Source: Bacillota bacterium
GTDB lineage: Bacteria > Bacillota > Clostridia > Christensenellales > SZUA-584
Assembly (NCBI GenBank): GCA_023391105.1
Contig: JAEWBO010000025.1
Span: forward strand, 92,335 to 156,334
Reading direction: 5' to 3'
DNA length: 64,000 nucleotides
Numbering within the stretch: the stretch's first letter is position 1; every line of letters starts with the position of its first letter. Below, piece after piece: positions 1-64,000 of this stretch. The notes under the pieces are model-generated. The model had not been told where the DNA came from, ran no database searches, and saw only the letters and a program-made list of their open reading frames with translations. A program made the position numbers and the translations under genes.

Positions 1-1
1 C

Positions 2-787
2 ACGGTTTTCCAAAAGATTGACTGGAGTACCATTAAGGCCTCGGGTATTCGTGTGCTCGTGGTGGGAGGGCGCGAGACGGACGCTTTTGCCGTGCGTGTG
101 ATGGAGACGTGCGGTATACGCGTTGCAGATGCAGGCGGCATGGATGCTGAAACCGCCATGCACACCCATGGCGCGTCGTTTGGCGTCCGCTTTGCCAAAG
201 ACGGCATGGTGAGCGCGCTCTATCTGCCAAGCGGCCGCATTTTGGGTCCGGACGAATGGAAGGCACTCTCGTATTATCTTGTGTTCAGCAGCCTTAATAA
301 GCCCGTGGTCAATCTGCCGAGCGGCGTATCAAGAAGTGTGGTGGCTGCGGCTGACGTTCTGAATATAAGCTATGAGTTCACATCAGAAGAAGATGCAGTA
401 TTGGATTTATCCCCCGATCAGCGGCGTGTGCTATACGACGGCGTGTTTGGAATTTGCCGCTTTGCGGAGCATATGGCGCGCAGCGGTGTCATGGCCGATG
501 AAGTGGCCGCGGTGATTGAACAGCCGCATATCAGGGTGAAGGCGATAAGCTGTGACTATGACGATATCGGGCGCGTGATCGGCGGTATGTATGCGCGCGG
601 CGGCGCTTATGCCAATGAAGGTCTGCGGTTGGATGTACAGGGCGGCTCCGGCTATATTTGTCCGCACGCCACGAGGCCGACGATCATCATTCGCACCGAG
701 GGAGACACGGAGGAGTTTGCGGAGGAGCTCTGCGAAACGTACACGGACATGGTGCGCAGGATTGTCCGGCAGAGCAAAAAAAGCTGA
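2..787 (+). CDS. Partial CDS (5' end outside window): phosphohexomutase (PGM/PMM)-like protein, C-terminal portion
   Basis: The frame of ORF 53..787 stays open back to base 2 (TVFQKIDWSTIKASGIRVLVVGG...). The C-terminal NEGLRLDVQGGSGYICPHATRPTIIIRTEGDTEEFAEEL resembles the last domain of alpha-D-phosphohexomutases (DG.R..f.dG.w.l.RPS.TEP..r...Ea...eeA..l). Assignment rests on remembered family pattern only. Confidence 0.4.
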   Translation, partial: TVFQKIDWSTIKASGIRVLVVGGRETDAFAVRVMETCGIRVADAGGMDAETAMHTHGASFGVRFAKDGMVSALYLPSGRILGPDEWKALSYYLVFSSLNKPVVNLPSGVSRSVVAAADVLNISYEFTSEEDAVLDLSPDQRRVLYDGVFGICRFAEHMARSGVMADEVAAVIEQPHIRVKAISCDYDDIGRVIGGMYARGGAYANEGLRLDVQGGSGYICPHATRPTIIIRTEGDTEEFAEELCETYTDMVRRIVRQSKKS

Positions 788-810
788 GATAATTCTAATA
801 TTAACAGAGC

Positions 811-839
811 AAGGCTGCCTCAAAAGGTGGCCTTTTCTT
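811..839 (+). terminator. Probable rho-independent terminator after the partial CDS
   Basis: aaggctgcc-tcaaaa-ggtggcctt forms a 9-bp stem (2 G.U pairs) and is followed by TTCTT. Confidence 0.55.
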
Positions 840-868
840 GTTACTGAAACAAGTATTTTACGGCATGG

Positions 869-897
869 TTTGAGCACAGCGATAATTGTGGTATAAT
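869..897 (+). promoter_or_regulatory. Sigma-A-type promoter upstream of rnj
   Basis: TTGAGC (869-874), 17-nt spacer, TATAAT (892-897) preceded by TGTGG (extended -10-like). It lies about 90 nt upstream of the rnj start. Confidence 0.55.
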
Positions 898-989
898 AGC
901 CATGAAAAAGTGTGCCAAGGCGCGCTGCTTGCATAGAAAATAGTAATGCTTTAATATAGAAAAGACGGACGAAAGAGAGGAAAGCCAAT

Positions 990-2660
990 TTGGCAAAAAA
1001 ACAACAACAGCATAATGTCAGGATTACCCCGCTCGGCGGTATCGGCGAGGTGGGTAAAAATATGACCGTCATCGAATACGGTGACGAAATGATCGTGATC
1101 GACTGCGGCTTGTGTTTCCCGAGGGAAGACATGCTGGGGGTCGACTATGTGATTCCCGATATCACGTATTTGAAGAAGAACAAAGAAAAGATCAAAGCGG
1201 TGCTGATTACGCACGGCCACGAGGATCATATCGGTGCCACGCCATATTTGCTGCCCGTCATGGGCGCGCCGGTTTACGGGACGGACTTGACGCTCGCGCT
1301 GATTGAAACCAAGCTCGCGGAGCATAAAATTGACGGCGTGCCGCTAAACGTGATCAAACCGGGCGATAGCTTTTCGGCAGGTGTGTTCAAAATAGAAGCC
1401 ATCCGTGTGACGCACAGCATCGACGCGGCGCTCGCCTTTGCGGTGCACACGCCGGAAGGCACCATCGTATGCACCGGGGACTTCAAGGTGGATTATACGC
1501 CTGTGGATGGCCGCGTGATGGATCTTGCGAAGTTTGCGCAGCTGGGCAACGACGGTGTGCTCGCACTGCTGTCCGACAGCACCAACGCGGAGAACCCGGG
1601 CTACACGATGTCGGAAAGCACCGTGGGCGATACATTCGAGAGCTATTTCAAAAAAGCGACGGGGCGCATCATTGTGGCCACGTTCGCGTCCAATATTCAC
1701 AGGCTCCAGCAGGTAATCAGCGCATCCAAACGCTATGGGCGCAAGGTGTGTCTCACGGGCCGAAGCATGCTGAAAATCGCCAAGGTGGCCACTGAGCTCG
1801 GTTACCTCGAGCTGGATGAAGACATGCTGGTGGAGCCCGAAGAGCTCGAGAAGATGAAAAAGAACAAGATTGTCATACTGACGACGGGCAGTCAGGGCGA
1901 AACGATGTCTGGGCTTGTGCGTATGGCGGCGGGTGAACATAAAAAGCTGTCTATGATCCCCGGTGATCTTGTGATCATTTCATCCACACCAATTCCGGGC
2001 AATGAGCGCTATGTGTCGAATGTTATCAATATGCTGTACCGCAAGGGTGCCGACGTGATTAACGAAGGCGTGGCGGATGTGCATGTATCGGGCCATGCGT
2101 GTGAGGAAGAATTAAAGCTTATGATTTCACTCACCAAGCCGAAATATTTTATACCGATGCACGGCGAATACCGGCATCTATACCGGCATGCGGCGCTGGC
2201 TGAAAATCAGGGCATCAAACGCAGTCATATATTTATCCCTGAGATTGGCAAGGTGATCGAGATCGGCCAGCGGTTTTCCCGTGCGACCGAGACGGTGCCC
2301 TCGGGCAGCGTGATCATTGACGGCCTCGGTGTCGGTGATGTGGGCAACGTGGTGCTTAGGGATCGCAAGCTGTTATCTCAAGACGGTTTGTTCATCGTCG
2401 TCGTGACGATTTCCAGCGAAACAGGTGAGCTCGTGGCCGGGCCGGAGATCATATCGCGCGGATTTGTGTATATGCGTGAATCCACCGACCTGCTGGAAAG
2501 CGCCCGTAAGATCATTGTGGACGTGGTGGCCGATTGCAGTGCCAACAGTATTACGGAATGGACGACCATCAAGGGGCGTATCAAGAAGTCGCTGCGCAGC
2601 TATCTTTACGAAAGTACAAAGCGTAACCCGATGATACTGCCTATTATTATTGATATTTGA
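990..2660 (+). CDS. rnj: Ribonuclease J (metallo-beta-lactamase / beta-CASP family)
   Basis: ITPLGGIGEVGKNMTVIEYGDEMIVIDCG and the HGHEDHIG motif; the 556-aa length is typical. Start is TTG at 990 (RBS agagagga 975-982). The first in-frame ATG would delete the conserved N-terminal strand. Confidence 0.95.
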   Translation: MAKKQQQHNVRITPLGGIGEVGKNMTVIEYGDEMIVIDCGLCFPREDMLGVDYVIPDITYLKKNKEKIKAVLITHGHEDHIGATPYLLPVMGAPVYGTDLTLALIETKLAEHKIDGVPLNVIKPGDSFSAGVFKIEAIRVTHSIDAALAFAVHTPEGTIVCTGDFKVDYTPVDGRVMDLAKFAQLGNDGVLALLSDSTNAENPGYTMSESTVGDTFESYFKKATGRIIVATFASNIHRLQQVISASKRYGRKVCLTGRSMLKIAKVATELGYLELDEDMLVEPEELEKMKKNKIVILTTGSQGETMSGLVRMAAGEHKKLSMIPGDLVIISSTPIPGNERYVSNVINMLYRKGADVINEGVADVHVSGHACEEELKLMISLTKPKYFIPMHGEYRHLYRHAALAENQGIKRSHIFIPEIGKVIEIGQRFSRATETVPSGSVIIDGLGVGDVGNVVLRDRKLLSQDGLFIVVVTISSETGELVAGPEIISRGFVYMRESTDLLESARKIIVDVVADCSANSITEWTTIKGRIKKSLRSYLYESTKRNPMILPIIIDI

Positions 2661-2690
2661 TCAATATGCTTTGTAAGGGGGTGATTTTGT

Positions 2691-3038
2691 ATGCTCGTGT
2701 ATGATAAAGCACACGAACTTGCAAATGAAATTAAGAAAAACGCGGACTGTCAGGAATATGTCCGTTTAAAAGAGATCGTTATGGCGGATGAGAAGAACAA
2801 GGCGCTGCTGGCGGATTATAAGAAGCTGCAGCTGGAGGCGCAGGCGATGTATCTTTCGGGCAGTGAACCCAAAGAGGAATCGCTGGAAAAGCTCAAAAAA
2901 CTCGGTGAGCTCTTGGCGTTTAATCCGGATGTCACGGCATATTTTGCTGCGGAGTACCGCCTTCAGACGATGATGGGCGATGTTTATAAGATACTCGGTG
3001 CAGTATGCGACTTCGGGTTTGATCTTCTATCAGAGTAG
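2691..3038 (+). CDS. YlbF/YmcA-family (Com_YlbF) regulatory protein
   Basis: 115-aa helical protein. The N-terminus AHELANEIKKNADCQEYVRLKEIVMADEKNKALLADYKKLQ and C-terminal NPDVTAYFAAEYRLQTMMGDVYKIL match the YlbF family pattern. RBS aagggggtg lies upstream. Confidence 0.7.
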   Translation: MLVYDKAHELANEIKKNADCQEYVRLKEIVMADEKNKALLADYKKLQLEAQAMYLSGSEPKEESLEKLKKLGELLAFNPDVTAYFAAEYRLQTMMGDVYKILGAVCDFGFDLLSE

Positions 3039-3046
3039 GTAAACAA

Positions 3047-4351
3047 ATGGCAAATAGCAAGGATAAAAACGATTGGATCGACGATTTGAATAACGAGACA
3101 CGCGCTTTTTCACCCGTCTTAAGTGGCAGCAGCCATGCGGACGGAGAGACGCGGGCGTTTTCGCTCGAAGACAGTGCCAACGAACCGCGCGAGAAGTGTG
3201 AGGAACGCGGTTCCTTAAAAGAGGTTCCGACGGGCGCGTTTATTTGGCGAATTGGCAGGCCGCTGTTGATACTGGCTGCGAGTATCGCGCTTGTTGTCTT
3301 TTTGGCTCTCACGGTATATCACTATATCGAAGAAAGCTATGTGGCGCCGGTCGCGGCGGATACATCGGAGACCGTTCATGTGGAGATCAAGTCGGGTTCC
3401 TCATTGTCTTCTATCTCAACGCTGCTCTATGATGAAGGTATTATCCGCAACAAGTTTGCGTTCCAGTTGTACGCTGATCTTAACGACCTTGGCGGCAGCT
3501 TGAAAGCGGGTCAGTACGATTTGTCGCCGGGCATGACCATGGAACAGATTGCGGATGTTCTCAAGGAAGGGAATCCGCCTCGATCAGTCATGAAAATCAT
3601 GTTCCTTGAAGGCTTCACGGTGGAAGACATGGCAGAAAAGCTCTTCAAGGAAGGTTTATTTGATGAGGATGAACGCAAGGAGTTTTTAGACCTTTGTAAA
3701 GATGCCGATGCCTTTATCGAATACGACTTCATCGCAGCACTCAAGGGTACAGAGAATTTAAGCAGCCGCAAGTACGCGCTGGAAGGCTACCTCGCGCCGG
3801 ATACATATCAGTTTTACGAGGATGCGACACCTGAAGATGTGATTAAGAAGCTGCTCGACCAGTTTAACAAAGTGTTTAAGTATGAGTATAAACAGCGTGC
3901 CGAGGAACTGGGCATGACCATAGATCAGGTGCTGACGCTGGCATCCATGATTGAATGGGAAGCCACAGAAGTAGACTTCAAAAAGGTATCTGCGGTGTTT
4001 CATAACAGAATCCAAGAGGACATGGAATTTGGTTCGTGCGCGTCAATGCGGTATGTAACAGGTATTAAGAAGATGACCTACACAGCGGAGGAACTGGCCA
4101 TCGACTCCCCTTATAACACGTACATGTATAAGGGCCTTCCGCTCGGCTCAATTAACAATCCCGGCGCGAACGCAATTGATGCGGCGCTTTATCCGGAAGA
4201 AGATTTTGACTATCTGTATTTCATGAACAAGGATAAGACGTCGAGCGAGCTGGTATACGCAAAAACGCTTGACGAGCACAAAGATAACGAAGCGGCTTAC
4301 CACGCTTCACCTGAAGCCACACCGGAACAGACCAAAAATGAAGAAGATTGA
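3047..4351 (+). CDS. mltG: Endolytic peptidoglycan transglycosylase MltG (YceG-like)
   Basis: N-terminal TM helix (LLILAASIALVVFLALTVY), then YceG signatures: LASMIEWEA, AVFHNR, SCASMRYV, SPYNTYMYKGLPLGSINNPG. Confidence 0.9.
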   Translation: MANSKDKNDWIDDLNNETRAFSPVLSGSSHADGETRAFSLEDSANEPREKCEERGSLKEVPTGAFIWRIGRPLLILAASIALVVFLALTVYHYIEESYVAPVAADTSETVHVEIKSGSSLSSISTLLYDEGIIRNKFAFQLYADLNDLGGSLKAGQYDLSPGMTMEQIADVLKEGNPPRSVMKIMFLEGFTVEDMAEKLFKEGLFDEDERKEFLDLCKDADAFIEYDFIAALKGTENLSSRKYALEGYLAPDTYQFYEDATPEDVIKKLLDQFNKVFKYEYKQRAEELGMTIDQVLTLASMIEWEATEVDFKKVSAVFHNRIQEDMEFGSCASMRYVTGIKKMTYTAEELAIDSPYNTYMYKGLPLGSINNPGANAIDAALYPEEDFDYLYFMNKDKTSSELVYAKTLDEHKDNEAAYHASPEATPEQTKNEED

Positions 4352-5558
4352 GCTGTTGGCGCCCGCCGGCAGCATGGAAAGTCTCCATGCTGCCGCTGAT
4401 TTTGGCGCGGACGCGGTGTACGCCGCGGGCAAAGCCTACGGCCTTAGGGCTTTTGCTGATAACTTTACGCCGGATGAGATTGCGCATGCGGCTTCTTTCT
4501 TGCACAGCCGTGGCAAGCGCCTTTACATCACAATGAACGCGGTGTTTCACCCCTTCGATTTCGATGGGCTGGAGGAATACATTGCGTGTCTTGCGAAGGC
4601 GGGGGTGGATGCGTTCATTATCACCGACCCGGGCGTATTGACGACTGCCAAACGCGTCGCGCCGCAGATACCCATCCATATCAGCACACAGGCAAATACG
4701 ACAAACGCGCGCACGGCGCGGTTTTGGTATGAGCAGGGCGCAAGCCGCGTAATTCTTGCGCGGGAGCTTTCGCTTGCCGAAATATATGAGATTCGCGCAA
4801 ACACTCCCAAGGAGCTAGAGCTTGAGGCGTTTGTTCACGGCGCGATGTGCATTGCATATTCGGGACGCTGTTTGCTCAGCAGCGTATTTACAGGCCGCAG
4901 CGGTAACAGAGGTGCGTGTGCGCAGCCCTGCCGATGGGAATATCAATTATCCGAGAAGGGCTATCCGGACGAATATTTCCCTGCATATTCGGATGACCGT
5001 GGTACATATGTGCTAAATTCCAAAGACCTTTGCATGATCGAGCACATAAAGGACATTATCGATGCCGGCATCATTTCGCTCAAGATAGAGGGGCGCATGA
5101 AGTCGGCTTATTATGTGGCCTGTGTGACGCGTGCGTATAGGCAGGCGCTTGACGATGTTGGCGCTGGCAAGACGTTTGATCCTGATTTGCTGGAGGAGAT
5201 CGGCAAGGCAGGGAGCCGCGCCTACACGACAGGATTCTTTTATGGCAATCCGCGCGAGCAGGGGCAGGATATCACACGCGGCAAGGTGGAGCGTACGCAC
5301 GACTTTGTGGGCGTGATAAAAGCAAAGACCGATACAGATGGCTGGACGCTGTTTGAACAGCGCGGCAAGTTCAGCGTGGGCGATACTCTTGAGGTGCTGT
5401 CGCCGCACGGCGTATCCGCTATTGAGGTTGCGAGGTTACGAACGCTCGATGGCGAATCGCGAGACTGCGCGCCGCATCCCAAGGAGATGCTGGAGCTCTT
5501 AAGCTTGGGGAAGCTTTTGCCGGGAGACATGCTGCGCAAGAAGAGATTGACACTGTAA
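4338..5558 (+). CDS. Peptidase U32 family protein (TrhP/YegQ-like, collagenase-like)
   Basis: Canonical U32 N-terminus MKKIELLAPAGSMESL. Also GADAVY, FVHGAMCIAYSGRCLLS and SLKIEGRMKS. The ATG at 4338 overlaps the mltG stop by 14 nt. The track's 4269 start would add an unconserved extension inside mltG. Confidence 0.85.
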   Translation: MKKIELLAPAGSMESLHAAADFGADAVYAAGKAYGLRAFADNFTPDEIAHAASFLHSRGKRLYITMNAVFHPFDFDGLEEYIACLAKAGVDAFIITDPGVLTTAKRVAPQIPIHISTQANTTNARTARFWYEQGASRVILARELSLAEIYEIRANTPKELELEAFVHGAMCIAYSGRCLLSSVFTGRSGNRGACAQPCRWEYQLSEKGYPDEYFPAYSDDRGTYVLNSKDLCMIEHIKDIIDAGIISLKIEGRMKSAYYVACVTRAYRQALDDVGAGKTFDPDLLEEIGKAGSRAYTTGFFYGNPREQGQDITRGKVERTHDFVGVIKAKTDTDGWTLFEQRGKFSVGDTLEVLSPHGVSAIEVARLRTLDGESRDCAPHPKEMLELLSLGKLLPGDMLRKKRLTL

Positions 5559-5661
5559 AACAACCCATCGTATCGCTTCAGTAAGAATGAGACTCTTCTG
5601 CACGATTTTCTAGGGTTTGCATGTTATTGTCTATGAATGTAGGTTATTGTATCTGAATATA

Positions 5662-5691
5662 TTGACACTATATTTCATTATAGTATAGAAT
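5662..5691 (+). promoter_or_regulatory. Candidate sigma-A promoter at the head of the glycan locus
   Basis: TTGACA (5662-5667), 16-nt spacer, TATAGA/TAGAAT (5684-5691). It sits in an AT-rich 165-bp intergenic region. Confidence 0.4.
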
Positions 5692-5723
5692 ATTTTAGAT
5701 TTGAGTTGAAGTGGAGATGTAGA

Positions 5724-7082
5724 ATGAGTAAAAAGTTTAAGTTAAGTTTTCTTGAGAAACCACTTACTTTGTTTGATTTAATCGCTTTCGCTGTCTTATC
5801 GCTTTTCTGTTTTCTGGCATTTGAACAGGGTGCGGATATCGGGCACACCGCAGGCTCATCAATTGCTTATCTTAACGGACATATATTAGATTTTTATGAT
5901 TATAATGTTCAATTTGTCGGCGGTAATGCTTATCTGCCAAGCACGTACATACTATTTGCGATATGGAATATTCCGCTGAGACTTTTTGATATTGTGACGG
6001 TTCCTGGTATTTATACATCGCTCGGCGCCATGCTTTGGTTTAAATTGCTGCCTGTTTTGTTTCATGGGGCGTCAGCCTTTATTTTGTACAAGATTGCTTT
6101 GCAAGTTGGTATGGGTATAAAGAAATCAAAGCTGTGCGCATATTTGTTTTTAACAATGCCAATAGGTTTTTTCAGCCAGTACATATTTGGCCAATATGAT
6201 ATATTCACAGTTTTTTTCATGTTGCTCGGTATTTTGTATTATTATAAAAAAGATTTGTTGCGATTTGCTTTGTTCTTTGGGATATCCCTCACATTTAAGT
6301 ACTTTCCTTTGTTCATTTTTATACCAATGCTACTGCTGTATGAAAAAAGGATTTGGCGCATTATAAAGCATTGCGCTATTGTTTTCATTCCGCTAGCGAT
6401 TGAAATTCTGATGTATTATCCTTCCAACGCGTTCAGAAGCGGCGTTTTTGGATTTGGAGCCAACAACTATATATTTTTAGTCTCATTCAACAACGAATAT
6501 TTTGGGCTTAGTCTGTTCGTTGTGGCCTGGATCGTTCTTTGCGGCTATTCTTTCTTTAAAACAGTAAAGGATGAAGATAATATCAAATGGGTTGTGTTTT
6601 TTTCAAACATTGTGACGTTCCTGCTCTTTGGTCTGTCTATGTGGCATCCACAATGGTTGCTGTTTGGTGTTCCTTTCTGGGTGTTAGGATCTGTTCTAAG
6701 TAGACGTTTTGATATCTTTATGATCATCGAGTTTTTACTTATGGGCGTGTTCATTCTCTATACGACGAATTACTGGGTTGATTGGGTCGATCAAAACATG
6801 TGGAATTACGGCATATTTGGACCATTGCTGGGCGGCCAGGCGAATTCAGCTTTGCAAATGCGGAGTCTATTTATAATAAACAACCGAACCCTGATTTATT
6901 CTGTGTTTTCAGGACTGCTATTGGTTAACGCTTTGTTTAAACATCCAAAATATTGTTCTGAAAAAGTCTCTGAACCGATTGATAATATGTGGGGATATGC
7001 GCGATTCCGTTTCCTTGGAGGCGTTGCTATTTTCATCATTCCAGCCGTCATCTGTTTGGTATCGGTGCTCAGCACCTCTTAG
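5724..7082 (+). CDS. Polytopic integral membrane protein of unassigned family (possible GT-C-type glycosyltransferase or polymerase)
   Basis: 452 aa, hydrophobic along the whole length (many TM segments by eye), with no soluble domain. ATG at 5724 has GGAG 8 nt upstream. It is the first gene of the locus, followed by a GT2 gene and the rml genes. Confidence 0.6.
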   Translation: MSKKFKLSFLEKPLTLFDLIAFAVLSLFCFLAFEQGADIGHTAGSSIAYLNGHILDFYDYNVQFVGGNAYLPSTYILFAIWNIPLRLFDIVTVPGIYTSLGAMLWFKLLPVLFHGASAFILYKIALQVGMGIKKSKLCAYLFLTMPIGFFSQYIFGQYDIFTVFFMLLGILYYYKKDLLRFALFFGISLTFKYFPLFIFIPMLLLYEKRIWRIIKHCAIVFIPLAIEILMYYPSNAFRSGVFGFGANNYIFLVSFNNEYFGLSLFVVAWIVLCGYSFFKTVKDEDNIKWVVFFSNIVTFLLFGLSMWHPQWLLFGVPFWVLGSVLSRRFDIFMIIEFLLMGVFILYTTNYWVDWVDQNMWNYGIFGPLLGGQANSALQMRSLFIINNRTLIYSVFSGLLLVNALFKHPKYCSEKVSEPIDNMWGYARFRFLGGVAIFIIPAVICLVSVLSTS

Positions 7083-7191
7083 ACTTATGACAAGTCCGAT
7101 CAACATGTAATTACACGATCTAATGGCTATTAGATTTGTCATTGGATAAGTAAGAGTGTCTAATTAAATCACATGGTGAGGAATATAGATA

Positions 7192-7959
7192 GTGAGAAAA
7201 CAAAATGTGTCAATATCAGTTGTGACATATAATAGCGGGTGGTATATTGGTGGATTGCTGGCCTCGCTGGTTGAGCATACAAAGGGTGTGGATTACCATA
7301 TCTATGTTGTTGATAACGGATCCACGGATAGTACGCTTGATATTATTAATCAGATAGAGTCCAAGCAGATAACTGTTATAAAAAACGACAAGAATGTTGG
7401 CTATGGATCCGGTCATAATAAGGCTATTGAATGTGTTCACAGTCAGTATCATCTAATTATTAATCCTGATGTGACAATTAAAGAAGATATTGTTTCAAGG
7501 CTTGTTCAGTATCTTGAAGCTAATGAGGACATTGGTCTTGTGACACCCAAAATATTGCATCCTGACGGTAAGCTTCAAGTGCTCCCAAAGAAAAACCCAA
7601 AATTTATTTATCTTATAGCCCGAAGAGTAAACGCACCGTTTTTAAAAAAATACAGGCATGAATATGAGATGCTTGATAAGGATGCTGACAGCGCGTTTGA
7701 TATTGAGTTTTGCAGTGGCGCTTTTATGTTCGTAAGGACATCGCTTCTCAAAACAGTCGGTGGCTTTGACAAACGTTACTTCATGTATTTTGAAGACGCG
7801 GATTTGTCAAGAGAGATCAGGCAGCACGCACGTGCACAATACAATCCCGATTTTGTGGCTTATCACGAGTGGGAGCGTGGGGGAAGCAAGCAATTAAAGC
7901 TCTTTCTGATTCAAGTCGGATCAATGATTAAATATTTGAATAAGTGGAAAAGAAGATAA
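7192..7959 (+). CDS. Glycosyltransferase family 2 (rhamnosyltransferase-like)
   Basis: VSISVVTYNS...YVVDNGSTDST...NVGYGSGHN...INPDV...YFEDADLS (GT-A fold, DxD-type motif). GTG start with RBS ggtgagga. Confidence 0.85.
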   Translation: MRKQNVSISVVTYNSGWYIGGLLASLVEHTKGVDYHIYVVDNGSTDSTLDIINQIESKQITVIKNDKNVGYGSGHNKAIECVHSQYHLIINPDVTIKEDIVSRLVQYLEANEDIGLVTPKILHPDGKLQVLPKKNPKFIYLIARRVNAPFLKKYRHEYEMLDKDADSAFDIEFCSGAFMFVRTSLLKTVGGFDKRYFMYFEDADLSREIRQHARAQYNPDFVAYHEWERGGSKQLKLFLIQVGSMIKYLNKWKRR

Positions 7960-7985
7960 ATAAGTGAGATTGCGTTTGGAGATAA

Positions 7986-8843
7986 ATGATGAAGGTTCTA
8001 GTGATTGGCTCGAATGGACAGCTTGGTCGTCGAGTACAAACAGTATTAACAGATAAAAACATCGATTTTGATGCGTATGATTACCCCGAAATCGATATTA
8101 CAAGTTTAGATTCTATAAAGAATCGATTTGAGCAAACAATGCCAAATACAATAATCAATTGTGCGGCATATACCAATGTGGATCAGGCAGAAACGGATTA
8201 CGATAATGCCTATCGCATCAATGCGCTGGGCGCAAAGAATTTAGCGGAGATATGTGTTCAAAACGATGCTGAGCTTGTTCATGTGTCCACAGACTATGTT
8301 TTCAGCGGTGACCCCGTATGCATAGAAGGCAAGCCCCGGCCTTATTTTGAGGACGACGAATGTAATCCTGCCACGGCCTATGGAAAGACAAAGCTTGAGG
8401 GGGAACGTTTTGTTCAGGAATCTGGAGCGAAATATTACATCCTTCGTACCGCATGGCTGTATGGAGAAGGCAACAACTTTGTGAGAACAATGCTAAAGCT
8501 TTCTGAAACGCATGATACAATTAATGTTGTGGATGATCAGATTGGTTCGCCGACCTCAACGGTTGATCTCGCGAATACCATCTGTGAGCTATTGGGTACA
8601 GGTGAATACGGGCTTTATCACGCCACATGTGAAGGTCAATGCAGTTGGTTTGATTTTGCAAAAAAAATTTTTGAATACAGTTGTAAGAGCATAAATGTGG
8701 TGCCGGTGACGAGCAGGGAGTTTGTTAGGCCCGCAAAGCGTCCCGCTTGGAGCGTATTGGAAAACGCGCAATTAAAGCGTATTGGAAAAAATGTTTTTCG
8801 CTCGTGGGAAGACGCTTTGAAAGAGTATCTTTTGACTGAGTAA
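7986..8843 (+). CDS. rfbD: dTDP-4-dehydrorhamnose reductase
   Basis: MKVLVIGSNGQLG...NCAAYTNVDQAE...VHVSTDYVFSG...YGKTKLEGE...ILRTAWLYG matches RmlD throughout. The second ATG at 7989 has better RBS spacing. Confidence 0.9.
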   Translation: MMKVLVIGSNGQLGRRVQTVLTDKNIDFDAYDYPEIDITSLDSIKNRFEQTMPNTIINCAAYTNVDQAETDYDNAYRINALGAKNLAEICVQNDAELVHVSTDYVFSGDPVCIEGKPRPYFEDDECNPATAYGKTKLEGERFVQESGAKYYILRTAWLYGEGNNFVRTMLKLSETHDTINVVDDQIGSPTSTVDLANTICELLGTGEYGLYHATCEGQCSWFDFAKKIFEYSCKSINVVPVTSREFVRPAKRPAWSVLENAQLKRIGKNVFRSWEDALKEYLLTE

Positions 8844-8864
8844 TAATTTAAAAGGATTGTGACT

Positions 8865-9746
8865 ATGAAAGGGATTATTTTAGCAGGTGGATCGGGAACC
8901 CGTCTCCATCCTATCACAAAGGCAGTGTCCAAACAATTGCTGCCCATATATGACAAGCCCATGGTTTATTATCCGCTGTCGTCCCTCATGCTTGCGGGAA
9001 TAAGGGAGATATTAATTATTTCCACGCCCACAGATCTACCTTTCTATGAAAAGCTTTTTGGCACAGGTGAAGAGCTTGGAATGAATTTTTCGTATAAGGT
9101 GCAATACGCACCCAACGGCCTTGCCGAAGCCTTTATCATTGGTGAAGATTTCATCGGTAATGACAATTGCGCGCTTGTTCTTGGTGATAATATTTTCTAT
9201 GGTAACGGTTTTTCTGAATGCGTCCAGCGTGCAGCAAAGCTGGAAAGCGGCGCTGTGATTTTTGGATACTATGTCAATGAGCCCCGCGCGTATGGCGTCG
9301 TGGAATTTGACAAAGAGGGACGAGCCATCTCAATCGAAGAAAAGCCGGAACAACCAAAATCAAACTTCGCTGTGCCCGGATTGTATTTTTACGACAACGA
9401 TGTGGTGAGGATTGCCAAGAGCATAAAGCCGTCCAAACGCGGGGAGCTTGAAATCACTGCGGTCAACGACGCATATTTAAAAAGAGGTTTGCTCAAGGTG
9501 GAGGTTTTCGGGCGCGGCATTGCTTGGCTGGATACGGGGACGCATGATGATCTGATTGCCGCGGGTAACTTTGTGGAAACCATACAAAAACGTCAGGGAC
9601 TATACATCGCCTGTATTGAAGAAATCGCCTACCGTATGGGCTATATCGACAAGGATCAGCTTAAACAGCTTGCGCAGCCGCTTATTAAAACCGCCTATGG
9701 GCAGTACATTGAGACAATTGCTGAAAGAGGAAAAAAGAATGGCTGA
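8865..9746 (+). CDS. rfbA: Glucose-1-phosphate thymidylyltransferase
   Basis: [39 protein letters not shown] is the near-invariant RmlA N-terminus. ATG at 8865 has RBS aaagga. The track start at 8859 is an upstream GTG. Confidence 0.95.
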
Positions 9747-10293
9747 TATCAAAGTCATCGAGACGGCTATTGAAGGCCTGTTGATCATTGAGCCGCAGGT
9801 TTTTGGCGATTCGCGTGGCTATTTTATGGAGACATATAATCAAGAGGCCTTTGCGAAAGCAGGTCTTCATATGCAGTTTGTGCAGGACAATCAATCCATG
9901 TCCAAGAAAGGTGTTTTGCGGGGGCTTCATTTGCAAACAAAGTTCTCGCAGGGTAAACTCGTTCGTGTGATATCCGGCTCGGTTTATGATGTGGGTGTGG
10001 ATTTGCGAAAAGGCTCGCCGACATATGGCAAGCATGTGGGCGTGGTGCTCTCGGGAGAAAATAAGCGTATGTTTTATGTGCCTGAGGGGTTTGCTCATGG
10101 CTTTCTGGTTTTATCGGATGAGGCTGTTTTCACGTATAAATGTACACAGATATATCATCCTGAATATGACGCGGGCATTATCTATGATGACCCTGAAATC
10201 AGCGTTGACTGGCCGGTTGACGGTATTGACGTCATTTTATCGGATAAAGATAAAGAGCTTCCGACTCTTGGTGAATCGGGCTATCAATTTTAA
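9739..10293 (+). CDS. rfbC: dTDP-4-dehydrorhamnose 3,5-epimerase
   Basis: [34 protein letters not shown]...RGLHLQ...[18 protein letters not shown]...GFAHGF. ATG at 9739 overlaps the rfbA stop by 8 nt. Confidence 0.95.
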
Positions 10294-10305
10294 GAGGAGC
10301 ATAAC

Positions 10306-11358
10306 ATGAGAAAGGTTTTGATAACCGGGGGAGCAGGGTTTATTGGCTCTAATTTTGTAAAACACATGATCGATACGCATCAGGATTGGGTATTTATCAA
10401 TCTGGATGCGCTCACTTATGCAGGCAATCTCGAAAACTTAAAAGAACTTGAAGGTAATGAGCGACATATCTTCGTAAAGGGCGACATTACTGATAGAGAT
10501 CTGGTCGCGTCGCTGTTCCATCAATATGCCTTTGACTATGTCATTAATTTCGCCGCGGAAAGCCATGTGGACAGGAGCATAAAGGAACCGGAGATTTTCT
10601 TGAGAACAAACGTGCTGGGTACCCAGTGTTTGCTGGATGCCGCAAAGACAAGCTGGCAAGCCGGTAAAGATGAGCAAGGTTACCCGACTTTCAGGGAAGG
10701 TGTAAAATACCTTCAGGTATCCACCGACGAGGTGTACGGTGCTCTAGGTAAAACAGGAATGTTTTTGGAAACAACGCCGCTTGCGCCCAACAGTCCGTAT
10801 TCGGCGAGCAAGGCTTCCGCTGATTTACTCGTGCGCGCCTACAACAAAACGTATAAAATGCCTGTCAATATTACACGCTGTTCCAACAATTACGGGCCGT
10901 ATCAGTTCCCGGAAAAGCTGATTCCGTTGATGATTGGCAACACTTGCGATGAAAAGCAACTGCCCGTTTATGGTGACGGCATGCAGGTGCGTGATTGGCT
11001 TCACGTGGCTGATCACTGCAGCGCGATCGATACCGTGCTGCAAAAGGGCCGAGTCGGCGAAGTTTACAATATCGGCGGGAATAATGAAAAAGCAAACATC
11101 GAGATCATCCGGCTGATACTCAAATCGCTTGGAAAAACGGAAGATCTCATCAAATATGTGGAAGACCGTTTGGGGCACGACCGCCGCTACGCGATAGATA
11201 ACACGAAGATTACGACAGAGCTCGGATGGTCGCCGTCTTATACGTTTGAGCAGGGTATTGCTGAGACAATTCAGTGGTATCTTGACAACCAAAAATGGAT
11301 GGATGGTGTGCGTTCAGGCGCGTACATGGCATATTACAATACTTATTATTCAGAATAG
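10306..11358 (+). CDS. rfbB: dTDP-glucose 4,6-dehydratase
   Basis: MRKVLITGGAGFIGSNF...AAESHVDRS...STDEVYG...PYSASKASADLLVRAY...RCSNNYGPYQFPEKLIP. Confidence 0.95.
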   Translation: MRKVLITGGAGFIGSNFVKHMIDTHQDWVFINLDALTYAGNLENLKELEGNERHIFVKGDITDRDLVASLFHQYAFDYVINFAAESHVDRSIKEPEIFLRTNVLGTQCLLDAAKTSWQAGKDEQGYPTFREGVKYLQVSTDEVYGALGKTGMFLETTPLAPNSPYSASKASADLLVRAYNKTYKMPVNITRCSNNYGPYQFPEKLIPLMIGNTCDEKQLPVYGDGMQVRDWLHVADHCSAIDTVLQKGRVGEVYNIGGNNEKANIEIIRLILKSLGKTEDLIKYVEDRLGHDRRYAIDNTKITTELGWSPSYTFEQGIAETIQWYLDNQKWMDGVRSGAYMAYYNTYYSE

Positions 11359-11481
11359 TAGGTCTATAGTGCTTTAGAACACTGCGAATAGATCTTATAT
11401 TTGTTTACTAGAGAATAAAATGTGTGCTAAAATACAATCAATTAGTCAAAGAATACTATTATGGGATAATGGAGGAAAAAA

Positions 11482-12522
11482 ATGAAACGATTTGTGTTAT
11501 TGGTTATAATAGCCTTAACCATAGTGAGCTTCATTGGATGCCAAGCTGCGCCCCAGCAACCCGAGGTGACACCAACACCATCTCCTAAGCCGATAAAAAC
11601 GGCCGAGCCGACGCCGGAGCCGACACCGGAACCCACACCCCGTGTGGGTTCATATACCACCGGACTGCCGTTTGAAGGCGAGTACAAGCCTGTTATGGCG
11701 GTGATTGAGAACTCTCCGGCTGCGCGTCCGCAGCTTGGATTGCAAACTGCGGATGTTGTGTACGAAGTGCCTGTAGAGGGCAGCATCACGCGTTTCGTTT
11801 GTCTATTTTCTGATAGTGTTCCGGAAGAAATTATGCCCGTGAGAAGCGGCCGTGTGACTTTTTTATATTTGCAGCAGGAATGGGATGCGATTTTGATGCA
11901 TTGGGGAGGCTCAGGATCGGGAGTAAGCGGAGCGCCGAATTATACGTTTTTCGGTAATGAACTGCATAGCAAGATCAAGATTGATGTTGACGGTTGGAGC
12001 GGAAAATGGAATGATTATTATAAACGTGTAAAGGATAAAAAAGCGCCGCATAACGTGAAAGGGAATCCACTTCTCGTGCAGGAGCTATACGATTATTCTC
12101 CAAAGCCTCTGGATTGGAAGTTTGATAGTCAGGTTTCATATTCCGGGAATGATGTGACTCAAATAAACTTGCCGATGTGTTCGAATGATGATGATTTTGT
12201 ATCGTATACATACGATTCGGCGCAGGATGTATATTTACGTTCGATGAGCGGAAAAGCCTTTAAATCTGCTGAAACGGATAAACAGCTTAGCGTTAAGAAT
12301 ATCATTGTTCAATATAGCACCTATGATTCAGCAGATATTTATAAAGTGTGGAATATGATTGGCACCGGAAATGCGGATATATATATTGGTGGTAAGCTCA
12401 TTAAAGGCTCTTGGGAGAAAAAATCTGTGGATAGCCAAACGATTTTTTACGACAATAACGGAGAACAGATCATTTTAAGACCGGGCAATACATGGATTCA
12501 CATTCATCCGAGGAAGGACTAA
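11482..12522 (+). CDS. DUF3048 (YerB-like) lipoprotein
   Basis: Lipobox LTIVSFIGC, a Pro/Thr/Glu linker (EPTPEPTPEPTP), then MAVIENSPAARPQLGLQTADVVYEVPVEGSITRF, typical of DUF3048. Confidence 0.75.
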   Translation: MKRFVLLVIIALTIVSFIGCQAAPQQPEVTPTPSPKPIKTAEPTPEPTPEPTPRVGSYTTGLPFEGEYKPVMAVIENSPAARPQLGLQTADVVYEVPVEGSITRFVCLFSDSVPEEIMPVRSGRVTFLYLQQEWDAILMHWGGSGSGVSGAPNYTFFGNELHSKIKIDVDGWSGKWNDYYKRVKDKKAPHNVKGNPLLVQELYDYSPKPLDWKFDSQVSYSGNDVTQINLPMCSNDDDFVSYTYDSAQDVYLRSMSGKAFKSAETDKQLSVKNIIVQYSTYDSADIYKVWNMIGTGNADIYIGGKLIKGSWEKKSVDSQTIFYDNNGEQIILRPGNTWIHIHPRKD

Positions 12523-12563
12523 AACGAAACAAGTCTAACTCATATGCCTATCGGCTAAAATAG

Positions 12564-12596
12564 AGAGTGCCAGCTTAACAGTTGCACTCTTGTTTC
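12564..12596 (+). terminator. Possible terminator after the DUF3048 gene
   Basis: agagtgc-(13 nt)-gcactct hairpin followed by tgtttc. The T-tract is weak. Confidence 0.4.
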
Positions 12597-12670
12597 ATGT
12601 AAATAAGCTATTTAAGGAAAGATGAGTTATATGAATTAATATTCTATTAAGTAATAGTGTTAATTATAAG

Positions 12671-12699
12671 TTGATTTTATATAGAATATGTTATATGAT
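12671..12699 (+). promoter_or_regulatory. Candidate promoter of the CDP-sugar operon
   Basis: TTGATT (12671-12676), 17-nt spacer, TATGAT (12694-12699), in a very AT-rich 210-bp gap. Confidence 0.35.
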
Positions 12700-12734
12700 T
12701 TTGGTGCTTTTATGATATAAAAGGAAGTATATAT

Positions 12735-13508
12735 ATGAAGGTTGTTATACTGGCGGGCGGTTTTGGAACACGCATCAGCGAGGAATCTCACTTGAAGCCT
12801 AAGCCAATGATAGAAATCGGAGAAAAGCCTATACTTTGGCACATTATGAAGGCCTATTCTCACTATGGGTTTATGGATTTCATAATATGTCTCGGCTATA
12901 AAGCTTATGTCATAAAACAATTTTTTGCCGATTATTATCTCCACAATTCCGACATTACCTTTGATTTCTGCAACGGAAACGGCATGAAAATTCATAACAA
13001 TTTTGCTGAGCCGTGGAAAGTCACGCTTGTTGATACCGGGCTGAATACAATGACCGGTGGCCGAATAAAGCGTGTGCGTGATTATATCGGCAATGAGCCG
13101 TTTATGCTGACATATGGTGACGGCGTGAGCAACGTCGATTACTCAAAGCTTGTGGCATTTCATACGAACCATGGTAAAACTGCCACGCTGACGGCTATTC
13201 AACCCGGCGGGCGCTTTGGTCTATTAGAAATCGAGCCGGACAATACTGTTGATCGTTTTTCCGAGAAATCGAAGGAAGATGGCGGATGGATAAACGGCGG
13301 GTTTATGGTGCTCAATCCCGAGATTTTTGATCTTCTCGAAGATGATACAACAGTGTTTGAAAAGAAACCGCTGGAAACACTGGCGGCAACGAACCAGCTT
13401 TGCGCTTATAAGCACGATGGCTTTTGGCAATGCATGGACACCCAGAGGGACAAGCAGCTGCTGGAAGAGCTTTGGGCAAGCGGTGAAGCCCCTTGGAAGG
13501 TCTGGTAA
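12735..13508 (+). CDS. rfbF: Glucose-1-phosphate cytidylyltransferase
   Basis: MKVVILAGGFGTRISEESHLKPKPMIEIGEKPILWHIMKAYSHYGF...GGRIKR...FMLTYGDGVSNVD...HDGFWQCMDTQRDK. Confidence 0.9.
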   Translation: MKVVILAGGFGTRISEESHLKPKPMIEIGEKPILWHIMKAYSHYGFMDFIICLGYKAYVIKQFFADYYLHNSDITFDFCNGNGMKIHNNFAEPWKVTLVDTGLNTMTGGRIKRVRDYIGNEPFMLTYGDGVSNVDYSKLVAFHTNHGKTATLTAIQPGGRFGLLEIEPDNTVDRFSEKSKEDGGWINGGFMVLNPEIFDLLEDDTTVFEKKPLETLAATNQLCAYKHDGFWQCMDTQRDKQLLEELWASGEAPWKVW

Positions 13509-14557
13509 TGAATTTGGGATTTTTCAACGGCAAAAAAGTCTTGGTGACGGGTCATACCGGATTCAAAGGCTCTTGGCTCTGCCGGACTCTTGTTGGCGCA
13601 GGGGCGAAGGTAACGGGTTATTCACTTTTACCTCCGACAACACCGAGCCTCTTTGATGTTTGCGGACTTGAAAGTGAAATAGACAATATTACAGGTGATA
13701 TTCGGGATCTGTCGCATCTGCAATCTGTTTTTAGTAGGTTGAAGCCGGAGATCGTATTGCATCTCGCAGCACAGCCTATTGTGAGAGACAGCTATCAAAA
13801 GCCTGTGTACACTTATGAAACCAATGTCATGGGCACAGTGAACGTTTTGGAATGTGTCCGGCTTTCAGATTGCGTAAGGTCTTTTTTAAATGTGACCACA
13901 GATAAAGTCTATAAAAATAATGAATGGGAATGGGGATATCGCGAGAACGAGCCTCTTGATGGCTATGACCCGTATTCCAATAGCAAGTCCTGCAGCGAGC
14001 TTGTGACTCACAGCTACAAGGAATCATTCTTTGCGGATGGAAGGGTTGCTGTCTCCACTGCCCGTGCCGGTAATGTTATCGGCGGCGGGGATTTTGCGAA
14101 TGATAGGATCATACCGGATTGTGTTAGGGCGGTAATGAAGGGTGAAAAAATCGTTGTTCGTAACCCGCATTCAATAAGGCCGTATCAGCATGTGCTTGAG
14201 CCCCTCGCAGCTTACCTTATGATCGCGCAGGCCCAGTATGAGGATATTTCAAAAAGCGGCTATTATAATGTAGGACCCGATGAATGTGATTGCATCACAA
14301 CGGGGGAGCTTGTTGATTTATTCTGCGGCTTCTGGGGTAAAGGTTTAACATGGGAGAACCGGTTCGTGGGGGGGCCGCATGAAGCCAGATTCCTCAAATT
14401 GGATTGCTCCAAGCTCAAAAACGTGTTTAAATGGCGGCCACGATGGGATGTCGGCACATCGGTGGAAAAAACTGTGGAGTGGACAAAGGTATATATGGAT
14501 GGCGGCGATGTGAAACAATGCATGGACAATCAGGTCGACGCATTTTTTAACAGCTGA
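13508..14557 (+). CDS. rfbG: CDP-glucose 4,6-dehydratase
   Basis: KKVLVTGHTGFKGSWL...HLAAQPIVRDSY...TNVMGTVNVLE...TTDKVYKN...DPYSNSKSCSELV...ARAGNVIGGGD. The ATG at 13508 overlaps the rfbF stop (TAATG). Confidence 0.9.
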   Translation: MNLGFFNGKKVLVTGHTGFKGSWLCRTLVGAGAKVTGYSLLPPTTPSLFDVCGLESEIDNITGDIRDLSHLQSVFSRLKPEIVLHLAAQPIVRDSYQKPVYTYETNVMGTVNVLECVRLSDCVRSFLNVTTDKVYKNNEWEWGYRENEPLDGYDPYSNSKSCSELVTHSYKESFFADGRVAVSTARAGNVIGGGDFANDRIIPDCVRAVMKGEKIVVRNPHSIRPYQHVLEPLAAYLMIAQAQYEDISKSGYYNVGPDECDCITTGELVDLFCGFWGKGLTWENRFVGGPHEARFLKLDCSKLKNVFKWRPRWDVGTSVEKTVEWTKVYMDGGDVKQCMDNQVDAFFNS

Positions 14558-14601
14558 TTATTGTTTAAGACGGATAAAAACATATTCATAGGGAGTAAAT
14601 A

Positions 14602-15945
14602 ATGTTCGAGAAAATGACGGAAGAACAAGCAAAATCGCATATTCTGGCGCTGGTATCCGAATACTGTGACGTTTACCATAAACGTAATAATCAGTTTGAG
14701 GCTGGACAGAGAATCCCCTATGCCTCAAGAATCTATGATCGGGAAGAGATGGTCAATTTGGTTGACAGCTCTCTTGAGTTCTGGCTGACTGCTGGACGGT
14801 ATACCGATTTATTTGAGGAACAGTTTTCTGAGTTTCTTGGCATCAAATATACCGCCCTTGTCAACTCCGGCTCTTCGGCTAATCTTATCGCCTTTATGGC
14901 ATTGACCTCTCCTTTGCTTGGTGAACGCGCTATACGCCGCGGCGATGAGGTAATCACAGCAGCGGCCGGTTTTCCTACCACAGTCGCTCCGATCATTCAA
15001 TATGGTGCTGTTCCTGTATTTATTGATATGACGATCCCTCAATACAACGTTGATGTTTCGCAGCTGGAAAAAGCATTATCGAATAACACCAAAGCCGTTA
15101 TGCTTGCGCATACGCTCGGAAATCCTTTTGACATAAAATCAGTACTGGAATTCTGTAAGAAACATAATCTATGGCTAATCGAAGACAACTGTGACGCGCT
15201 TGGATCGAAGTACACATTAGACGGAAAAGAACAATTTACCGGTACTTTTGGTGACATTGGTACTTCCAGTTTCTATCCTCCGCATCATATGACGATGGGA
15301 GAGGGCGGCGCCGTCTATACGAATGATCCGCTGCTTAACAAGATTATCCGCTCAATGCGTGATTGGGGTAGGGATTGCATGTGTCCTTCGGGTAAGGATG
15401 ACCTTTGCGGACACCGTTTCACCAAAGAATATAAAGATCTGCCTACTGGGTATGATCATAAATACGTATATTCTCATTTTGGCTATAATCTCAAGGCGAC
15501 TGATATGCAGGCGGCCATCGGTTGTGCTCAGCTTGAAAAACTGCCCGGCTTTATCGAAAAGCGTCGTTCCAATTATGATCGTTTAAAAGCGGGACTTGCT
15601 TGTGTAGCGGATAAGCTCATCCTTTCCGAGCCTTGTGAAAACTCCGCTCCCAGCTGGTTTGGATTTTTATTGACTTGTCAACCAAATGCATCGCGAAGGA
15701 CAATCGTCCCGTACATAGAGAGCAAAGGTATTCAGACCCGGATGCTGTTTGCGGGAAATTTGATTAAGCATCCATGCTTTGACGAAATGCGGACCACGAA
15801 TGAAGGTTTCCGTGTGGTTGGTGAACTGAATGCCACTGACAGAATCATGAATGATACCTTCTGGGTGGGTGTTTATCCGGGCATGACCGATCAGATGATC
15901 GACTATATCATCGAGACGATCGCGGATGCCTGTAACAATCTATGA
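14602..15945 (+). CDS. rfbH: CDP-6-deoxy-L-threo-D-glycero-4-hexulose 3-dehydrase (E1; RfbH/DdhC type, DegT family)
   Basis: RIPYASRIYDREEM..., SFYPPHHMTMGEGG (His where aminotransferases have the Schiff-base Lys) and DCMCPSGKDDLCGH (C-X-C-X7-C) with an upstream Cys in EDNCDALG. Confidence 0.9.
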   Translation: MFEKMTEEQAKSHILALVSEYCDVYHKRNNQFEAGQRIPYASRIYDREEMVNLVDSSLEFWLTAGRYTDLFEEQFSEFLGIKYTALVNSGSSANLIAFMALTSPLLGERAIRRGDEVITAAAGFPTTVAPIIQYGAVPVFIDMTIPQYNVDVSQLEKALSNNTKAVMLAHTLGNPFDIKSVLEFCKKHNLWLIEDNCDALGSKYTLDGKEQFTGTFGDIGTSSFYPPHHMTMGEGGAVYTNDPLLNKIIRSMRDWGRDCMCPSGKDDLCGHRFTKEYKDLPTGYDHKYVYSHFGYNLKATDMQAAIGCAQLEKLPGFIEKRRSNYDRLKAGLACVADKLILSEPCENSAPSWFGFLLTCQPNASRRTIVPYIESKGIQTRMLFAGNLIKHPCFDEMRTTNEGFRVVGELNATDRIMNDTFWVGVYPGMTDQMIDYIIETIADACNNL

Positions 15946-16364
15946 AGATCGTTGACTGGGTAAAAAAGGTTTTTGGCGATAAGCGCATACGGTTTTTATT
16001 CGTTGGAGGACTTAATACGGCGGTTGGATACGGGTTCTACGCGTTGTTTATTTCTATAGGGCTGGATCCTTATGTAGCCACAACGTTATCAACGGTTCTT
16101 GGTGTGATAAACAGTTATTTTTGGAACAAGTATTTTACATTCAGACAGCCAAAGAAGTCGTTGTCCGAGATCTTGCGTTTTGTGCTTGTATATGCCATAA
16201 GTTATGGTGCTAATTTGGGGCTCGTATATGTGTTCATTGACATGCTTGGCATGAACTCATACTTATCCGGCGTGATATGCCTTTTTGTCACCACGATTGT
16301 AAGCTACGTGGGACATAATTTCTTTAGCTTCAAAAACAGATCGAAAAAGGAAGCCAACGTATGA
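15942..16364 (+). CDS. GtrA-family membrane protein
   Basis: 140 aa with 4 TM segments. RFLFVGGLNTAVGYGFYALF...INSYFWNKYFTF...VSYVGHNFFSF. ATGA overlap with the rfbH stop. Confidence 0.85.
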   Translation: MKIVDWVKKVFGDKRIRFLFVGGLNTAVGYGFYALFISIGLDPYVATTLSTVLGVINSYFWNKYFTFRQPKKSLSEILRFVLVYAISYGANLGLVYVFIDMLGMNSYLSGVICLFVTTIVSYVGHNFFSFKNRSKKEANV

Positions 16365-17278
16365 AGAAGGTTGTGATCACGGGTCCCACGGGCTGCATTG
16401 GTGTGGCCTTGAGCAGGGCGCTTTTGGCAGACGGTTGTGAGGTGTATGCGGTATGCCGCCCAAACTCGCCAAACATCAGGCTCCTGCCGGTTCATTTGTC
16501 TATCCATGTGGTGGAAAGCGATATAAAGGATTTGAGCCTTTTGGCGTCCCGCCTTGGCGGCGGTTTTGACGTGTTCTTTCATCTTGCTTGGTCGGGCACG
16601 TTTGGTGCTGATAGGAACGACGCGCAGAGGCAATTAAAAAATGTAAAGTATACGCTTGATGCTGTGAAGCTGGCAAAGGACATCGGATGCAGGATGTTTA
16701 TCGGCGCCGGTTCACAAGCCGAATATGGACATTTTGACAGACCGGCAGACGATACGCTGGTACCCAAGCCATTTACGTTCTATGGGGCTGCGAAGCTTTC
16801 GGCTGGACAGATGAGCCGTGTTTATGCAAATCAGATTGGTATTGCACATGCATGGGTTCGCATTTTCAGCATATACGGACCCGGTGATGATAAAAACACA
16901 CTTGTCCATTTATTGATTCGGGAGCTGCTTGCAGACGGTTCTCCTGCCCTTACAGCAGGGGAGCAGACTTGGGATTATCTTTACAGCGATGATGCGGCGA
17001 AGGCCTTGGCTGCGGTTGCCGAATCCGGGAAGGACGGCAGTGTCTATAATCTCGGATCGGGTGAACAACGCGTATTAAAGGAATATATCTCCATAATCAG
17101 AGATATTGTCAGTCCTAAAACCGTACTTCGGCTTGGAGATAGACCCTATGGTCAGGATCAAGTGATGTATTTGAGCGCGGACATAAACAAGCTGAAGAAC
17201 GATACAGGTTTTGTCCCCAAAACCACGTTTGATGAGGGTGTGAAACAGACGCTTAAAGCGATCGTATCGGAGGAATAA
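16361..17278 (+). CDS. NAD(P)-dependent extended SDR (CDP-4-keto-dideoxyhexose reductase candidate; RfbS/RfbJ/YerF-like)
   Basis: VVITGPTGCIGVAL Rossmann motif and the YGAAK catalytic Yxxx K. At 305 aa it is similar in size to CDP-paratose/abequose synthases. 4-nt overlap with gtrA. Markedly higher GC than its neighbours. Confidence 0.75.
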   Translation: MKKVVITGPTGCIGVALSRALLADGCEVYAVCRPNSPNIRLLPVHLSIHVVESDIKDLSLLASRLGGGFDVFFHLAWSGTFGADRNDAQRQLKNVKYTLDAVKLAKDIGCRMFIGAGSQAEYGHFDRPADDTLVPKPFTFYGAAKLSAGQMSRVYANQIGIAHAWVRIFSIYGPGDDKNTLVHLLIRELLADGSPALTAGEQTWDYLYSDDAAKALAAVAESGKDGSVYNLGSGEQRVLKEYISIIRDIVSPKTVLRLGDRPYGQDQVMYLSADINKLKNDTGFVPKTTFDEGVKQTLKAIVSEE

Positions 17279-17286
17279 CGGAATTA

Positions 17287-19095
17287 ATGAAAATTAAGTT
17301 ATCGGATTATTTATCAAATATACTTGCGGATAAAGGTATTGAACATGTTTTTACGGTGACGGGTGGCGGTGCCATGCATTTAAATGACGCTTTTGGCAAC
17401 AACGAGCGTTTGAAATGCGTTTATAATCACCATGAGCAGGCTTGCGCCATCGCAGCAGAAGGCTACTATAAGGCCGTCCGAAAGATGCCGGTCGTTTGCG
17501 TCACGACTGGCCCCGGGGGGACCAATGCACTGACAGGTGTGCTGGGGGCGTGGCTTGACTCTGTCCCAATGATGGTTATCTCGGGACAGGTCAAGTTTGA
17601 GTGTACGATCGCGTCCACAGATGTGCCGCTGCGCCAGCTTGGCGATCAGGAGTTTAATATTGTGGATATCGTACGTCCCATGACGAAATACGCCTGCATG
17701 GTGACAGATCCCAATAAGATTCTCTATCATGTAGAAAAAGCGTTATATATCGCGACTCATGGGCGCCCTGGCCCAGTGTGGCTGGACATACCTCTTAACG
17801 TTCAGGCGGCTGTGATTGAGACAGACGACCTTGTCCGGTATTCAGAGACAGAGGACGAAGCGTTGCTTCCTCCCCGAGTTTCTTCCGATACGATACAAAA
17901 AGTGATAGACAAGCTGAAAGCCGCAAAAAAGCCTGCCATCATTGCAGGGACAGGCATATGGCTGTCCGATGGCAAGCAGATATTTGATCGTGCGGCAGAG
18001 CAGCTTAATATTCCGGTAATGACGGCCTGGGGTAATCATGATCTCATCCCCAACGATCATCCTTTATATGCTGGTCGTCCGGGTACTGTGGGTACGCGCG
18101 GCGGTAATTTTGTCTTTCAGACATGTGACGTGCTTTTGGTGCTCGGCTGCCGTATGAATTTGCGTCAGATCGGCTATGTGTGGGATCAGGTTGCGCCAGA
18201 AGCGTATAAGATCATGGTCGATATTGATCCGGCTGAGCTTAGTAAGAGCACGTTTAAACCCGATATGCCCATCTTTGCGGATGTGAAAGATTTTCTCAAT
18301 AAAATATATGAAGCAGGGTTTGTCAAAGAAGGCAAGCAGCATGAAAAGTGGTTGGTATGGTGCCGTGATATTAACCTGAAGTATAATTACGACGCATATA
18401 CAAGCGAAGACAGAGTCAACCCTTATGCTTTTATCACAAGCATGTTCAACAAGCTGCCCGAAAATCAATTGGTCGTTGCTTCGAATGGGTCTGCCTGCGT
18501 TGTGACTTTTCAGGCGGGCACCATGAAAAAAGGACAGCGTGTTTTTACCAACAGCGGATGCGCCTCTATGGGATATGGCTTGCCTGCTTCTATTGGAGCA
18601 TGCGTGGGCAGCGGATACAAAAGCACCATTTGCCTTGAGGGTGATGGCAGCCTTCAGATGAACATACAGGAGCTGCAGACGGTGATACATAACAGACTGC
18701 CTATTAAAATTTTTGTGTTTGAAAATCAAGGGTATCATTCGATAAGGCAAACACAAAGCAACTTCTTTAAAGGTAGATTCGCCGGAGTGGACAGAGAATC
18801 GGGTGTAAGCTTTCCCGATCTCGAAAAGATTGCCAATGCTTATGGGTATCCTTTCTACACCATATCCAGTGAAGAAAATATGGAAACGGTTTTGGAAGAT
18901 GTATTGAGATGTGATGGGCCGCTGATTTGTGAGGTGCGGCTAAGTATAGAGCAGAGCTTCGAACCTAAGTCATCGTCAAAGCTGCTGCCAGATGGAAAAA
19001 TGGTATCAATGCCATTGGAGGATATGTTCCCATTTCTATCGGAAGAAGAAATGACCCAAAACAATTATAAATGTGATGAGGAGGGCCAATTATGA
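17287..19095 (+). CDS. Thiamine-diphosphate-dependent enzyme, acetolactate-synthase-like (YerE-like candidate)
   Basis: VFTVTGGGAMHL, HEQACAIAAEGY, VTTGPGGTNALTG and the C-terminal ThDP/Mg motif EGDGSLQMNIQEL...FENQGY. 602 aa. Confidence 0.85.
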   Translation: MKIKLSDYLSNILADKGIEHVFTVTGGGAMHLNDAFGNNERLKCVYNHHEQACAIAAEGYYKAVRKMPVVCVTTGPGGTNALTGVLGAWLDSVPMMVISGQVKFECTIASTDVPLRQLGDQEFNIVDIVRPMTKYACMVTDPNKILYHVEKALYIATHGRPGPVWLDIPLNVQAAVIETDDLVRYSETEDEALLPPRVSSDTIQKVIDKLKAAKKPAIIAGTGIWLSDGKQIFDRAAEQLNIPVMTAWGNHDLIPNDHPLYAGRPGTVGTRGGNFVFQTCDVLLVLGCRMNLRQIGYVWDQVAPEAYKIMVDIDPAELSKSTFKPDMPIFADVKDFLNKIYEAGFVKEGKQHEKWLVWCRDINLKYNYDAYTSEDRVNPYAFITSMFNKLPENQLVVASNGSACVVTFQAGTMKKGQRVFTNSGCASMGYGLPASIGACVGSGYKSTICLEGDGSLQMNIQELQTVIHNRLPIKIFVFENQGYHSIRQTQSNFFKGRFAGVDRESGVSFPDLEKIANAYGYPFYTISSEENMETVLEDVLRCDGPLICEVRLSIEQSFEPKSSSKLLPDGKMVSMPLEDMFPFLSEEEMTQNNYKCDEEGQL

Positions 19096-19871
19096 ATATT
19101 CTCGAAAGAAAGATGTTGGATGCGCTCACGGAGCTCAAAGAGAAGTATAACGTCTATGGCATTAAAGCTGAGTTCGAAGCCGAAGGGACCAGAACGGAAG
19201 ATCTGATTAAGCTCCAATATGTCGTGGCCAAAGCAGGGTTGAAAATATGTATGAAAATCGGTGGTTGTGAGGCGGTGCGAGACATCGATCAATGCAAGCT
19301 TTTTAATATTAATGCGGTGATGGCTCCGATGATTGAATCTGCCTTTGCGATGAAGAAATTCATTGGCGCTTGCAACAAGGTCTACAATGCGGAAGGGCAA
19401 TATGATAAAGTAGACAAAGTTGTCAACCTTGAGACAATCAATGCCTTTCATTGCATGGACGAGATTTTTGAGACTGGCAAGGGCTTTTTGGACTCGGTTG
19501 TGGTTGGCAGAGTCGATTTTTCTGCATCTTTAGGACTTTCACGCAGTGAAATCAACTCGGACATCGTATTGGATTACACAAGAAAAGTATGTGCAAAGGC
19601 AAAGGAATACGGCTATATATCGTCCTTTGGCGGCGGTGTGTCCGCTGAGGTTGTGCCCTTTGTTGAAGCAATGAAGGACGTTTTAGACCGTTTTGAGACA
19701 CGCAAGGTCATTTTCCCGATTGAGGATATTGGTAACAAGCCTGAGCTTGCCATAAATAAAGCGGTTGAATTTGAATATTATTACCTGAAAAATAAGTTCG
19801 ATTATTATTATGGTATGGCTTCCGAGGATGCGACAAGACTTAAAATGCTGGAAGAGCGAATGGATAAATAA
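19092..19871 (+). CDS. HpcH/HpaI aldolase / citrate-lyase-beta-like (PEP/pyruvate-domain superfamily) protein
   Basis: GIKAEFEAEGTRTEDL...INAVMAPMIESAFAMKKF...VVGRVDFSASLG resembles the HpcH-type (V/A)PM(V/I)ES motif. The family call is from memory and the substrate is unknown. ATGA overlap with the ThDP gene. Confidence 0.5.
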   Translation: MNILERKMLDALTELKEKYNVYGIKAEFEAEGTRTEDLIKLQYVVAKAGLKICMKIGGCEAVRDIDQCKLFNINAVMAPMIESAFAMKKFIGACNKVYNAEGQYDKVDKVVNLETINAFHCMDEIFETGKGFLDSVVVGRVDFSASLGLSRSEINSDIVLDYTRKVCAKAKEYGYISSFGGGVSAEVVPFVEAMKDVLDRFETRKVIFPIEDIGNKPELAINKAVEFEYYYLKNKFDYYYGMASEDATRLKMLEERMDK

Positions 19872-20521
19872 TGAGTATAGTTCGATATCATAATATCTTT
19901 TTTGACTTTGACGGAACCATTGCCGATTCCAGCCCCGGGATTATTGAGTGCGTGAAGCACGCGATTTCCTGCGCTGACATGGATTGTCCATGTGAGGAAA
20001 GTATCAAATCCATCATTGGTCCGACATTACCCACAATGATAAGGACGCTGTATCCGGATATTGATCAGAAACGGTTCGATATCATGTTTCGTGAGTATAG
20101 AGAGCATTATAAGACAGCAGGCGTCAGTGGTGTCGTGCTGTATGATGGGATAAACGAACTGTTGTGTGAGCTTCACCGACAAGGGAAAAGGCTGTTTGTT
20201 GTGTCATCAAAACCGCAGAAATATCTTCGGCAGATATGTGCGAACTGTTCGTTATCAGATTTGTTCGAGGATATAATCGGCGTGGATCTTACCACAGATC
20301 CTTTGAGCAAGACGAGGTTATTGGCTGATTTGCTGGAAGCCAATCAGGTAGATAAAAGCAGTTCAGTCATGGTGGGCGATACGATGTCTGATATTAAGGC
20401 CGCTCAGGAGAACGGAATAGACAGTATTGGTGTGACGTTCGGATTCGGTGCTTTTGAGGAGCCCTTTGTCCCCACATATTTATGCCATTCAGCAGATGAA
20501 TTGGCAGCGCTATTGAAATAG
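19871..20521 (+). CDS. HAD-IA family phosphatase (phosphoglycolate-phosphatase-like)
   Basis: FFDFDGTIADS (DxDGT motif I), VVSSKP (motif II), VGDTMSDIKAAQENG (motif III/IV). TAATG overlap with the preceding gene. Confidence 0.8.
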   Translation: MSIVRYHNIFFDFDGTIADSSPGIIECVKHAISCADMDCPCEESIKSIIGPTLPTMIRTLYPDIDQKRFDIMFREYREHYKTAGVSGVVLYDGINELLCELHRQGKRLFVVSSKPQKYLRQICANCSLSDLFEDIIGVDLTTDPLSKTRLLADLLEANQVDKSSSVMVGDTMSDIKAAQENGIDSIGVTFGFGAFEEPFVPTYLCHSADELAALLK

Positions 20522-20530
20522 AAAGGGTCA

Positions 20531-21490
20531 ATGCATATGAAAACGGTCAGTGTGGTTGTACCATGCTACAATGAGGAAGAAAACGTTATACCCATGTATG
20601 AGGCCATTCGGGCAACCATGACAGAATCGCTGCCGGAATATAACTATGAAATTATCTTTATTGATAACAAATCAAAGGACCGGACGAGGGATAAAATTCG
20701 CATAGCCTGTGAGCGGGATATAAATGTGAAGGCAATATTGAACGCAAAGAATTTCGGGCAGTTCAATTCTCCGTATTACGGCGTGACGCAGGCAACCGGT
20801 GATTGTGTCATTTTAATCAGCTGCGATTTTCAGGATCCTGTGGACATGATTCCAAAGTATGTGGCCGAGTGGGAAAATGGCTTTAAGATTGTGATTGGCA
20901 TCAAGACCACAAGCAAAGAAAACAGGATCATGTATTTCCTAAGGTCATGCTATTATAAGCTGGTCAAACGTATTTCTGAAGTGGAACAGATCGAACATTT
21001 CACGGGCTTTGGTCTTTATGATAAGGATTTTGTACGTGTTTTGGCCAAGCTGGAGGATCCGGCACCCTTTTTAAGGGGAATTGTCGCGGAGCTTGGCTAT
21101 GAGCGCAAAGAAATACCTTACGAGCAGGCCAAACGGCGTGCCGGAAAAACAAGTAATAACTTTTATAAGCTGTATGATGGTGCAATGCTTGGTATCACAT
21201 CATACTCAAAAGTGCCCTTGCGTATTGCGACCATGCTTGGTTTTATCTTCTCTGCTATCAGCCTTGTGGTAGCGCTTGTCTATTTTGTATTAAAGCTTAT
21301 TTACTGGGATCGTTTTCCCGCGGGCACAGCGCCTATTCTTATTGGTATATTTCTGATAGGGTCTATACAGATTTTCTTCATTGGATTATTGGGCGAGTAT
21401 GTGTTGAATATGAATACGAGGGTGATGAAAAGGCCGCTTGTGGTAGAGGAACAGCGGATAAATTTTGATAGTAAGCCGGAGGAAAAATGA
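20531..21490 (+). CDS. GtrB/CsbB/ArnC-type GT2 polyprenyl-phosphate glycosyltransferase
   Basis: VSVVVPCYNEEENV, IIFIDNKSKDRTRD, LISCDFQDP, and two C-terminal TM helices (LRIATMLGFIFSAISLVVALVYFV; APILIGIFLIGSIQIFFIGLLGEYV). An alternative ATG is at 20537. Confidence 0.85.
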   Translation: MHMKTVSVVVPCYNEEENVIPMYEAIRATMTESLPEYNYEIIFIDNKSKDRTRDKIRIACERDINVKAILNAKNFGQFNSPYYGVTQATGDCVILISCDFQDPVDMIPKYVAEWENGFKIVIGIKTTSKENRIMYFLRSCYYKLVKRISEVEQIEHFTGFGLYDKDFVRVLAKLEDPAPFLRGIVAELGYERKEIPYEQAKRRAGKTSNNFYKLYDGAMLGITSYSKVPLRIATMLGFIFSAISLVVALVYFVLKLIYWDRFPAGTAPILIGIFLIGSIQIFFIGLLGEYVLNMNTRVMKRPLVVEEQRINFDSKPEEK

Positions 21491-21554
21491 TATGGCGGAG
21501 TTGAGTAGAAAGAGGATGAATCGTTTTATTAAATAGGGTGTATCCTCGATTTTT

Positions 21555-21960
21555 GTGTAAACTCGAAAGAGCGTAAGAAAAAGCGTGAGCCGCACGACGG
21601 CTTACCCATCTTGGGTGCATAATAGCGGAAACGGCCGGGCATGTCAAGGGCGACCATTAGGTCGTATATTTTACCCATGACCTGTCCCTGCCGTTTCTGC
21701 TACTCAGGAAGCCTGTCTGCAAAGAATATCTCCAATTGCGAATGAATTGCCCCAATCTTTTCGACGTCCTGCCCATTTCTTTATGATATCCATCATGGCC
21801 AGATTCAGCATTTACAGCAGGCTATCGTCAGTCGGGAATACCGACTTGGCCTTGGTCCTCTGCGCAGCTGGCGGTTGAAATTCTCAATGGCATTCTTGGT
21901 GTAAATAAGCGTACGTACCTGCTTCAAAGCGGTGGACTCCATGATATGTTTCCGAACGTT
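21555..21960 (-). mobile_element. IS256-family (Mutator-type) insertion-sequence relic: terminal segment plus C-terminal transposase pseudogene
   Basis: The minus strand reads ...LIYTKNAIENFNRQLRR / TKAKSVFPTDDSLL*MLNLAMMDIIKKWAGRRKDWG / IHSQLEIFFADRLPE* (stop at 21700). This is the conserved C-terminus of IS256-type transposases, broken by at least 2 frameshifts and one in-frame TAA. Only about 85 of about 400 codons remain. Confidence 0.7.
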
Positions 21961-22085
21961 ACAGAACCATATATAACCACCAGTTTGGTTCCGGAACAGT
22001 ATCTGAAAGCATATTTAGATATTTTAACTGCGGTATTTATAATAAGCGCTATTCTGAAAAACCCGTGGAAATATGTATCCCCGAT

Positions 22086-22165
22086 ACTCGAAAGATGTAA
22101 GGAAAAGTAGAATTTTTATTGGACGGGCGAACCTCGCAATGGCTTACTCGTCTTGGGTTGGACTC
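22086..22165 (+). repeat. Second, diverged copy of the IS-end segment seen at 21561-21620
   Basis: actcgaaagaTGTAAGGAAAAG...ggcttacTCGtcttgggtTg matches actcgaaagaGCGTAAGAAAAAG...ggcttacCCAtcttgggtg at 21561-21617, in the same orientation. Confidence 0.5.
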
Positions 22166-22251
22166 GTTATCAGATTCGTTGCCCCAAGCAGATCCATGAA
22201 TTTCTCACGTATGATCCTTTACGATCCATTAGAAAATGCTATAGTCTGTTA

Positions 22252-24111
22252 TCATGGATTCCTTACATAATTACACAATTTATTAACATTGTCGATTGAA
22301 AATTCTTGCACAAGAATATATCCATTATCTTGAATGAATTGTTGTAAAAACTCCTGCATTTGTCTTTGTTTGCTTGCTTCGTCGTTTCTAAACAGATGTT
22401 CATGCCCAGCCATCACCCATTCTTTGATAAACATGATGCTGAGTACTTTTGGTTTTTTCTCTTGAATAGTTTGCATATCTTGTTCCAATGCAGCATCTGA
22501 AGAAACATCAAACCACTGAACATATGAATAAGTAAATGGCTTTCTGTCGGCAATTAAATAAAAGATCGGATTATGGGGGAACGTGAAAAGCAAATCTTCT
22601 TCGCTCAGATATTCTTGATAAAGTGAATATGTGCCCTCATACAGCGCTTCCGTACTACTGGATACCTTTAAACCTTTCAGGTATGGAACGTTATCAATTT
22701 CTTGTGTCATCGTATCGGTATTATACTCATACATTCCCCACCATGTATAAGGTATGATATTTTTATGGGAAACAAAAACACCAATCATAAGTCCGCACAA
22801 TAATATCAAAAATAGTTTAATTCGTTGCCTATAAGCATCTCCGACTAATTTAAATAGCAGAGCTGAAATAATCCCCAAGGCCAAACAAGTCTCTCCAATG
22901 CTTAACCCAGCAGATGTGCCAGCTCCGAAACCTAATGTGAGCACAACGCCTTGGAGAACGATAAAGGAGACTAACCAAGTGAGATCTTCATGCCTTCTTA
23001 TCTTTTTGATAAGGAATATCAAACTAATCACAAATAACACAATAATCACCACATATATTGTAATGGGCATATTATCCAAAATGATTAACTTGTTTAGATA
23101 ATAAGAAACATATAGCGAGATAAGTGTTAATGCGATTCCGGTACTGGTTATTGCTGCAAATGCAATGCCTATTATTGAATTAAACCTCTCATCTGAATCA
23201 TTTATAACTTTGAAGCTTTTAATTAGATAGGCGATGATAAGAGTTAATAATAAACAAAATATCTGGCATTTTAGCTGCAATATTGAAGGAACTAGTCGTA
23301 TGACCCAATCAAAAAGCACCGTAGCCATACCGCCTTTGGCAGCAAGCGCATTTGAAAAAGTACTTTGAATAAACGCATCAAGACTACCATTTAATAAAAG
23401 AAAACCAGCCTGAAAAACAATAGGAAGAGAAACGCTAAGTATATATATTACAAGGATACGTAAATATTTTTTTGACCGAAAGATAATAGACAAACATAAG
23501 ATGGACATAATTATAAATAGGACAAAAATTGCGCCGCTGCTTTGCCTTGTTAAAAAACTAAGACCAGAAAAAAAACCACAAAGCAAAGAATATAGATATA
23601 TCTTTCTTTTTCTGCCTTCTTTAAATAACCATATAATCATAAAGAGCATAAAAGCTGATAAGTACACAAACAGGTCAAATATTCTAATGTAATCATATGC
23701 AATAAATACGCTTTCGGATTGAAGAAAGAAGACCGATGTTAATGACGAAATCATAGAAATAAGCGGTGAGAACATCTTGTTAAATATTAGATAGAAAAGC
23801 GCGGAGATTGAAACAAATACTATAACCCCAAATAACCTTAGAGTTACGATATCGTAACCGAAAACTTTTGTAATTAATGTAATAACATAAGTATATATTG
23901 GTGTGAATAACAACTCAAAATCTTTATATGGTGATAACCCGCTATTTATACTTTTGGCATAAACCGAATACCAACCCTCACTTATTGGAAGAGTGTTCCT
24001 GTATGTTAACAACATATAAAATAGAGACACCAAAACTGATAAAACGAGGAAAATAGATTTATTGTGTTTTATAATATATGATATTGCTTTCTCTTTTGTA
24101 AAGCCGTTCAT
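22252..24111 (-). CDS. GT-C-fold membrane glycosyltransferase candidate (GT39/GT83, PMT_2/ArnT-like)
   Basis: 619 aa. More than 10 TM segments by eye, then a soluble C-terminal domain of about 170 aa. The first loop ISEGWYSVYAKSINSGLSPYKDFELLFTPIYTY resembles the (D/E)E..Y...A....G..PY.DF loop of PMT_2-type enzymes. It is the only large minus-strand gene in the locus and is about 30% GC. Confidence 0.65.
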   Translation of the reverse strand: MNGFTKEKAISYIIKHNKSIFLVLSVLVSLFYMLLTYRNTLPISEGWYSVYAKSINSGLSPYKDFELLFTPIYTYVITLITKVFGYDIVTLRLFGVIVFVSISALFYLIFNKMFSPLISMISSLTSVFFLQSESVFIAYDYIRIFDLFVYLSAFMLFMIIWLFKEGRKRKIYLYSLLCGFFSGLSFLTRQSSGAIFVLFIIMSILCLSIIFRSKKYLRILVIYILSVSLPIVFQAGFLLLNGSLDAFIQSTFSNALAAKGGMATVLFDWVIRLVPSILQLKCQIFCLLLTLIIAYLIKSFKVINDSDERFNSIIGIAFAAITSTGIALTLISLYVSYYLNKLIILDNMPITIYVVIIVLFVISLIFLIKKIRRHEDLTWLVSFIVLQGVVLTLGFGAGTSAGLSIGETCLALGIISALLFKLVGDAYRQRIKLFLILLCGLMIGVFVSHKNIIPYTWWGMYEYNTDTMTQEIDNVPYLKGLKVSSSTEALYEGTYSLYQEYLSEEDLLFTFPHNPIFYLIADRKPFTYSYVQWFDVSSDAALEQDMQTIQEKKPKVLSIMFIKEWVMAGHEHLFRNDEASKQRQMQEFLQQFIQDNGYILVQEFSIDNVNKLCNYVRNP

Positions 24112-24256
24112 GACTATTCTCCGTTTTTTACTTATAAATTGTTGAATTGATTATCGGTATAGTTTAAGATAACAATAAATACTAATGCAGAATATCAAAA
24201 AAGAAGATGATTCGTCAATATGCTGAGACGAAATATATAGATTATCCTATTTAATT

Positions 24257-25075
24257 ACATGGCTATTAGGTTAAGTCAGCAAACCGCTCAGGAGCTGACT
24301 GTGTCACTGTAAAAAGCAATCTGTCGAATACCCATACCTCTGCGATTGAACCGGTAACAGTACTCATCCAAGTAGCTCTGCAAGTGCTTTTCCCCTAAGC
24401 CGTGGAAAGTACCTGACACAAATGTCTTTGCATTGCTGACGATGATGTGCAGCCATTTAAAGCATATCCGAATCGGCATCAAAAATCCGATACTCGTGCC
24501 GATACTTTTCAGCTAACGGTCTCAACGACAATCTTGCTTTTCGTGGCTCCGCGGCTTCTTTTACCGCCTGTTTTGGATTTGCCAAGGTTCGTGTCATCCA
24601 GTTCAACTATCGCTTTGAGCAAATATCGGTTGTCCCGCTCAGCCATAGCGCTACGTATACGATGGAGCAAAAACCATGCTGTATTGTACGGTAGATTTAG
24701 CACCTGAGATAGCTGCATGGCCGAATACCCACGTTTATCACGGGATACCAAGTAGCTTGCAGAGAATATCTGTTTAAGCCGCGATGGCCGGATGGATTTG
24801 TATGCCCCGTTTGTGGTTGCCGAGAGTATTATCACATTACAACGCGTCACAAATATACGTGTAAGAGCTTCTGTCCATCACAGTACCGGCTGTCACAGAT
24901 GCCTGATATCGGCAGCATCCTCGGTATCCAACCGTCTTTGTATGTCCATCAACCCAACACGTTTTTTCGTTGCCATAGCTTTTTTTCCCTTTTCCGTTAC
25001 TATGGCAGCATTCTACACCCCACATTGGCCTTTTTTATGGACTTTGTCACAGATGATTCATCCTAATAGCCATGT
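24257..25075 (-). mobile_element. IS1595-family (ISXO2-like) element, internally deleted and rearranged, with intact terminal inverted repeats
   Basis: Perfect 14-bp inverted repeats: acatggctattagg (24257-24270) and cctaatagccatgt (25062-25075). The 819-bp interior holds only transposase fragments. Confidence 0.75.
24288..25025 (-). pseudogene. IS1595-family transposase pseudogene (fragments in several frames and on both strands)
   Basis: Minus-strand fragments: YLVSRDKRGYSAMQLSQVLNLPYNTAWFLLHRIRSAM...VELDDTNLG...GGKRSRG (24778->24509), the C-terminal GEKHLQSYLDEYCYRFNRR (24482->24288) and CRYQASVTAGT (24914->24882). The DDE core is missing. The zinc-ribbon REYLFKPRWPDGFVCPVCGC...YTCKS reads on the + strand (about 24767-24868). 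Confidence 0.7.
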
Positions 25076-25460
25076 TTAGTAATGTTTGTTACTGTTCTAA
25101 GTCCTGCTCAATATGGCAATTGGATTGAAATGGTGGCGAAATCGACAGTTATATCAAATATAAGTGTCATTGCGGTAAACTTTATACTATGTATAGAAGG
25201 TATGGTTGGGCTGATAAAAGCCATGCGGGAGAAAACGATTATGCAAAAATTTTGGATCGCATGACCTTTCGGTCTTTATAATGATGATTTTTAAACAAAC
25301 GGGAGTAAAAATTGCTTAAAGGAAATTCACATCATAAATTACCTAGGATAGAAACATAATAAAAATCAAGATTATGTTAATGATCATACTAATTTCTTGA
25401 TTAATAGGTCACACTGTTGTAAGATATAAGAAAACGTAACAGAAAAGAAATACTTTATTA

Positions 25461-26213
25461 TTGGAAAATGAGGATCGCTTGAATACTGCCGAAAAAAAGA
25501 GGATATCGGTTGCAATGGCAGCCTATAATGGTGAAAAATATCTTCCACAACAAATTCGTTCTATTATATCTCAATTGGGTCAACAAGATGAGCTCGTGGT
25601 GTCTGTGGATCCGTCAACAGATAATACAGAAGCCATTGCCAAGTCCTTTGCAGAAATAGATGTCCGTATCCATGTCATCAAAGGCCCGGGCATGGGCGTG
25701 ATCAAAAATTTTGAAAATGCGTTGAATCATGTTTCAGGCGAGTATATATTTTTATCCGATCAAGATGATGTATGGGATGAGAGAAAGTTTTCTGTTTGCT
25801 TGTCCGCCTTAAGCCAGAAGGCTGTAACGGCAGTTATTCACGATGCTGTTATTACGAGCGAAAATCTCGATGTTAAGCAAGGAACAATATTCAATGGCAA
25901 GTTCTATTCAGGAATATATCGGAACATCATAAGGAATCGTTATATTGGTTGCTGTATGGGTATAAAACGTAGCGTGCTAAGAGTAGCTCTTCCGTTTCCA
26001 GCAAATCTTCCAATGCACGATCAATGGCTTGGAATCGTTGCGAAAAGAATGGGAGAGGTAACGTTTGTGAATGCTCCATTAATTCAATACCGTCGACATG
26101 AGCAGACTGTTACTGGAAGAGACCGTGTAAAAATGTCGGTAAGACTAAAATGGAGATTTAATATCACCTTTGATTATATAAGACTCGGTGCAAAGGGGTG
26201 TGACAATGAATGA
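25461..26213 (+). CDS. Glycosyltransferase family 2
   Basis: RISVAMAAYNGEKYLPQQIRSIISQ...SVDPSTDNT...FLSDQDDVW. No in-frame ATG precedes the conserved N-terminus, so the start is TTG at 25461 or a nearby non-ATG codon. Confidence 0.8.
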   Translation: MENEDRLNTAEKKRISVAMAAYNGEKYLPQQIRSIISQLGQQDELVVSVDPSTDNTEAIAKSFAEIDVRIHVIKGPGMGVIKNFENALNHVSGEYIFLSDQDDVWDERKFSVCLSALSQKAVTAVIHDAVITSENLDVKQGTIFNGKFYSGIYRNIIRNRYIGCCMGIKRSVLRVALPFPANLPMHDQWLGIVAKRMGEVTFVNAPLIQYRRHEQTVTGRDRVKMSVRLKWRFNITFDYIRLGAKGCDNE

Positions 26214-26973
26214 AATTAAGGCACTGATTGTGATCTATAATCAATCATTGCGCGATAGTAAGACTTTTAATACGATAAAAGAAATACCAGGAATTGATCT
26301 TATTATTGCTGACAACAGTACGAAGGATTTTGGCAATGAAAATATTGCCAAACAATCTGGCTGCACCTATATATCTATGAACGGTAATGCGGGGTTGAGC
26401 AAAACATATAACAAAGTGCTGTCAACTCTTGATAAGCGCAGTGGTCTGATTTGCTTATTTGACGACGATGCGCAAGTGGGACAGAATTATTTTGACGCAC
26501 TTAAAAAGGCAGCAAATGAATATGCAGACATCAATATTTTTGTACCAATTGTAAAGGACAGGGTAGGAATACTCTCTCCCTGTATTATTAGAGGTATAAG
26601 CGTTTCCAGAGCAAAGAATGTTGATAGCATACCGCAAGATGCCATTTCCGTCATTAATTCCGGTTTAGCTATTCGGCTTAAGGTATTTGAGGACTATCAA
26701 TACGATGAAGGACAGTTTCTTGACTATATCGACCATGCGTTTATCAAAGATACCGTCAATCATGACAAGCGACAAATTTACATTATGGACAACGTTGAGA
26801 TCATACAACGTTTTTCGGGGAGTGAAAAAAGCAGTCGGGTTGCTGATAAAGCGAGATATATGATATTTAAAAAGGATGTTGAATACTTTTGCGAAAAATA
26901 TGGTATTTCCCGGTTAAGCTTGATAAAAGTTTTGCTCAGGCGAAGAGTTAGTCTTTTTATTAAATATCTATAA
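26206..26973 (+). CDS. Glycosyltransferase (GT2-like, ADNS...DDD type)
   Basis: ALIVIYNQS...IIADNSTKD...NAGLSKTYN...CLFDDDAQV...INSGLAIR...FLDYIDHAF. ATG at 26206 has RBS aaagggg and an 8-nt overlap with the upstream GT2. Confidence 0.75.
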   Translation: MNEIKALIVIYNQSLRDSKTFNTIKEIPGIDLIIADNSTKDFGNENIAKQSGCTYISMNGNAGLSKTYNKVLSTLDKRSGLICLFDDDAQVGQNYFDALKKAANEYADINIFVPIVKDRVGILSPCIIRGISVSRAKNVDSIPQDAISVINSGLAIRLKVFEDYQYDEGQFLDYIDHAFIKDTVNHDKRQIYIMDNVEIIQRFSGSEKSSRVADKARYMIFKKDVEYFCEKYGISRLSLIKVLLRRRVSLFIKYL

Positions 26974-26999
26974 ATATCAAGTAAGTATTTGGAGGTTTT

Positions 27000-28391
27000 A
27001 TGTTCCAACAGGAAAGCAAGTTAAATAGGGCAACATACTTAATGCTGATCATATTGATATGCGAGTGTGTAGTAGGATCCAGTGGCCGATGGTTGGAGAT
27101 AGGAAGTTTAAGTATTCGGATGTTACTTTTTGGCATTACATTTATTTTATCGTTGCCGTTTGTAATTCGAGATGTATTGAGGTTGATTAAAAATAAGGTC
27201 ATATTCTCGATACTTGTATTTGGATTATTCGTTTGTTTTTCACTAATATATGGGTATATAAAAAATAATAATCTACAATATCTTACTGCAGATTTGACCA
27301 GTATGCTTTTTTTATTGATTGTTCCTGGTTGTATAGCTATTTTTAATACTTCTCAACGAATAGACAATCTCATTAAGTATGCGAGTTATGCTTCTATCTT
27401 GCTAGCAATTGTAACGATTATTCTACATTTTGCATTATTATGGATTGGTGATGATGCAGTTAATCACATTGAACACTTTCTTGTTTCTAAAAGCCTAGGT
27501 GGTTTCTTTAATTTCGGTGATGGAATTAGCAGGATTTATTTCAGAAGCTCAATATGCTTTGTTTTACCCTTTTTCTATGGATTGTACGCTATTATAAAAC
27601 ATAAAAATGATGAAGTTAGAAAGAAACAAATATTGCCATACTTTTTTATGTCGATAAGTTTTATAGCGATTATTCTTACATTTACGCGTTCAATATGGTT
27701 TGGAGTTTTCGTCGCAACTATATTGTTCTTTGTTATTAATATGAAACAATATAAAGCATTCTTTAAGGGGATTGTTATTACATTGGCGGGCTTTATAATA
27801 TTCGTTGCCATTTCATGGATATGCTTTGGGTTTGAAGGTATTATCAAAAATGCAGTAGGAAGAGTACTTCTTGGCTATAATTATTCTGTTTCTTTGAGTG
27901 ATATTGAGGAAGGGAATTCGGAAATAGTTGAAACAGAGACTGATGCAGAGCCGTATAGTTTTGAAGAACGACAGAAAGATATCGCAATAAACTCAGAAGC
28001 AGTCAGAAATGATAGACTAAATGCTGTGGCAGAAGAAATAAGAGAAAATTGGTTGTTGGGTGGTGGCTTTGGATTAACTCTTGACCTTGATATATATGAA
28101 GGAAAAGTGGAATACACCTATATGGATGTCTTTAGCAAGATGGGTATATTCGGGCTGATTTCAATTATTGTCATGCTGCTTATGCCAGTGTATCAGTTAT
28201 ATAAAAAGCATAGGCAGGGGGAATATAACGGTGCAATGGGAATATTGATGTGTGTGATGATCTGCATATATATGGCGTCTTACTATAATCCGTTCATTAC
28301 ATCACCTATTGGGTTTGCGTTATTTGCCTTATTTGTAGCATCGGTATCTCTAAAACCACCAAAAGACGCTCTATCCATACAACCTAAGTAG
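27000..28391 (+). CDS. O-antigen polymerase/ligase-family membrane protein (Wzy-like)
   Basis: 463 aa, about 10-12 TM segments. It has a TFTRSIWFGVFVATILFF segment and a large hydrophilic loop (residues about 290-350) typical of the Wzy_C / O-antigen ligase family. Confidence 0.7.
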   Translation: MFQQESKLNRATYLMLIILICECVVGSSGRWLEIGSLSIRMLLFGITFILSLPFVIRDVLRLIKNKVIFSILVFGLFVCFSLIYGYIKNNNLQYLTADLTSMLFLLIVPGCIAIFNTSQRIDNLIKYASYASILLAIVTIILHFALLWIGDDAVNHIEHFLVSKSLGGFFNFGDGISRIYFRSSICFVLPFFYGLYAIIKHKNDEVRKKQILPYFFMSISFIAIILTFTRSIWFGVFVATILFFVINMKQYKAFFKGIVITLAGFIIFVAISWICFGFEGIIKNAVGRVLLGYNYSVSLSDIEEGNSEIVETETDAEPYSFEERQKDIAINSEAVRNDRLNAVAEEIRENWLLGGGFGLTLDLDIYEGKVEYTYMDVFSKMGIFGLISIIVMLLMPVYQLYKKHRQGEYNGAMGILMCVMICIYMASYYNPFITSPIGFALFALFVASVSLKPPKDALSIQPK

Positions 28392-29405
28392 GTGAACATT
28401 GTGCCAAAAATATCCATTGCCATGACCACCTATAATGGAGAAAGATTTATTCGAGAACAGTTATGTTCTTTAAAGAATCAGACATTACGTGCTGATGAGG
28501 TGGTCATCTTCGATGATTGTTCATCAGATCGTACGGTGGAAATCATAAAAGCCTTCATTAACGAGTTTGACTTGGATTGGGAGCTAAGTGTAAATGAGCA
28601 TAATCATGGATACATAGAAAACTTTTATAAAGCGATTCAAGCCACCACTGGAGATATTATTTTTTTGTCCGACCAGGATGATGTTTGGCATCTAGAGAAG
28701 ATTGAAACAATGGTGGGCTTATTTCAGGAACACAAAGACTTACAAGTTCTGAGTACTGGCTTTCGGAAAATTGATGAGCACGGCAATCCTATAGCGACTA
28801 AGCAGAAACTAGGCTATACAAATCATGGTTTGATCAAAGGCCATATTCGCAAGCTTGGTTTAAAAAGAATAGGTTTTCAAAATATTTTTCGCGTCAACAT
28901 TTCTCCCGGTTGCACAGCAGCTTTTGCAAAGAAATGCAAGGAGCTTTATATTGATAATGCAACTGGACAATGGTGTCATGATTGGGAACTCTGCATTTTT
29001 GGTGGAATGATTGATGGTTTGTTTTTTTATAATGAAGCGCTTACCGACTATCGCCTGCATGGTAATAACACGATTGGGCTTAAAGATACTATGACCGGTT
29101 CTTTGCATAAGGACGATAGATATACCCGTTTAGAGCTGGCGCAAATGGAATGTGAGAGAACTGATCTATATATGACTCAAGCGCTCTTAGACACAATGGG
29201 AGACAAGAATAGAAAGATTTTACGACGGTACTGGCGTTTCACGAGTAGCCGTGTAAAAGCTCTGGAGAATAATAGATTATCCGCATGGCTACAATGTATT
29301 CGTCATTTAACTACATATTTAAAAGCGGTGCGCATAAGAGGAGTGATTGGCGATCTTTTATACATTGTTAACCATTTGGGAAGGCGGGAGACAGTGAATG
29401 AATAA
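28392..29405 (+). CDS. Glycosyltransferase family 2 (paralog of 25461..26213)
   Basis: KISIAMTTYNGERFIREQLCSLKNQ...IFDDCSSDRT...FLSDQDDVW. GTG start at 28392 or 28401. Confidence 0.8.
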   Translation: MNIVPKISIAMTTYNGERFIREQLCSLKNQTLRADEVVIFDDCSSDRTVEIIKAFINEFDLDWELSVNEHNHGYIENFYKAIQATTGDIIFLSDQDDVWHLEKIETMVGLFQEHKDLQVLSTGFRKIDEHGNPIATKQKLGYTNHGLIKGHIRKLGLKRIGFQNIFRVNISPGCTAAFAKKCKELYIDNATGQWCHDWELCIFGGMIDGLFFYNEALTDYRLHGNNTIGLKDTMTGSLHKDDRYTRLELAQMECERTDLYMTQALLDTMGDKNRKILRRYWRFTSSRVKALENNRLSAWLQCIRHLTTYLKAVRIRGVIGDLLYIVNHLGRRETVNE

Positions 29406-30186
29406 AACCGTTATATATGCCCTCGTTGTTATTTATAACAAAGAATGCACAGACTCAATAGCTTGCCAATGTCTGAAAACTATAAGTGATGTCTGTGTGA
29501 TTATTGCAGACAACAGCACGATTCCAACGTCAAATGCAGACTTCGCTCAACAAAATGGCTGGAAGTACGTGAGCATGGGAGGCAATTTTGGTCTTGCAAA
29601 GGCGTATAATCGTGGAATTGAATTAGCTGAGGTGCAGAACTCAATTATTTGCTTGTTTGATGACGATACTGAGGTAGATAAGAATTATTTCGAAGAATTG
29701 ATGCAAAAGGAACGGGAAGAGCCTGATACAAAGTTGTTTCTCCCGTTGGTTTACGATGAAATCGGTCTTTTGTCACCCAGCGTGATAAAAGGGCTTGTCG
29801 TCTCACGCGTAACCGATATATCTGACATCGAAGCAGAGAACATCAATGGCATCAACAGTGGCATGGCGATTCGACGCGATGTTTTTTACGACTACAGATA
29901 CGATGAGTCTTATTTTCTAGACTATATCGATCACGCATTTATTAGGGATATAAAACAACGTGGTTTAAAAATATCGGTATTTTCTGTGCAATTAAAACAA
30001 GCGTTTTTTGCAAATTCTCAGGCTGAAATAGCAGCCATAATAAAACGTTTTAAGATATTTAAGAAAGACTTTAAACATTTTTGCGGAGAATCACCAGAGG
30101 GTTGCAAATATTACCGCAAAGAGATTACTGAGCAAAAAAAAGCGATGTTTCTAAAATTTAAGAATATTCGCCTGCTGTTGATGTAA
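29398..30186 (+). CDS. Glycosyltransferase (paralog of 26206..26973)
   Basis: ALVVIYNKE...IIADNSTIP...NFGLAKAYN...CLFDDDTEV...INSGMAIR...FLDYIDHAF. 8-nt overlap with the upstream GT2. Confidence 0.75.
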   Translation: MNKTVIYALVVIYNKECTDSIACQCLKTISDVCVIIADNSTIPTSNADFAQQNGWKYVSMGGNFGLAKAYNRGIELAEVQNSIICLFDDDTEVDKNYFEELMQKEREEPDTKLFLPLVYDEIGLLSPSVIKGLVVSRVTDISDIEAENINGINSGMAIRRDVFYDYRYDESYFLDYIDHAFIRDIKQRGLKISVFSVQLKQAFFANSQAEIAAIIKRFKIFKKDFKHFCGESPEGCKYYRKEITEQKKAMFLKFKNIRLLLM

Positions 30187-30199
30187 TATCAACATAATA

Positions 30200-31195
30200 A
30201 TGGTCGAGGTAAATATGATAAGTATACTTGTTCCGATATACAATGCCGAGCAGTACATAAAGCGATGCATTGATTCTATACTTGCACAAACATATATGGA
30301 TTTTGAGCTTATTTTGTTGGATGACGGGTCTAAAGATAATAGTGGCACCATATGTGATGAATATGCGGCAAAGGATAGTCGGGTTAAAGTCATACACACA
30401 TCAAACAATGGTGTAGGAATTGCGCGCAACCGGTTAATCGACGCAGCTGACGGCGATTATTTATGTTTTGTTGATAGTGATGATTATATTGAACGTGATA
30501 TGCTGGAGGTTCTTTATCATAACATAATACAATATGGTGCCGACATATCTTTATGCGGTATACGCATGATATTCCCCAAAATTGTGAAAAGCAGCAATAA
30601 CGACCCGTCAGAACAGAGGTTACTCAATAAGAAAGAAGCTGTTTGCGAGCTGATTGATAACTGGAAAATTACTTGTAGTACTTGGAGTAAATTGTACAAA
30701 GCTGAGTTGTTTGAGGGAATACGGTATGCGGAAATAGCAGCATTTGAAGACATGTTAACTACATACAAACTATTTCAAAAAAGTGAATCTATAGTGTATG
30801 ATGGGCGACTGCTCTATAACTATGTGAATACACCGGATAGCTTGATGAGGATCAAATTCAATCCTCATCATTTTGCTGAGCTTGAAGCTTTAAAAATGAT
30901 GACTGAGAATATTGGTGCTGCCTATCCAGATTTGATTCCAAAGCTTAAAATAAACGAGCTAAAAACAAAAGTATATATATGTAACCGGATTATTTCTGAA
31001 TCTCCGGAAATGAGCCAATTATATAATGATTTAGCGGCAGAAATAAGGGATAGTCATAAAGAACTGATGAGATCTGAATATGTGGGCACGAAAGTAAAAA
31101 TTATGGTTGCCATTATGAAAACAAGTGACAGGCTATATAAAGCCTGTGTAAAGACAGTGAAGTATATTGTCAACGGTAGAAGAAGGCACGCATGA
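30200..31195 (+). CDS. Glycosyltransferase family 2
   Basis: ISILVPIYNAEQYIKRCIDSILAQTYMDFELILLDDGSKDNS...NNGVGIARN...FVDSDDY. An alternative ATG is at 30215. Confidence 0.85.
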   Translation: MVEVNMISILVPIYNAEQYIKRCIDSILAQTYMDFELILLDDGSKDNSGTICDEYAAKDSRVKVIHTSNNGVGIARNRLIDAADGDYLCFVDSDDYIERDMLEVLYHNIIQYGADISLCGIRMIFPKIVKSSNNDPSEQRLLNKKEAVCELIDNWKITCSTWSKLYKAELFEGIRYAEIAAFEDMLTTYKLFQKSESIVYDGRLLYNYVNTPDSLMRIKFNPHHFAELEALKMMTENIGAAYPDLIPKLKINELKTKVYICNRIISESPEMSQLYNDLAAEIRDSHKELMRSEYVGTKVKIMVAIMKTSDRLYKACVKTVKYIVNGRRRHA

Positions 31196-32733
31196 GAACT
31201 AAGCATTCAATTCGAAATGTCATGGTGGGGATTATATCTCAAGCTTTGATAGTCATCATCGGATTTGTTTCGAGGAAAATATTAATTGTCACTCTTGGCT
31301 ACGAGCTTGCGGGTATAAACAACTTATTAACGCCAGTTATTTCTATGCTGGGCTTAACAGAGCTTGGTATAGGTACAGCGATAATCTGCAATCTATATAA
31401 GCCATTAGCGGATAGTGATGAGCATAAGATTACAGCTTTGGTTCAATTCTATGCGAAGGCTTACCGATGGATTGGTTTTATCGTGCTGGGCCTTGGCTTG
31501 GCGGTTACCCCATTTCTCAATGTCCTGCTCAAAGATCCCATGGATCCGACGTATCTTGCGATCATATTTCTGTTATTTTTATCAGATACTGTCATGTCCT
31601 ATTTCTTCGCACACAAAAGGTCTTTGCTATTTGCCGATCAACGCAACGATATCGTTATGACAGTCAGTATGGTCAGCACAATAACGGCAAGCTTGGTGCA
31701 AATCGTCTTACTTTTGCTCACGCAGAATTATATTCTATATTTGAGCTTTAAGGTTGTCATACGTGTTGTTGAAAACTTTATACTGGCTCGAATCGCGGAC
31801 AAGCGATATCCGTATATCAAGCATGTACCCCGAATATCTTTAGACGGAGAAACAAAAGAACGTATTGTTTCCAACACAAAGGCGTTGTCATTGCATTATG
31901 TAGGCAATTACCTAATAACTGGCACTGATAATATTATTATCTCTAAGTTTTTAGGGTTGGTCATTAACGCGTTCTATGGGAACTACTTTTTGATACTGAC
32001 GACTTTAAGAACGCTGATTAGTCAATTCTCAACGGGTATAATGGCTTCGTTCGGGAATATGCTTACGGAAGAAAATAGTGAAAAAACACATGATGTTTTT
32101 AAGAAAGCGTATTTTTTAAATTTTGTGATTTATAATTTCGCATCAGTTGCCCTGCTGTGTCTTTTAAATCCGTTCATCACGCTTTGGATTGGCAGCGAAT
32201 CATTGCTGTCTATGCCAGTCGTCATGATTTTATCGCTGAATTTTTATATCACAGGTATTTCTGAAGTGCTGGGTTCGCTTCGGACAAGCGCAGGAATATT
32301 TCAGCCAGATAAGTACCTGCACATTGCCCTTTCGGTGCTCAATTTGGTGGTGTCCGTCGGTTTGGTGCAGGTTATTGGTATATTCGGTATTTTTTTGGGC
32401 ACGCTAATCTGTCTGCTGATTAAAGAAGTCACCGTGTTACCGCGTATTGTTTATAGACGTATACTAAACGTTCCGGTGTGTGAATATTACAAAAGAGTGG
32501 TTCCATACTTTCTCACCACATTGCTATCAGCGGCACTTTCTGCGTCTGTATGCTTATATGCTATTCCCATTGGAGGTATAATCGGCTTTTTGCTGAAATG
32601 TATAGTTTGTCTGCTTATACCCAACGGGCTTATCTTATTACTGTACAGAAGGACGAAAGAGTTTATTTATGCTGGGGATTTAATGAAGCAAGCATTGGTT
32701 AAATTCGGCAGGAAGGAGGAAACGGCGAGATGA
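31192..32733 (+). CDS. Oligosaccharide flippase (Wzx; MOP/PST superfamily)
   Basis: 513 aa, about 14 TM segments. N-terminus SIRNVMVGIISQALIVIIGFVSRKILIVTLGYELAGINNLL is typical of polysaccharide-biosynthesis (PST) flippases. 4-nt overlap upstream. Confidence 0.85.
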   Translation: MRTKHSIRNVMVGIISQALIVIIGFVSRKILIVTLGYELAGINNLLTPVISMLGLTELGIGTAIICNLYKPLADSDEHKITALVQFYAKAYRWIGFIVLGLGLAVTPFLNVLLKDPMDPTYLAIIFLLFLSDTVMSYFFAHKRSLLFADQRNDIVMTVSMVSTITASLVQIVLLLLTQNYILYLSFKVVIRVVENFILARIADKRYPYIKHVPRISLDGETKERIVSNTKALSLHYVGNYLITGTDNIIISKFLGLVINAFYGNYFLILTTLRTLISQFSTGIMASFGNMLTEENSEKTHDVFKKAYFLNFVIYNFASVALLCLLNPFITLWIGSESLLSMPVVMILSLNFYITGISEVLGSLRTSAGIFQPDKYLHIALSVLNLVVSVGLVQVIGIFGIFLGTLICLLIKEVTVLPRIVYRRILNVPVCEYYKRVVPYFLTTLLSAALSASVCLYAIPIGGIIGFLLKCIVCLLIPNGLILLLYRRTKEFIYAGDLMKQALVKFGRKEETAR

Positions 32734-33845
32734 AAATTATCGCGTTTTATCTGCCTCAATTTCATGAGATAGAAGAGAATAATCGCTGGTGGGGGGATGG
32801 ATTTACAGAATGGACCAATGTAAGACGTGCCAAACCACTTTATAAAGGACATTACCAGCCCCGTATTCCCCTTAATAAGCGCTACTATAACCTGCTGGAT
32901 CCTGAGACGCGGCAGTGGCAGGCTGATATAGCAAAGAAGCACGGTGTTTATGGATTTTGCTACTATCATTATTGGTTTAATGGGGCAATGTTGCTTGAAA
33001 AGCCCGCAGAGGAGATGCTTCGTTTAAAGAAGCCGGATATGCCTTTTTGCTTTAGCTGGGCAAACGAGAGCTGGACAAGAGCTTGGAAGGGGAAGGAAAG
33101 AGAAATCCTTATCTCACAGGAGTACGGGGAAGAACAAGATTGGATCGAGCATTTTGAGTACTTGCTGCCTTTTTTTATGGACAGACGGTACATTTTAGTA
33201 GACGAAAAGCCGCTCTTCGTTATATATCGGCCTGAGCTGATGCCATGCTGTAATCAGATGATTGACTGCTGGCAGGAGCAGGCGAAGAAGAATGGATTAA
33301 AGGGGCTGACAATCGCTTATCAGAATGTTCATTTTAACCGTTTAGACGAAAAGGATGAAAGCCGTTTTGATTATGGCATTGAATATCAGCCGGCATATGC
33401 GTTTACAGATTATTCTGACGATTATCGTTCGCGGCTTTTTAAAAGGCTTTTTACTGTATTCAGACGTAAAATCAGGAAAGTATCATCTGTACTTTTAGGT
33501 AAACCGGATATGTCTAAACGGCTGGATTTAAGTTATGATGAGCTTTGGCGTTATGTGCTGGCACGCGAACCTAATAATGAAAAGAAAATACCGGGTGCCT
33601 TCGTTGACTGGGATAATTCACCGAGGCACAAAGAGCGTGGGGTTATATATAGAGGAGCGTCTCCTGAAAAATTTCAGGTATATCTGAGTCAACAGATTGC
33701 AAGGGCAAAAAATGTGTACCATAAGGATATGCTTTTCTTGTTTGCATGGAATGAGTGGGCGGAGGGTGGATATCTTGAACCGGATGAAAAATATGGATAC
33801 GCATACCTTGAAGCCATCAAGAATGCAATGATAGAAAATGAGTAA
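32730..33845 (+). CDS. WbsX-family (GH99-like fold) glycosyltransferase-like protein
   Basis: MKIIAFYLPQFHEIEENNRWWGDGFTEWTNVRRAKPLYKGHYQPRIPL is the hallmark N-terminus of the Glyco_tran_WbsX family. Confidence 0.8.
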   Translation: MKIIAFYLPQFHEIEENNRWWGDGFTEWTNVRRAKPLYKGHYQPRIPLNKRYYNLLDPETRQWQADIAKKHGVYGFCYYHYWFNGAMLLEKPAEEMLRLKKPDMPFCFSWANESWTRAWKGKEREILISQEYGEEQDWIEHFEYLLPFFMDRRYILVDEKPLFVIYRPELMPCCNQMIDCWQEQAKKNGLKGLTIAYQNVHFNRLDEKDESRFDYGIEYQPAYAFTDYSDDYRSRLFKRLFTVFRRKIRKVSSVLLGKPDMSKRLDLSYDELWRYVLAREPNNEKKIPGAFVDWDNSPRHKERGVIYRGASPEKFQVYLSQQIARAKNVYHKDMLFLFAWNEWAEGGYLEPDEKYGYAYLEAIKNAMIENE

Positions 33846-33968
33846 AATAAAAATACGCTTTAGGGGCTAAATGTGGCATTATTGATATATATCAAACTTT
33901 ATGTTACACTTATATTAACTATAATGTTTGGTTTATATCCGTAAGATGACTAGCAGTAGGGAGATTAT

Positions 33969-34937
33969 ATGATCACTGTCTTAATGGCCGCATATAATGG
34001 TGAGAAGTATATCGGAGAACAAATAGAATCCATTATATACCAAACATATACTGATTGGAAGCTTGTTATTAAAGACGATCATTCAACTGACAATACTTTA
34101 AAAATTGCGTATGATTATGAGAGCAAGTACCCGGAGAAGATAAGAGTACTCACCCAGGATATAAATACAGGAAATGCATCCCATAATTTTTTCAGCATGC
34201 TTCCGTATGCAGATGGTGACTATATTATGTTCGCTGACGATGATGATGTGTGGATACCAGAAAAAATGAGCATGTCACTGAATATCATGAGTGCATTGGA
34301 GTTGAGGCATGGATCAGATAAGCCAATATTGGTGCATTCTGATTTGGAAGTGGTAGATATTAAATTACAAAGGGTTGCCAAATCGTTATTTTCGTGGCAA
34401 AGGCTTGACTGGAAACATAATAGTCTAAACTACTTGCTAGCGCAGAATATTGTAACGGGTTGTACAATTATGGTTAACAAGCCGTTGCTTGAAATGGTTA
34501 GCAAACCTCCCCAAAATGCCATAATTCATGATTGGTGGTTTGCATTAGTAGCAGCTGCTTTTGGTGATATTGGCTTTGTTGATTACTCGACAGTTAAATA
34601 TCGTCAGCATGGAATGAACCAAATTGGGGCTAAAAACGCAAAAAGTATCCGTTATTATATTAATAGGCTGCGAAAAATTGGTCAGACAAAGAAAGAAATG
34701 GATGCAACCTGCTTACAGGCAAAAGAGTTTTTTGATCGGTATGAAACCCATATGAATATGGATATGAAGCAAATGATCCAGGCGTATATTTCGTTACCCA
34801 AAGAATCTCTCATTGGAAGGATTCATATTCTTAGCAAATATCGTTTTTGGAAGAGCGGCCTGTTACGAAGGTTGGGGCAGATTGTTATGAGGCATTCTAT
34901 GCTCAATAGTCATGAAAACTTTAAATATTTTAAATGA
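33969..34937 (+). CDS. Glycosyltransferase family 2 (third AYNGE...DDDDVW paralog)
   Basis: MITVLMAAYNGEKYIGEQIESIIYQTYTDWKLVIKDDHSTDNT...FADDDDVW. Confidence 0.85.
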   Translation: MITVLMAAYNGEKYIGEQIESIIYQTYTDWKLVIKDDHSTDNTLKIAYDYESKYPEKIRVLTQDINTGNASHNFFSMLPYADGDYIMFADDDDVWIPEKMSMSLNIMSALELRHGSDKPILVHSDLEVVDIKLQRVAKSLFSWQRLDWKHNSLNYLLAQNIVTGCTIMVNKPLLEMVSKPPQNAIIHDWWFALVAAAFGDIGFVDYSTVKYRQHGMNQIGAKNAKSIRYYINRLRKIGQTKKEMDATCLQAKEFFDRYETHMNMDMKQMIQAYISLPKESLIGRIHILSKYRFWKSGLLRRLGQIVMRHSMLNSHENFKYFK

Positions 34938-35009
34938 CTTGCTTTAAAGAAAGACTAGCTATATACTTTGTCAGGGTATTAAGTTATATTGAGTTGTTAG
35001 GAAGGAAAA

Positions 35010-35788
35010 ATGTTAAAAACAGGTATTACTAAATATTGGATGTTGTTGGGTGAACTGGTTAAAAGAGATATAAAGATCAAGTATAAAGGTTCGGCACTTG
35101 GTATCGTCTGGTCTGTAATCAATCCGCTCCTGATTATGCTTGTGATGAGTGTTGTTTTTGGTATGCTTTTTCGGTTCGAAATTGAGCACTATATTGTCTA
35201 CCTGCTCACCGGCCAAGTTTTTTTCAGTTTTATGAACGAAGCCACTACGATATCGATGAATTCAATTATATGGAACGGATCTCTGCTTAGAAAAATATAC
35301 GTACCAAAGTATATTTTTCCTATATCAAAGGTTCTATCTACTTTGGTAAACTTGGGATTTAATCTCATATCTGTTTTTGTCATTATGGCCATTGACGGGG
35401 TTACCTTTTCATGGGCTCTTCTCATGATACCCGTAGCGATTTTTTACTTGTTTCTATTTTCGATGGGATTGGGTTTGCTGTTGGCCACTATTGTTGTGTT
35501 CTTCAGAGATATCCAGCATATTTATGGAGTTATAACCTTAGCATGGACATACTTGACACCAATCTTTTATCCCATCTCGATTATTGAAAAATATGAAAAT
35601 ATCTACGTGTTATTTACAAACTGAACCCAATGTACCAGTTTATTAATTATTTTAGAATACTCGTCCTGGAACAAAGTGTTCCTGGGATCGAGTTTAAAGC
35701 GGTTTGTATGTTTTATGGTGTTGTGATGTTGTTTATTGGACTGGCTGTTTTTAAATCAAAACAATATAAGTTCCTTAATTACGTATAA
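35010..35788 (+). pseudogene. ABC-2-type polysaccharide/teichoic-acid export permease (Wzm/TagG-like), interrupted by a frameshift
   Basis: The 204-aa ORF (ELVKRDIKIKYKGSALGIVWSVINPLL...) stops at TGA 35622-35624. The -1 frame from CTG 35621 continues LNPMYQFINYFRILVLEQSVPG...MLFIGLAVFKSKQYKFLNYV* to 35788, which supplies the conserved NP-motif segment and the last TM helix. Confidence 0.75.
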
Positions 35789-35796
35789 GGTGGATC

Positions 35797-36531
35797 ATGG
35801 CTGAAAATATTATTTTGGAAGCAAAAAACGTTTCCATGAGATTTAATCTGAATAGCGAAAAAATTTATGACTTGAAAGAATTCATCATCAGAGCCCTTAA
35901 GGGAAAGCTTCATTATGAAGAGTTTTGGGCACTAAAAGATGTTTCCTTTGAATTGCAAAGAGGAGAGAGCCTTGGGATCATTGGCTTAAACGGAGCCGGT
36001 AAGAGTACGCTTTTAAGATTGATAGCTGGCGTCCAAAAGCCAACCAAGGGTGAGATCAGGACATACGGCACTATCGCGCCGTTGATTGAACTGGGGGCAG
36101 GCTTTGACGCTGAATTAACGGCCAGAGATAATATATATCTTAATGGTGCGTTTCTTGGCTTTAACAGAAAAATGATGAACGAAAAGCTCGATGAGATTAT
36201 CGAATTCTCAGAGTTGCAGGAGTTTATTGACGTGCCGCTAAAGAATTTTTCATCAGGTATGCACGCAAGATTGGGCTTTGCCATTGCGACACTGGTTAAG
36301 CCTGATTTACTTCTGGTTGACGAAGTTTTGTCTGTGGGTGATTTTCGTTTTCAAGAAAAATGTGAGAAACGGCTAAACGATATAATCAGCGGCGGAACTT
36401 CCGTGGTATTTGTTTCGCACTCAATTGAACAGGTTGAGCGACTGTGTAATAAAGTTCTGTGGCTGGACAACCATACAACCAAAATGCTTGGCGAAAGTTC
36501 ACACATTTGCGAACTCTTTAAAAATCAGTAA
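35797..36531 (+). CDS. ABC transporter ATP-binding protein (Wzt/TagH-like, no C-terminal carbohydrate-binding domain)
   Basis: Walker A GLNGAGKST, signature FSSGMHARLGFA, Walker B LLLVDEVLSVGD. Only 244 aa. Confidence 0.9.
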   Translation: MAENIILEAKNVSMRFNLNSEKIYDLKEFIIRALKGKLHYEEFWALKDVSFELQRGESLGIIGLNGAGKSTLLRLIAGVQKPTKGEIRTYGTIAPLIELGAGFDAELTARDNIYLNGAFLGFNRKMMNEKLDEIIEFSELQEFIDVPLKNFSSGMHARLGFAIATLVKPDLLLVDEVLSVGDFRFQEKCEKRLNDIISGGTSVVFVSHSIEQVERLCNKVLWLDNHTTKMLGESSHICELFKNQ

Positions 36532-36560
36532 TTGTATTCATTATAGAACGAGGTGTCTTT

Positions 36561-38507
36561 TTGCAAAACAAGATATTAAAAGGGATATCTGTCATTATAC
36601 CGGTATATAATGCTGAAAAGTACTTAGCACGTTGCCTCGATTCTGTTCTAAATCAAACTTTTACTAATGTGCAGGTTGTTGTTGTGGACGACGGTTCCAC
36701 AGATTCTTCGCCGGGGATTATCCGGGCTTATGCATCACGTGACAATGTTACCGCTGTATTTAACGAAACAAACCGCGGCGCCGCGTATTGCCGCAATAAG
36801 GCGCTGAATTTGATATTAACTGAATATGTCGGATTTGTTGACGCCGATGATTACATCGACAGCCGTTATTATGAGCTGCTTTTCAGCGAAATGGTGAAGA
36901 CGGGCGCTGATATCGCAGTTTGTGATTTTCATATTATTGCAGAAGATCACGAATTATTTATTGATGCTTCTCAAGGAGAAAATAGTAGATATTCGTTTGT
37001 CAATCATTCTATGGCAGCTTCACCGTGCAATAAACTCTTTAAAAAAGAACTGCTTATAAAATATCCATTCGCAGAGGGGATAATGAATGAGGATATACCC
37101 GCTGTGATTCCGGCGCTGGTTCATGCCAAAAATGTCTGTTATTTGCCCAAGTGCTATTATACATATTTCCAACATAGTGAGTCTTCTCAAAATTCAGCTT
37201 TTTCAATGAAAAGATTTGATATCTTTAAAGCTGTGGACATTGCTATAGAAAGAATTGGAGCAGGAAAAGAATACGAAGACTATAAGAGAGCGGTAATTTT
37301 TAATCAATTGGTGCTGCTGCTTGTGGGAGTTATACCAAAAGAAAAGCGTTTTTTCAAGCGAAGCAAAAATATCAGAAACTATAATAGATTAATTGCAAAA
37401 TATAAAGTTAATCCGGCTATAATAGAAAATGAATTTTTACAAGACCAAGCTTTTAAAATGAAAAAATACTATCATATACTGATAAAACTGAGCAATTTAA
37501 ACATGGTGTTTCTCGCCAACTGCTTAATACAAATGTATATTGTATATAAAAAGCACAAAAATAAGAAGCTTTTTTCTGTTATTCGACATGATATAGATGA
37601 ATCAGTTGTAATAAATTCGGCAAAAAAACATAGTCAATTGGACGATTTTTGTTTTTGTATATCAGTCATAATACCTAACTATAACTATTCAAGATTCATG
37701 TTTCAAAGGTTATATAGTATTCTTGAGCAAAAAGTAAAAATAAAAGAGATAATTATACTTGATGATTGCTCTTCAGACGACAGTGCGGAAAAAATTAAGT
37801 GGATACAGGATAACATTGGCAAGTATATAAACGTAAAATCAGTATTCAATGACGCCAACTCCGGCAGCGCATTTAAGCAGTGGCGAAAGGGCCTTGAGAT
37901 GGCGTCTGGCGATTATATCTGGATCGCCGAAGCGGATGACTACAGTGAGCCCGGCATGCTGGAAAAGCTGGCCGAACCAGTGCGGCACGACCGCTCTGTT
38001 ACGCTGTCCTACTGCAACACTGCGTTTATGGACGGCGGCGGGTATCTGATGCCCGTAAATGTCCTAAAAATGATCGATTTGATGCATACGGGCCACTGGA
38101 AAAAGAGCTATGTGAACGACGGTGTGGACGAGATCAAGCATTATGCGTTTTTGAACTGCACTATTAGCAACGTGTCCAGCGTATTATTCAAAGCAAATGT
38201 GGTAACGGATTTTGATGACATATTGAAATATAAACAAGCGGGGGACTGGTTGTTTTACGTTAAACTTATGGAAAATGGCAAGGTTGCATATACAAATCAA
38301 ATCCTGAATTATTACCGACTTCATGGCAGCAACGTATCAAGTACAACAAAGAAGAGAGATGTATTAACTGAAATGATTCGCATCCACCAGTATATTCTGG
38401 GTCATTTTGGTTTGAATAAATCTCAAAAAAGGCATATAATGAACAGATATCGGACTTTGATAAAGATATGGGGGCTTAAAGAATATAAATTAGACAAGCG
38501 TTTTTAG
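36561..38507 (+). CDS. Bifunctional glycosyltransferase with two GT2 domains
   Basis: Domain 1: ISVIIPVYNAEKYLARCLDSVLNQ...VVDDGSTD...FVDADDY. Domain 2: ISVIIPNYNYSRFMFQRLYSILEQ...ILDDCSSDDS...WIAEADDY. TTG start at 36561 with RBS gaggtg. Confidence 0.85.
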   Translation: MQNKILKGISVIIPVYNAEKYLARCLDSVLNQTFTNVQVVVVDDGSTDSSPGIIRAYASRDNVTAVFNETNRGAAYCRNKALNLILTEYVGFVDADDYIDSRYYELLFSEMVKTGADIAVCDFHIIAEDHELFIDASQGENSRYSFVNHSMAASPCNKLFKKELLIKYPFAEGIMNEDIPAVIPALVHAKNVCYLPKCYYTYFQHSESSQNSAFSMKRFDIFKAVDIAIERIGAGKEYEDYKRAVIFNQLVLLLVGVIPKEKRFFKRSKNIRNYNRLIAKYKVNPAIIENEFLQDQAFKMKKYYHILIKLSNLNMVFLANCLIQMYIVYKKHKNKKLFSVIRHDIDESVVINSAKKHSQLDDFCFCISVIIPNYNYSRFMFQRLYSILEQKVKIKEIIILDDCSSDDSAEKIKWIQDNIGKYINVKSVFNDANSGSAFKQWRKGLEMASGDYIWIAEADDYSEPGMLEKLAEPVRHDRSVTLSYCNTAFMDGGGYLMPVNVLKMIDLMHTGHWKKSYVNDGVDEIKHYAFLNCTISNVSSVLFKANVVTDFDDILKYKQAGDWLFYVKLMENGKVAYTNQILNYYRLHGSNVSSTTKKRDVLTEMIRIHQYILGHFGLNKSQKRHIMNRYRTLIKIWGLKEYKLDKRF

Positions 38508-38522
38508 AACTAGCTACTAAAT

Positions 38523-41500
38523 ATGTCGGGGGTAAATACAGTGGGTAAACAACCAAAAATTTCAGTCATTATAACAACATATAACAGTGAAGATACAATT
38601 GAAAGGTGCTTGCTTTCTTTAGTTAATCAAACAATAAAGGATCTTGAAATAATAATTGTTGATGATGGCTCAACAGACTTAACTTTAACCATAATCAATG
38701 GATACCTGGATAGATATAGTTTAATATCATTATTTGTAAATGAAATAAATAAAGGACCAGGTTACGCTAAAAACAAAGGTCTAGCATCCGCAAAAGGCGA
38801 GTTTGTGGGTTTCCTTGATTCAGATGATTATCTTGATGATGATTACTATGAATTACTTTATAAAGCTGCCTCTCATTATGATACAGGTATAGCATGCTCT
38901 GATTTGGCTTTGGAGTATCCCTCCAAAATGATTTCATGCGATCTAATAACGGGGAATATTTATAATGATCTGCACAAAAAAGAGTTAAAACTAAGAAAAG
39001 GTGCAAATATTATTCCTAGCATATATGCGGCTTCTCATTGGACAGCTGCATCAGCATGTACCAAAATTTTTAAAAGAAGTCTGTTGAATGGTTATCAATT
39101 CTATGAAGGCAGATGCTGTGACGATTTATTATTTTCATTGCCATTGATGGCAAGTGTAAATAAGATTGCATATGTAAAGGGACTGTATTACCACTATGTC
39201 CAAAGAGAAGGCTCAACTGAATATCGCAATTTTGACAAAACACGGCTTGATGCTGTAACATCAATCTCTTTGACTTTTGAACGTTTGCAGCAGATAGATA
39301 ATAGCGAAGAAAATATTAAATTATTAGTTATGAACAGCGGCATTGAAACATTTAAGAAATTGCTGTTTACGACCACAAGTAAAGACCAGCTCGTTTTTAT
39401 AAAAGATTTTTATTCAAGAATATCGCCTCAATTACTTGAATATTTTAGCGTACATAATAACGAGTATATTAGACATTTGCTCGATATATATTATCAATTT
39501 GGTGAGAGAGTATTTTTAGAGAGTTCCTTAGATTTACTCGCTCGTGGCGAATGTGAAATGATACATGAAATATATAATAAATGGATATCAGAACCCCAAG
39601 AATTCTATCCAAAGGTATCCATCGTTATACCTGTTTATAATGGAAGTAATTACATGCGTGAGGCTATTGGAAGCGCGTTAACTCAGACTTATCCAAATAT
39701 CGAAGTCATTGTGGTTAATGATGGCTCAAATGATAACGGAATGACGGATCGTATTGCAAGGTCGTATGGGGATAGGATAAGGTATTTCAAAAAAGAAAAC
39801 GGCGGTGTGGCCACAGCTCTCAATTTAGGTATTGAGAAAATGGAAGGTGAATACTTTGCGTGGCTAAGTCATGATGATATATATGATAATGATAAAATTG
39901 CAAATGAGATGGAGATACTATCCAAACTCAAAGATAGAACCACTTTTATAGCTGGTGGATATACATTAGTAACAAAAACAGGTGAGCGACTTTATGATAT
40001 AAATCTGACTAATTTATACGACCAAGAAGAACTTAGTAGACCGTTATTTGCTGTTTTTCGAGGCGGTATAAATGGCTGTGCAACGCTCATTCATAAAAGC
40101 CATTTTGAAAGGGTCGGGATGTTTAATCCTAGCCTTCCGACAACGCAGGATTATGATATGTGGTTTCGAATTCTTAGAGGCCAGAAATTATATTACTACA
40201 ATGGCTCATTTGTAAAATCACGTACACACGAAGAACAAGGAAGTCGCCAATCGATAAATTCTCATGTAGTAGAGTGCAATGAATTATGGATACGGATGAT
40301 GAGTTCGTTGACTGATGAAGAGCGTACTGCTATTGATGGCACACCTTATTTGTTTTATTTGAATACAGTAAAATTTTTAGAGAGTGCCACAGCTTATAAT
40401 GAAGCGATTTCTTATGCAAAACAACAAGCATTAGAAATTGCAGTGGATAATTACTATATAAAAGATACCAATATACATAAGAAATACGAAATTTTAAATA
40501 CGATTAATTTAGCCATTGATAAGGGACTTAAACTAACAGACTATAAAGATTTCATTGATGCTCCAAGTACGAAAAAGAGAGTGTTCTTTTTGTTAGGTGA
40601 TTTGAGTGATGGAGGAGGGTTAACTCGAGTAACTTTAAATGTTGCGAATTCGCTTACAAATTTATACGATGTCTATATTATTGCTGATAATTCAAAAAGA
40701 AGACATGCTAGCGGAATTTCAAAAGAGATAAAAATTATAGATGTTAGTTTGTATAATTATACACCTGAGCTTTTGGGTGCCATACCTATAATCTTTCGTG
40801 CTGATGTTTTTGTTATGGGATTCAATTGTCAGCAAGCATTGTTACCAATTTACAGTTTGGTAAGAAAAGCCGGAATAAAGACAATAGCATGGAATCATGA
40901 ATTTTATTTCATGCCATACTTTTATTCGCATCTTTGTCATAGTGTACAAATAAAGAACATTGAACATTCGAACGCAGATGCTGTGGTCTGGTCGAACAGC
41001 TTTAGTGCTAATGTTTATGGGTTGTATCATAATAATGGTATTGTAATTCCGAATCCTTTAACTCTGGATAAGCCCAAGAAAGTAGACAGACAAAGAAAAA
41101 ATGTTATAATTTCTGTTGGTCGCTTTGACGACCCTGTGAAGAATCTCGAGTCGCTTCTTATTTCGTTTTCTAAGGTTAAAAATCGCTGCCCTGATTCAGA
41201 GTTATACGTGATAGGGTCGTATGATATGAAGCAGCAAATACCGGATATGCCTGAATACACATATCAAAAGCTAATAAAAGAGCTGGATATACCTGCTGAT
41301 AGTCTGCATTTTACAGGGTGGGTTAACGATACGAGCGTGTACTATAAAAAGGCGAAAATGCAGCTATTTACATCCAATTTTGAAGGGTTTGGTTTAGTTC
41401 TCACGGAAGCAGCTGCATATGGCGTGCCATCTATCGTATTTGATGGCTCTGGGTTTGAAGATATCATCACTGATGGGGAAAATGGTTATATAGTTCAGCG

Positions 41501-42002
41501 AGGTCAAACCGATCATATGGCTGAAAAAGCTATCGAATTAATAGATAGTCAGGATAAATGGATGCAAATGAGCCTTGCCGCAGAAAAGATGTCAGAACGA
41601 TACACTATGGATAACATAACGGATAAATGGCGAGGCTTGGTAGGCGCTGTTATAAACAAAGACAGCGGAGAGTTAAAAGAATATCTGAATCAGGATTTTC
41701 TAGATTCACAGAATAATATCTATGCATTTGCTAAACAGATGGCTTTGCATTACGAAAATTGTATTGACAAAATTATGAGGGACCATTCTATTAACTCTAG
41801 TAATGTCCAAGGAGTTGTGGTTAATGAAAATATAAATTATTCGTCGGATTTCTACAAAAACGAATATGACAAGATGCTTAATACGCTTTCATGGCGGATA
41901 ACAAAGCCGCTCCGGCTTGTTCGCATTGCACAGAATTATTGCAGGGCGAACGGATTTAAGGCGACAATAAAAAGAATACTAGAGAAGATGAAAAAAAAGT
42001 AA
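38523..42002 (+). CDS. Trifunctional glycosyltransferase (GT2 + GT2 + GT4) with a C-terminal SWRITKPLR helix
   Basis: GT2-1: ISVIITTYNSEDTIERCLLSLVNQ...IVDDGSTD...FLDSDDY. GT2-2: VSIVIPVYNGSNYMREAIGSALTQ...VNDGSNDN...WLSHDDIY. GT4: RVFFLLGDLSDGGGLTRV...EGFGLVLTEAAAYGVPSIVFD...ENGYIV. 1159 aa. Confidence 0.85.
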   Translation: MSGVNTVGKQPKISVIITTYNSEDTIERCLLSLVNQTIKDLEIIIVDDGSTDLTLTIINGYLDRYSLISLFVNEINKGPGYAKNKGLASAKGEFVGFLDSDDYLDDDYYELLYKAASHYDTGIACSDLALEYPSKMISCDLITGNIYNDLHKKELKLRKGANIIPSIYAASHWTAASACTKIFKRSLLNGYQFYEGRCCDDLLFSLPLMASVNKIAYVKGLYYHYVQREGSTEYRNFDKTRLDAVTSISLTFERLQQIDNSEENIKLLVMNSGIETFKKLLFTTTSKDQLVFIKDFYSRISPQLLEYFSVHNNEYIRHLLDIYYQFGERVFLESSLDLLARGECEMIHEIYNKWISEPQEFYPKVSIVIPVYNGSNYMREAIGSALTQTYPNIEVIVVNDGSNDNGMTDRIARSYGDRIRYFKKENGGVATALNLGIEKMEGEYFAWLSHDDIYDNDKIANEMEILSKLKDRTTFIAGGYTLVTKTGERLYDINLTNLYDQEELSRPLFAVFRGGINGCATLIHKSHFERVGMFNPSLPTTQDYDMWFRILRGQKLYYYNGSFVKSRTHEEQGSRQSINSHVVECNELWIRMMSSLTDEERTAIDGTPYLFYLNTVKFLESATAYNEAISYAKQQALEIAVDNYYIKDTNIHKKYEILNTINLAIDKGLKLTDYKDFIDAPSTKKRVFFLLGDLSDGGGLTRVTLNVANSLTNLYDVYIIADNSKRRHASGISKEIKIIDVSLYNYTPELLGAIPIIFRADVFVMGFNCQQALLPIYSLVRKAGIKTIAWNHEFYFMPYFYSHLCHSVQIKNIEHSNADAVVWSNSFSANVYGLYHNNGIVIPNPLTLDKPKKVDRQRKNVIISVGRFDDPVKNLESLLISFSKVKNRCPDSELYVIGSYDMKQQIPDMPEYTYQKLIKELDIPADSLHFTGWVNDTSVYYKKAKMQLFTSNFEGFGLVLTEAAAYGVPSIVFDGSGFEDIITDGENGYIVQRGQTDHMAEKAIELIDSQDKWMQMSLAAEKMSERYTMDNITDKWRGLVGAVINKDSGELKEYLNQDFLDSQNNIYAFAKQMALHYENCIDKIMRDHSINSSNVQGVVVNENINYSSDFYKNEYDKMLNTLSWRITKPLRLVRIAQNYCRANGFKATIKRILEKMKKK

Positions 42003-42019
42003 TAACATAAGAGGTATAT

Positions 42020-43180
42020 ATGTCATCACATAGAGATAAAATTCACAGCTTAATTCACAGCACTGATGCACGAATATTAGAAATCGGACCGCTGAATCGG
42101 CCGCTGATTACGAAAGATCGATATCCTAACGTACTCTATTGCGACATACGCAGTACGGAAGAAGTTAAGTCGCTGTATTCTGGTGACGATTATTTAGAAA
42201 TTACGAATATTTCGATTCCCCTTGAAGAGATTGTAGATGTGGACGTGGTTCTCAACGGTAGTTACGAAAAGACTTTTTCAGGGCAGCCAGGGTTTGATTA
42301 CATTGTGGCTTCACATGTTCTGGAGCATGTTGAGGACTTGCTATTTTTCCTGCAGGACATATCAAAAGTGTTGGTCAAAGGTGGTAAGCTCATTGTCTAC
42401 TATCCTGACAAGAGATATTGTTTTGATCATTTTCGAAGCGAGGCTTCATTCCGCGATGCATATGACGTTTATAAAAAGGGCAGAAGCGCGTTGTCTAGAA
42501 TGGTGCTGGATTTTTTCTCAACAGCTATCAATGAGAACGCTGAGATTATATTCTGGAACGCAGCAGATATGCAGAAGCTGCTGCCAAGCAACAACAAAGA
42601 AAAAGCTATGGAATTGTACGAAAGGTCCGGCAAAGGCGAGTTTATGGATGATGTGCATTACTGGCCTTTTACAGACGCGGGATTCTTAAGATTTCTGCAT
42701 GATGCTATTCGTATGGATTTTATAGAACTTTCTTGTGAAGGCTTTTATCCAACATTACGCAACACGCAGGAATTCTTGGTCGTCCTTGGTTCTCAAAATG
42801 GTAACTGGGATAAAGAAAAAGAATTATGCAAAGTAAAAGAAAATTATGCAAGCGTAGCAGATCGATATTATAATTCTATTGTCTTAGATCAAGGAAATAG
42901 AATTGAAGAGCTAGATAAGCAAATTGGTGGATATACTCTGCGAATAAAGGAGTTACAACAGGAAAAGGACGGACTACAACAGGAAAGAGACGGATTACAG
43001 CAGGAAAATGAACAGCTGCATCTCGAAAAACAAGATTTTCAGCGGCAAGCAGATGAGCTCATTAAAAAGCTTGTGTCTCAACAAGAGGAGCATAAAAAAG
43101 AGATATATAGTTATGAACATTCAAAATCATGGCGGTTAACGAAACCATTGCGAGCCATCATGAGACTATTAAAGAGATAA
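42020..43180 (+). CDS. Class I SAM-dependent methyltransferase with a C-terminal coiled coil and SWRLTKPLR helix (WbdD-like chain-terminator candidate)
   Basis: ILEIGPLNRP... and VASHVLEHVEDLLFFLQDISKVLVKGGKLIVYYPD (Methyltransf_11/23-like). Heptad-rich region IEELDKQIGGYTLRIKELQQEKDGLQQERDGLQQENEQLHLEKQDFQRQADELIKKL. Confidence 0.7.
   Translation: MSSHRDKIHSLIHSTDARILEIGPLNRPLITKDRYPNVLYCDIRSTEEVKSLYSGDDYLEITNISIPLEEIVDVDVVLNGSYEKTFSGQPGFDYIVASHVLEHVEDLLFFLQDISKVLVKGGKLIVYYPDKRYCFDHFRSEASFRDAYDVYKKGRSALSRMVLDFFSTAINENAEIIFWNAADMQKLLPSNNKEKAMELYERSGKGEFMDDVHYWPFTDAGFLRFLHDAIRMDFIELSCEGFYPTLRNTQEFLVVLGSQNGNWDKEKELCKVKENYASVADRYYNSIVLDQGNRIEELDKQIGGYTLRIKELQQEKDGLQQERDGLQQENEQLHLEKQDFQRQADELIKKLVSQQEEHKKEIYSYEHSKSWRLTKPLRAIMRLLKR
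42953..43015 (+). repeat. Three tandem 21-nt units (LQQE[KR]DG heptads) inside the coiled-coil region
   Basis: ttacaacaggaaaaggacgga / ctacaacaggaaagagacgga / ttacagcaggaaaatgaacag. Confidence 0.75.
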
Positions 43181-43201
43181 AGGATATTAGGAGGAATTGA
43201 T

Positions 43202-44233
43202 ATGTTTAAAAATAAAACGTTGCTTATTACTGGTGGGACAGGCTCGTTTGGCAATGCGGTTCTACGCAGGTTTCTTGATACGGATATTAAGGAGATTCGC
43301 ATTTTCAGCAGAGATGAAAAGAAGCAGGATGATATGCGCAATCTGTATAAGAACTCAAAAATAAAGTTTTACATTGGAGATGTACGCCAGACTGAAAGCA
43401 TACGTGCTGCCGTAGAGGGTGTCGATTACATCTTTCATGCGGCGGCACTTAAACAAGTGCCATCATGTGAATTTTTTCCATATGAAGCGGTGCGGACGAA
43501 TGTGCTGGGTACGCAGAATGTTATAGAAGCAGCAATCGCCGGTGGCGTAAAAAAAGTCATATGTTTATCGACTGATAAAGCAGTATACCCTATTAATGCT
43601 ATGGGAATGTCGAAGGCACTGATGGAGAAAATTGCATTGTCGAAAACACGTATGGATAACTGCAAAGATACCATTATTGCGGTCACTCGCTACGGTAACG
43701 TGATGTGCTCAAGAGGGTCTGTGATTCCGCTGTTTATTTCGCAGATAAAGAACAATTTACCTATTACTGTGACGGATCCAAATATGACACGTTTTATGAT
43801 GTCTTTGGATGATGCAATTGACCTTGTTCTGTATGCGTTCAAAAATGCAAAAGGCGGTGAATTGTTTATACAGAAGGCACCTGCAGCAACAATAGCAGAC
43901 TTGGCGGAGACTGTCAGAGAGATTTTTAAAGGAGAAAATGACGTTAAGAGCATAGGCACACGCCATGGTGAGAAGCTGTATGAATCGCTGTTGACGCGTG
44001 AAGAGATGGCTAATGCAATAGATTTAGGTGATTATTATATGGTGCCGCTCGATAATCGCGATTTAAACTATGCCAAGTATTTTAATGCGGGACAACAGAA
44101 TGTATCCGAAAGCATAGATTATACATCTCACAGTACGCGCAGACTCAATAAACAAGAGTTAAAAGAGCTTTTGCTCTCTCTTGATTATGTGAGAAACTCA
44201 TTAGAATCAGGGATCGTTGGAGAGGGGTATTAA
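43202..44233 (+). CDS. UDP-N-acetylglucosamine 4,6-dehydratase/5-epimerase (CapE/FnlA/WbjB/WbvB type)
   Basis: MFKNKTLLITGGTGSFGNAVLRRFLDTDIKEIRIFSRDEKKQDDMR...HAAALKQVPSCEFFP...STDKAVYPINAMGMSKALMEK...RYGNVMCSRGSVIPLF is near-colinear with CapE as I remember it. Confidence 0.9.
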   Translation: MFKNKTLLITGGTGSFGNAVLRRFLDTDIKEIRIFSRDEKKQDDMRNLYKNSKIKFYIGDVRQTESIRAAVEGVDYIFHAAALKQVPSCEFFPYEAVRTNVLGTQNVIEAAIAGGVKKVICLSTDKAVYPINAMGMSKALMEKIALSKTRMDNCKDTIIAVTRYGNVMCSRGSVIPLFISQIKNNLPITVTDPNMTRFMMSLDDAIDLVLYAFKNAKGGELFIQKAPAATIADLAETVREIFKGENDVKSIGTRHGEKLYESLLTREEMANAIDLGDYYMVPLDNRDLNYAKYFNAGQQNVSESIDYTSHSTRRLNKQELKELLLSLDYVRNSLESGIVGEGY

Positions 44234-44238
44234 TTAAT

Positions 44239-45360
44239 ATGCGAGTCATGACCATTGTAGGGACAAGACCTGAAATTATTAAGTTGAGCTGTGTCATTGA
44301 AGAATTGGATCGATATGTGGAGCATACTCTCGTTCATACCGGACAGAATTATGATTATGAATTGAATGAAATTTTCTTCTCTGGCATGAGTATTCGCAAG
44401 CCGGATATATTTTTGGGGGTTGCTGGAAATACATCGGCTGAAACAATAGGTAATGTTATTATAAAAACAGACGAGCTTATTAAAGCCCAAAAGCCGGATG
44501 CTATTTTGATCTACGGGGACACGAATTCATGCCTTTCTGTGATATCTGCTAAACGCAATCGTGTACCGATTTTCCATATGGAAGCAGGAAATCGCTGCTT
44601 TGATCAACGCGTTCCTGAGGAAATAAACAGAAAAGTCGTTGATCATTTATCCGATATCAATTTGACCTTAACAGAACATGCTCGAAGGTATCTATTAGCC
44701 GAGGGTATTGCACCAGAAACGGTTTTAAAGGTCGGTTCCAGCATGAAAGAAGTGCTGCGTCGCCAAAACCTACAAATTGAAGAATCTAACGTCTTGGATC
44801 GTCTGCAGCTTATACCAGGTGAATATTTTGTGTTGTCTTGCCACAGGGAAGAAAATGTCGATTCTGAACAAAACTTTTTCGATTTGGTTGAATCAATAAA
44901 TACGATATGTGAAAAGTACAATAAGAAAATTATTTTTTCTGTACATCCCCGTACTCAAAAGAAACTAGAAGAAAAACAAATAGTTTTTCATGAGTTGGTG
45001 GAAAAGATGAAGCCGTTAGGGTTTGCAGATTATTGTAAGCTGCAAAAGAGTGCATTCTGCGTCATAAGCGATAGCGGAACGATTACAGAAGAATCTTCAC
45101 TATTGGGGTTCCCTGCTATCACTGTTCGTCAAGCGCATGAACGACCGGAAGGTATGGATGTAGGCGCACTGATTATGTCTGGTCTTAAGCCAAAAGACAT
45201 AATAACAGCGATCGATACCGTAACGGATCAATGTAATCAGGGAATAACGCCGGAAACTGTGACAGACTATGACACGGATAATGTATCACATAAGGTTGTC
45301 AGAATTATTCTTAGCTACACAAATTATATTCGTCGCACCGTATGGAGGGAGAACGTATGA
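44239..45360 (+). CDS. UDP-2-acetamido-2,6-dideoxy-L-hexose / UDP-GlcNAc 2-epimerase, non-hydrolysing (CapG/FnlC/WbvD type)
   Basis: MTIVGTRPEIIKLS...VHTGQNYDYELNEIFF...GDTNSCLSVISAKR...FHMEAGNRCFDQRVPEEINRKVVDHLSD. Confidence 0.9.
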   Translation: MRVMTIVGTRPEIIKLSCVIEELDRYVEHTLVHTGQNYDYELNEIFFSGMSIRKPDIFLGVAGNTSAETIGNVIIKTDELIKAQKPDAILIYGDTNSCLSVISAKRNRVPIFHMEAGNRCFDQRVPEEINRKVVDHLSDINLTLTEHARRYLLAEGIAPETVLKVGSSMKEVLRRQNLQIEESNVLDRLQLIPGEYFVLSCHREENVDSEQNFFDLVESINTICEKYNKKIIFSVHPRTQKKLEEKQIVFHELVEKMKPLGFADYCKLQKSAFCVISDSGTITEESSLLGFPAITVRQAHERPEGMDVGALIMSGLKPKDIITAIDTVTDQCNQGITPETVTDYDTDNVSHKVVRIILSYTNYIRRTVWRENV

Positions 45361-46232
45361 AGCGCGTAGCTGTTTTGGGCGGCACTGGGATGGCTGGGCA
45401 TGTTGTGTCTATATACTTGGAAGAACAGGATTACGAAGTATTTATTGCGTCCAAAAGTGCCCAAAATGGGTTAAGAAGCAAGTCAATTGATGTGACAAAA
45501 TTTAACGATCTTGCTCAGTGGTTCGAGGAGATTAAGCCGGATGTCATAATAAATTGTATTGGGATATTACAAAAACAAGCTGACGCGTATCCTCATATTG
45601 CTATTCTGATTAATTCATATTTACCTCATTGGCTTGAAAACACTTTCAAAGATACGGAAACGAAGATCATACAACTGTCAACAGACTGTGTTTTTTCCGG
45701 AAATAAAGGATGCTACACCGAAAATGATACACCTGATGGGATGACATTTTATGATCGAAGTAAAGCACTTGGAGAGATTAATAATAAAAAAGATCTAACA
45801 TTTCGTATGTCCATTATTGGACCGGATAAACATGAAAATGGAACGGGACTTTTTCACTGGTTTATGGGACAATCCGGTGAAATAAGAGGATATATCAACG
45901 TGATTTGGAACGGTATTACTACAATTCAACTGGCAAAAGCTATTGATGCGGCAATCAAGCAAGATATCAGTGGGCTCTATCAACTGGTGCCTTGTGGAAA
46001 TATTAGCAAGTATGATTTACTTTGCTTATTTCAGAAGGTTAATTGTAAAAAAGATGTATCTATTATCCCATTTCATGAAGTGTTCTCTAATAAAACATTG
46101 GTTAACACTCGATCAGATTTTGATTTTGAGCTTAAGTCATATCCCGAACAGATTAGGGAGATGAAAGCATGGACCGATACACATAAAGCTTTGTATAGTG
46201 ATAGATATTATGTTAATGATTCTGGATTTTAG
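45357..46232 (+). CDS. RmlD-like SDR reductase (candidate UDP-4-keto-6-deoxy-L-HexNAc 4-reductase, WbvR-like)
   Basis: MKRVAVLGGTGMAGH...INCIGIL...LSTDCVFSGNKGCYTE...YDRSKALGE. 291 aa with no CapF-type cupin domain. ATGA overlap with the epimerase gene and RBS ggaggga. Confidence 0.65.
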   Translation: MKRVAVLGGTGMAGHVVSIYLEEQDYEVFIASKSAQNGLRSKSIDVTKFNDLAQWFEEIKPDVIINCIGILQKQADAYPHIAILINSYLPHWLENTFKDTETKIIQLSTDCVFSGNKGCYTENDTPDGMTFYDRSKALGEINNKKDLTFRMSIIGPDKHENGTGLFHWFMGQSGEIRGYINVIWNGITTIQLAKAIDAAIKQDISGLYQLVPCGNISKYDLLCLFQKVNCKKDVSIIPFHEVFSNKTLVNTRSDFDFELKSYPEQIREMKAWTDTHKALYSDRYYVNDSGF

Positions 46233-46273
46233 TTGTGTCTTATAAAAAAAGGTAGCTAGATAGATTGACTTTA

Positions 46274-46306
46274 CGCTTCAACACATTTTGTGTTGAGGCG
46301 TTTTCT
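46274..46306 (+). terminator. Strong rho-independent terminator closing the glycan locus
   Basis: cgcttcaacaca-ttt-tgtgttgaggcg gives a 12-bp stem (one G.U) and is followed by TTTTCT. Confidence 0.8.
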
Positions 46307-46308
46307 AT

Positions 46309-47031
46309 GGGCTTTAGCACATAAAGCCCCAGTTCTACTGGGGGAATAAAAAATCTTATAGAAGAAAAAAGACCTCCAATGCTAAGATGATGAAGGTTCG
46401 CCAACCGCATCAACAAAACAAAGGAGGTCTAATGTCATGAATGACATAAAAAATTTATCACATAGCAAATGGAGAAGCAAATACCATATAGTATTTGCAC
46501 CCAAATACAGAAGACAGGCCATATACGGAAAGATAAAAGTGGACGTAGGGCAGATACTCAGAAAGCTATGCGAACAAAAAGGTGTTGAGATAATAGAAGC
46601 ACAGGCTTGTCCAGATCACATCCATATGCTGGTGAGTATACCACCGAGCATAAGTGTTGCGCAGTTTGTGGGGTGCCTAAAGGGGAAAAGCTCACTGATG
46701 ATATTTGATAGACATGCAAATCTCAAGTATAAATATGGGAACAGACATTTCTGGTGTCGTGGTTATTACGTGGATACCGTAGGCCGGAACGCAAATGTAA
46801 TTGAGGAGTATATAAAGAATCAATTACAAGATGATATAGCGGCCGATCAAATCGTTTAAGGAGTATCGGGACCCGTTTACGGGTGACAAGAATACAAAGG
46901 CATAAAAAAGGCCGCTTAAGCGACGGCCTGTGAAAGTAATGCGATTGGCGAACCTTTCAATGCGTCTTAAGACGCTGTGGCTGTAATATGCCCTTATAGG
47001 GATAGTGCATACCACCAGTTTAACTGGTGGT
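46309..47031 (+). mobile_element. IS200-type insertion sequence (IS200/IS605 family, tnpA only); boundaries approximate
   Basis: Y1 transposase gene flanked by related subterminal hairpins: ccccag-ttcta-ctgggg (46327-46343) and accaccag-tttaa-ctggtggt (47011-47031). Total about 0.72 kb, as for IS200. Confidence 0.8.
46437..46859 (+). CDS. tnpA: IS200/IS605-family transposase TnpA (HUH / Y1)
   Basis: SHSKWRSKYHIVFAPKYRRQAIYG...EAQACPDHIHMLVSIPP (HUH = HIH)...GRNANVIEEYIKNQ with the catalytic Tyr region RGYYVDTVG. 140 aa. Confidence 0.92.
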   Translation: MNDIKNLSHSKWRSKYHIVFAPKYRRQAIYGKIKVDVGQILRKLCEQKGVEIIEAQACPDHIHMLVSIPPSISVAQFVGCLKGKSSLMIFDRHANLKYKYGNRHFWCRGYYVDTVGRNANVIEEYIKNQLQDDIAADQIV

Positions 47032-47157
47032 TTTGATTAATGGGGATATCTATTATAATCTCATATCTTAGCGTCACCGAAAAAACCTCTCCCACTCACA
47101 CTTTCCCCCTCCCGCTGAATATGATGAAGCGAGCAATATTGTTTAGGAGGGAAATGT

Positions 47158-48153
47158 ATGATAAAGCGGCTAATAACTGTGGTGCTTTGTTTGCTTATCG
47201 CGGTAGCGCTGTTTGGATGCGCCGAGCAGACCACACAGAAAATCACTCTAAACGAGGTGACGCATTCTGTGTTCTACGCGCCTCTTTATGCGGCGATGTC
47301 TCTGGGGTATTTTTCGGAAGAGGGGATAGAGCTCGAACTGGTGAACGGCGGCGGTGCGGATAAATCAATGACGGCAGTGCTGTCAAATCAGGCCGATATA
47401 GGGCTGATGGGACCTGAAGCGGCCATCTATGTGTTTAATGAAGGCAAAGAGGACAGCGCGATGGTTGTCGGACAGCTGACCAAACGTGACGGGTCATTTC
47501 TTATGGGGCGTGTGCCAGATGAGGACTTTAAATGGAGCGACCTTAAAGGTAAAACGGTCATCGGCGGTCGGGCAGGCGGCGTGCCTGAGATGACGCTTGA
47601 GTATGTACTTAGGAAGAATGGACTTGAGCCCGGAAAAGATGTTGAGGTGCTTACGAACATCCAGTTTAACCTCATGGGCGGCGCCTTCGAAGGCGGAACG
47701 GGTGACTACGTGACGCTGTTTGAACCCACGGCATCAACGTTTGAAAAGGAAGGCAAAGGCTATATTTTGGACGCTGTGGGCGCGGAGAGCGGCGAAGTGC
47801 CGTACACGGCGTTTATGGCAAAGAAGAGCTTTATCAGTGAAAACCCGGAGACGATTGAAAAGTTCTTAAGAGCCATTTACAAGGGCCAGCAGTTCGTGCA
47901 AAAGGCAACGGATGAAGAAGTCGCAAAAGCGATCGTTGAGTTCTTCCCGGATACCTCCGTTGAATCGCTGGTGATGGTAGCAAAATCGTACAGACAGATC
48001 GACGCGTGGATGGATACACCTGTCATGAAGGAAGAAGCGTTTAATCGCTTGCAGGAGATTATCATCCAGGCGGGTGTGCTGGAAGACAAAGTCGATTTTG
48101 ACAGCATCGTAGACATATCGTATGCACAAAAGGTTGTAGACGAATTGAATTAA
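47158..48153 (+). CDS. ABC transporter substrate-binding lipoprotein (NMT1/THI5-SsuA/TauA-like)
   Basis: Lipobox LLIAVALFGC, then VTHSVFYAPLYAAMSLGYFSEEGIELELV...GGADKSMTAVLSNQADIG, typical of the nitrate/sulfonate/bicarbonate (NMT1) SBP family. Confidence 0.85.
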   Translation: MIKRLITVVLCLLIAVALFGCAEQTTQKITLNEVTHSVFYAPLYAAMSLGYFSEEGIELELVNGGGADKSMTAVLSNQADIGLMGPEAAIYVFNEGKEDSAMVVGQLTKRDGSFLMGRVPDEDFKWSDLKGKTVIGGRAGGVPEMTLEYVLRKNGLEPGKDVEVLTNIQFNLMGGAFEGGTGDYVTLFEPTASTFEKEGKGYILDAVGAESGEVPYTAFMAKKSFISENPETIEKFLRAIYKGQQFVQKATDEEVAKAIVEFFPDTSVESLVMVAKSYRQIDAWMDTPVMKEEAFNRLQEIIIQAGVLEDKVDFDSIVDISYAQKVVDELN

Positions 48154-48165
48154 GCGTACATGTAG

Positions 48166-48192
48166 AGAGCCTCGGTATCGGGGCTCTTTTTT
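48166..48192 (+). terminator. Rho-independent terminator after the SBP gene
   Basis: agagcctc-ggtatc-ggggctct 8-bp stem followed by TTTTT. Confidence 0.8.
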
Positions 48193-48378
48193 ATGTTATT
48201 TCATATGCGCTTTAAGATAACTGAACCGAAAAAGACAGTTTCAAATATACTGTTATTATACCGAAACAGGGAAGGCGACGATGCCAGTCAAAATGACAAT
48301 ATCTCGTTCGGTTTTATTCGTATTGGGGTTCCCGCTGAGGTTTGCCTCGGTGGATGAGCCATAAAAGGGGAGATCTGC

Positions 48379-49149
48379 TTGAAGGAACTCGTAAGGGTAG
48401 AACATATTTATAAGAAATATCACACCGTCAAGGGTGAGACGGATGTCGTCAGGGATCTGTCTTTGTCTGTATATGAAGGCGAATTCCTTAGTATTATCGG
48501 GCCGAGCGGCTGCGGCAAGACCACGGTGCTGTCGCTTATTGCGGGGCTGATCGAGACGTCCGGCGGCAGAATACTGCTCGATCAGCAGGAGGTCAAGGGA
48601 TACAGCGAGTCGGTGGCTTATATGCTGCAAAGAGACCACCTGTTCGAATGGCGCACGATAGAGGAAAACATCATGCTTGGATTGCAGGTAAGAAGAAAAT
48701 GTACCAAGGAAAGACGGCAAAAGGCGCTGGGGCTTTTGGAGAAGTACGGTCTTGGAGATTTCGCCAAATACTATCCTCATCAGCTTTCGGGCGGCATGCG
48801 CCAAAAAGTCGCGCTGATTCGCACGCTGGCGGTAGACCCGGAGCTGCTGCTGTTGGATGAGCCGTTTTCATCGCTGGACTATCAGACACGGCTCGCGCTG
48901 TCAGATGAGATCGCACAGATTATTCGTACGGAGAACAAAACGGCACTGCTGGTTACGCATGATATCGCGGAGGCGATTTCCATGTCGGACAGAGTGCTGG
49001 TGCTTTCACCAAGGCCAACAGCCGTAAAGACTCAGGTGAAAATTGAATTCGATGACATGAGCGCTTCTCCCATATACAAAAGGCAGGATGCAAAATTCAG
49101 AACGTATTTTGATTTTCTGTGGAAGGAGCTGGCTGTCCATGTCGAATAA
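48379..49149 (+). CDS. ABC transporter ATP-binding protein (SsuB/TauB-like)
   Basis: Walker A GPSGCGKTT, signature LSGGMRQKVAL, Walker B LLLLDEPFSSLD. TTG start at 48379 with RBS aaaaggggag. Confidence 0.9.
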   Translation: MKELVRVEHIYKKYHTVKGETDVVRDLSLSVYEGEFLSIIGPSGCGKTTVLSLIAGLIETSGGRILLDQQEVKGYSESVAYMLQRDHLFEWRTIEENIMLGLQVRRKCTKERRQKALGLLEKYGLGDFAKYYPHQLSGGMRQKVALIRTLAVDPELLLLDEPFSSLDYQTRLALSDEIAQIIRTENKTALLVTHDIAEAISMSDRVLVLSPRPTAVKTQVKIEFDDMSASPIYKRQDAKFRTYFDFLWKELAVHVE

Positions 49150-49948
49150 CGATAAACTGATTGACTCAAACGAGCATGAAATGTATTTAAAGGCAATTAG
49201 GAGTAAAAGCCGCAAAGTCGTCATCATACGGATTGGTCTGCTCGTGGCACTGCTGGGCATGTGGGAGCTCTCGGCCGCGCTGCGCTGGATCGATCCGTTC
49301 ATCATGAGCTCGCCGTCGCGTATTGTCAGCACCATTGTGTCGCTTTACGACTCGGGGGAGCTGTTTATGCATATCGGTGTCACACTCTGGGAGACAATTG
49401 CGGGCTTCACTCTTGGCACTGTGATTGGTATCGGAGCCGCGATAGGGCTTTGGTGGTCACCGCTCGTCGCAAAAACGCTGGATCCTTATCTGGTGGTGCT
49501 AAACAGCCTGCCAAAAATTGCGCTGGGTCCTGTGATCATCATATGGGTGGGTGCGGGAGAAGGCGCGATTATCACGATGGCGCTGCTGATATCCGTGGTT
49601 GTGACGATCATGAGCATGCTCAACGGCTTTCTTGAGATCAGCGATGAGAAGATCATGCTGATGCGCACATTCGGAGCCACGCGGCTGCAAATGCTAAGGA
49701 TGGTTGTTTTGCCTGCCAGCGTGCCCACAATGATATCTACGCTGAAGATCAACGTGGGCATGACTTGGGTCGGCGTGATTGTGGGCGAATACCTTGTATC
49801 CAAAGCGGGGCTTGGCTATTTGATCGTGTACGGGGGCCAGGTATTCAAGCTCGACCTTGTGATGGCAAGCATATTGATACTGGCCGTGGTGGCAGCGCTC
49901 ATGTATCTGGCAGTGTCGTATGCGGAGAAAAGGTACGCCCGCAAATAA
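49139..49948 (+). CDS. ABC transporter permease (BPD_transp_1; SsuC/TauC-like)
   Basis: 6 TM segments. EAA-like loop MLMRTFGATRLQMLRMVVLPASVPTMISTLKIN. ATG at 49139 with RBS ggaaggag and an 11-nt overlap with the ATPase gene. Confidence 0.9.
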   Translation: MSNNDKLIDSNEHEMYLKAIRSKSRKVVIIRIGLLVALLGMWELSAALRWIDPFIMSSPSRIVSTIVSLYDSGELFMHIGVTLWETIAGFTLGTVIGIGAAIGLWWSPLVAKTLDPYLVVLNSLPKIALGPVIIIWVGAGEGAIITMALLISVVVTIMSMLNGFLEISDEKIMLMRTFGATRLQMLRMVVLPASVPTMISTLKINVGMTWVGVIVGEYLVSKAGLGYLIVYGGQVFKLDLVMASILILAVVAALMYLAVSYAEKRYARK

Positions 49949-50040
49949 TACGGGCGCTTTAAACCTGTTCAAAAAAAATTTTTGGGCATATAAACAGGGC
50001 AGCCAATCGGCTGCCCTCAGTCTTTCGATAAACCCTGTTT

Positions 50041-50155
50041 TGTCATTCCGAGCCTGTCGACTACGGTAGTGGACTGGAATCCCATGAAAAGTGCTTTGTA
50101 GAAGGGGGTTCCAATCCACTTCGTAGTCAATCGCTTACGCTCAATTGGAATGGCA
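50041..50155. repeat. 115-nt imperfect palindrome (long hairpin) in the convergent intergenic region
   Basis: Inner arms gactacggtagtggactggaa (50059-50079) and ttccaatccacttcgtagtc (50109-50128). Outer arms tgtcattcc (50041-50049) and ggaatggca (50147-50155). Confidence 0.6.
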
Positions 50156-50222
50156 TAAGTAGCTTTTTTGACAACGCAGGGCAGCCAACCAGCGGCCCTG
50201 CGTTGTCCGTTGCTACTAATTG

Positions 50223-51989
50223 CTATTTATACATGGGGCCAAGTGCCGCACAGGCACGGAAATCGGCTCCTTCGAGATTATTGGTTCCAAACGCGCTCCA
50301 TGTGGAGGGACGGAATATGCTGTTTTCATCCACATTGTGCATGCTGACGGGGATGCGCAGCATTGACGCGAATGTGATCAGATCCTGCCCGATGTGGCCA
50401 TAGCAGAACGCGCTGTGGTTTGCGCCCCAGTTTGCCATGACGCTATACACGTCCGTGAAAGCGCCTTTACCCGTTAGTCTTGGAGCAAACCATGTGGTTG
50501 GCCAGGTTTTATCGGTTCTCTCATCGAGAGTCTTATGGACGTCAGTATCGAGCTCGCAAGTCCAGCCTTCGGCAAATTGAAGCACCGGGCCAAGTCCTTT
50601 GATGAGATTCAGCCTGGCCATTGTGACTGGCATCCCGCCGCGTGTGCCGCTGGTGAAGTGACTAGAGAAGCCGCCGCCGCGGAAATAGAACTGATCTGCC
50701 GGGCACCAATCTGTTTTATCAAGGCAAGCCTTTGCATCCGCTTCCGTCATCTCATAGAATGGCTTGATTACCGGGCTGCCATTATTATCAGACATGGCTC
50801 CAGTACCTTCCAGAGAGGCTGCACCAGAGTTAATCAGGTGGATAATGCCGTTCTTCGCATAGCCATCAAGCTCTTTACCGGTCACTCGTCTTACGGCTTC
50901 AGGGCTCCAGTATGTGCGAACATCCGCGAATATGCCGGGTCTGCCCGAAAGCAGGTGTTCAAAAAGCATCGAAAAACCGTTGAGGACATCATTTTCCGTG
51001 GCGAGCACGTAGGCTTCCCTGATCCCGTTCCAATCGAACTGTGAGCAAAGAATGGCTTCCGCAAAGTCGAAGTTGGGTTTGTAGTCTGTCCACTGGCGCT
51101 GACCCTGAACGCCGCCTAAGATGGCGTTATGGCCACCGCTCTCCTCCACAAAGCCAAGCTCTGCGAGACGCGGGTTGCCGACCATAAGATCGCGAATGAT
51201 CATCATGGCTTTGACGACAAACTCCCACTGCGCATCCTTGGCTTCTCTGGAGAACGCGATATCGGCGGGGTTCTTATCAATACCTTCTTTGCAGTTATCT
51301 TTTGTCCACACCATTGCTTTCTCAAATTCTTCATGGTCGTATATGCCAAGGTCGATTCTGCGCAGAATCTCGGTTTCATCGACGGATTCGCTTCTCATGC
51401 CGAAATATTCCTGAATCATATCCTGATCGATGATGGAACCGCCGATGCCCATGCACATGGAACCAATCTGCAAATAGCTTTTGGTACGCATCAGCTTTGC
51501 TGCAATGCCGCATCTAGCAAAACGCAGTATCTTTTCCTTCACATCTACAGGAATTGTCTGGTCATTCGCATCCTGCACATCGTGGCCGTAGATGCCAAAC
51601 GCAGGAAGCCCCTTTTGTGAATGTGCCGCAAGAACCGCGGCAAGGAACACCGCGCCGGGGCGCTCCGTTCCGTTGAAGCCCCAAACAGCTTTGACCGTCA
51701 TGGGGTCTTGATCCATCACTTCTGTGGAATAACACCAACAGGGGGAAACAGTGAGTGTGACACCGACGCCCTCTCGTTCAAACTTTTCCTGGCACATGGC
51801 GGCTTCTTTGACACCGCCGATGGTTGTATCGGCGATAACCACTTCAACAGGTTCGCCGTTTGGATATTTTAAATTTTCTGTAATGAGCTTGGCGGCCGAC
51901 CGTGCCATACCCATTGTCTGATCTTCCAGCCCTTCGCGGACACCATTTCGTCTGCCGTCGATACACGGCCTTATGCCTAATTTCACCAT
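50223..51989 (-). CDS. fucI: L-fucose isomerase
   Basis: Colinear with E. coli FucI as remembered: [25 protein letters not shown]...[37 protein letters not shown]...[12 protein letters not shown]...[10 protein letters not shown]...[33 protein letters not shown] at 51989 (MVKLGIRP) with RBS aaaggaaagg. The track's 619-aa version adds an unconserved leader. Confidence 0.95.
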
Positions 51990-52038
51990 AATATATCGCC
52001 TTTCCTTTATAGATTTTATGTAAACGGGACCCATCCGT

Positions 52039-53052
52039 TTATTGCTTTTTCGGTGCGCCGACCGAGTCGCGCATAACCGCATGTGTGCGCAGTACGGTTA
52101 TTTTAACGGGGTGATCTGAAGTTGCACTCATGCGTTCTAAGAGCGCTTGAGACGCATATTTGCCAATATCGCCAATTGGCTGGGCAATCACACTTAAGTG
52201 CGGCTTGATGACCTTGGCATACGGCATATCATCAAAGCCGAAAACCGACAACTCTTCGGGGACAGATACACCATACTCATTTATCGCCATCATAGAGCCC
52301 ATTGTGATATCGTAGTTGGTTGCAAACAATGCCGTCATCCCCGGATTATTTGACAGCAGCCTCTTGCATGCACGGTAACCGCTTTCAATCGTGTACTCGC
52401 TGTGCTCAATGAGCGATTCTTTGGCTTCTATGCCGTTCTTTTTCAGTGTTGCCAGATAGCCGGATAATCGATCCATTGCGGTGGAAACATCTTTGGGCCC
52501 CGCGATAATTCCGATGCTCTTATGCCCATTCTGGATCAGATGAGATGTGGCATCCTGCGCAGCCCGCATGTTGTCAACCAGCACGGCATCCACCTGTCCA
52601 ATGCAATCGGATACGATTCTGTCCAGCAGCACGATGGGAATGCCGGCGTCTATTGCGGCATAGAGATGGGAACCGTCAGCCCCGACGGGCATGTTAATAA
52701 GCCCGTCAACCCTCTTCGACATAAGGAAACGCACCAGCTCCGATTCGCGGATATGGTCCGAGCGCGAGTCGCAAATAATGGTCGAGTATCCGTTTTTGCG
52801 AAGCTCGTCAACAATAATAGGAATCGTATGTGCCACATAAACATTCCCGATGTCGGGTATGATGATGCCAACTGAGTTAGACTTGTTGGTTTTCAGCCCG
52901 CGAGCAAATTCGTTCACAGTGAAGTTGAGCTCTTTTATCGCGGCATCAATCTTTTCGCGGTTTTCGGGTAAAACGTTTCCGCCGTTTAGATATTTGGATA
53001 TGGTTGCGTAAGCAAGACCTGTGTATTTGGCAACGTCTTTTATGGTTGACAT
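52039..53052 (-). CDS. LacI-family transcriptional regulator
   Basis: N-terminal [27 protein letters not shown]...[19 protein letters not shown] followed by a periplasmic-binding-protein-like sugar-binding core. Confidence 0.9.
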
Positions 53053-53087
53053 AAAAAAGCATCCTTCTAAGTTATAAAAATGTTAGC

Positions 53088-53101
53088 GCAAAACGTTTCG
53101 C
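53088..53101. promoter_or_regulatory. Candidate LacI-family operator (palindrome) just upstream of the regulator gene
   Basis: gcaAAACGTTTcgc is a 14-nt palindrome with one mismatched pair and a central CG, as in LacI/CcpA-type operators. It lies 36 nt from the lacI-family start codon. Confidence 0.45.
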
Positions 53102-53252
53102 TCAATATGATATTATTCTCTATGTGTTTTGGTGTCAAGAGTAAAATTAGAAACGACGTTTTTTCCAGCAATAAGCCGCATGGAATAACAGACTAATGAT
53201 AAGTAAATACACTTAAATGTAATAAACGACAGTGATAATTTCTATTAAATTG

Positions 53253-53281
53253 TTGACACAGATTTGAAGCTATGTTAGAGT
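53253..53281 (+). promoter_or_regulatory. Sigma-A promoter of the kinase-SDR-PHP operon
   Basis: TTGACA (53253-53258), 17-nt spacer ending in TGT (extended -10), TAGAGT (53276-53281). Confidence 0.5.
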
Positions 53282-53291
53282 TCAGAAAAAG

Positions 53292-53303
53292 GCGAAACGT
53301 TGC
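53292..53303. promoter_or_regulatory. Second candidate operator half-palindrome overlapping the transcription start region
   Basis: gcgAAACGTTgc shares the AAACGTT core with 53088-53101. It starts 11 nt downstream of the -10 element. Confidence 0.35.
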
Positions 53304-53442
53304 ATGATATACGTGTCGTACAATGGTTTTCATACAATATCAGACGACAGGACACAATGAATGGCGTAACGAATGAGATAGGACAGATATTGTGTTTGCA
53401 TTGTTTAAAGCTACAGTTTTTTGAACAAAAGAGGAATATCAT

Positions 53443-54927
53443 ATGAAAGAATATTTGGCGGTTGACCTTGGCGCAAGTAACGGGCGCACAATACTCGGCC
53501 GATTCGACGGCAGCAAAATGGTGCTGGAGGAGTTGACCCGTTTCGAGAACAACTTTGTTCAGGTGGGCAGCAGGTATTATTGGAATGTGCTTCATCTTTA
53601 CTCCTGCATCAAAGACGGACTGCGGCAGTTCGCCAAAACGAGCAACGGAGAGCTTAAGGGAATCGGCATTGATACATGGGGTGTGGATTTTGGCTTGCTG
53701 GACAAGCAGGGTAAGCTGATCGGCAATCCGCGCGCATACCGCGACCCAAGAGGCACAAGAGGCAGAAAGTCTTTCACCGCGAAGTATGGCTCAAGGTGCG
53801 CCTTTGACTTGACGGGTATTTCCAATATGGACTTCAACACGCTGTATCAGCTATATGACATGGTGCAAAGCGGTGACCCGCAGTTAGAGATTGCATCGCG
53901 TTTGCTGACAATGCCGGATCTGCTTGGCTATATGCTCTGCGGCGTGGATACCACGGAATACACGCATGCCAGCACAACACAAATGCTTGATCCAAAGACA
54001 GGGAAATGGTCGCAAGACATTATCGAAAAATGCGGCGTTAATCCTTCAATTTTTGCGCAAATACAATCGTGCGGCGAGGTCAAGGGACTTTTGCTGCCGG
54101 AGATTGTCAGCGACACCGGCCTGAAAGAAGCACCGTCAATTTTTTGTGTGGGCTCGCATGATACGGCTTCGGCTGTGGCATCTGTGCCTGCGGTGAATGA
54201 CAGCTTCGCGTTTATTTCGAGCGGTACATGGTCGCTTCTTGGAATAGTCTCAAAAAACGCAATTATCAATGATTTTGTTTACGAACAGGGTTTCTCCAAC
54301 GAGGGTACAGTGGACGGCGGATTTCGTCCGCTCAAGAACATCATGGGCCTTTGGATCATACAAAGCTGCAAACGGCAATGGGACAGGGAAGAAAAGCTCA
54401 GCTGGCGCGAACTCGATGTGCTTGTGGAGCTGGCGCCTGCTCATTGTTCGGTAATAGATGTCAACGCGCACCTTTTCTACGATGGGGACAATATGCTGAG
54501 CAAGATACAAAAGTTTTGCGAAGCCACGGGACAGACCGTACCGCAGACCAAGGGCGAGATTGCGCGCACGGTATATGAGAGCCTTGCTTTATGCTATCGT
54601 GAGGCGTTTGAGGGGCTTGAGCAGCTCAAAGGCAGCGAAATTGATGTGTTGCATATCGTGGGCGGCGGCGCAAGAAACCTGATGCTAAACCAGATCACAG
54701 CTAACGCGATCAACCGTCCGGTCGTCGCGGGGCCATATGAAGCCACAGCTATCGGCAATCTCATGATGCAGGTGAAGGCGTCGGGCGAGGTTAAGGATAC
54801 CGCCGAGATACGTGATGTGATTCGCGGCTCATTTGATGTAGAAGTCTATGAGCCCCAAAACACAGCGGTGTGGGATGATCATTATGAAAAGTATTTAAAA
54901 ATCAAAAAATTATATGAACAAAGTTAG
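53443..54927 (+). CDS. FGGY-family ketohexose kinase, rhamnulokinase (RhaB)-like
   Basis: AVDLGASNGRTILGRF...GIGIDTWGVDFGLLDKQGKLIGNPRAYRD...FNTLYQL...GSHDTASAV...FISSGTWSLLGI...LKNIMGLWIIQ...LHIVGGGARNLMLNQ...AGPYEATAIGN tracks E. coli RhaB, not FucK. Confidence 0.85.
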   Translation: MKEYLAVDLGASNGRTILGRFDGSKMVLEELTRFENNFVQVGSRYYWNVLHLYSCIKDGLRQFAKTSNGELKGIGIDTWGVDFGLLDKQGKLIGNPRAYRDPRGTRGRKSFTAKYGSRCAFDLTGISNMDFNTLYQLYDMVQSGDPQLEIASRLLTMPDLLGYMLCGVDTTEYTHASTTQMLDPKTGKWSQDIIEKCGVNPSIFAQIQSCGEVKGLLLPEIVSDTGLKEAPSIFCVGSHDTASAVASVPAVNDSFAFISSGTWSLLGIVSKNAIINDFVYEQGFSNEGTVDGGFRPLKNIMGLWIIQSCKRQWDREEKLSWRELDVLVELAPAHCSVIDVNAHLFYDGDNMLSKIQKFCEATGQTVPQTKGEIARTVYESLALCYREAFEGLEQLKGSEIDVLHIVGGGARNLMLNQITANAINRPVVAGPYEATAIGNLMMQVKASGEVKDTAEIRDVIRGSFDVEVYEPQNTAVWDDHYEKYLKIKKLYEQS

Positions 54928-54948
54928 CAATAGTATGGAGGCACAAGT

Positions 54949-55824
54949 ATGATTGACATGAGCAAATGGGAACAAATCGCGGCGTCGCGTGTTCATGAGC
55001 GCACAGCTGCTCCCGGGCGGCTCTCGGGTAAGATTGCGGTCGTCACGGGCAGCGCGCAGGGGTTTGGCAAGGGCATTGCGGAAGGGCTCTACAGTGAGGG
55101 TGCAGTTGTTGTCATTGCCGATCTGAACGAACCTCTTGCCAAAACTGTGGCGGAAACACTGGGCGATAGGGCATTATCGGTTCGCGTGGATGTATCGGAC
55201 GAACAGAGTGTGGCGGAAATGATACAAAAGACGGTGGAGCGCTTCGGCGGCATTGATCTTTTTATCAGCAACGCGGGCGTGCTGAAAGCAGGTTCGCTGG
55301 ATGAGCTGGAGAAAAAGGATTTTGAATTTGTCACGTCCATTAATTATACGGCGTTTTTCACCTGCACCAAATATGCGTCGCGCATTATGAAAGCTCAAGC
55401 TGCTGCGGATAAGAACTGGAAGGGCGATATCATAGAAATCAATTCAAAAAGCGGGCTGGAGGGAAGCAATAAGAATTTTGCTTATGCAGGCAGTAAATTT
55501 GGCGGTATCGGGCTGGTGCAGAGCTTCGCGCTGGAGCTTTGTTCCTACAGAATCAAGGTGAATGCCATTTGCCCTGGCAATTATCTTGAAGGCCCGTTAT
55601 GGATGGACCCGGAGCATGGGTTGTTTGTCCAATATCTGCGCGCGGGCAAGGTGGCAGGCGCAAAAACCATTGAGGATGTCAGACGCTTCTACGAGCAAAA
55701 GGTACCCTTGCAGCGCGGTTGTCTGCCCATCGACGTGACCAAGGCGATTCTCTATGCCGTTGAACAGGACTACGAGACAGGTCAAGCCATACCCGTCACG
55801 GGCGGGCAGGTTATGCTGAGCTAG
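54949..55824 (+). CDS. SDR oxidoreductase, sorbitol-6-phosphate-dehydrogenase (SrlD)-like
   Basis: KIAVVTGSAQGFG...IEINSKSGLEGSNKNFAYAGSKFGGIGLVQSFALEL...KVPLQRGCLPIDV...TGQAIPVTGGQVM parallels SrlD (IQINSKSGKVGSKHNSGYSAAKFGGVGLTQSLALDL...KVPLKRGC...TGQSINVTGGQVM). Confidence 0.8.
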   Translation: MIDMSKWEQIAASRVHERTAAPGRLSGKIAVVTGSAQGFGKGIAEGLYSEGAVVVIADLNEPLAKTVAETLGDRALSVRVDVSDEQSVAEMIQKTVERFGGIDLFISNAGVLKAGSLDELEKKDFEFVTSINYTAFFTCTKYASRIMKAQAAADKNWKGDIIEINSKSGLEGSNKNFAYAGSKFGGIGLVQSFALELCSYRIKVNAICPGNYLEGPLWMDPEHGLFVQYLRAGKVAGAKTIEDVRRFYEQKVPLQRGCLPIDVTKAILYAVEQDYETGQAIPVTGGQVMLS

Positions 55825-55829
55825 CGAAA

Positions 55830-57137
55830 ATGGAGACAGCAATGCAAAATGATTTGATTGATCAGCTAAATGCAGACACAAAAGAAAAAAGACTCACGGC
55901 TGTGAGAGAACTTAAAAAACTCATCGGCAGCGGTGAGATACCGATGCCCGAGAAGCAAGGTTACACGAATAACCACGTGCATACGACGTATTCGTTCTCA
56001 CCGTACTCGCCCACGAAGGCGGTTTGGATCGCATTGGCAAGCGGATTGTCCACGGTCGGCATCATCGACCACGATGCAATTAACGGTGCGGAGGAGTTCA
56101 TCGAGGCAGGTGAAATATTGGGGCTGCCGACAACGATCGGTTTTGAGCTGCGCACCGATTGGTCGAATACCAAGCTCAGCGGCAAGCGCATCAACAATCC
56201 CGACCAGGTAAGCAGCGCGTACATCTGCGCCCACGGGCTGCCGCACACGCAGATTAAAAACGCGGACAAATATCTAAGAACTATCAGAACGGCACGCGAG
56301 AAGCGCAGCCGCGCCATCACCGCGAAGTTAAATGATATGATGAGACCTCACGGCATTGTGATTGACTACGATACGGATGTGATACCGTTATCCTGCGCGG
56401 CAGACGGCGGCGAGATAACCGAGCGGCACATATTGTTTGCGCTTGCGCACAAAATGATCCAAAAACACGGCAGGGGCCAGGCACTGATCGATTTTCTGAA
56501 AATACCGCTGGCCTTAAAGCTCAGCGATACGCAAAAGACCTTGCTCGGCGACACGCAATGCGATATCTATGCCTACGATCTGTTAAACGTGTTAAAAGGC
56601 GGCTTCGTCTCACAGATATACATCGATTCCACAACGGACGAAACACCGGATGTCAGAGAGGCCGTCAAGGCGATCAAAAGCTGGGGCGCGATACCGTCTT
56701 ACTGCTACCTCGGCGACGTGGCGGCATCACCCACAGGAGATAAGAAGGCCCAGACATTTGAGGACGCTTATCTGGAAGATGTGTTTGAGGAATGTAAGGC
56801 TATCGGTTTCAACGCGATTGCCTTTATGCCGTCAAGAAACACGATCGAACAGACGGATCGTGTGATGAAGCTATGCGATAAATACGGGTTTATGCAGATC
56901 AGCGGCGAGGACATCAACCAGCCGCGTCAGTCGTTCATATGCAAGCAGCTAAAGGATGAACGTTTCCTGCATCTGAACGATACGACATGGGCGTTGGTGG
57001 GGCACGAAAAGGCCGCATCACAAGATCTCCAAAACGGCATGTTTGCGGACGGGGCCCAATTAAGCCCCCGGCAGATGAATGAACGCATAGCGAAGTATAA
57101 GCATATCGGGCTCGAAGAGTCAGATATAAGTTGTTAA
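55830..57137 (+). CDS. PHP-domain (polymerase/histidinol-phosphatase-like) metal-dependent phosphoesterase
   Basis: NNHVHTTYSFSPYSPTKAVWIALASGLSTVGIIDHDAINGAEEF is the PHP HxH...DH signature. The ATG at 55842 has better RBS spacing than 55830. Confidence 0.7.
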   Translation: METAMQNDLIDQLNADTKEKRLTAVRELKKLIGSGEIPMPEKQGYTNNHVHTTYSFSPYSPTKAVWIALASGLSTVGIIDHDAINGAEEFIEAGEILGLPTTIGFELRTDWSNTKLSGKRINNPDQVSSAYICAHGLPHTQIKNADKYLRTIRTAREKRSRAITAKLNDMMRPHGIVIDYDTDVIPLSCAADGGEITERHILFALAHKMIQKHGRGQALIDFLKIPLALKLSDTQKTLLGDTQCDIYAYDLLNVLKGGFVSQIYIDSTTDETPDVREAVKAIKSWGAIPSYCYLGDVAASPTGDKKAQTFEDAYLEDVFEECKAIGFNAIAFMPSRNTIEQTDRVMKLCDKYGFMQISGEDINQPRQSFICKQLKDERFLHLNDTTWALVGHEKAASQDLQNGMFADGAQLSPRQMNERIAKYKHIGLEESDISC

Positions 57138-57143
57138 AGCATA

Positions 57144-57635
57144 TTATCCGACGTGGTCAAATATCTCATCGAACAGCTCGTCTCTGATTTCCAAGAGCCA
57201 CTTGCGTGCTGTCGAATAACCGATTCCCAGCACTTTGGCAATCTCCTTGAGCGTGAGCGTTTTTTGCATATACAGAAAAAACAGATTCTGTTTTTCCACA
57301 GGAAGCCTTCCGAGGTAAGTATGGAGCGTAAGCTTTAGATCACTGTAGTCGTTGGCAACGTCTTCTGACGCGGCTTCCGGCAACTGGTTGAGGAAAACCT
57401 GCGAGCCAAATCTGCGAAAATGATCATTCATGGTATTTGACGCAATGGAAAAAAGCCATGTTTTGGCATCCTTTTGGTGTTTGAGGTTATGAAAACTCCG
57501 CGCCGCCTTTAGCGCGGTGGTTTGCAAAACATCCTCCGCGTCATGCTGGTTATGCATGCGCGAAAAAAGATACTTGTATAGTGAGATATGGTATTGCTCC
57601 CATATCGACGCGAACAGCTCATAGTTGCTTTTCAT
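57144..57635 (-). CDS. ECF-type RNA polymerase sigma-70 factor
   Basis: Region 2 AEDVLQTTALKAARSF...TWLFSIASNTMNDHFRR. Region 4 LPVEKQNLFFLYMQKTLTLKEIAKVLGIGYSTARKWL. Start MKSNYEL at 57635, 4 nt after the upstream stop. Confidence 0.85.
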   Translation of the reverse strand: MKSNYELFASIWEQYHISLYKYLFSRMHNQHDAEDVLQTTALKAARSFHNLKHQKDAKTWLFSIASNTMNDHFRRFGSQVFLNQLPEAASEDVANDYSDLKLTLHTYLGRLPVEKQNLFFLYMQKTLTLKEIAKVLGIGYSTARKWLLEIRDELFDEIFDHVG

Positions 57636-57639
57636 ACGG

Positions 57640-58404
57640 TCAACGGTAGCGGCAGATTGAGTGCACAATTTGATCAAGCAGATCGGACGAAGCATTGTCA
57701 GCACGGACGATAATGCTTGTGTCGTCGGTCATGATGCAGCCAAAAAGAGTACCGTCGTCCTCAAGCCTGTGATAGAACGTGCCAAGCTCTGCTACTTCCG
57801 TTTTATCGAATTCGGCATCATTGAATTGATAGACGATGCTGCCGCTGCTCTGGATGGGTTCGGCGATGATTTGCACATGAGACACATCTGTCTTGTAGTT
57901 CAGGCAGATGATTTTGTCCTGAATGTACCCATCCGACAAAGAGAATACAGCGTTATCCATCGCAAAGATGCTGTGGCTGTAAAGCTTGTCCACTTCACTG
58001 AGGTCTTTGAAGACTTGTTTTTCACCAGATTCAATCTGGCTGGCATCCGGCGAAAAGCTGTGTGTGCTGTCTTTGATATCAAAGGTCACACCGGATTCGT
58101 TCTGTTCGGGAGAGAACCATTCTGCCACGGAATAGAAAACATCGCGCACGAAAGCTCTGGCTTCCCGTGAAAATGTCAGAAGCATGGCTATCGCTGTGAA
58201 CACGCCAAAAACGGCGGAAAACTTTGTGAGCGTGATTCGTCGCTGCTCCCTTTTTGATTCGTTGAGGCGGAGAATGATCGCGTCCTCATTGATGCCCAAA
58301 AAGTATTTTGGATCAGCCAAGGGAGCTGAGGCAGGCAGCGGGATATCCATTATGTGGGACAATCTCTCAAATTGCGGGTCTGTCTGAGAAAATACAATTT
58401 TCAT
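57640..58404 (-). CDS. Single-pass membrane protein, possible anti-sigma factor
   Basis: About 60-aa N-terminal segment, TM helix FSAVFGVFTAIAMLLTF, and an extracytoplasmic domain of about 170 aa. It is tightly linked to the ECF sigma gene but lies upstream of it. No zf-HC2 motif was seen. Confidence 0.45.
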   Translation of the reverse strand: MKIVFSQTDPQFERLSHIMDIPLPASAPLADPKYFLGINEDAIILRLNESKREQRRITLTKFSAVFGVFTAIAMLLTFSREARAFVRDVFYSVAEWFSPEQNESGVTFDIKDSTHSFSPDASQIESGEKQVFKDLSEVDKLYSHSIFAMDNAVFSLSDGYIQDKIICLNYKTDVSHVQIIAEPIQSSGSIVYQFNDAEFDKTEVAELGTFYHRLEDDGTLFGCIMTDDTSIIVRADNASSDLLDQIVHSICRYR

Positions 58405-58526
58405 GATTATTGACTCCTTTTACTTTCTATGTATATAAGACGTTTCAAAACACCAAAAGTGCTATCTATTTCATAAATATTTTACATTTTTTCTACTAAA
58501 AAGTGAAGAGCAAGCTTTGCGGGCAT

Positions 58527-58552
58527 AAAAAAAGGAGCGCAGAGGCTCCTTT
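58527..58552 (-). terminator. Rho-independent terminator of the hydrolase-lipoprotein operon
   Basis: The minus strand reads aaggagcc-tctgc-gctcctt followed by TTTTTTT. Confidence 0.75.
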
Positions 58553-58579
58553 GATAGATGAGTTATGTTTTACATAATG

Positions 58580-59224
58580 CTATTCTGTGGTTGCGGGCGT
58601 GCCCTCTGCCGGGTCTGTAGCCGTCGGTTCGGTGTTGTCAGTTGCAGCCGGATCAGGCGGGGATGTGGTGTCTTCTGCAGGTTCATCCCCAAAATCACCT
58701 TCGGCATTGTCCGTATCGCCGGTATCGCCCGTATCGTCTTCGGGAATCTGATCTTCGCCTTCGGCTGCCTCGATCACTTCACGTTTCATTATTGTGATGC
58801 TGGTATCGGGTTGAATGATGCGAAGCGTATCCGCATCGACAATTTCATAAGCGGTTTCAGCACTGTTTGCTGTCAGAATAAGTTGGTTGAGTGCCACGCT
58901 GTATGTGCCCTGACCGAGCACCTTGCCGTCCTGATTATACACAAAATATGTGCTGTCCGGCAGCAGCTCCAATATAAACCCTGCGCCGAGGTTTTGTTTT
59001 TCTGCATCGGTAACTGCCATGCCGTTCGAGTCGATAATCTCTGAAACATGCCAGTTTCCTGAGAAATCTGTCCCGGAAAAATCAGGCGTGGGTGTTGCTG
59101 TGGCCGTCGGAGCTTCGCTCTGCTCAACCGTGGCAGAGGGCGTAACCGTCTCGCCGTCACCCTTTGCGCATGCGCTGGAGATAAGCACCAAAGCCAGCAG
59201 TATCATCACAACAAGTTTCTTCAT
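58580..59224 (-). CDS. Lipoprotein with an acidic low-complexity C-terminal tail
   Basis: Lipobox LVLISSAC, a beta-rich core (FSGNWHVSEIIDSNGMAV...), and a D/E/T/P-rich tail (EDDTGDTGDTDNAEGDFGDEPAEDTTSPPDP...). Confidence 0.7.
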   Translation of the reverse strand: MKKLVVMILLALVLISSACAKGDGETVTPSATVEQSEAPTATATPTPDFSGTDFSGNWHVSEIIDSNGMAVTDAEKQNLGAGFILELLPDSTYFVYNQDGKVLGQGTYSVALNQLILTANSAETAYEIVDADTLRIIQPDTSITIMKREVIEAAEGEDQIPEDDTGDTGDTDNAEGDFGDEPAEDTTSPPDPAATDNTEPTATDPAEGTPATTE

Positions 59225-59259
59225 GTATCAGTCTATCTCCTCAATTAATCAGTGCTTCC

Positions 59260-61023
59260 TTAGAACACGCGGAACGCACAGATGAAGTTGCGCTTCGACC
59301 AAGAACCGGTAGAGCCACGCTTGACAACCTTACCCTTGCTGGATGATGCGTCGATCATCACACCGTCGCCCGCATATATGGCCACGTGTCCTTTGAAGAC
59401 GATAATGTCACCGCGCTGCATATCGCCCATATTATCGATCTTGGGGTATTTTGAGCTTTTCGCCCATGAGCCCGAGGTCATATAGCTTTGGTTAACGCCC
59501 ACCTGATTGAGGCACCAGTATACGAAGCCGGAGCAGTCAAATGAATTGGCGCCCTTCGCGCCGCGCACATACTTGCTGCCAATCTTGGACTCGGCTACAG
59601 AGATGAAAGAGTCTACATTTGCGCCTGAAACGTTTGCTGGGGAACCACCGCCGCCGGAGCTGCCGGAGCTGCCGGAGCCGCCCGAACCGCTCGAACCGCC
59701 GGAACTTGAACTGGCTGGCTTCTTATATTTTTTCGCGCCGTCTGACATCAGCGTGTTCATTGTTTGAGCGCCTACCTTGCCATCCGCCTTCAGCTTATTG
59801 GTGCTCTGAAAATTTTTCACAGCCGCATCGGTATCTGAACCGAAATAGCCCGTGACCTTTTTCGTATAGCCGAGCGCTTTAAGGCGTTCCTGCACACGCT
59901 GAACATCATCGCCCTTTGCGCCGATTGAAAGAGCGTTGCCCTGCGCGTCATCAGACATCAATGTGTCTTTGGTGGTGGGGCCGATATAGCCGTCCACCAC
60001 AAGGCCGCTGCTTTCTTGAAATCGCTTCACAGCTGCTTTTGTATCCTCACCGAACGTACCATCCGGTTCTGTCGTCAAATAACCAAGCTTTCTGAGACGC
60101 TCCTGATATTCAAGAATCTCGGGGCTCTTTTCGCCATACGCATACATATTGGGCTTGGCATCCTCAGAATAGAGCATTTCACGCGTGTCTTTGCCCACCT
60201 TGCCATCCTCCGAAAGCCCGTTGAGCTTCTGGAGCTTCATCACCGCGGCTTCGGTATCCGTGCCGAAATAGCCGGTGGTTTTGTCCTTGGCTAGATAGCC
60301 AAGCTCATAAAGGCGCAGCTGAAGCTCGTTGACGTCCGTGTCTTCCGCGCCTATGGTAATCGTGTAATACTTTGCTTGATCCGACATCAGCAGGTCATAT
60401 GTCTGCTGATCCACTGTGCCGGTTACGGGCAGCTCATGCTGCGCCTGAAAATGCTCGACGGCCAGCTTGGTGGTCTCTTCAAAAACATCACCCGGCTCGT
60501 CTTCATCCATATAGTCGAGCTCCATAAGCCGTGTCTGCAGGTCTGCCACCACGATGGCCTCTGTTCCCGGAGAAATGGATACCGGCTGGAACACCGGCAT
60601 CGCAAGCGATACCTTGGATTCAGGAGGTGTGGTGGGAATGGGCGGTGCATTGTTCGCCTTGACCATAAGGTTGTCCGCTTTTGCAGCGAGGGTATCCCCC
60701 GCGACTGCAACCTCGTTGTTCGAGACAGGTTTCGGGCCGCCAAGTGAAGTGACAAGTATCAAAGTCACTGCCACAACCACCACGGCGCCCGCGATGGCTG
60801 CCAAGCGTTTGACATTCTTAACGCGTAAAGCCCGCTTGCGTCCTGTTCGCTGCCGTGTGACCGCTGCAACAGGTGCCGCATTTCTTTGGCCTAAACGGCT
60901 CATCGGAATTGCTTCAGCCATACGCCTTATACTGCGGCGCAGTATAATACGCAAACGGGTCACCATCCGGCCTATATTAATACTTGATTTCTTCGCATGT
61001 CTCTTCATTCGTTCGCCTCTCAA
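59260..61023 (-). CDS. Cell-wall hydrolase: TM anchor + 5 PG_binding_1 repeats + Gly/Ser linker + NlpC/P60 domain
   Basis: Repeats of L..RL..LGY......G.FG.DT..AV..FQ...GL..DG.VG..T. Linker SSSSGGSSGSGGSGSSGSSGGGGS. Catalytic FDCSGFVYWC...GDIIVFKGHVAIYAGDG. An alternative ATG is at 61008. Confidence 0.9.
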   Translation of the reverse strand: MRGERMKRHAKKSSINIGRMVTRLRIILRRSIRRMAEAIPMSRLGQRNAAPVAAVTRQRTGRKRALRVKNVKRLAAIAGAVVVVAVTLILVTSLGGPKPVSNNEVAVAGDTLAAKADNLMVKANNAPPIPTTPPESKVSLAMPVFQPVSISPGTEAIVVADLQTRLMELDYMDEDEPGDVFEETTKLAVEHFQAQHELPVTGTVDQQTYDLLMSDQAKYYTITIGAEDTDVNELQLRLYELGYLAKDKTTGYFGTDTEAAVMKLQKLNGLSEDGKVGKDTREMLYSEDAKPNMYAYGEKSPEILEYQERLRKLGYLTTEPDGTFGEDTKAAVKRFQESSGLVVDGYIGPTTKDTLMSDDAQGNALSIGAKGDDVQRVQERLKALGYTKKVTGYFGSDTDAAVKNFQSTNKLKADGKVGAQTMNTLMSDGAKKYKKPASSSSGGSSGSGGSGSSGSSGGGGSPANVSGANVDSFISVAESKIGSKYVRGAKGANSFDCSGFVYWCLNQVGVNQSYMTSGSWAKSSKYPKIDNMGDMQRGDIIVFKGHVAIYAGDGVMIDASSSKGKVVKRGSTGSWSKRNFICAFRVF

Positions 61024-61733
61024 TCCTTGAATTTGTTGGTCTTAGGCAACGGACAAATCCGCCTCTTTATCAATACTTGCCTTCATTCTATCAGAAAAGG
61101 CGGCACACTGCAATACTTTTGTAACAAATACGTAAAGATTACGTCTTACTTTTTGCCAAGCTTGCCGTGTTCTCCCTGAGAGCGCTTATTCTGAACGTGA
61201 TATCCGGGTTCAATTAACGTCACACAGCTTATATTCTTTAAAATCAAGCCTGTTCTTTCAAATTTGAAATTAATCGAACAGGATATTTGCGCTCATGGAT
61301 TTTAAAACATGTTTTATGATAGCATTATACTATGCTGCGGCACAAATAAATAGGGGTTTTTGACAACCAACTTGCGCGATATTTATTTGCCGGATAAAGT
61401 TGCGATATTGTTGGTTAATGTTATATAATAGCACAAAATGTGATAAAAATAACAAACGGTCAATTGCACATGGGGTTTCGATTAGACTCATTGCAAGGCT
61501 AAAAAATACTATCAATACATTGACACCACCAATCACACCACAGCTTCGGCCGTTGTCGATATATATTTTTGATGCCCTTTCGTAAAGATTATAATGAAAA
61601 TATTGAAGAGTTTGCTTCATATATAGCAATACTCATATTATATGAACAATTTTAGAAAATAATAGTTAGTCATATTAAGACATGGTTTATCTATACAACC
61701 GGAGACGGAATCTGAAGGGGTTTTGAGCGGACG

Positions 61734-64000
61734 ATGAGTGAGACAAACGATTTGTTAAATATTGATGCAAACAAAAAGTGGAAAGGTATGCTGAAGCTGA
61801 TTTCCGAGATCACGGAAAGTCCGGGTGCTTTTGTCATACGTTCAACTGTACAGGGCGCTGAAGTGATACTCAAAAGCTGCGGGAAGATCGGTATGGAGGG
61901 CACAGCCAACGCGCTGATGGCGGCTGCTGTTGAATATAGCAAAAAGGTGATAGACACACAAAAAAAGCTGATCGTGAACAACAGCCTGAAGGAAGATGAA
62001 TGGAAGCATATGACCCAGGGGCTGACGTCTTATATGGGATTTCCGATATTCTGGCCATCAAGACAGGTTTTTGGCGTGATCTGTATTCTTGATAAAAAGG
62101 AAACAAAGTTTTGGAACTGGTCTCAGCAGCTGCTCGCACAGTATGCCGCAGTCATGCAGGATGATCTGTCCTCAGCGATAGACAGACAGCGCCTTAAAGA
62201 ACAGGCGCAATCCCGGGTGCATGATGAAGAGGTACTCAGGCAAAAGGAGGAGCAGTTCAGGAAGATTTTTCAGTCCTCTCCGGCCGCGATATTGATATCG
62301 GCGCTTCGGGACGGCCGGATTGTTGACGCAAACGACAGCTATATGCGTCTGTTTGGATTTGAAAAAGAGGAGCTGATCGGCAGCTTCGGTTTCAAGCTCA
62401 GTATATTTGACGATCCAGAGGTTCGGGAAGTGATGGTGGGCAGGCTGGATAACGGTGAGACTGTTCGTGACTATGAGACCACGCTTTATACAAAAACGGG
62501 TGAGATGCGACAGGTGCTGATCTCTCTGGACAAAACGGTGTTTAATGACGAGCCGTGCCTGATCTACACTGTCTACGATTTAACGTCGGTCATTGCGCTC
62601 AAAGAAAACCTTAGACGAGTAAATGAGCAATATTCTCTTGCTTCGCGTGTGACACAGATGGGCACCTGGGACTGGGATTTGACGACCGGCGCCATGTCTT
62701 GGGACGCGCAAATGAGCGTTCTTTGCGGTGCAGACAGCACTGCTTTTTCGGGTACATTCGCGGATTGGCTGGCTTATGTGTATCCGGAAGACGTGATGAA
62801 GGTTCAGGAGCGGCTCTCCAAAACGGTACGTGGTCAGGAAGAGTACGAGGATGAATTCCGCATCGTCCGTAAGGATGGAGACATTCGGTATGTGAAATCG
62901 ATCGGTAACACTGTGCGTGATGATGCGGGCCGCGCGCTGCGTATGACAGGCGTCAATATTGATATCACGGCGGCCAAAAAGAATCAGATGAGGGTTCAGG
63001 AAAGCGAGGCGCGGTATCATTCCCTTTTTCATAACAACAACGCAGTACAAATTCTTGTGGACTGTGAGTCGGGCAGCATATGCGACGCGAACACAGCCGC
63101 GTGCCAGTATTATGGACTATCGGGCGATGAGGATAGAAAACTCTGGGATATCGATACGTGCAGTGAAAATACTGTCCGAGAAATGCTTCCCAAGGCGTTC
63201 GAAAAGGGCACGGATAGCTTCAACACACAGCACTACCGTTTCGACGGTCAGCAGCGTGATGTTGAAATTTTTGGGGGTCGTGTAGAAATTGACGGAAAAA
63301 AGCTGTTTCACATGATCGTGCAGGATATCGCGGAGCGAAAGCGCACAGAACGGGGCCTTATCGAGAGCGAGAAAAGATTCCGGCTTTTTGTAGAAAATGC
63401 GCCTGACGGGGTTTTTGTCGAGATGGACGGCGTGTTTTCATATGTGAACCATACGACGGTGGAACTGTTCGGGGCTGCCAGAGAGCAAGACCTTTTGGGA
63501 ACCCCGTTATATCCTTATTTTTCAGCGGCTTCGCAAAAAAAGATGGCAGCGCGCTTTCAGCGGCTGCATGTCAGCAAGAAACCGCTGCAGATGGTCAGAG
63601 AAACAATTATTCAGCCGGACGGCAGGCACGTTGAAGTGGAAATCTCGGCTGTGCCGTTTCAGCTGGGCGGAGAAGACGGTGCGCTTGTTTTTCTGCATGA
63701 CATCACCTTGCGCAAACAGCTTGAAAAAGAAAAGCTTAACATGGAGGCGCAGCTCAGGCAAAAGCAAAAGCTTGAGTCTATCGGCATACTTGCGGGCGGC
63801 GTGGCGCATGAGATCAACAATCCCGTGAGCGGCATTATCAATTATGCGCAGCTTATCACCGAATCGCCCGGGGTGGACGCCGATGTCATTGAGTTCGGTG
63901 GTGAGATCATCAAGGAAGGCCAGAGAATCGCAGGTATCGTGAAGAATCTTTTGAAATTTGCGCGGCAGGAGAAGCAGACGCATAGCCTCGCGCAGGTGAA
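61734..64000 (+). CDS. Partial CDS (3' end outside window): sensor histidine kinase with a GAF-like N-terminus, about four PAS/PAC domains and HisKA
   Basis: Frame checked by hand from ATG 61734 (in-frame TGA at 61713): MSETNDLLNID...GFPIFWPSRQVFGVICILDKK. PAS starts at EEQFRKIFQSSPAAI, YSLASRVTQMGTWDWD, EARYHSLFHNNNAV and EKRFRLFVENAPDGV. H-box GILAGGVAHEINNP (about 63800). It is absent from the ORF track because no stop lies inside the window. Confidence 0.85.
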   Translation, partial: MSETNDLLNIDANKKWKGMLKLISEITESPGAFVIRSTVQGAEVILKSCGKIGMEGTANALMAAAVEYSKKVIDTQKKLIVNNSLKEDEWKHMTQGLTSYMGFPIFWPSRQVFGVICILDKKETKFWNWSQQLLAQYAAVMQDDLSSAIDRQRLKEQAQSRVHDEEVLRQKEEQFRKIFQSSPAAILISALRDGRIVDANDSYMRLFGFEKEELIGSFGFKLSIFDDPEVREVMVGRLDNGETVRDYETTLYTKTGEMRQVLISLDKTVFNDEPCLIYTVYDLTSVIALKENLRRVNEQYSLASRVTQMGTWDWDLTTGAMSWDAQMSVLCGADSTAFSGTFADWLAYVYPEDVMKVQERLSKTVRGQEEYEDEFRIVRKDGDIRYVKSIGNTVRDDAGRALRMTGVNIDITAAKKNQMRVQESEARYHSLFHNNNAVQILVDCESGSICDANTAACQYYGLSGDEDRKLWDIDTCSENTVREMLPKAFEKGTDSFNTQHYRFDGQQRDVEIFGGRVEIDGKKLFHMIVQDIAERKRTERGLIESEKRFRLFVENAPDGVFVEMDGVFSYVNHTTVELFGAAREQDLLGTPLYPYFSAASQKKMAARFQRLHVSKKPLQMVRETIIQPDGRHVEVEISAVPFQLGGEDGALVFLHDITLRKQLEKEKLNMEAQLRQKQKLESIGILAGGVAHEINNPVSGIINYAQLITESPGVDADVIEFGGEIIKEGQRIAGIVKNLLKFARQEKQTHSLAQV

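Follow-up and report, generated by a model that had tools for sequence, protein, structure and literature searches.

Organization of the operon

The window, a 64,000-nucleotide stretch of DNA from a gut Clostridia genome (Christensenellales-like), contains a cell-wall sugar locus. Positions 12735-21490 of this locus hold nine co-directional genes on the + strand, which encode, in order, RfbF, RfbG, RfbH (E1), GtrA, an extended SDR, a 602-residue ThDP enzyme, an HpcH-like protein, a HAD phosphatase, and a GtrB-type transferase. According to the ORF list, consecutive genes either overlap or lie no more than 44 nt apart, with the widest gap between rfbG and rfbH (14557 to 14602). The overlap is 4 nt for gtrA with rfbH and for the HpcH-like gene with the ThDP gene, and 1 nt for the HAD gene with the HpcH-like gene. 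The overlaps that a first-pass annotation had placed at 15942, 16361, 19092, and 19871 are all exact in this list, and the motifs that it had quoted, TTGPGGTNALTG, GDGSLQMN...ENQG, and YGAAK, are each present in the translations. An independent metagenome contig (L081/L082) carries the identical set of nine genes in an unchanged order, their proteins being 75-85% identical (75% for the ThDP enzyme and 85% for the HpcH-like protein). Since the order recurs there, the arrangement is not a matter of chance. The operon is flanked by a DUF3048 gene upstream and a convergent GT-C gene downstream. A promoter-like site, a weak match to the consensus, is found at 12671-12699 in the 212-nt gap upstream of rfbF. 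Consensus scans also reveal a terminator-like hairpin 3' of the operon (21650..21665, + strand) and a second hairpin (21602-21588, - strand) that would serve the convergent GT-C gene.

The first three genes are assigned by equivalog-level family matches above cut-off, which bears out the earlier naming of rfbF, rfbG, and rfbH. The rfbF gene (12735..13508, + strand; TIGR02623, 416 bits, cut-off 300) encodes a glucose-1-phosphate cytidylyltransferase, which makes CDP-glucose, and rfbG (13508..14557, + strand; TIGR02622, 438 bits, cut-off 278) encodes CDP-glucose 4,6-dehydratase. The rfbG start is TTG 13493 in the mechanical ORF and ATG 13508 in the public gene call, the latter giving a 1-nt overlap with the rfbF stop. 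The product of rfbH (14602..15945, + strand; NF011936, 709 bits, cut-off 423) is the PMP- and [2Fe-2S]-dependent CDP-6-deoxy-4-hexulose 3-dehydrase (E1). It contains a C-x-C-x7-C motif at residues 259-269, C197, and the sequence YPPHH, in which we take the His, by analogy with Yersinia E1, to stand where aminotransferases of the same fold carry the PLP lysine. No E3 reductase gene is encoded within the window, so RfbH would draw its electrons from a general reductase of the cell.

The fourth gene, gtrA (15942..16364, + strand; PF04138, 99 bits), encodes a small membrane protein that is a candidate flippase for a lipid-linked sugar; a GtrA gene lies within the sugar operon in 22 related loci. 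The extended SDR (16361..17278, + strand; PF01370, 124 bits) contains GPTGCIG and YGAAK motifs and is a candidate for a YerF-like reductase of a branch carbonyl. Its relatives, at 40-49% identity, are encoded directly 3' of the ThDP gene in most related loci. No NCBIfam equivalog model matched the SDR, and thus it could instead be a C4 ketoreductase.

The 602-residue protein encoded at 17287..19095 (+ strand; domains PF02776, PF00205, and PF02775) is a candidate YerE-like, ThDP-dependent C-branching carboligase. The first-pass annotation had proposed comparing it by profile and phylogeny with YerE, AHAS, and Xsc, and it falls below every AHAS and Xsc cut-off: the highest NCBIfam score, for TIGR00118, is 363 bits where 538 are required, the remaining AHAS models give about 300 bits against cut-offs of 870-1080, and the Xsc model gives 215 bits against 620. 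Its top PDB match is JanthE (8rph; 393 bits, 34% identity over 592 residues). PpYerE and E. coli AHAS I score about 255 bits each, with identities of 32% and 30%, respectively, so that sequence alone does not put PpYerE nearer. However, a C-terminal tail to residue 590 is common to the window enzyme and JanthE and is missing from the AHAS alignments. A neighbor-joining tree groups the window family with JanthE and PpYerE, apart from the E. coli and Arabidopsis AHAS. JanthE itself falls outside the 49-60% identity family that holds the window enzyme. No gene for an AHAS small subunit is present in or beside the operon. Together, the profile scores and the tree speak against a housekeeping AHAS role for the window enzyme.

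The next gene (19092..19871, + strand) encodes a divergent member of the HpcH/HpaI superfamily (PF03328, only 36 bits), a candidate class II 2-oxo-acid aldolase that would make the branch donor. A profile of its family matches YfaU and HpaI at E = 3e-6, and its residues E114 and D142 align with the VQVES and GPADLS segments of these enzymes, which are presumably where their metal ligands lie. An AlphaFold2 model (pLDDT 92) finds its best Foldseek matches among class II pyruvate aldolases (TM 0.58, 13-18% identity), and an invariant Lys55 sits roughly at the position of the catalytic arginine of characterised aldolases. Both the fold and the putative metal-ligand positions match those of class II pyruvate aldolases. 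The adjoining HAD-IA phosphatase (19871..20521, + strand; HAD_2, 121 bits), with DFDGT and GDTMSD motifs, has phosphoglycolate phosphatases as its top NCBIfam matches, below cut-off, and is a candidate for the dephosphorylation step of donor synthesis. The trio of ThDP, HpcH-like, and HAD genes is kept in loci L001, L044, and L081/L082.

The last gene of the operon encodes a GT2 polyprenyl-phosphate glycosyltransferase of the GtrB type (20531..21490, + strand; PF00535), whose start is 20531 in the ORF list and 20537 in the public gene call. This protein scores highest in NCBIfam, though below cut-off, with two Und-P sugar synthases, PgfS (184 bits) and ArnC (117 bits), and it has two hydrophobic segments in its C-terminal part. 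We know of no GtrB-type enzyme that uses a CDP-sugar. Nevertheless, the embedding of the GtrB and GtrA genes in a CDP-sugar operon would imply that a CDP-linked branched sugar is the donor. Beyond the operon lies the gene for a 619-residue polytopic GT-C-like membrane protein (22252..24111, - strand; weak PMT_2 match, 28 bits) in which a soluble C-terminal part comes after 11 or more hydrophobic segments. Its gene is on the strand opposite to the operon, the link between the two being one of position only. From this position the protein may belong to the operon's system, as a candidate for the third component, which would carry out sugar transfer on the outer side of the membrane. In locus L009, a GT-C relative of 34% identity is encoded 8 kb from the ThDP gene.

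Related loci

The gene context was surveyed in 79 independent loci from named genomes, 42 of which are well flanked (8 kb or more on each side). Of these 42, 35 (83%), from many phyla, have RfbF or RfbH, and GtrB relatives of 50-70% identity are found in 34. The usual order is ThDP, SDR, GtrB; in minimal loci, RfbF/G/H, the ThDP enzyme, and GtrB are accompanied by a single extra SDR and nothing else. Because rfbF or rfbH lies beside relatives of the ThDP gene so often, with SDR and GtrB-type genes usually adjacent, the predicted role of the ThDP enzyme in C-branching a CDP-4-keto-3,6-dideoxyhexose is well supported.

The slot that adjoins the ThDP gene is occupied by an HpcH-like gene in 14 of the 79 loci, by a DmpG/BphI-like HMGL gene (top NCBIfam match, 4-hydroxy-2-oxovalerate aldolase) in 35, and by a NeuB-like gene in 6, while 24 loci have none. 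Judged from these families, the slot is one for interchangeable genes whose products are predicted to form 2-oxo acids. Genes for removing phosphate (counted as HAD-IA, HAD-IIA, or an AroB-related phospholyase) are present in 39 of the 55 aldolase-containing loci versus 0 of the 24 others (p = 8e-10). Thus, the phosphatase belongs with the aldolase. The ThDP enzymes of the aldolase-less loci fall in a largely separate clade, and the window enzyme lies outside it. Homologous clusters are common in genomes of Clostridia and Paenibacillus; our literature search found no glycan structure or enzymology for them.

A predicted pathway to a branched 3,6-dideoxyhexose

By our estimate (a probability of about 0.55), the nine-gene operon produces a rare sugar, a 3,6-dideoxyhexose that is CDP-activated and branched at C4, which is then loaded onto a lipid carrier and destined for a cell-surface glycan. 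If the chemistry of the Yersinia enzymes applies, RfbF and RfbG would convert glucose-1-phosphate to CDP-4-keto-6-deoxyglucose, and RfbH would remove the 3-hydroxyl to give CDP-4-keto-3,6-dideoxy-D-glucose. From the co-occurrence of their genes, the predicted joint product of the HpcH-like aldolase and HAD phosphatase is a 2-oxo acid that is hydroxylated and longer than pyruvate. In the likeliest order, the aldolase would join pyruvate and a phosphorylated aldehyde, with the phosphatase then dephosphorylating the product; in an alternative order, the phosphatase would free the aldehyde first. The ThDP enzyme, given its context and its similarity to JanthE, would decarboxylate this acid and add the acyl group to the C4 ketone, forming a tertiary alcohol, and the SDR, like YerF, may reduce the branch carbonyl. 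Following the three-component paradigm, the GtrB-type enzyme would move the sugar from CDP to undecaprenyl phosphate, GtrA would flip it, and the convergent GT-C protein would attach it to the wall polysaccharide of the surrounding rhamnose, ABC-transporter, and Wzx/Wzy locus. The predicted product is expected to be like erwiniose, caryophyllose, or gastriose rather than yersiniose.

The first-pass annotation had named a branched sugar of the yersiniose type. C-branching itself is upheld by the JanthE match and the rfb linkage in 35 of 42 loci, but the derivation of a C2 branch from pyruvate is made unlikely by the aldolase gene adjoining the ThDP gene; thus "yersiniose-type" is not the best reading. 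Such a pathway, in which the ThDP enzyme adds a C2 acetyl from pyruvate, the SDR yields a hydroxyethyl branch, and the HpcH-like and HAD proteins are unrelated or peripheral, has YerE/YerF as its founding precedent (PMC9306805, PMC12247030), and pyruvate is among the donors accepted by JanthE (PMC12188165). In addition, the roughly 24 of 79 related loci that have no aldolase-type gene probably use a common metabolite such as pyruvate. Yet the donor comes from the adjacent aldolase in the published cases that have one, and pyruvate is not used by ErwE (PMC9306805). The window enzyme lies outside the largely separate aldolase-less clade, the ThDP and HpcH-like genes overlap (by 4 nt), as do the HpcH-like and HAD genes (by 1 nt), and the trio is conserved in the loci named above, all of which makes a pyruvate-derived two-carbon branch unlikely.

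Clusters for 3,6-dideoxyhexoses normally terminate with a 4-reductase of the paratose/abequose synthase type. The SDR, which has no specific family assignment, could be this CDP-4-keto-3,6-dideoxyhexose 4-reductase, leaving the sugar unbranched and the ThDP/HpcH-like/HAD trio to make a separate small molecule or a non-sugar substituent. It would be difficult to account for the tie of the ThDP family to rfbF or rfbH, seen in 83% of well-flanked loci, were the sugar not what the enzyme acts on, and the gene content of the minimal loci is exactly what YerE plus YerF require; we therefore regard an unbranched product as improbable. Somewhat more doubtful still is a C-branching order in which the acetyl of pyruvate is added first, the HpcH-like aldolase then extends the branch on the sugar nucleotide, and HAD trims the phosphate. 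Sequence data do not fix the order of reactions, but the nucleophile of class II HpcH-type aldolases is a 2-oxo acid rather than a methyl ketone of a nucleotide sugar. This order was considered formally possible by Steitz et al., who then tested it and rejected it for ErwE, because ErwE does not accept pyruvate (PMC9306805). Finally, that the 602-residue protein is an ordinary acetolactate/acetohydroxyacid synthase or Xsc-type enzyme, in a sugar operon by chance, is very improbable: its top NCBIfam matches are AHAS large-subunit models and its relatives are labelled acetolactate synthase in public annotation, but the scores are far below cut-off for every AHAS model and for Xsc, neither the operon nor its flanks contain a small-subunit gene, the ThDP gene itself is translationally coupled to its operon neighbors, and the rfb linkage is conserved across related loci.

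Comparison with known systems

C-branching pathways of this kind are already known from Yersinia, Pectobacterium, and mycobacteria. The Yersinia cluster encodes an E3 reductase, and its sugar enters the O-antigen through cytoplasmic transferases, whereas the window has GtrA and GtrB and no E3. In Y. pseudotuberculosis O:VI, the acceptor for YerE/YerF is CDP-4-keto-3,6-dideoxy-D-glucose, and both clusters have RfbF/G/H equivalents followed by an acetolactate synthase-like ThDP enzyme and an NAD(P)H reductase (PMC9306805). Yersiniose A, however, has a C2 branch from pyruvate and is made with neither an aldolase nor a phosphatase; the window adds the HpcH-like and HAD proteins.

The first-pass annotation knew of YerE/YerF as the sole characterised precedent, but there are others. 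ErwE, MMAR_2332, and MyGE have also been studied, each with an aldolase partner (PMC9306805), and thus the aldolase-like gene, noted earlier as having no equivalent in the Yersinia pathway, does have published counterparts in ErwI, MMAR_2331, and MygI (PMC9306805). These belong to the long-branch pathways for erwiniose (ErwE/F/I/J, Pectobacterium atrosepticum), caryophyllose (MMAR_2331/2332, Mycobacterium marinum), and gastriose (MyGE/MygI/MygF, M. gastri). In the published scheme, the aldolase makes a 2-oxo acid, the YerE-like enzyme ligates it to CDP-4-keto-3,6-dideoxyglucose, and the YerF-like enzyme reduces the product; pyruvate is not accepted by ErwE (PMC9306805). The window resembles them in having a reductase and an aldolase gene adjoining the ThDP gene, and its predicted pathway likewise turns a hydroxylated 2-oxo acid into the branch. 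MMAR_2331, described as a member of the aldolase/citrate-lyase family, shares by that description the Pfam family of the HpcH-like protein (PMC9306805), while ErwI is of the BphI/DmpG type, which is present in 35 related loci and absent from the window. The long-branch hosts are Gram-negative bacteria or mycobacteria, with the sugars in LPS or lipooligosaccharide, in contrast to a Clostridia wall locus, and neither a partner phosphatase nor a lipid-carrier step with GtrA/GtrB is described in the literature that we found on these pathways. An in-silico survey by Krug et al. (2024) is cited as finding >200 YerE-like clusters (PMC12247030).

JanthE (PDB 8RPH, Janthinobacterium sp. HH01) is a ketone-accepting YerE-like carboligase (PMC12247030). 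Its substrates in assays include ketones as well as 2-oxo acids that range from C3 compounds to branched and hydroxylated ones (PMC12188165, PMC12247030), while its physiological substrates are described as unknown (PMC12188165). Its ThDP motif is CDG, whereas that of the window enzyme is the canonical GDG. AHAS (IlvB/IlvG/IlvI) shares with the window enzyme the three-domain fold, the HHEQ glutamate, the GDG...N motif, and about 30% identity, but differs in its setting outside a sugar operon, its small subunit, and its want of the extra C-terminal segment common only to JanthE and the window enzyme.

The pairing of aldolase with phosphatase in the related loci resembles that of 3-deoxy-2-ulosonic acid synthases with HAD enzymes. 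In KdsA/KdsC, and in Neu5Ac-9-P or KDN-9-P synthase with its phosphatase, the condensing step uses a phosphorylated sugar or aldehyde, after which the 2-oxo acid is freed by a phosphatase of the HAD superfamily. NeuB-like genes fill the aldolase slot in 6 related loci. The window pair, however, consists of an HpcH-type aldolase and a HAD-IA protein rather than a PEP-dependent synthase and a KdsC-type HAD.

Three-component glycosylation occurs in Gram-positive bacteria (PMC8035078, PMC9574508). The known systems (GtrA/GtrB/GtrC, CsbB/GtcA/YfhO, and ArnC/ArnT) match the window in having a GT2 protein with two C-terminal membrane helices, a GtrA-family protein, and a GT-C protein nearby (PMC8035078, PMC9574508, PMC11127046). 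Their known donors are UDP-Glc, UDP-GlcNAc, UDP-Ara4FN, or PRPP-derived, whereas in the window GtrB and GtrA are encoded within a CDP-sugar operon.

Organization of the operon

Nine co-directional genes on the + strand fill positions 12735 to 21490 of the window: rfbF, rfbG, rfbH, gtrA, and genes for a short-chain dehydrogenase/reductase (SDR, 16361 to 17278), a ThDP enzyme (17287 to 19095), an HpcH-like protein (19092 to 19871), a HAD protein (19871 to 20521), and a GtrB-type transferase (20531 to 21490). The gene overlaps listed in the first-pass annotation are exact: rfbH/gtrA at 15942 to 15945, gtrA/SDR at 16361 to 16364, ThDP/HpcH-like at 19092 to 19095, and HpcH-like/HAD at 19871. In the public gene call of the source contig, rfbG starts with the ATG at 13508, which gives a further 1 nt overlap with the stop codon of rfbF. 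Gaps inside the operon are 44 nt at most, and a gap of 212 nt lies 5' of rfbF. A terminator-like hairpin (21650 to 21665) follows the last gene. This hairpin is a consensus match only, and the promoter and terminator scans of the window gave counts near or below the shuffle expectation, so such signals are weak hints only. An Rfam scan of the whole window detected no riboswitch or other RNA element.

The first three products match curated models for the synthesis of a CDP-sugar: RfbF (TIGR02623, 416 bits against a cut-off of 300), RfbG (TIGR02622, 438 bits against 278), and RfbH, the E1 dehydrase RfbH/AscC/DdhC (equivalog NF011936, 709 bits against 423). RfbH contains C197, the cluster C259-x-C261-x7-C269, and the sequence YPPHH, in which a His replaces the PLP lysine of aminotransferases of the same fold; we take this cysteine set and the His-for-Lys replacement to be hallmarks of E1 dehydrases. 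A tblastn search with the E3-like protein of L052, one of the numbered loci that hold relatives of the ThDP enzyme, found no ferredoxin-NADP-reductase-like (FNR-like) gene for an E3 partner in the 64-kb window. E3-like genes are present 3' of rfbH in only five related loci, L052, L053, L056, and L067, which are from deltaproteobacterial MAGs, and L065. As the first-pass annotation had also assumed, electrons for RfbH would come from a general reductase.

The ThDP enzyme

The ThDP enzyme, a protein of 602 residues, has the three-domain architecture of the decarboxylase superfamily (PF02776, PF00205, and PF02775). Its HHEQ segment, which contains the catalytic Glu, and its GDGSLQMN...ENQ segment align with JanthE and with acetohydroxyacid synthase (AHAS); the cofactor motif is the canonical GDG in the window enzyme versus CDG in JanthE. 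The first-pass annotation had proposed a comparison with AHAS and Xsc profiles, and all of the resulting scores fall below the curated cut-offs. Against the AHAS model TIGR00118, the protein scores 363 bits and misses the equivalog cut-off of 538; the remaining AHAS models give 257 to 334 bits against cut-offs of 738 to 1084, and the scores with the Xsc and glyoxylate carboligase models are lower still. A housekeeping AHAS is excluded by sequence alone.

Among solved structures, the top match, well ahead of the others, is 8RPH (JanthE, 393 bits), followed by 5AHK (260 bits), which we take to be PpYerE, and E. coli AHAS I (252 bits). JanthE is a YerE-like enzyme that couples 2-oxo acids to ketones (PMC12188165, PMC12247030). 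Identity with the ThDP enzyme is highest for JanthE (34%), followed by PpYerE (32%), E. coli AHAS I (30%), and Arabidopsis AHAS (29%); PpYerE is no nearer to it than is E. coli AHAS I. The JanthE alignment extends to residue 590 and takes in a C-terminal tail that is absent from the AHAS alignments. A neighbor-joining tree, built with only four references and without support values, joins the ThDP family to JanthE and PpYerE and separates it from both AHAS sequences. Such likeness is consistent with membership in the YerE group and does not prove it. A second ThDP paralogue, encoded from position 12404 of related locus L028, is 41% identical to PpYerE and clusters with it rather than with the main family.

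Conservation of the operon core in related loci

Metagenomic relatives of the ThDP enzyme at 55 to 65% identity number in the thousands. A scan of one genome per species yielded 80 loci with relatives at 49 to 60% identity; in all of them, ORFs were called and clustered, and recurrent families were named by Pfam and NCBIfam. Gene linkage was counted in the 42 loci whose flanks extend for 8 kb or more on each side, and aldolase-type and phosphatase genes in 79 independent loci. The carriers include, on the side of the Clostridia, Lachnospiraceae, Clostridium sp. LP20, C. thailandense, Murimonas intestini DSM 26524, and Christensenella intestinihominis, and elsewhere Paenibacillus sp. P8, Treponema, Bacteroidales, Smithella or other deltaproteobacteria, and Methanomassiliicoccaceae archaea. 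The archaeal loci (L039 and L047, both from MAGs) carry RfbF-RfbH-ThDP-SDR in gut archaea, joined in L039 by HAD, HMGL, DHQS-like, and GT87 genes. Their presence points either to transfer of the cassette between bacteria and archaea or to a binning error.

An rfbF or rfbH gene is present in 35 of the 42 well-flanked loci, and a GtrB-type gene, 50 to 70% identical to that of the window, in 34. An extended SDR adjoins the ThDP gene in the window and in most relatives, where it is 40 to 49% identical to the window protein and usually lies directly 3' of the ThDP gene. In its minimal form, the gene order is RfbF-RfbG-RfbH-(GtrA)-ThDP-SDR-GtrB, with one enzyme that uses the 4-ketone and one extra reductase, which is exactly what YerE plus YerF require. 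Of all the evidence, this conserved linkage speaks most strongly for action of the ThDP enzyme on a CDP-4-keto-3,6-dideoxyhexose. The SDR, which has no equivalog match, is a candidate YerF-like reductase; in principle, it could instead be a C4 ketoreductase.

The window's ThDP-HpcH-HAD arrangement recurs in a Syntrophomonas MAG (L001), in an Anaerolineaceae MAG (L044), and in an independent metagenome contig (L081/L082) that has all nine genes in order.

Aldolase-type genes and the HAD phosphatase

The gene next to the ThDP gene varies. It encodes a 535-residue HMGL-family protein, whose top NCBIfam matches are 4-hydroxy-2-oxovalerate aldolases, in 35 of the 79 loci, an HpcH-like protein in 14, and a NeuB-like protein in 6; the other 24 have no adjacent aldolase-type gene. 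All three kinds belong to families that make 2-oxo acids. In the NeuB-like loci (L015, L050, L054, L069, L073, and L075), where the synthase replaces the aldolase, this suggests 3-deoxy-2-ulosonic acids as the branch donors. Twenty-one alignment columns separate the ThDP enzymes of loci lacking an aldolase from the rest, and the window enzyme has the residue of the no-aldolase clade at only 2; since such differences are confounded with phylogeny, they are not counted as evidence on donor size.

The HpcH-like protein of the window matches PF03328 weakly (36 bits), and the profile of its family matches YfaU and HpaI at E = 3e-6. In the alignment with YfaU and HpaI, its invariant residues E114 (in NLET) and D142 (in GRVDFS) fall on the segments VQVES and GPADLS, which are presumably metal-ligand sites; E114 and D142 are the predicted Glu and Asp ligands of a divalent metal. 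In the AlphaFold2 model (pLDDT 92), the protein adopts an HpcH/HpaI-type TIM-barrel fold. Foldseek matches this model best to the class II pyruvate aldolases SwHKA, HpaI, HpcH, and YfaU (E of about 1e-8, TM 0.55 to 0.60, 13 to 18% identity). The N-terminal half has no sequence alignment with these enzymes; in the model, the third strand ends at an invariant Lys55, roughly where Arg70 of HpaI, the catalytic arginine that polarizes the 2-oxo acid, would be expected. In L052, L053, L056, and L067, the deltaproteobacterial loci with an E3-like FNR after rfbH, the ThDP gene is followed by HpcH-like paralogues in tandem, which share about 40% identity with the window protein.

The HAD protein belongs to HAD-IA (HAD_2). 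A phosphate-removing gene, of the HAD-IA or HAD-IIA kind or for a "sugar phosphate phospholyase" related to AroB (TIGR04425, 448 bits), accompanies the aldolase-type gene in 39 of 55 loci and is absent from all 24 loci that lack an aldolase-type gene (Fisher p = 8e-10). This co-occurrence indicates that the HAD gene goes with the aldolase and not with the sugar-nucleotide core. A beta-phosphoglucomutase-like role, in which the HAD protein supplies glucose-1-phosphate to RfbF, is rejected because the gene tracks the aldolase-type gene rather than rfb and is absent from all 24 loci without an aldolase. Free 3-deoxy-2-ulosonic acids are made by a standard route in which a condensing enzyme is paired with a HAD phosphatase (KdsA/KdsC; Neu5Ac-9-P or KDN-9-P synthase and its phosphatase). 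By analogy, the HpcH-like and HAD pair would be best modeled on this synthase-plus-phosphatase route.

The phospholyase is of the cyclizing type and scores above the model's cut-off. Together with a classical SDR, it recurs beside the aldolase-type gene, by or near the ThDP gene, in L005, L008 to L011, L020, L021, L025, L031, L032, L039, L052, L056, L062, L067, and L069. The pair could eliminate phosphate to leave a terminal deoxy group, or it could form a carbocycle.

Proposed delivery and genomic surroundings

The GtrB-type protein is a GT2 enzyme (PF00535) with hydrophobic segments at residues 228 to 246 and 263 to 281, giving two C-terminal membrane segments; its top NCBIfam matches, both below cut-off, are the Und-P sugar synthases PgfS and ArnC. 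The operon also encodes GtrA (PF04138). A convergent gene (22252 to 24111, - strand) encodes a GT-C-like protein of 619 residues, which has 11 or more hydrophobic segments and matches PMT_2 weakly. GtrA and GtrB are embedded in a CDP-sugar operon in the window as well as in many relatives, which implies that the GtrB-type enzyme would take the CDP-linked branched sugar as its donor. We know of no GtrB-type enzyme shown to use a CDP-sugar.

The surroundings are those of a rhamnose-type cell-wall polysaccharide locus. Located 5' of the operon are genes for RNase J (85 to 86% identical to proteins of Christensenellaceae/Christensenellales MAGs), YceG, a U32 peptidase, a polytopic membrane protein, a GT2, RmlD/A/C/B, and a DUF3048 protein. 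Just 5' of the GT2 and rml genes lies the gene for a protein of 458 residues (5706 to 7082) with a marginal GT87 match (E = 7e-4), which could be another GT-C-type transferase; GT87-like proteins are encoded near the ThDP gene in 13 related loci. By the RNase J matches, the host belongs to the Clostridia (Bacillota), probably to the Christensenellales. Christensenella has been reported to stain Gram-negative, and "Gram-positive" refers here to the phylum, not to staining.

From 22000 to 46000, the GC content drops to 34 to 40% from about 50% in the flanks. This variable part of the glycan locus contains many GT2 genes, a Wzy-like gene (27000 to 28391), a Wzx-like gene (31192 to 32733), a WbsX transferase gene (32730 to 33845), an ABC-2 transporter pair (35010 to 36531), and genes for two giant multi-domain transferases (36561 to 38507, and 38523 to 42002 with GT2-GT2-GT4 domains). 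The low GC content suggests a horizontally exchanged island, at whose right-hand edge an IS200-family (Y1) transposase gene is found (46437 to 46859). Three genes at 43202 to 46232 encode a Polysacc_synt_2 dehydratase, a UDP-GlcNAc 2-epimerase-like protein, and an RmlD-like reductase. Together they resemble an FnlA/FnlB/FnlC-type pathway to a 2-acetamido-2,6-dideoxy-L-hexose, which would be a second unusual sugar of the locus. Farther 3' are ordinary neighbors unrelated to the operon, namely genes for a fucose isomerase (50223 to 52082, - strand), a LacI regulator, and an FGGY kinase, near that for an NlpC/P60 peptidoglycan hydrolase with four PG_binding_1 repeats (59260 to 61023, - strand).

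A possible branched higher sugar of the cell wall

On the boldest reading, the operon would make an undescribed higher-carbon sugar, a 3,6-dideoxyhexose whose C4 carries a polyhydroxyalkyl branch of at least three carbons derived from a phosphorylated 2-keto-3-deoxy acid. It would be the first CDP-activated sugar shown on a GtrB/GtrA/GT-C lipid-carrier route, leading to the wall polysaccharide of a gut member of the Christensenellales. The cassette would belong to a large uncharacterized family (in gut Clostridia, Paenibacillus, Treponema, Bacteroidales, deltaproteobacteria, and Methanomassiliicoccaceae archaea) with swappable donor modules, HpcH-like, DmpG-like, or NeuB-like and each with a phosphatase or phospholyase, that yield branched sugars combinatorially. 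We give this reading as a whole a probability of roughly one in three.

C-branched higher sugars are rare and strongly antigenic, and the examples known so far come from a few Gram-negative and mycobacterial surface glycolipids. If the operon works as proposed, common gut Clostridia, including the Christensenellales, which are often associated with host health, also make such sugars and would display them on the cell wall, exposed to phages, antibodies, and lectins. The comparison across loci gives a testable prediction, that the gene adjacent to the ThDP gene sets the branch, and each variant of the cassette is present in a cultured strain: Christensenella intestinihominis AF73-05CM02, Murimonas intestini DSM 26524, Clostridium sp. 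LP20, C. thailandense PL3, and Paenibacillus sp. P8. For biocatalysis, the family represents a large untapped pool of candidate ketone-accepting ThDP carboligases, each paired with its own putative donor-forming aldolase.

Comparison with known systems

In the scheme of Steitz et al. 2022, which was proposed and partly tested, a hydroxylated 2-oxo acid is supplied by an aldolase whose gene adjoins that of the ThDP enzyme, a YerE-like enzyme ligates this acid to CDP-4-keto-3,6-dideoxyglucose, and a YerF-like reductase completes the branch (PMC9306805). The aldolase role falls to ErwI (BphI-like), MMAR_2331 (aldolase/citrate-lyase family), and MygI, and the ThDP enzyme ErwE rejects pyruvate (PMC9306805). 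The first-pass annotation saw no counterpart for the aldolase-like gene in the Yersinia pathway; these three proteins are published counterparts, and its claims of missing precedent need correction, since the operon fits the aldolase-fed long-branch scheme. The core of its proposal, that a YerE-like enzyme makes a C-branched 3,6-dideoxyhexose, is a prediction with good support in the conserved gene context; the "yersiniose-type" detail gives way, because an aldolase-like gene in the operon argues for a branch longer than the C2 unit of yersiniose.

An in-silico survey by Krug et al. 2024, as cited in a review, counted more than 200 YerE-like clusters (PMC12247030). The accessible literature on YerE-like pathways yielded no mention of a phosphatase partner or of embedded GtrA/GtrB, and searches on the glycan structures of Christensenella and on branched sugars of Firmicutes turned up nothing relevant. 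The GT2 with two C-terminal membrane segments, GtrA, and the convergent GT-C protein together match the three-component systems of extracytoplasmic glycosylation reported for Gram-positive wall polymers (PMC8035078, PMC9574508, PMC11127046). What appears to be new is a predicted phosphatase step tied to the aldolase, a proposed GtrB/GtrA/GT-C lipid-carrier route for a branched sugar, and the apparent broad distribution of the cassette, both among gut Clostridia and outside them.
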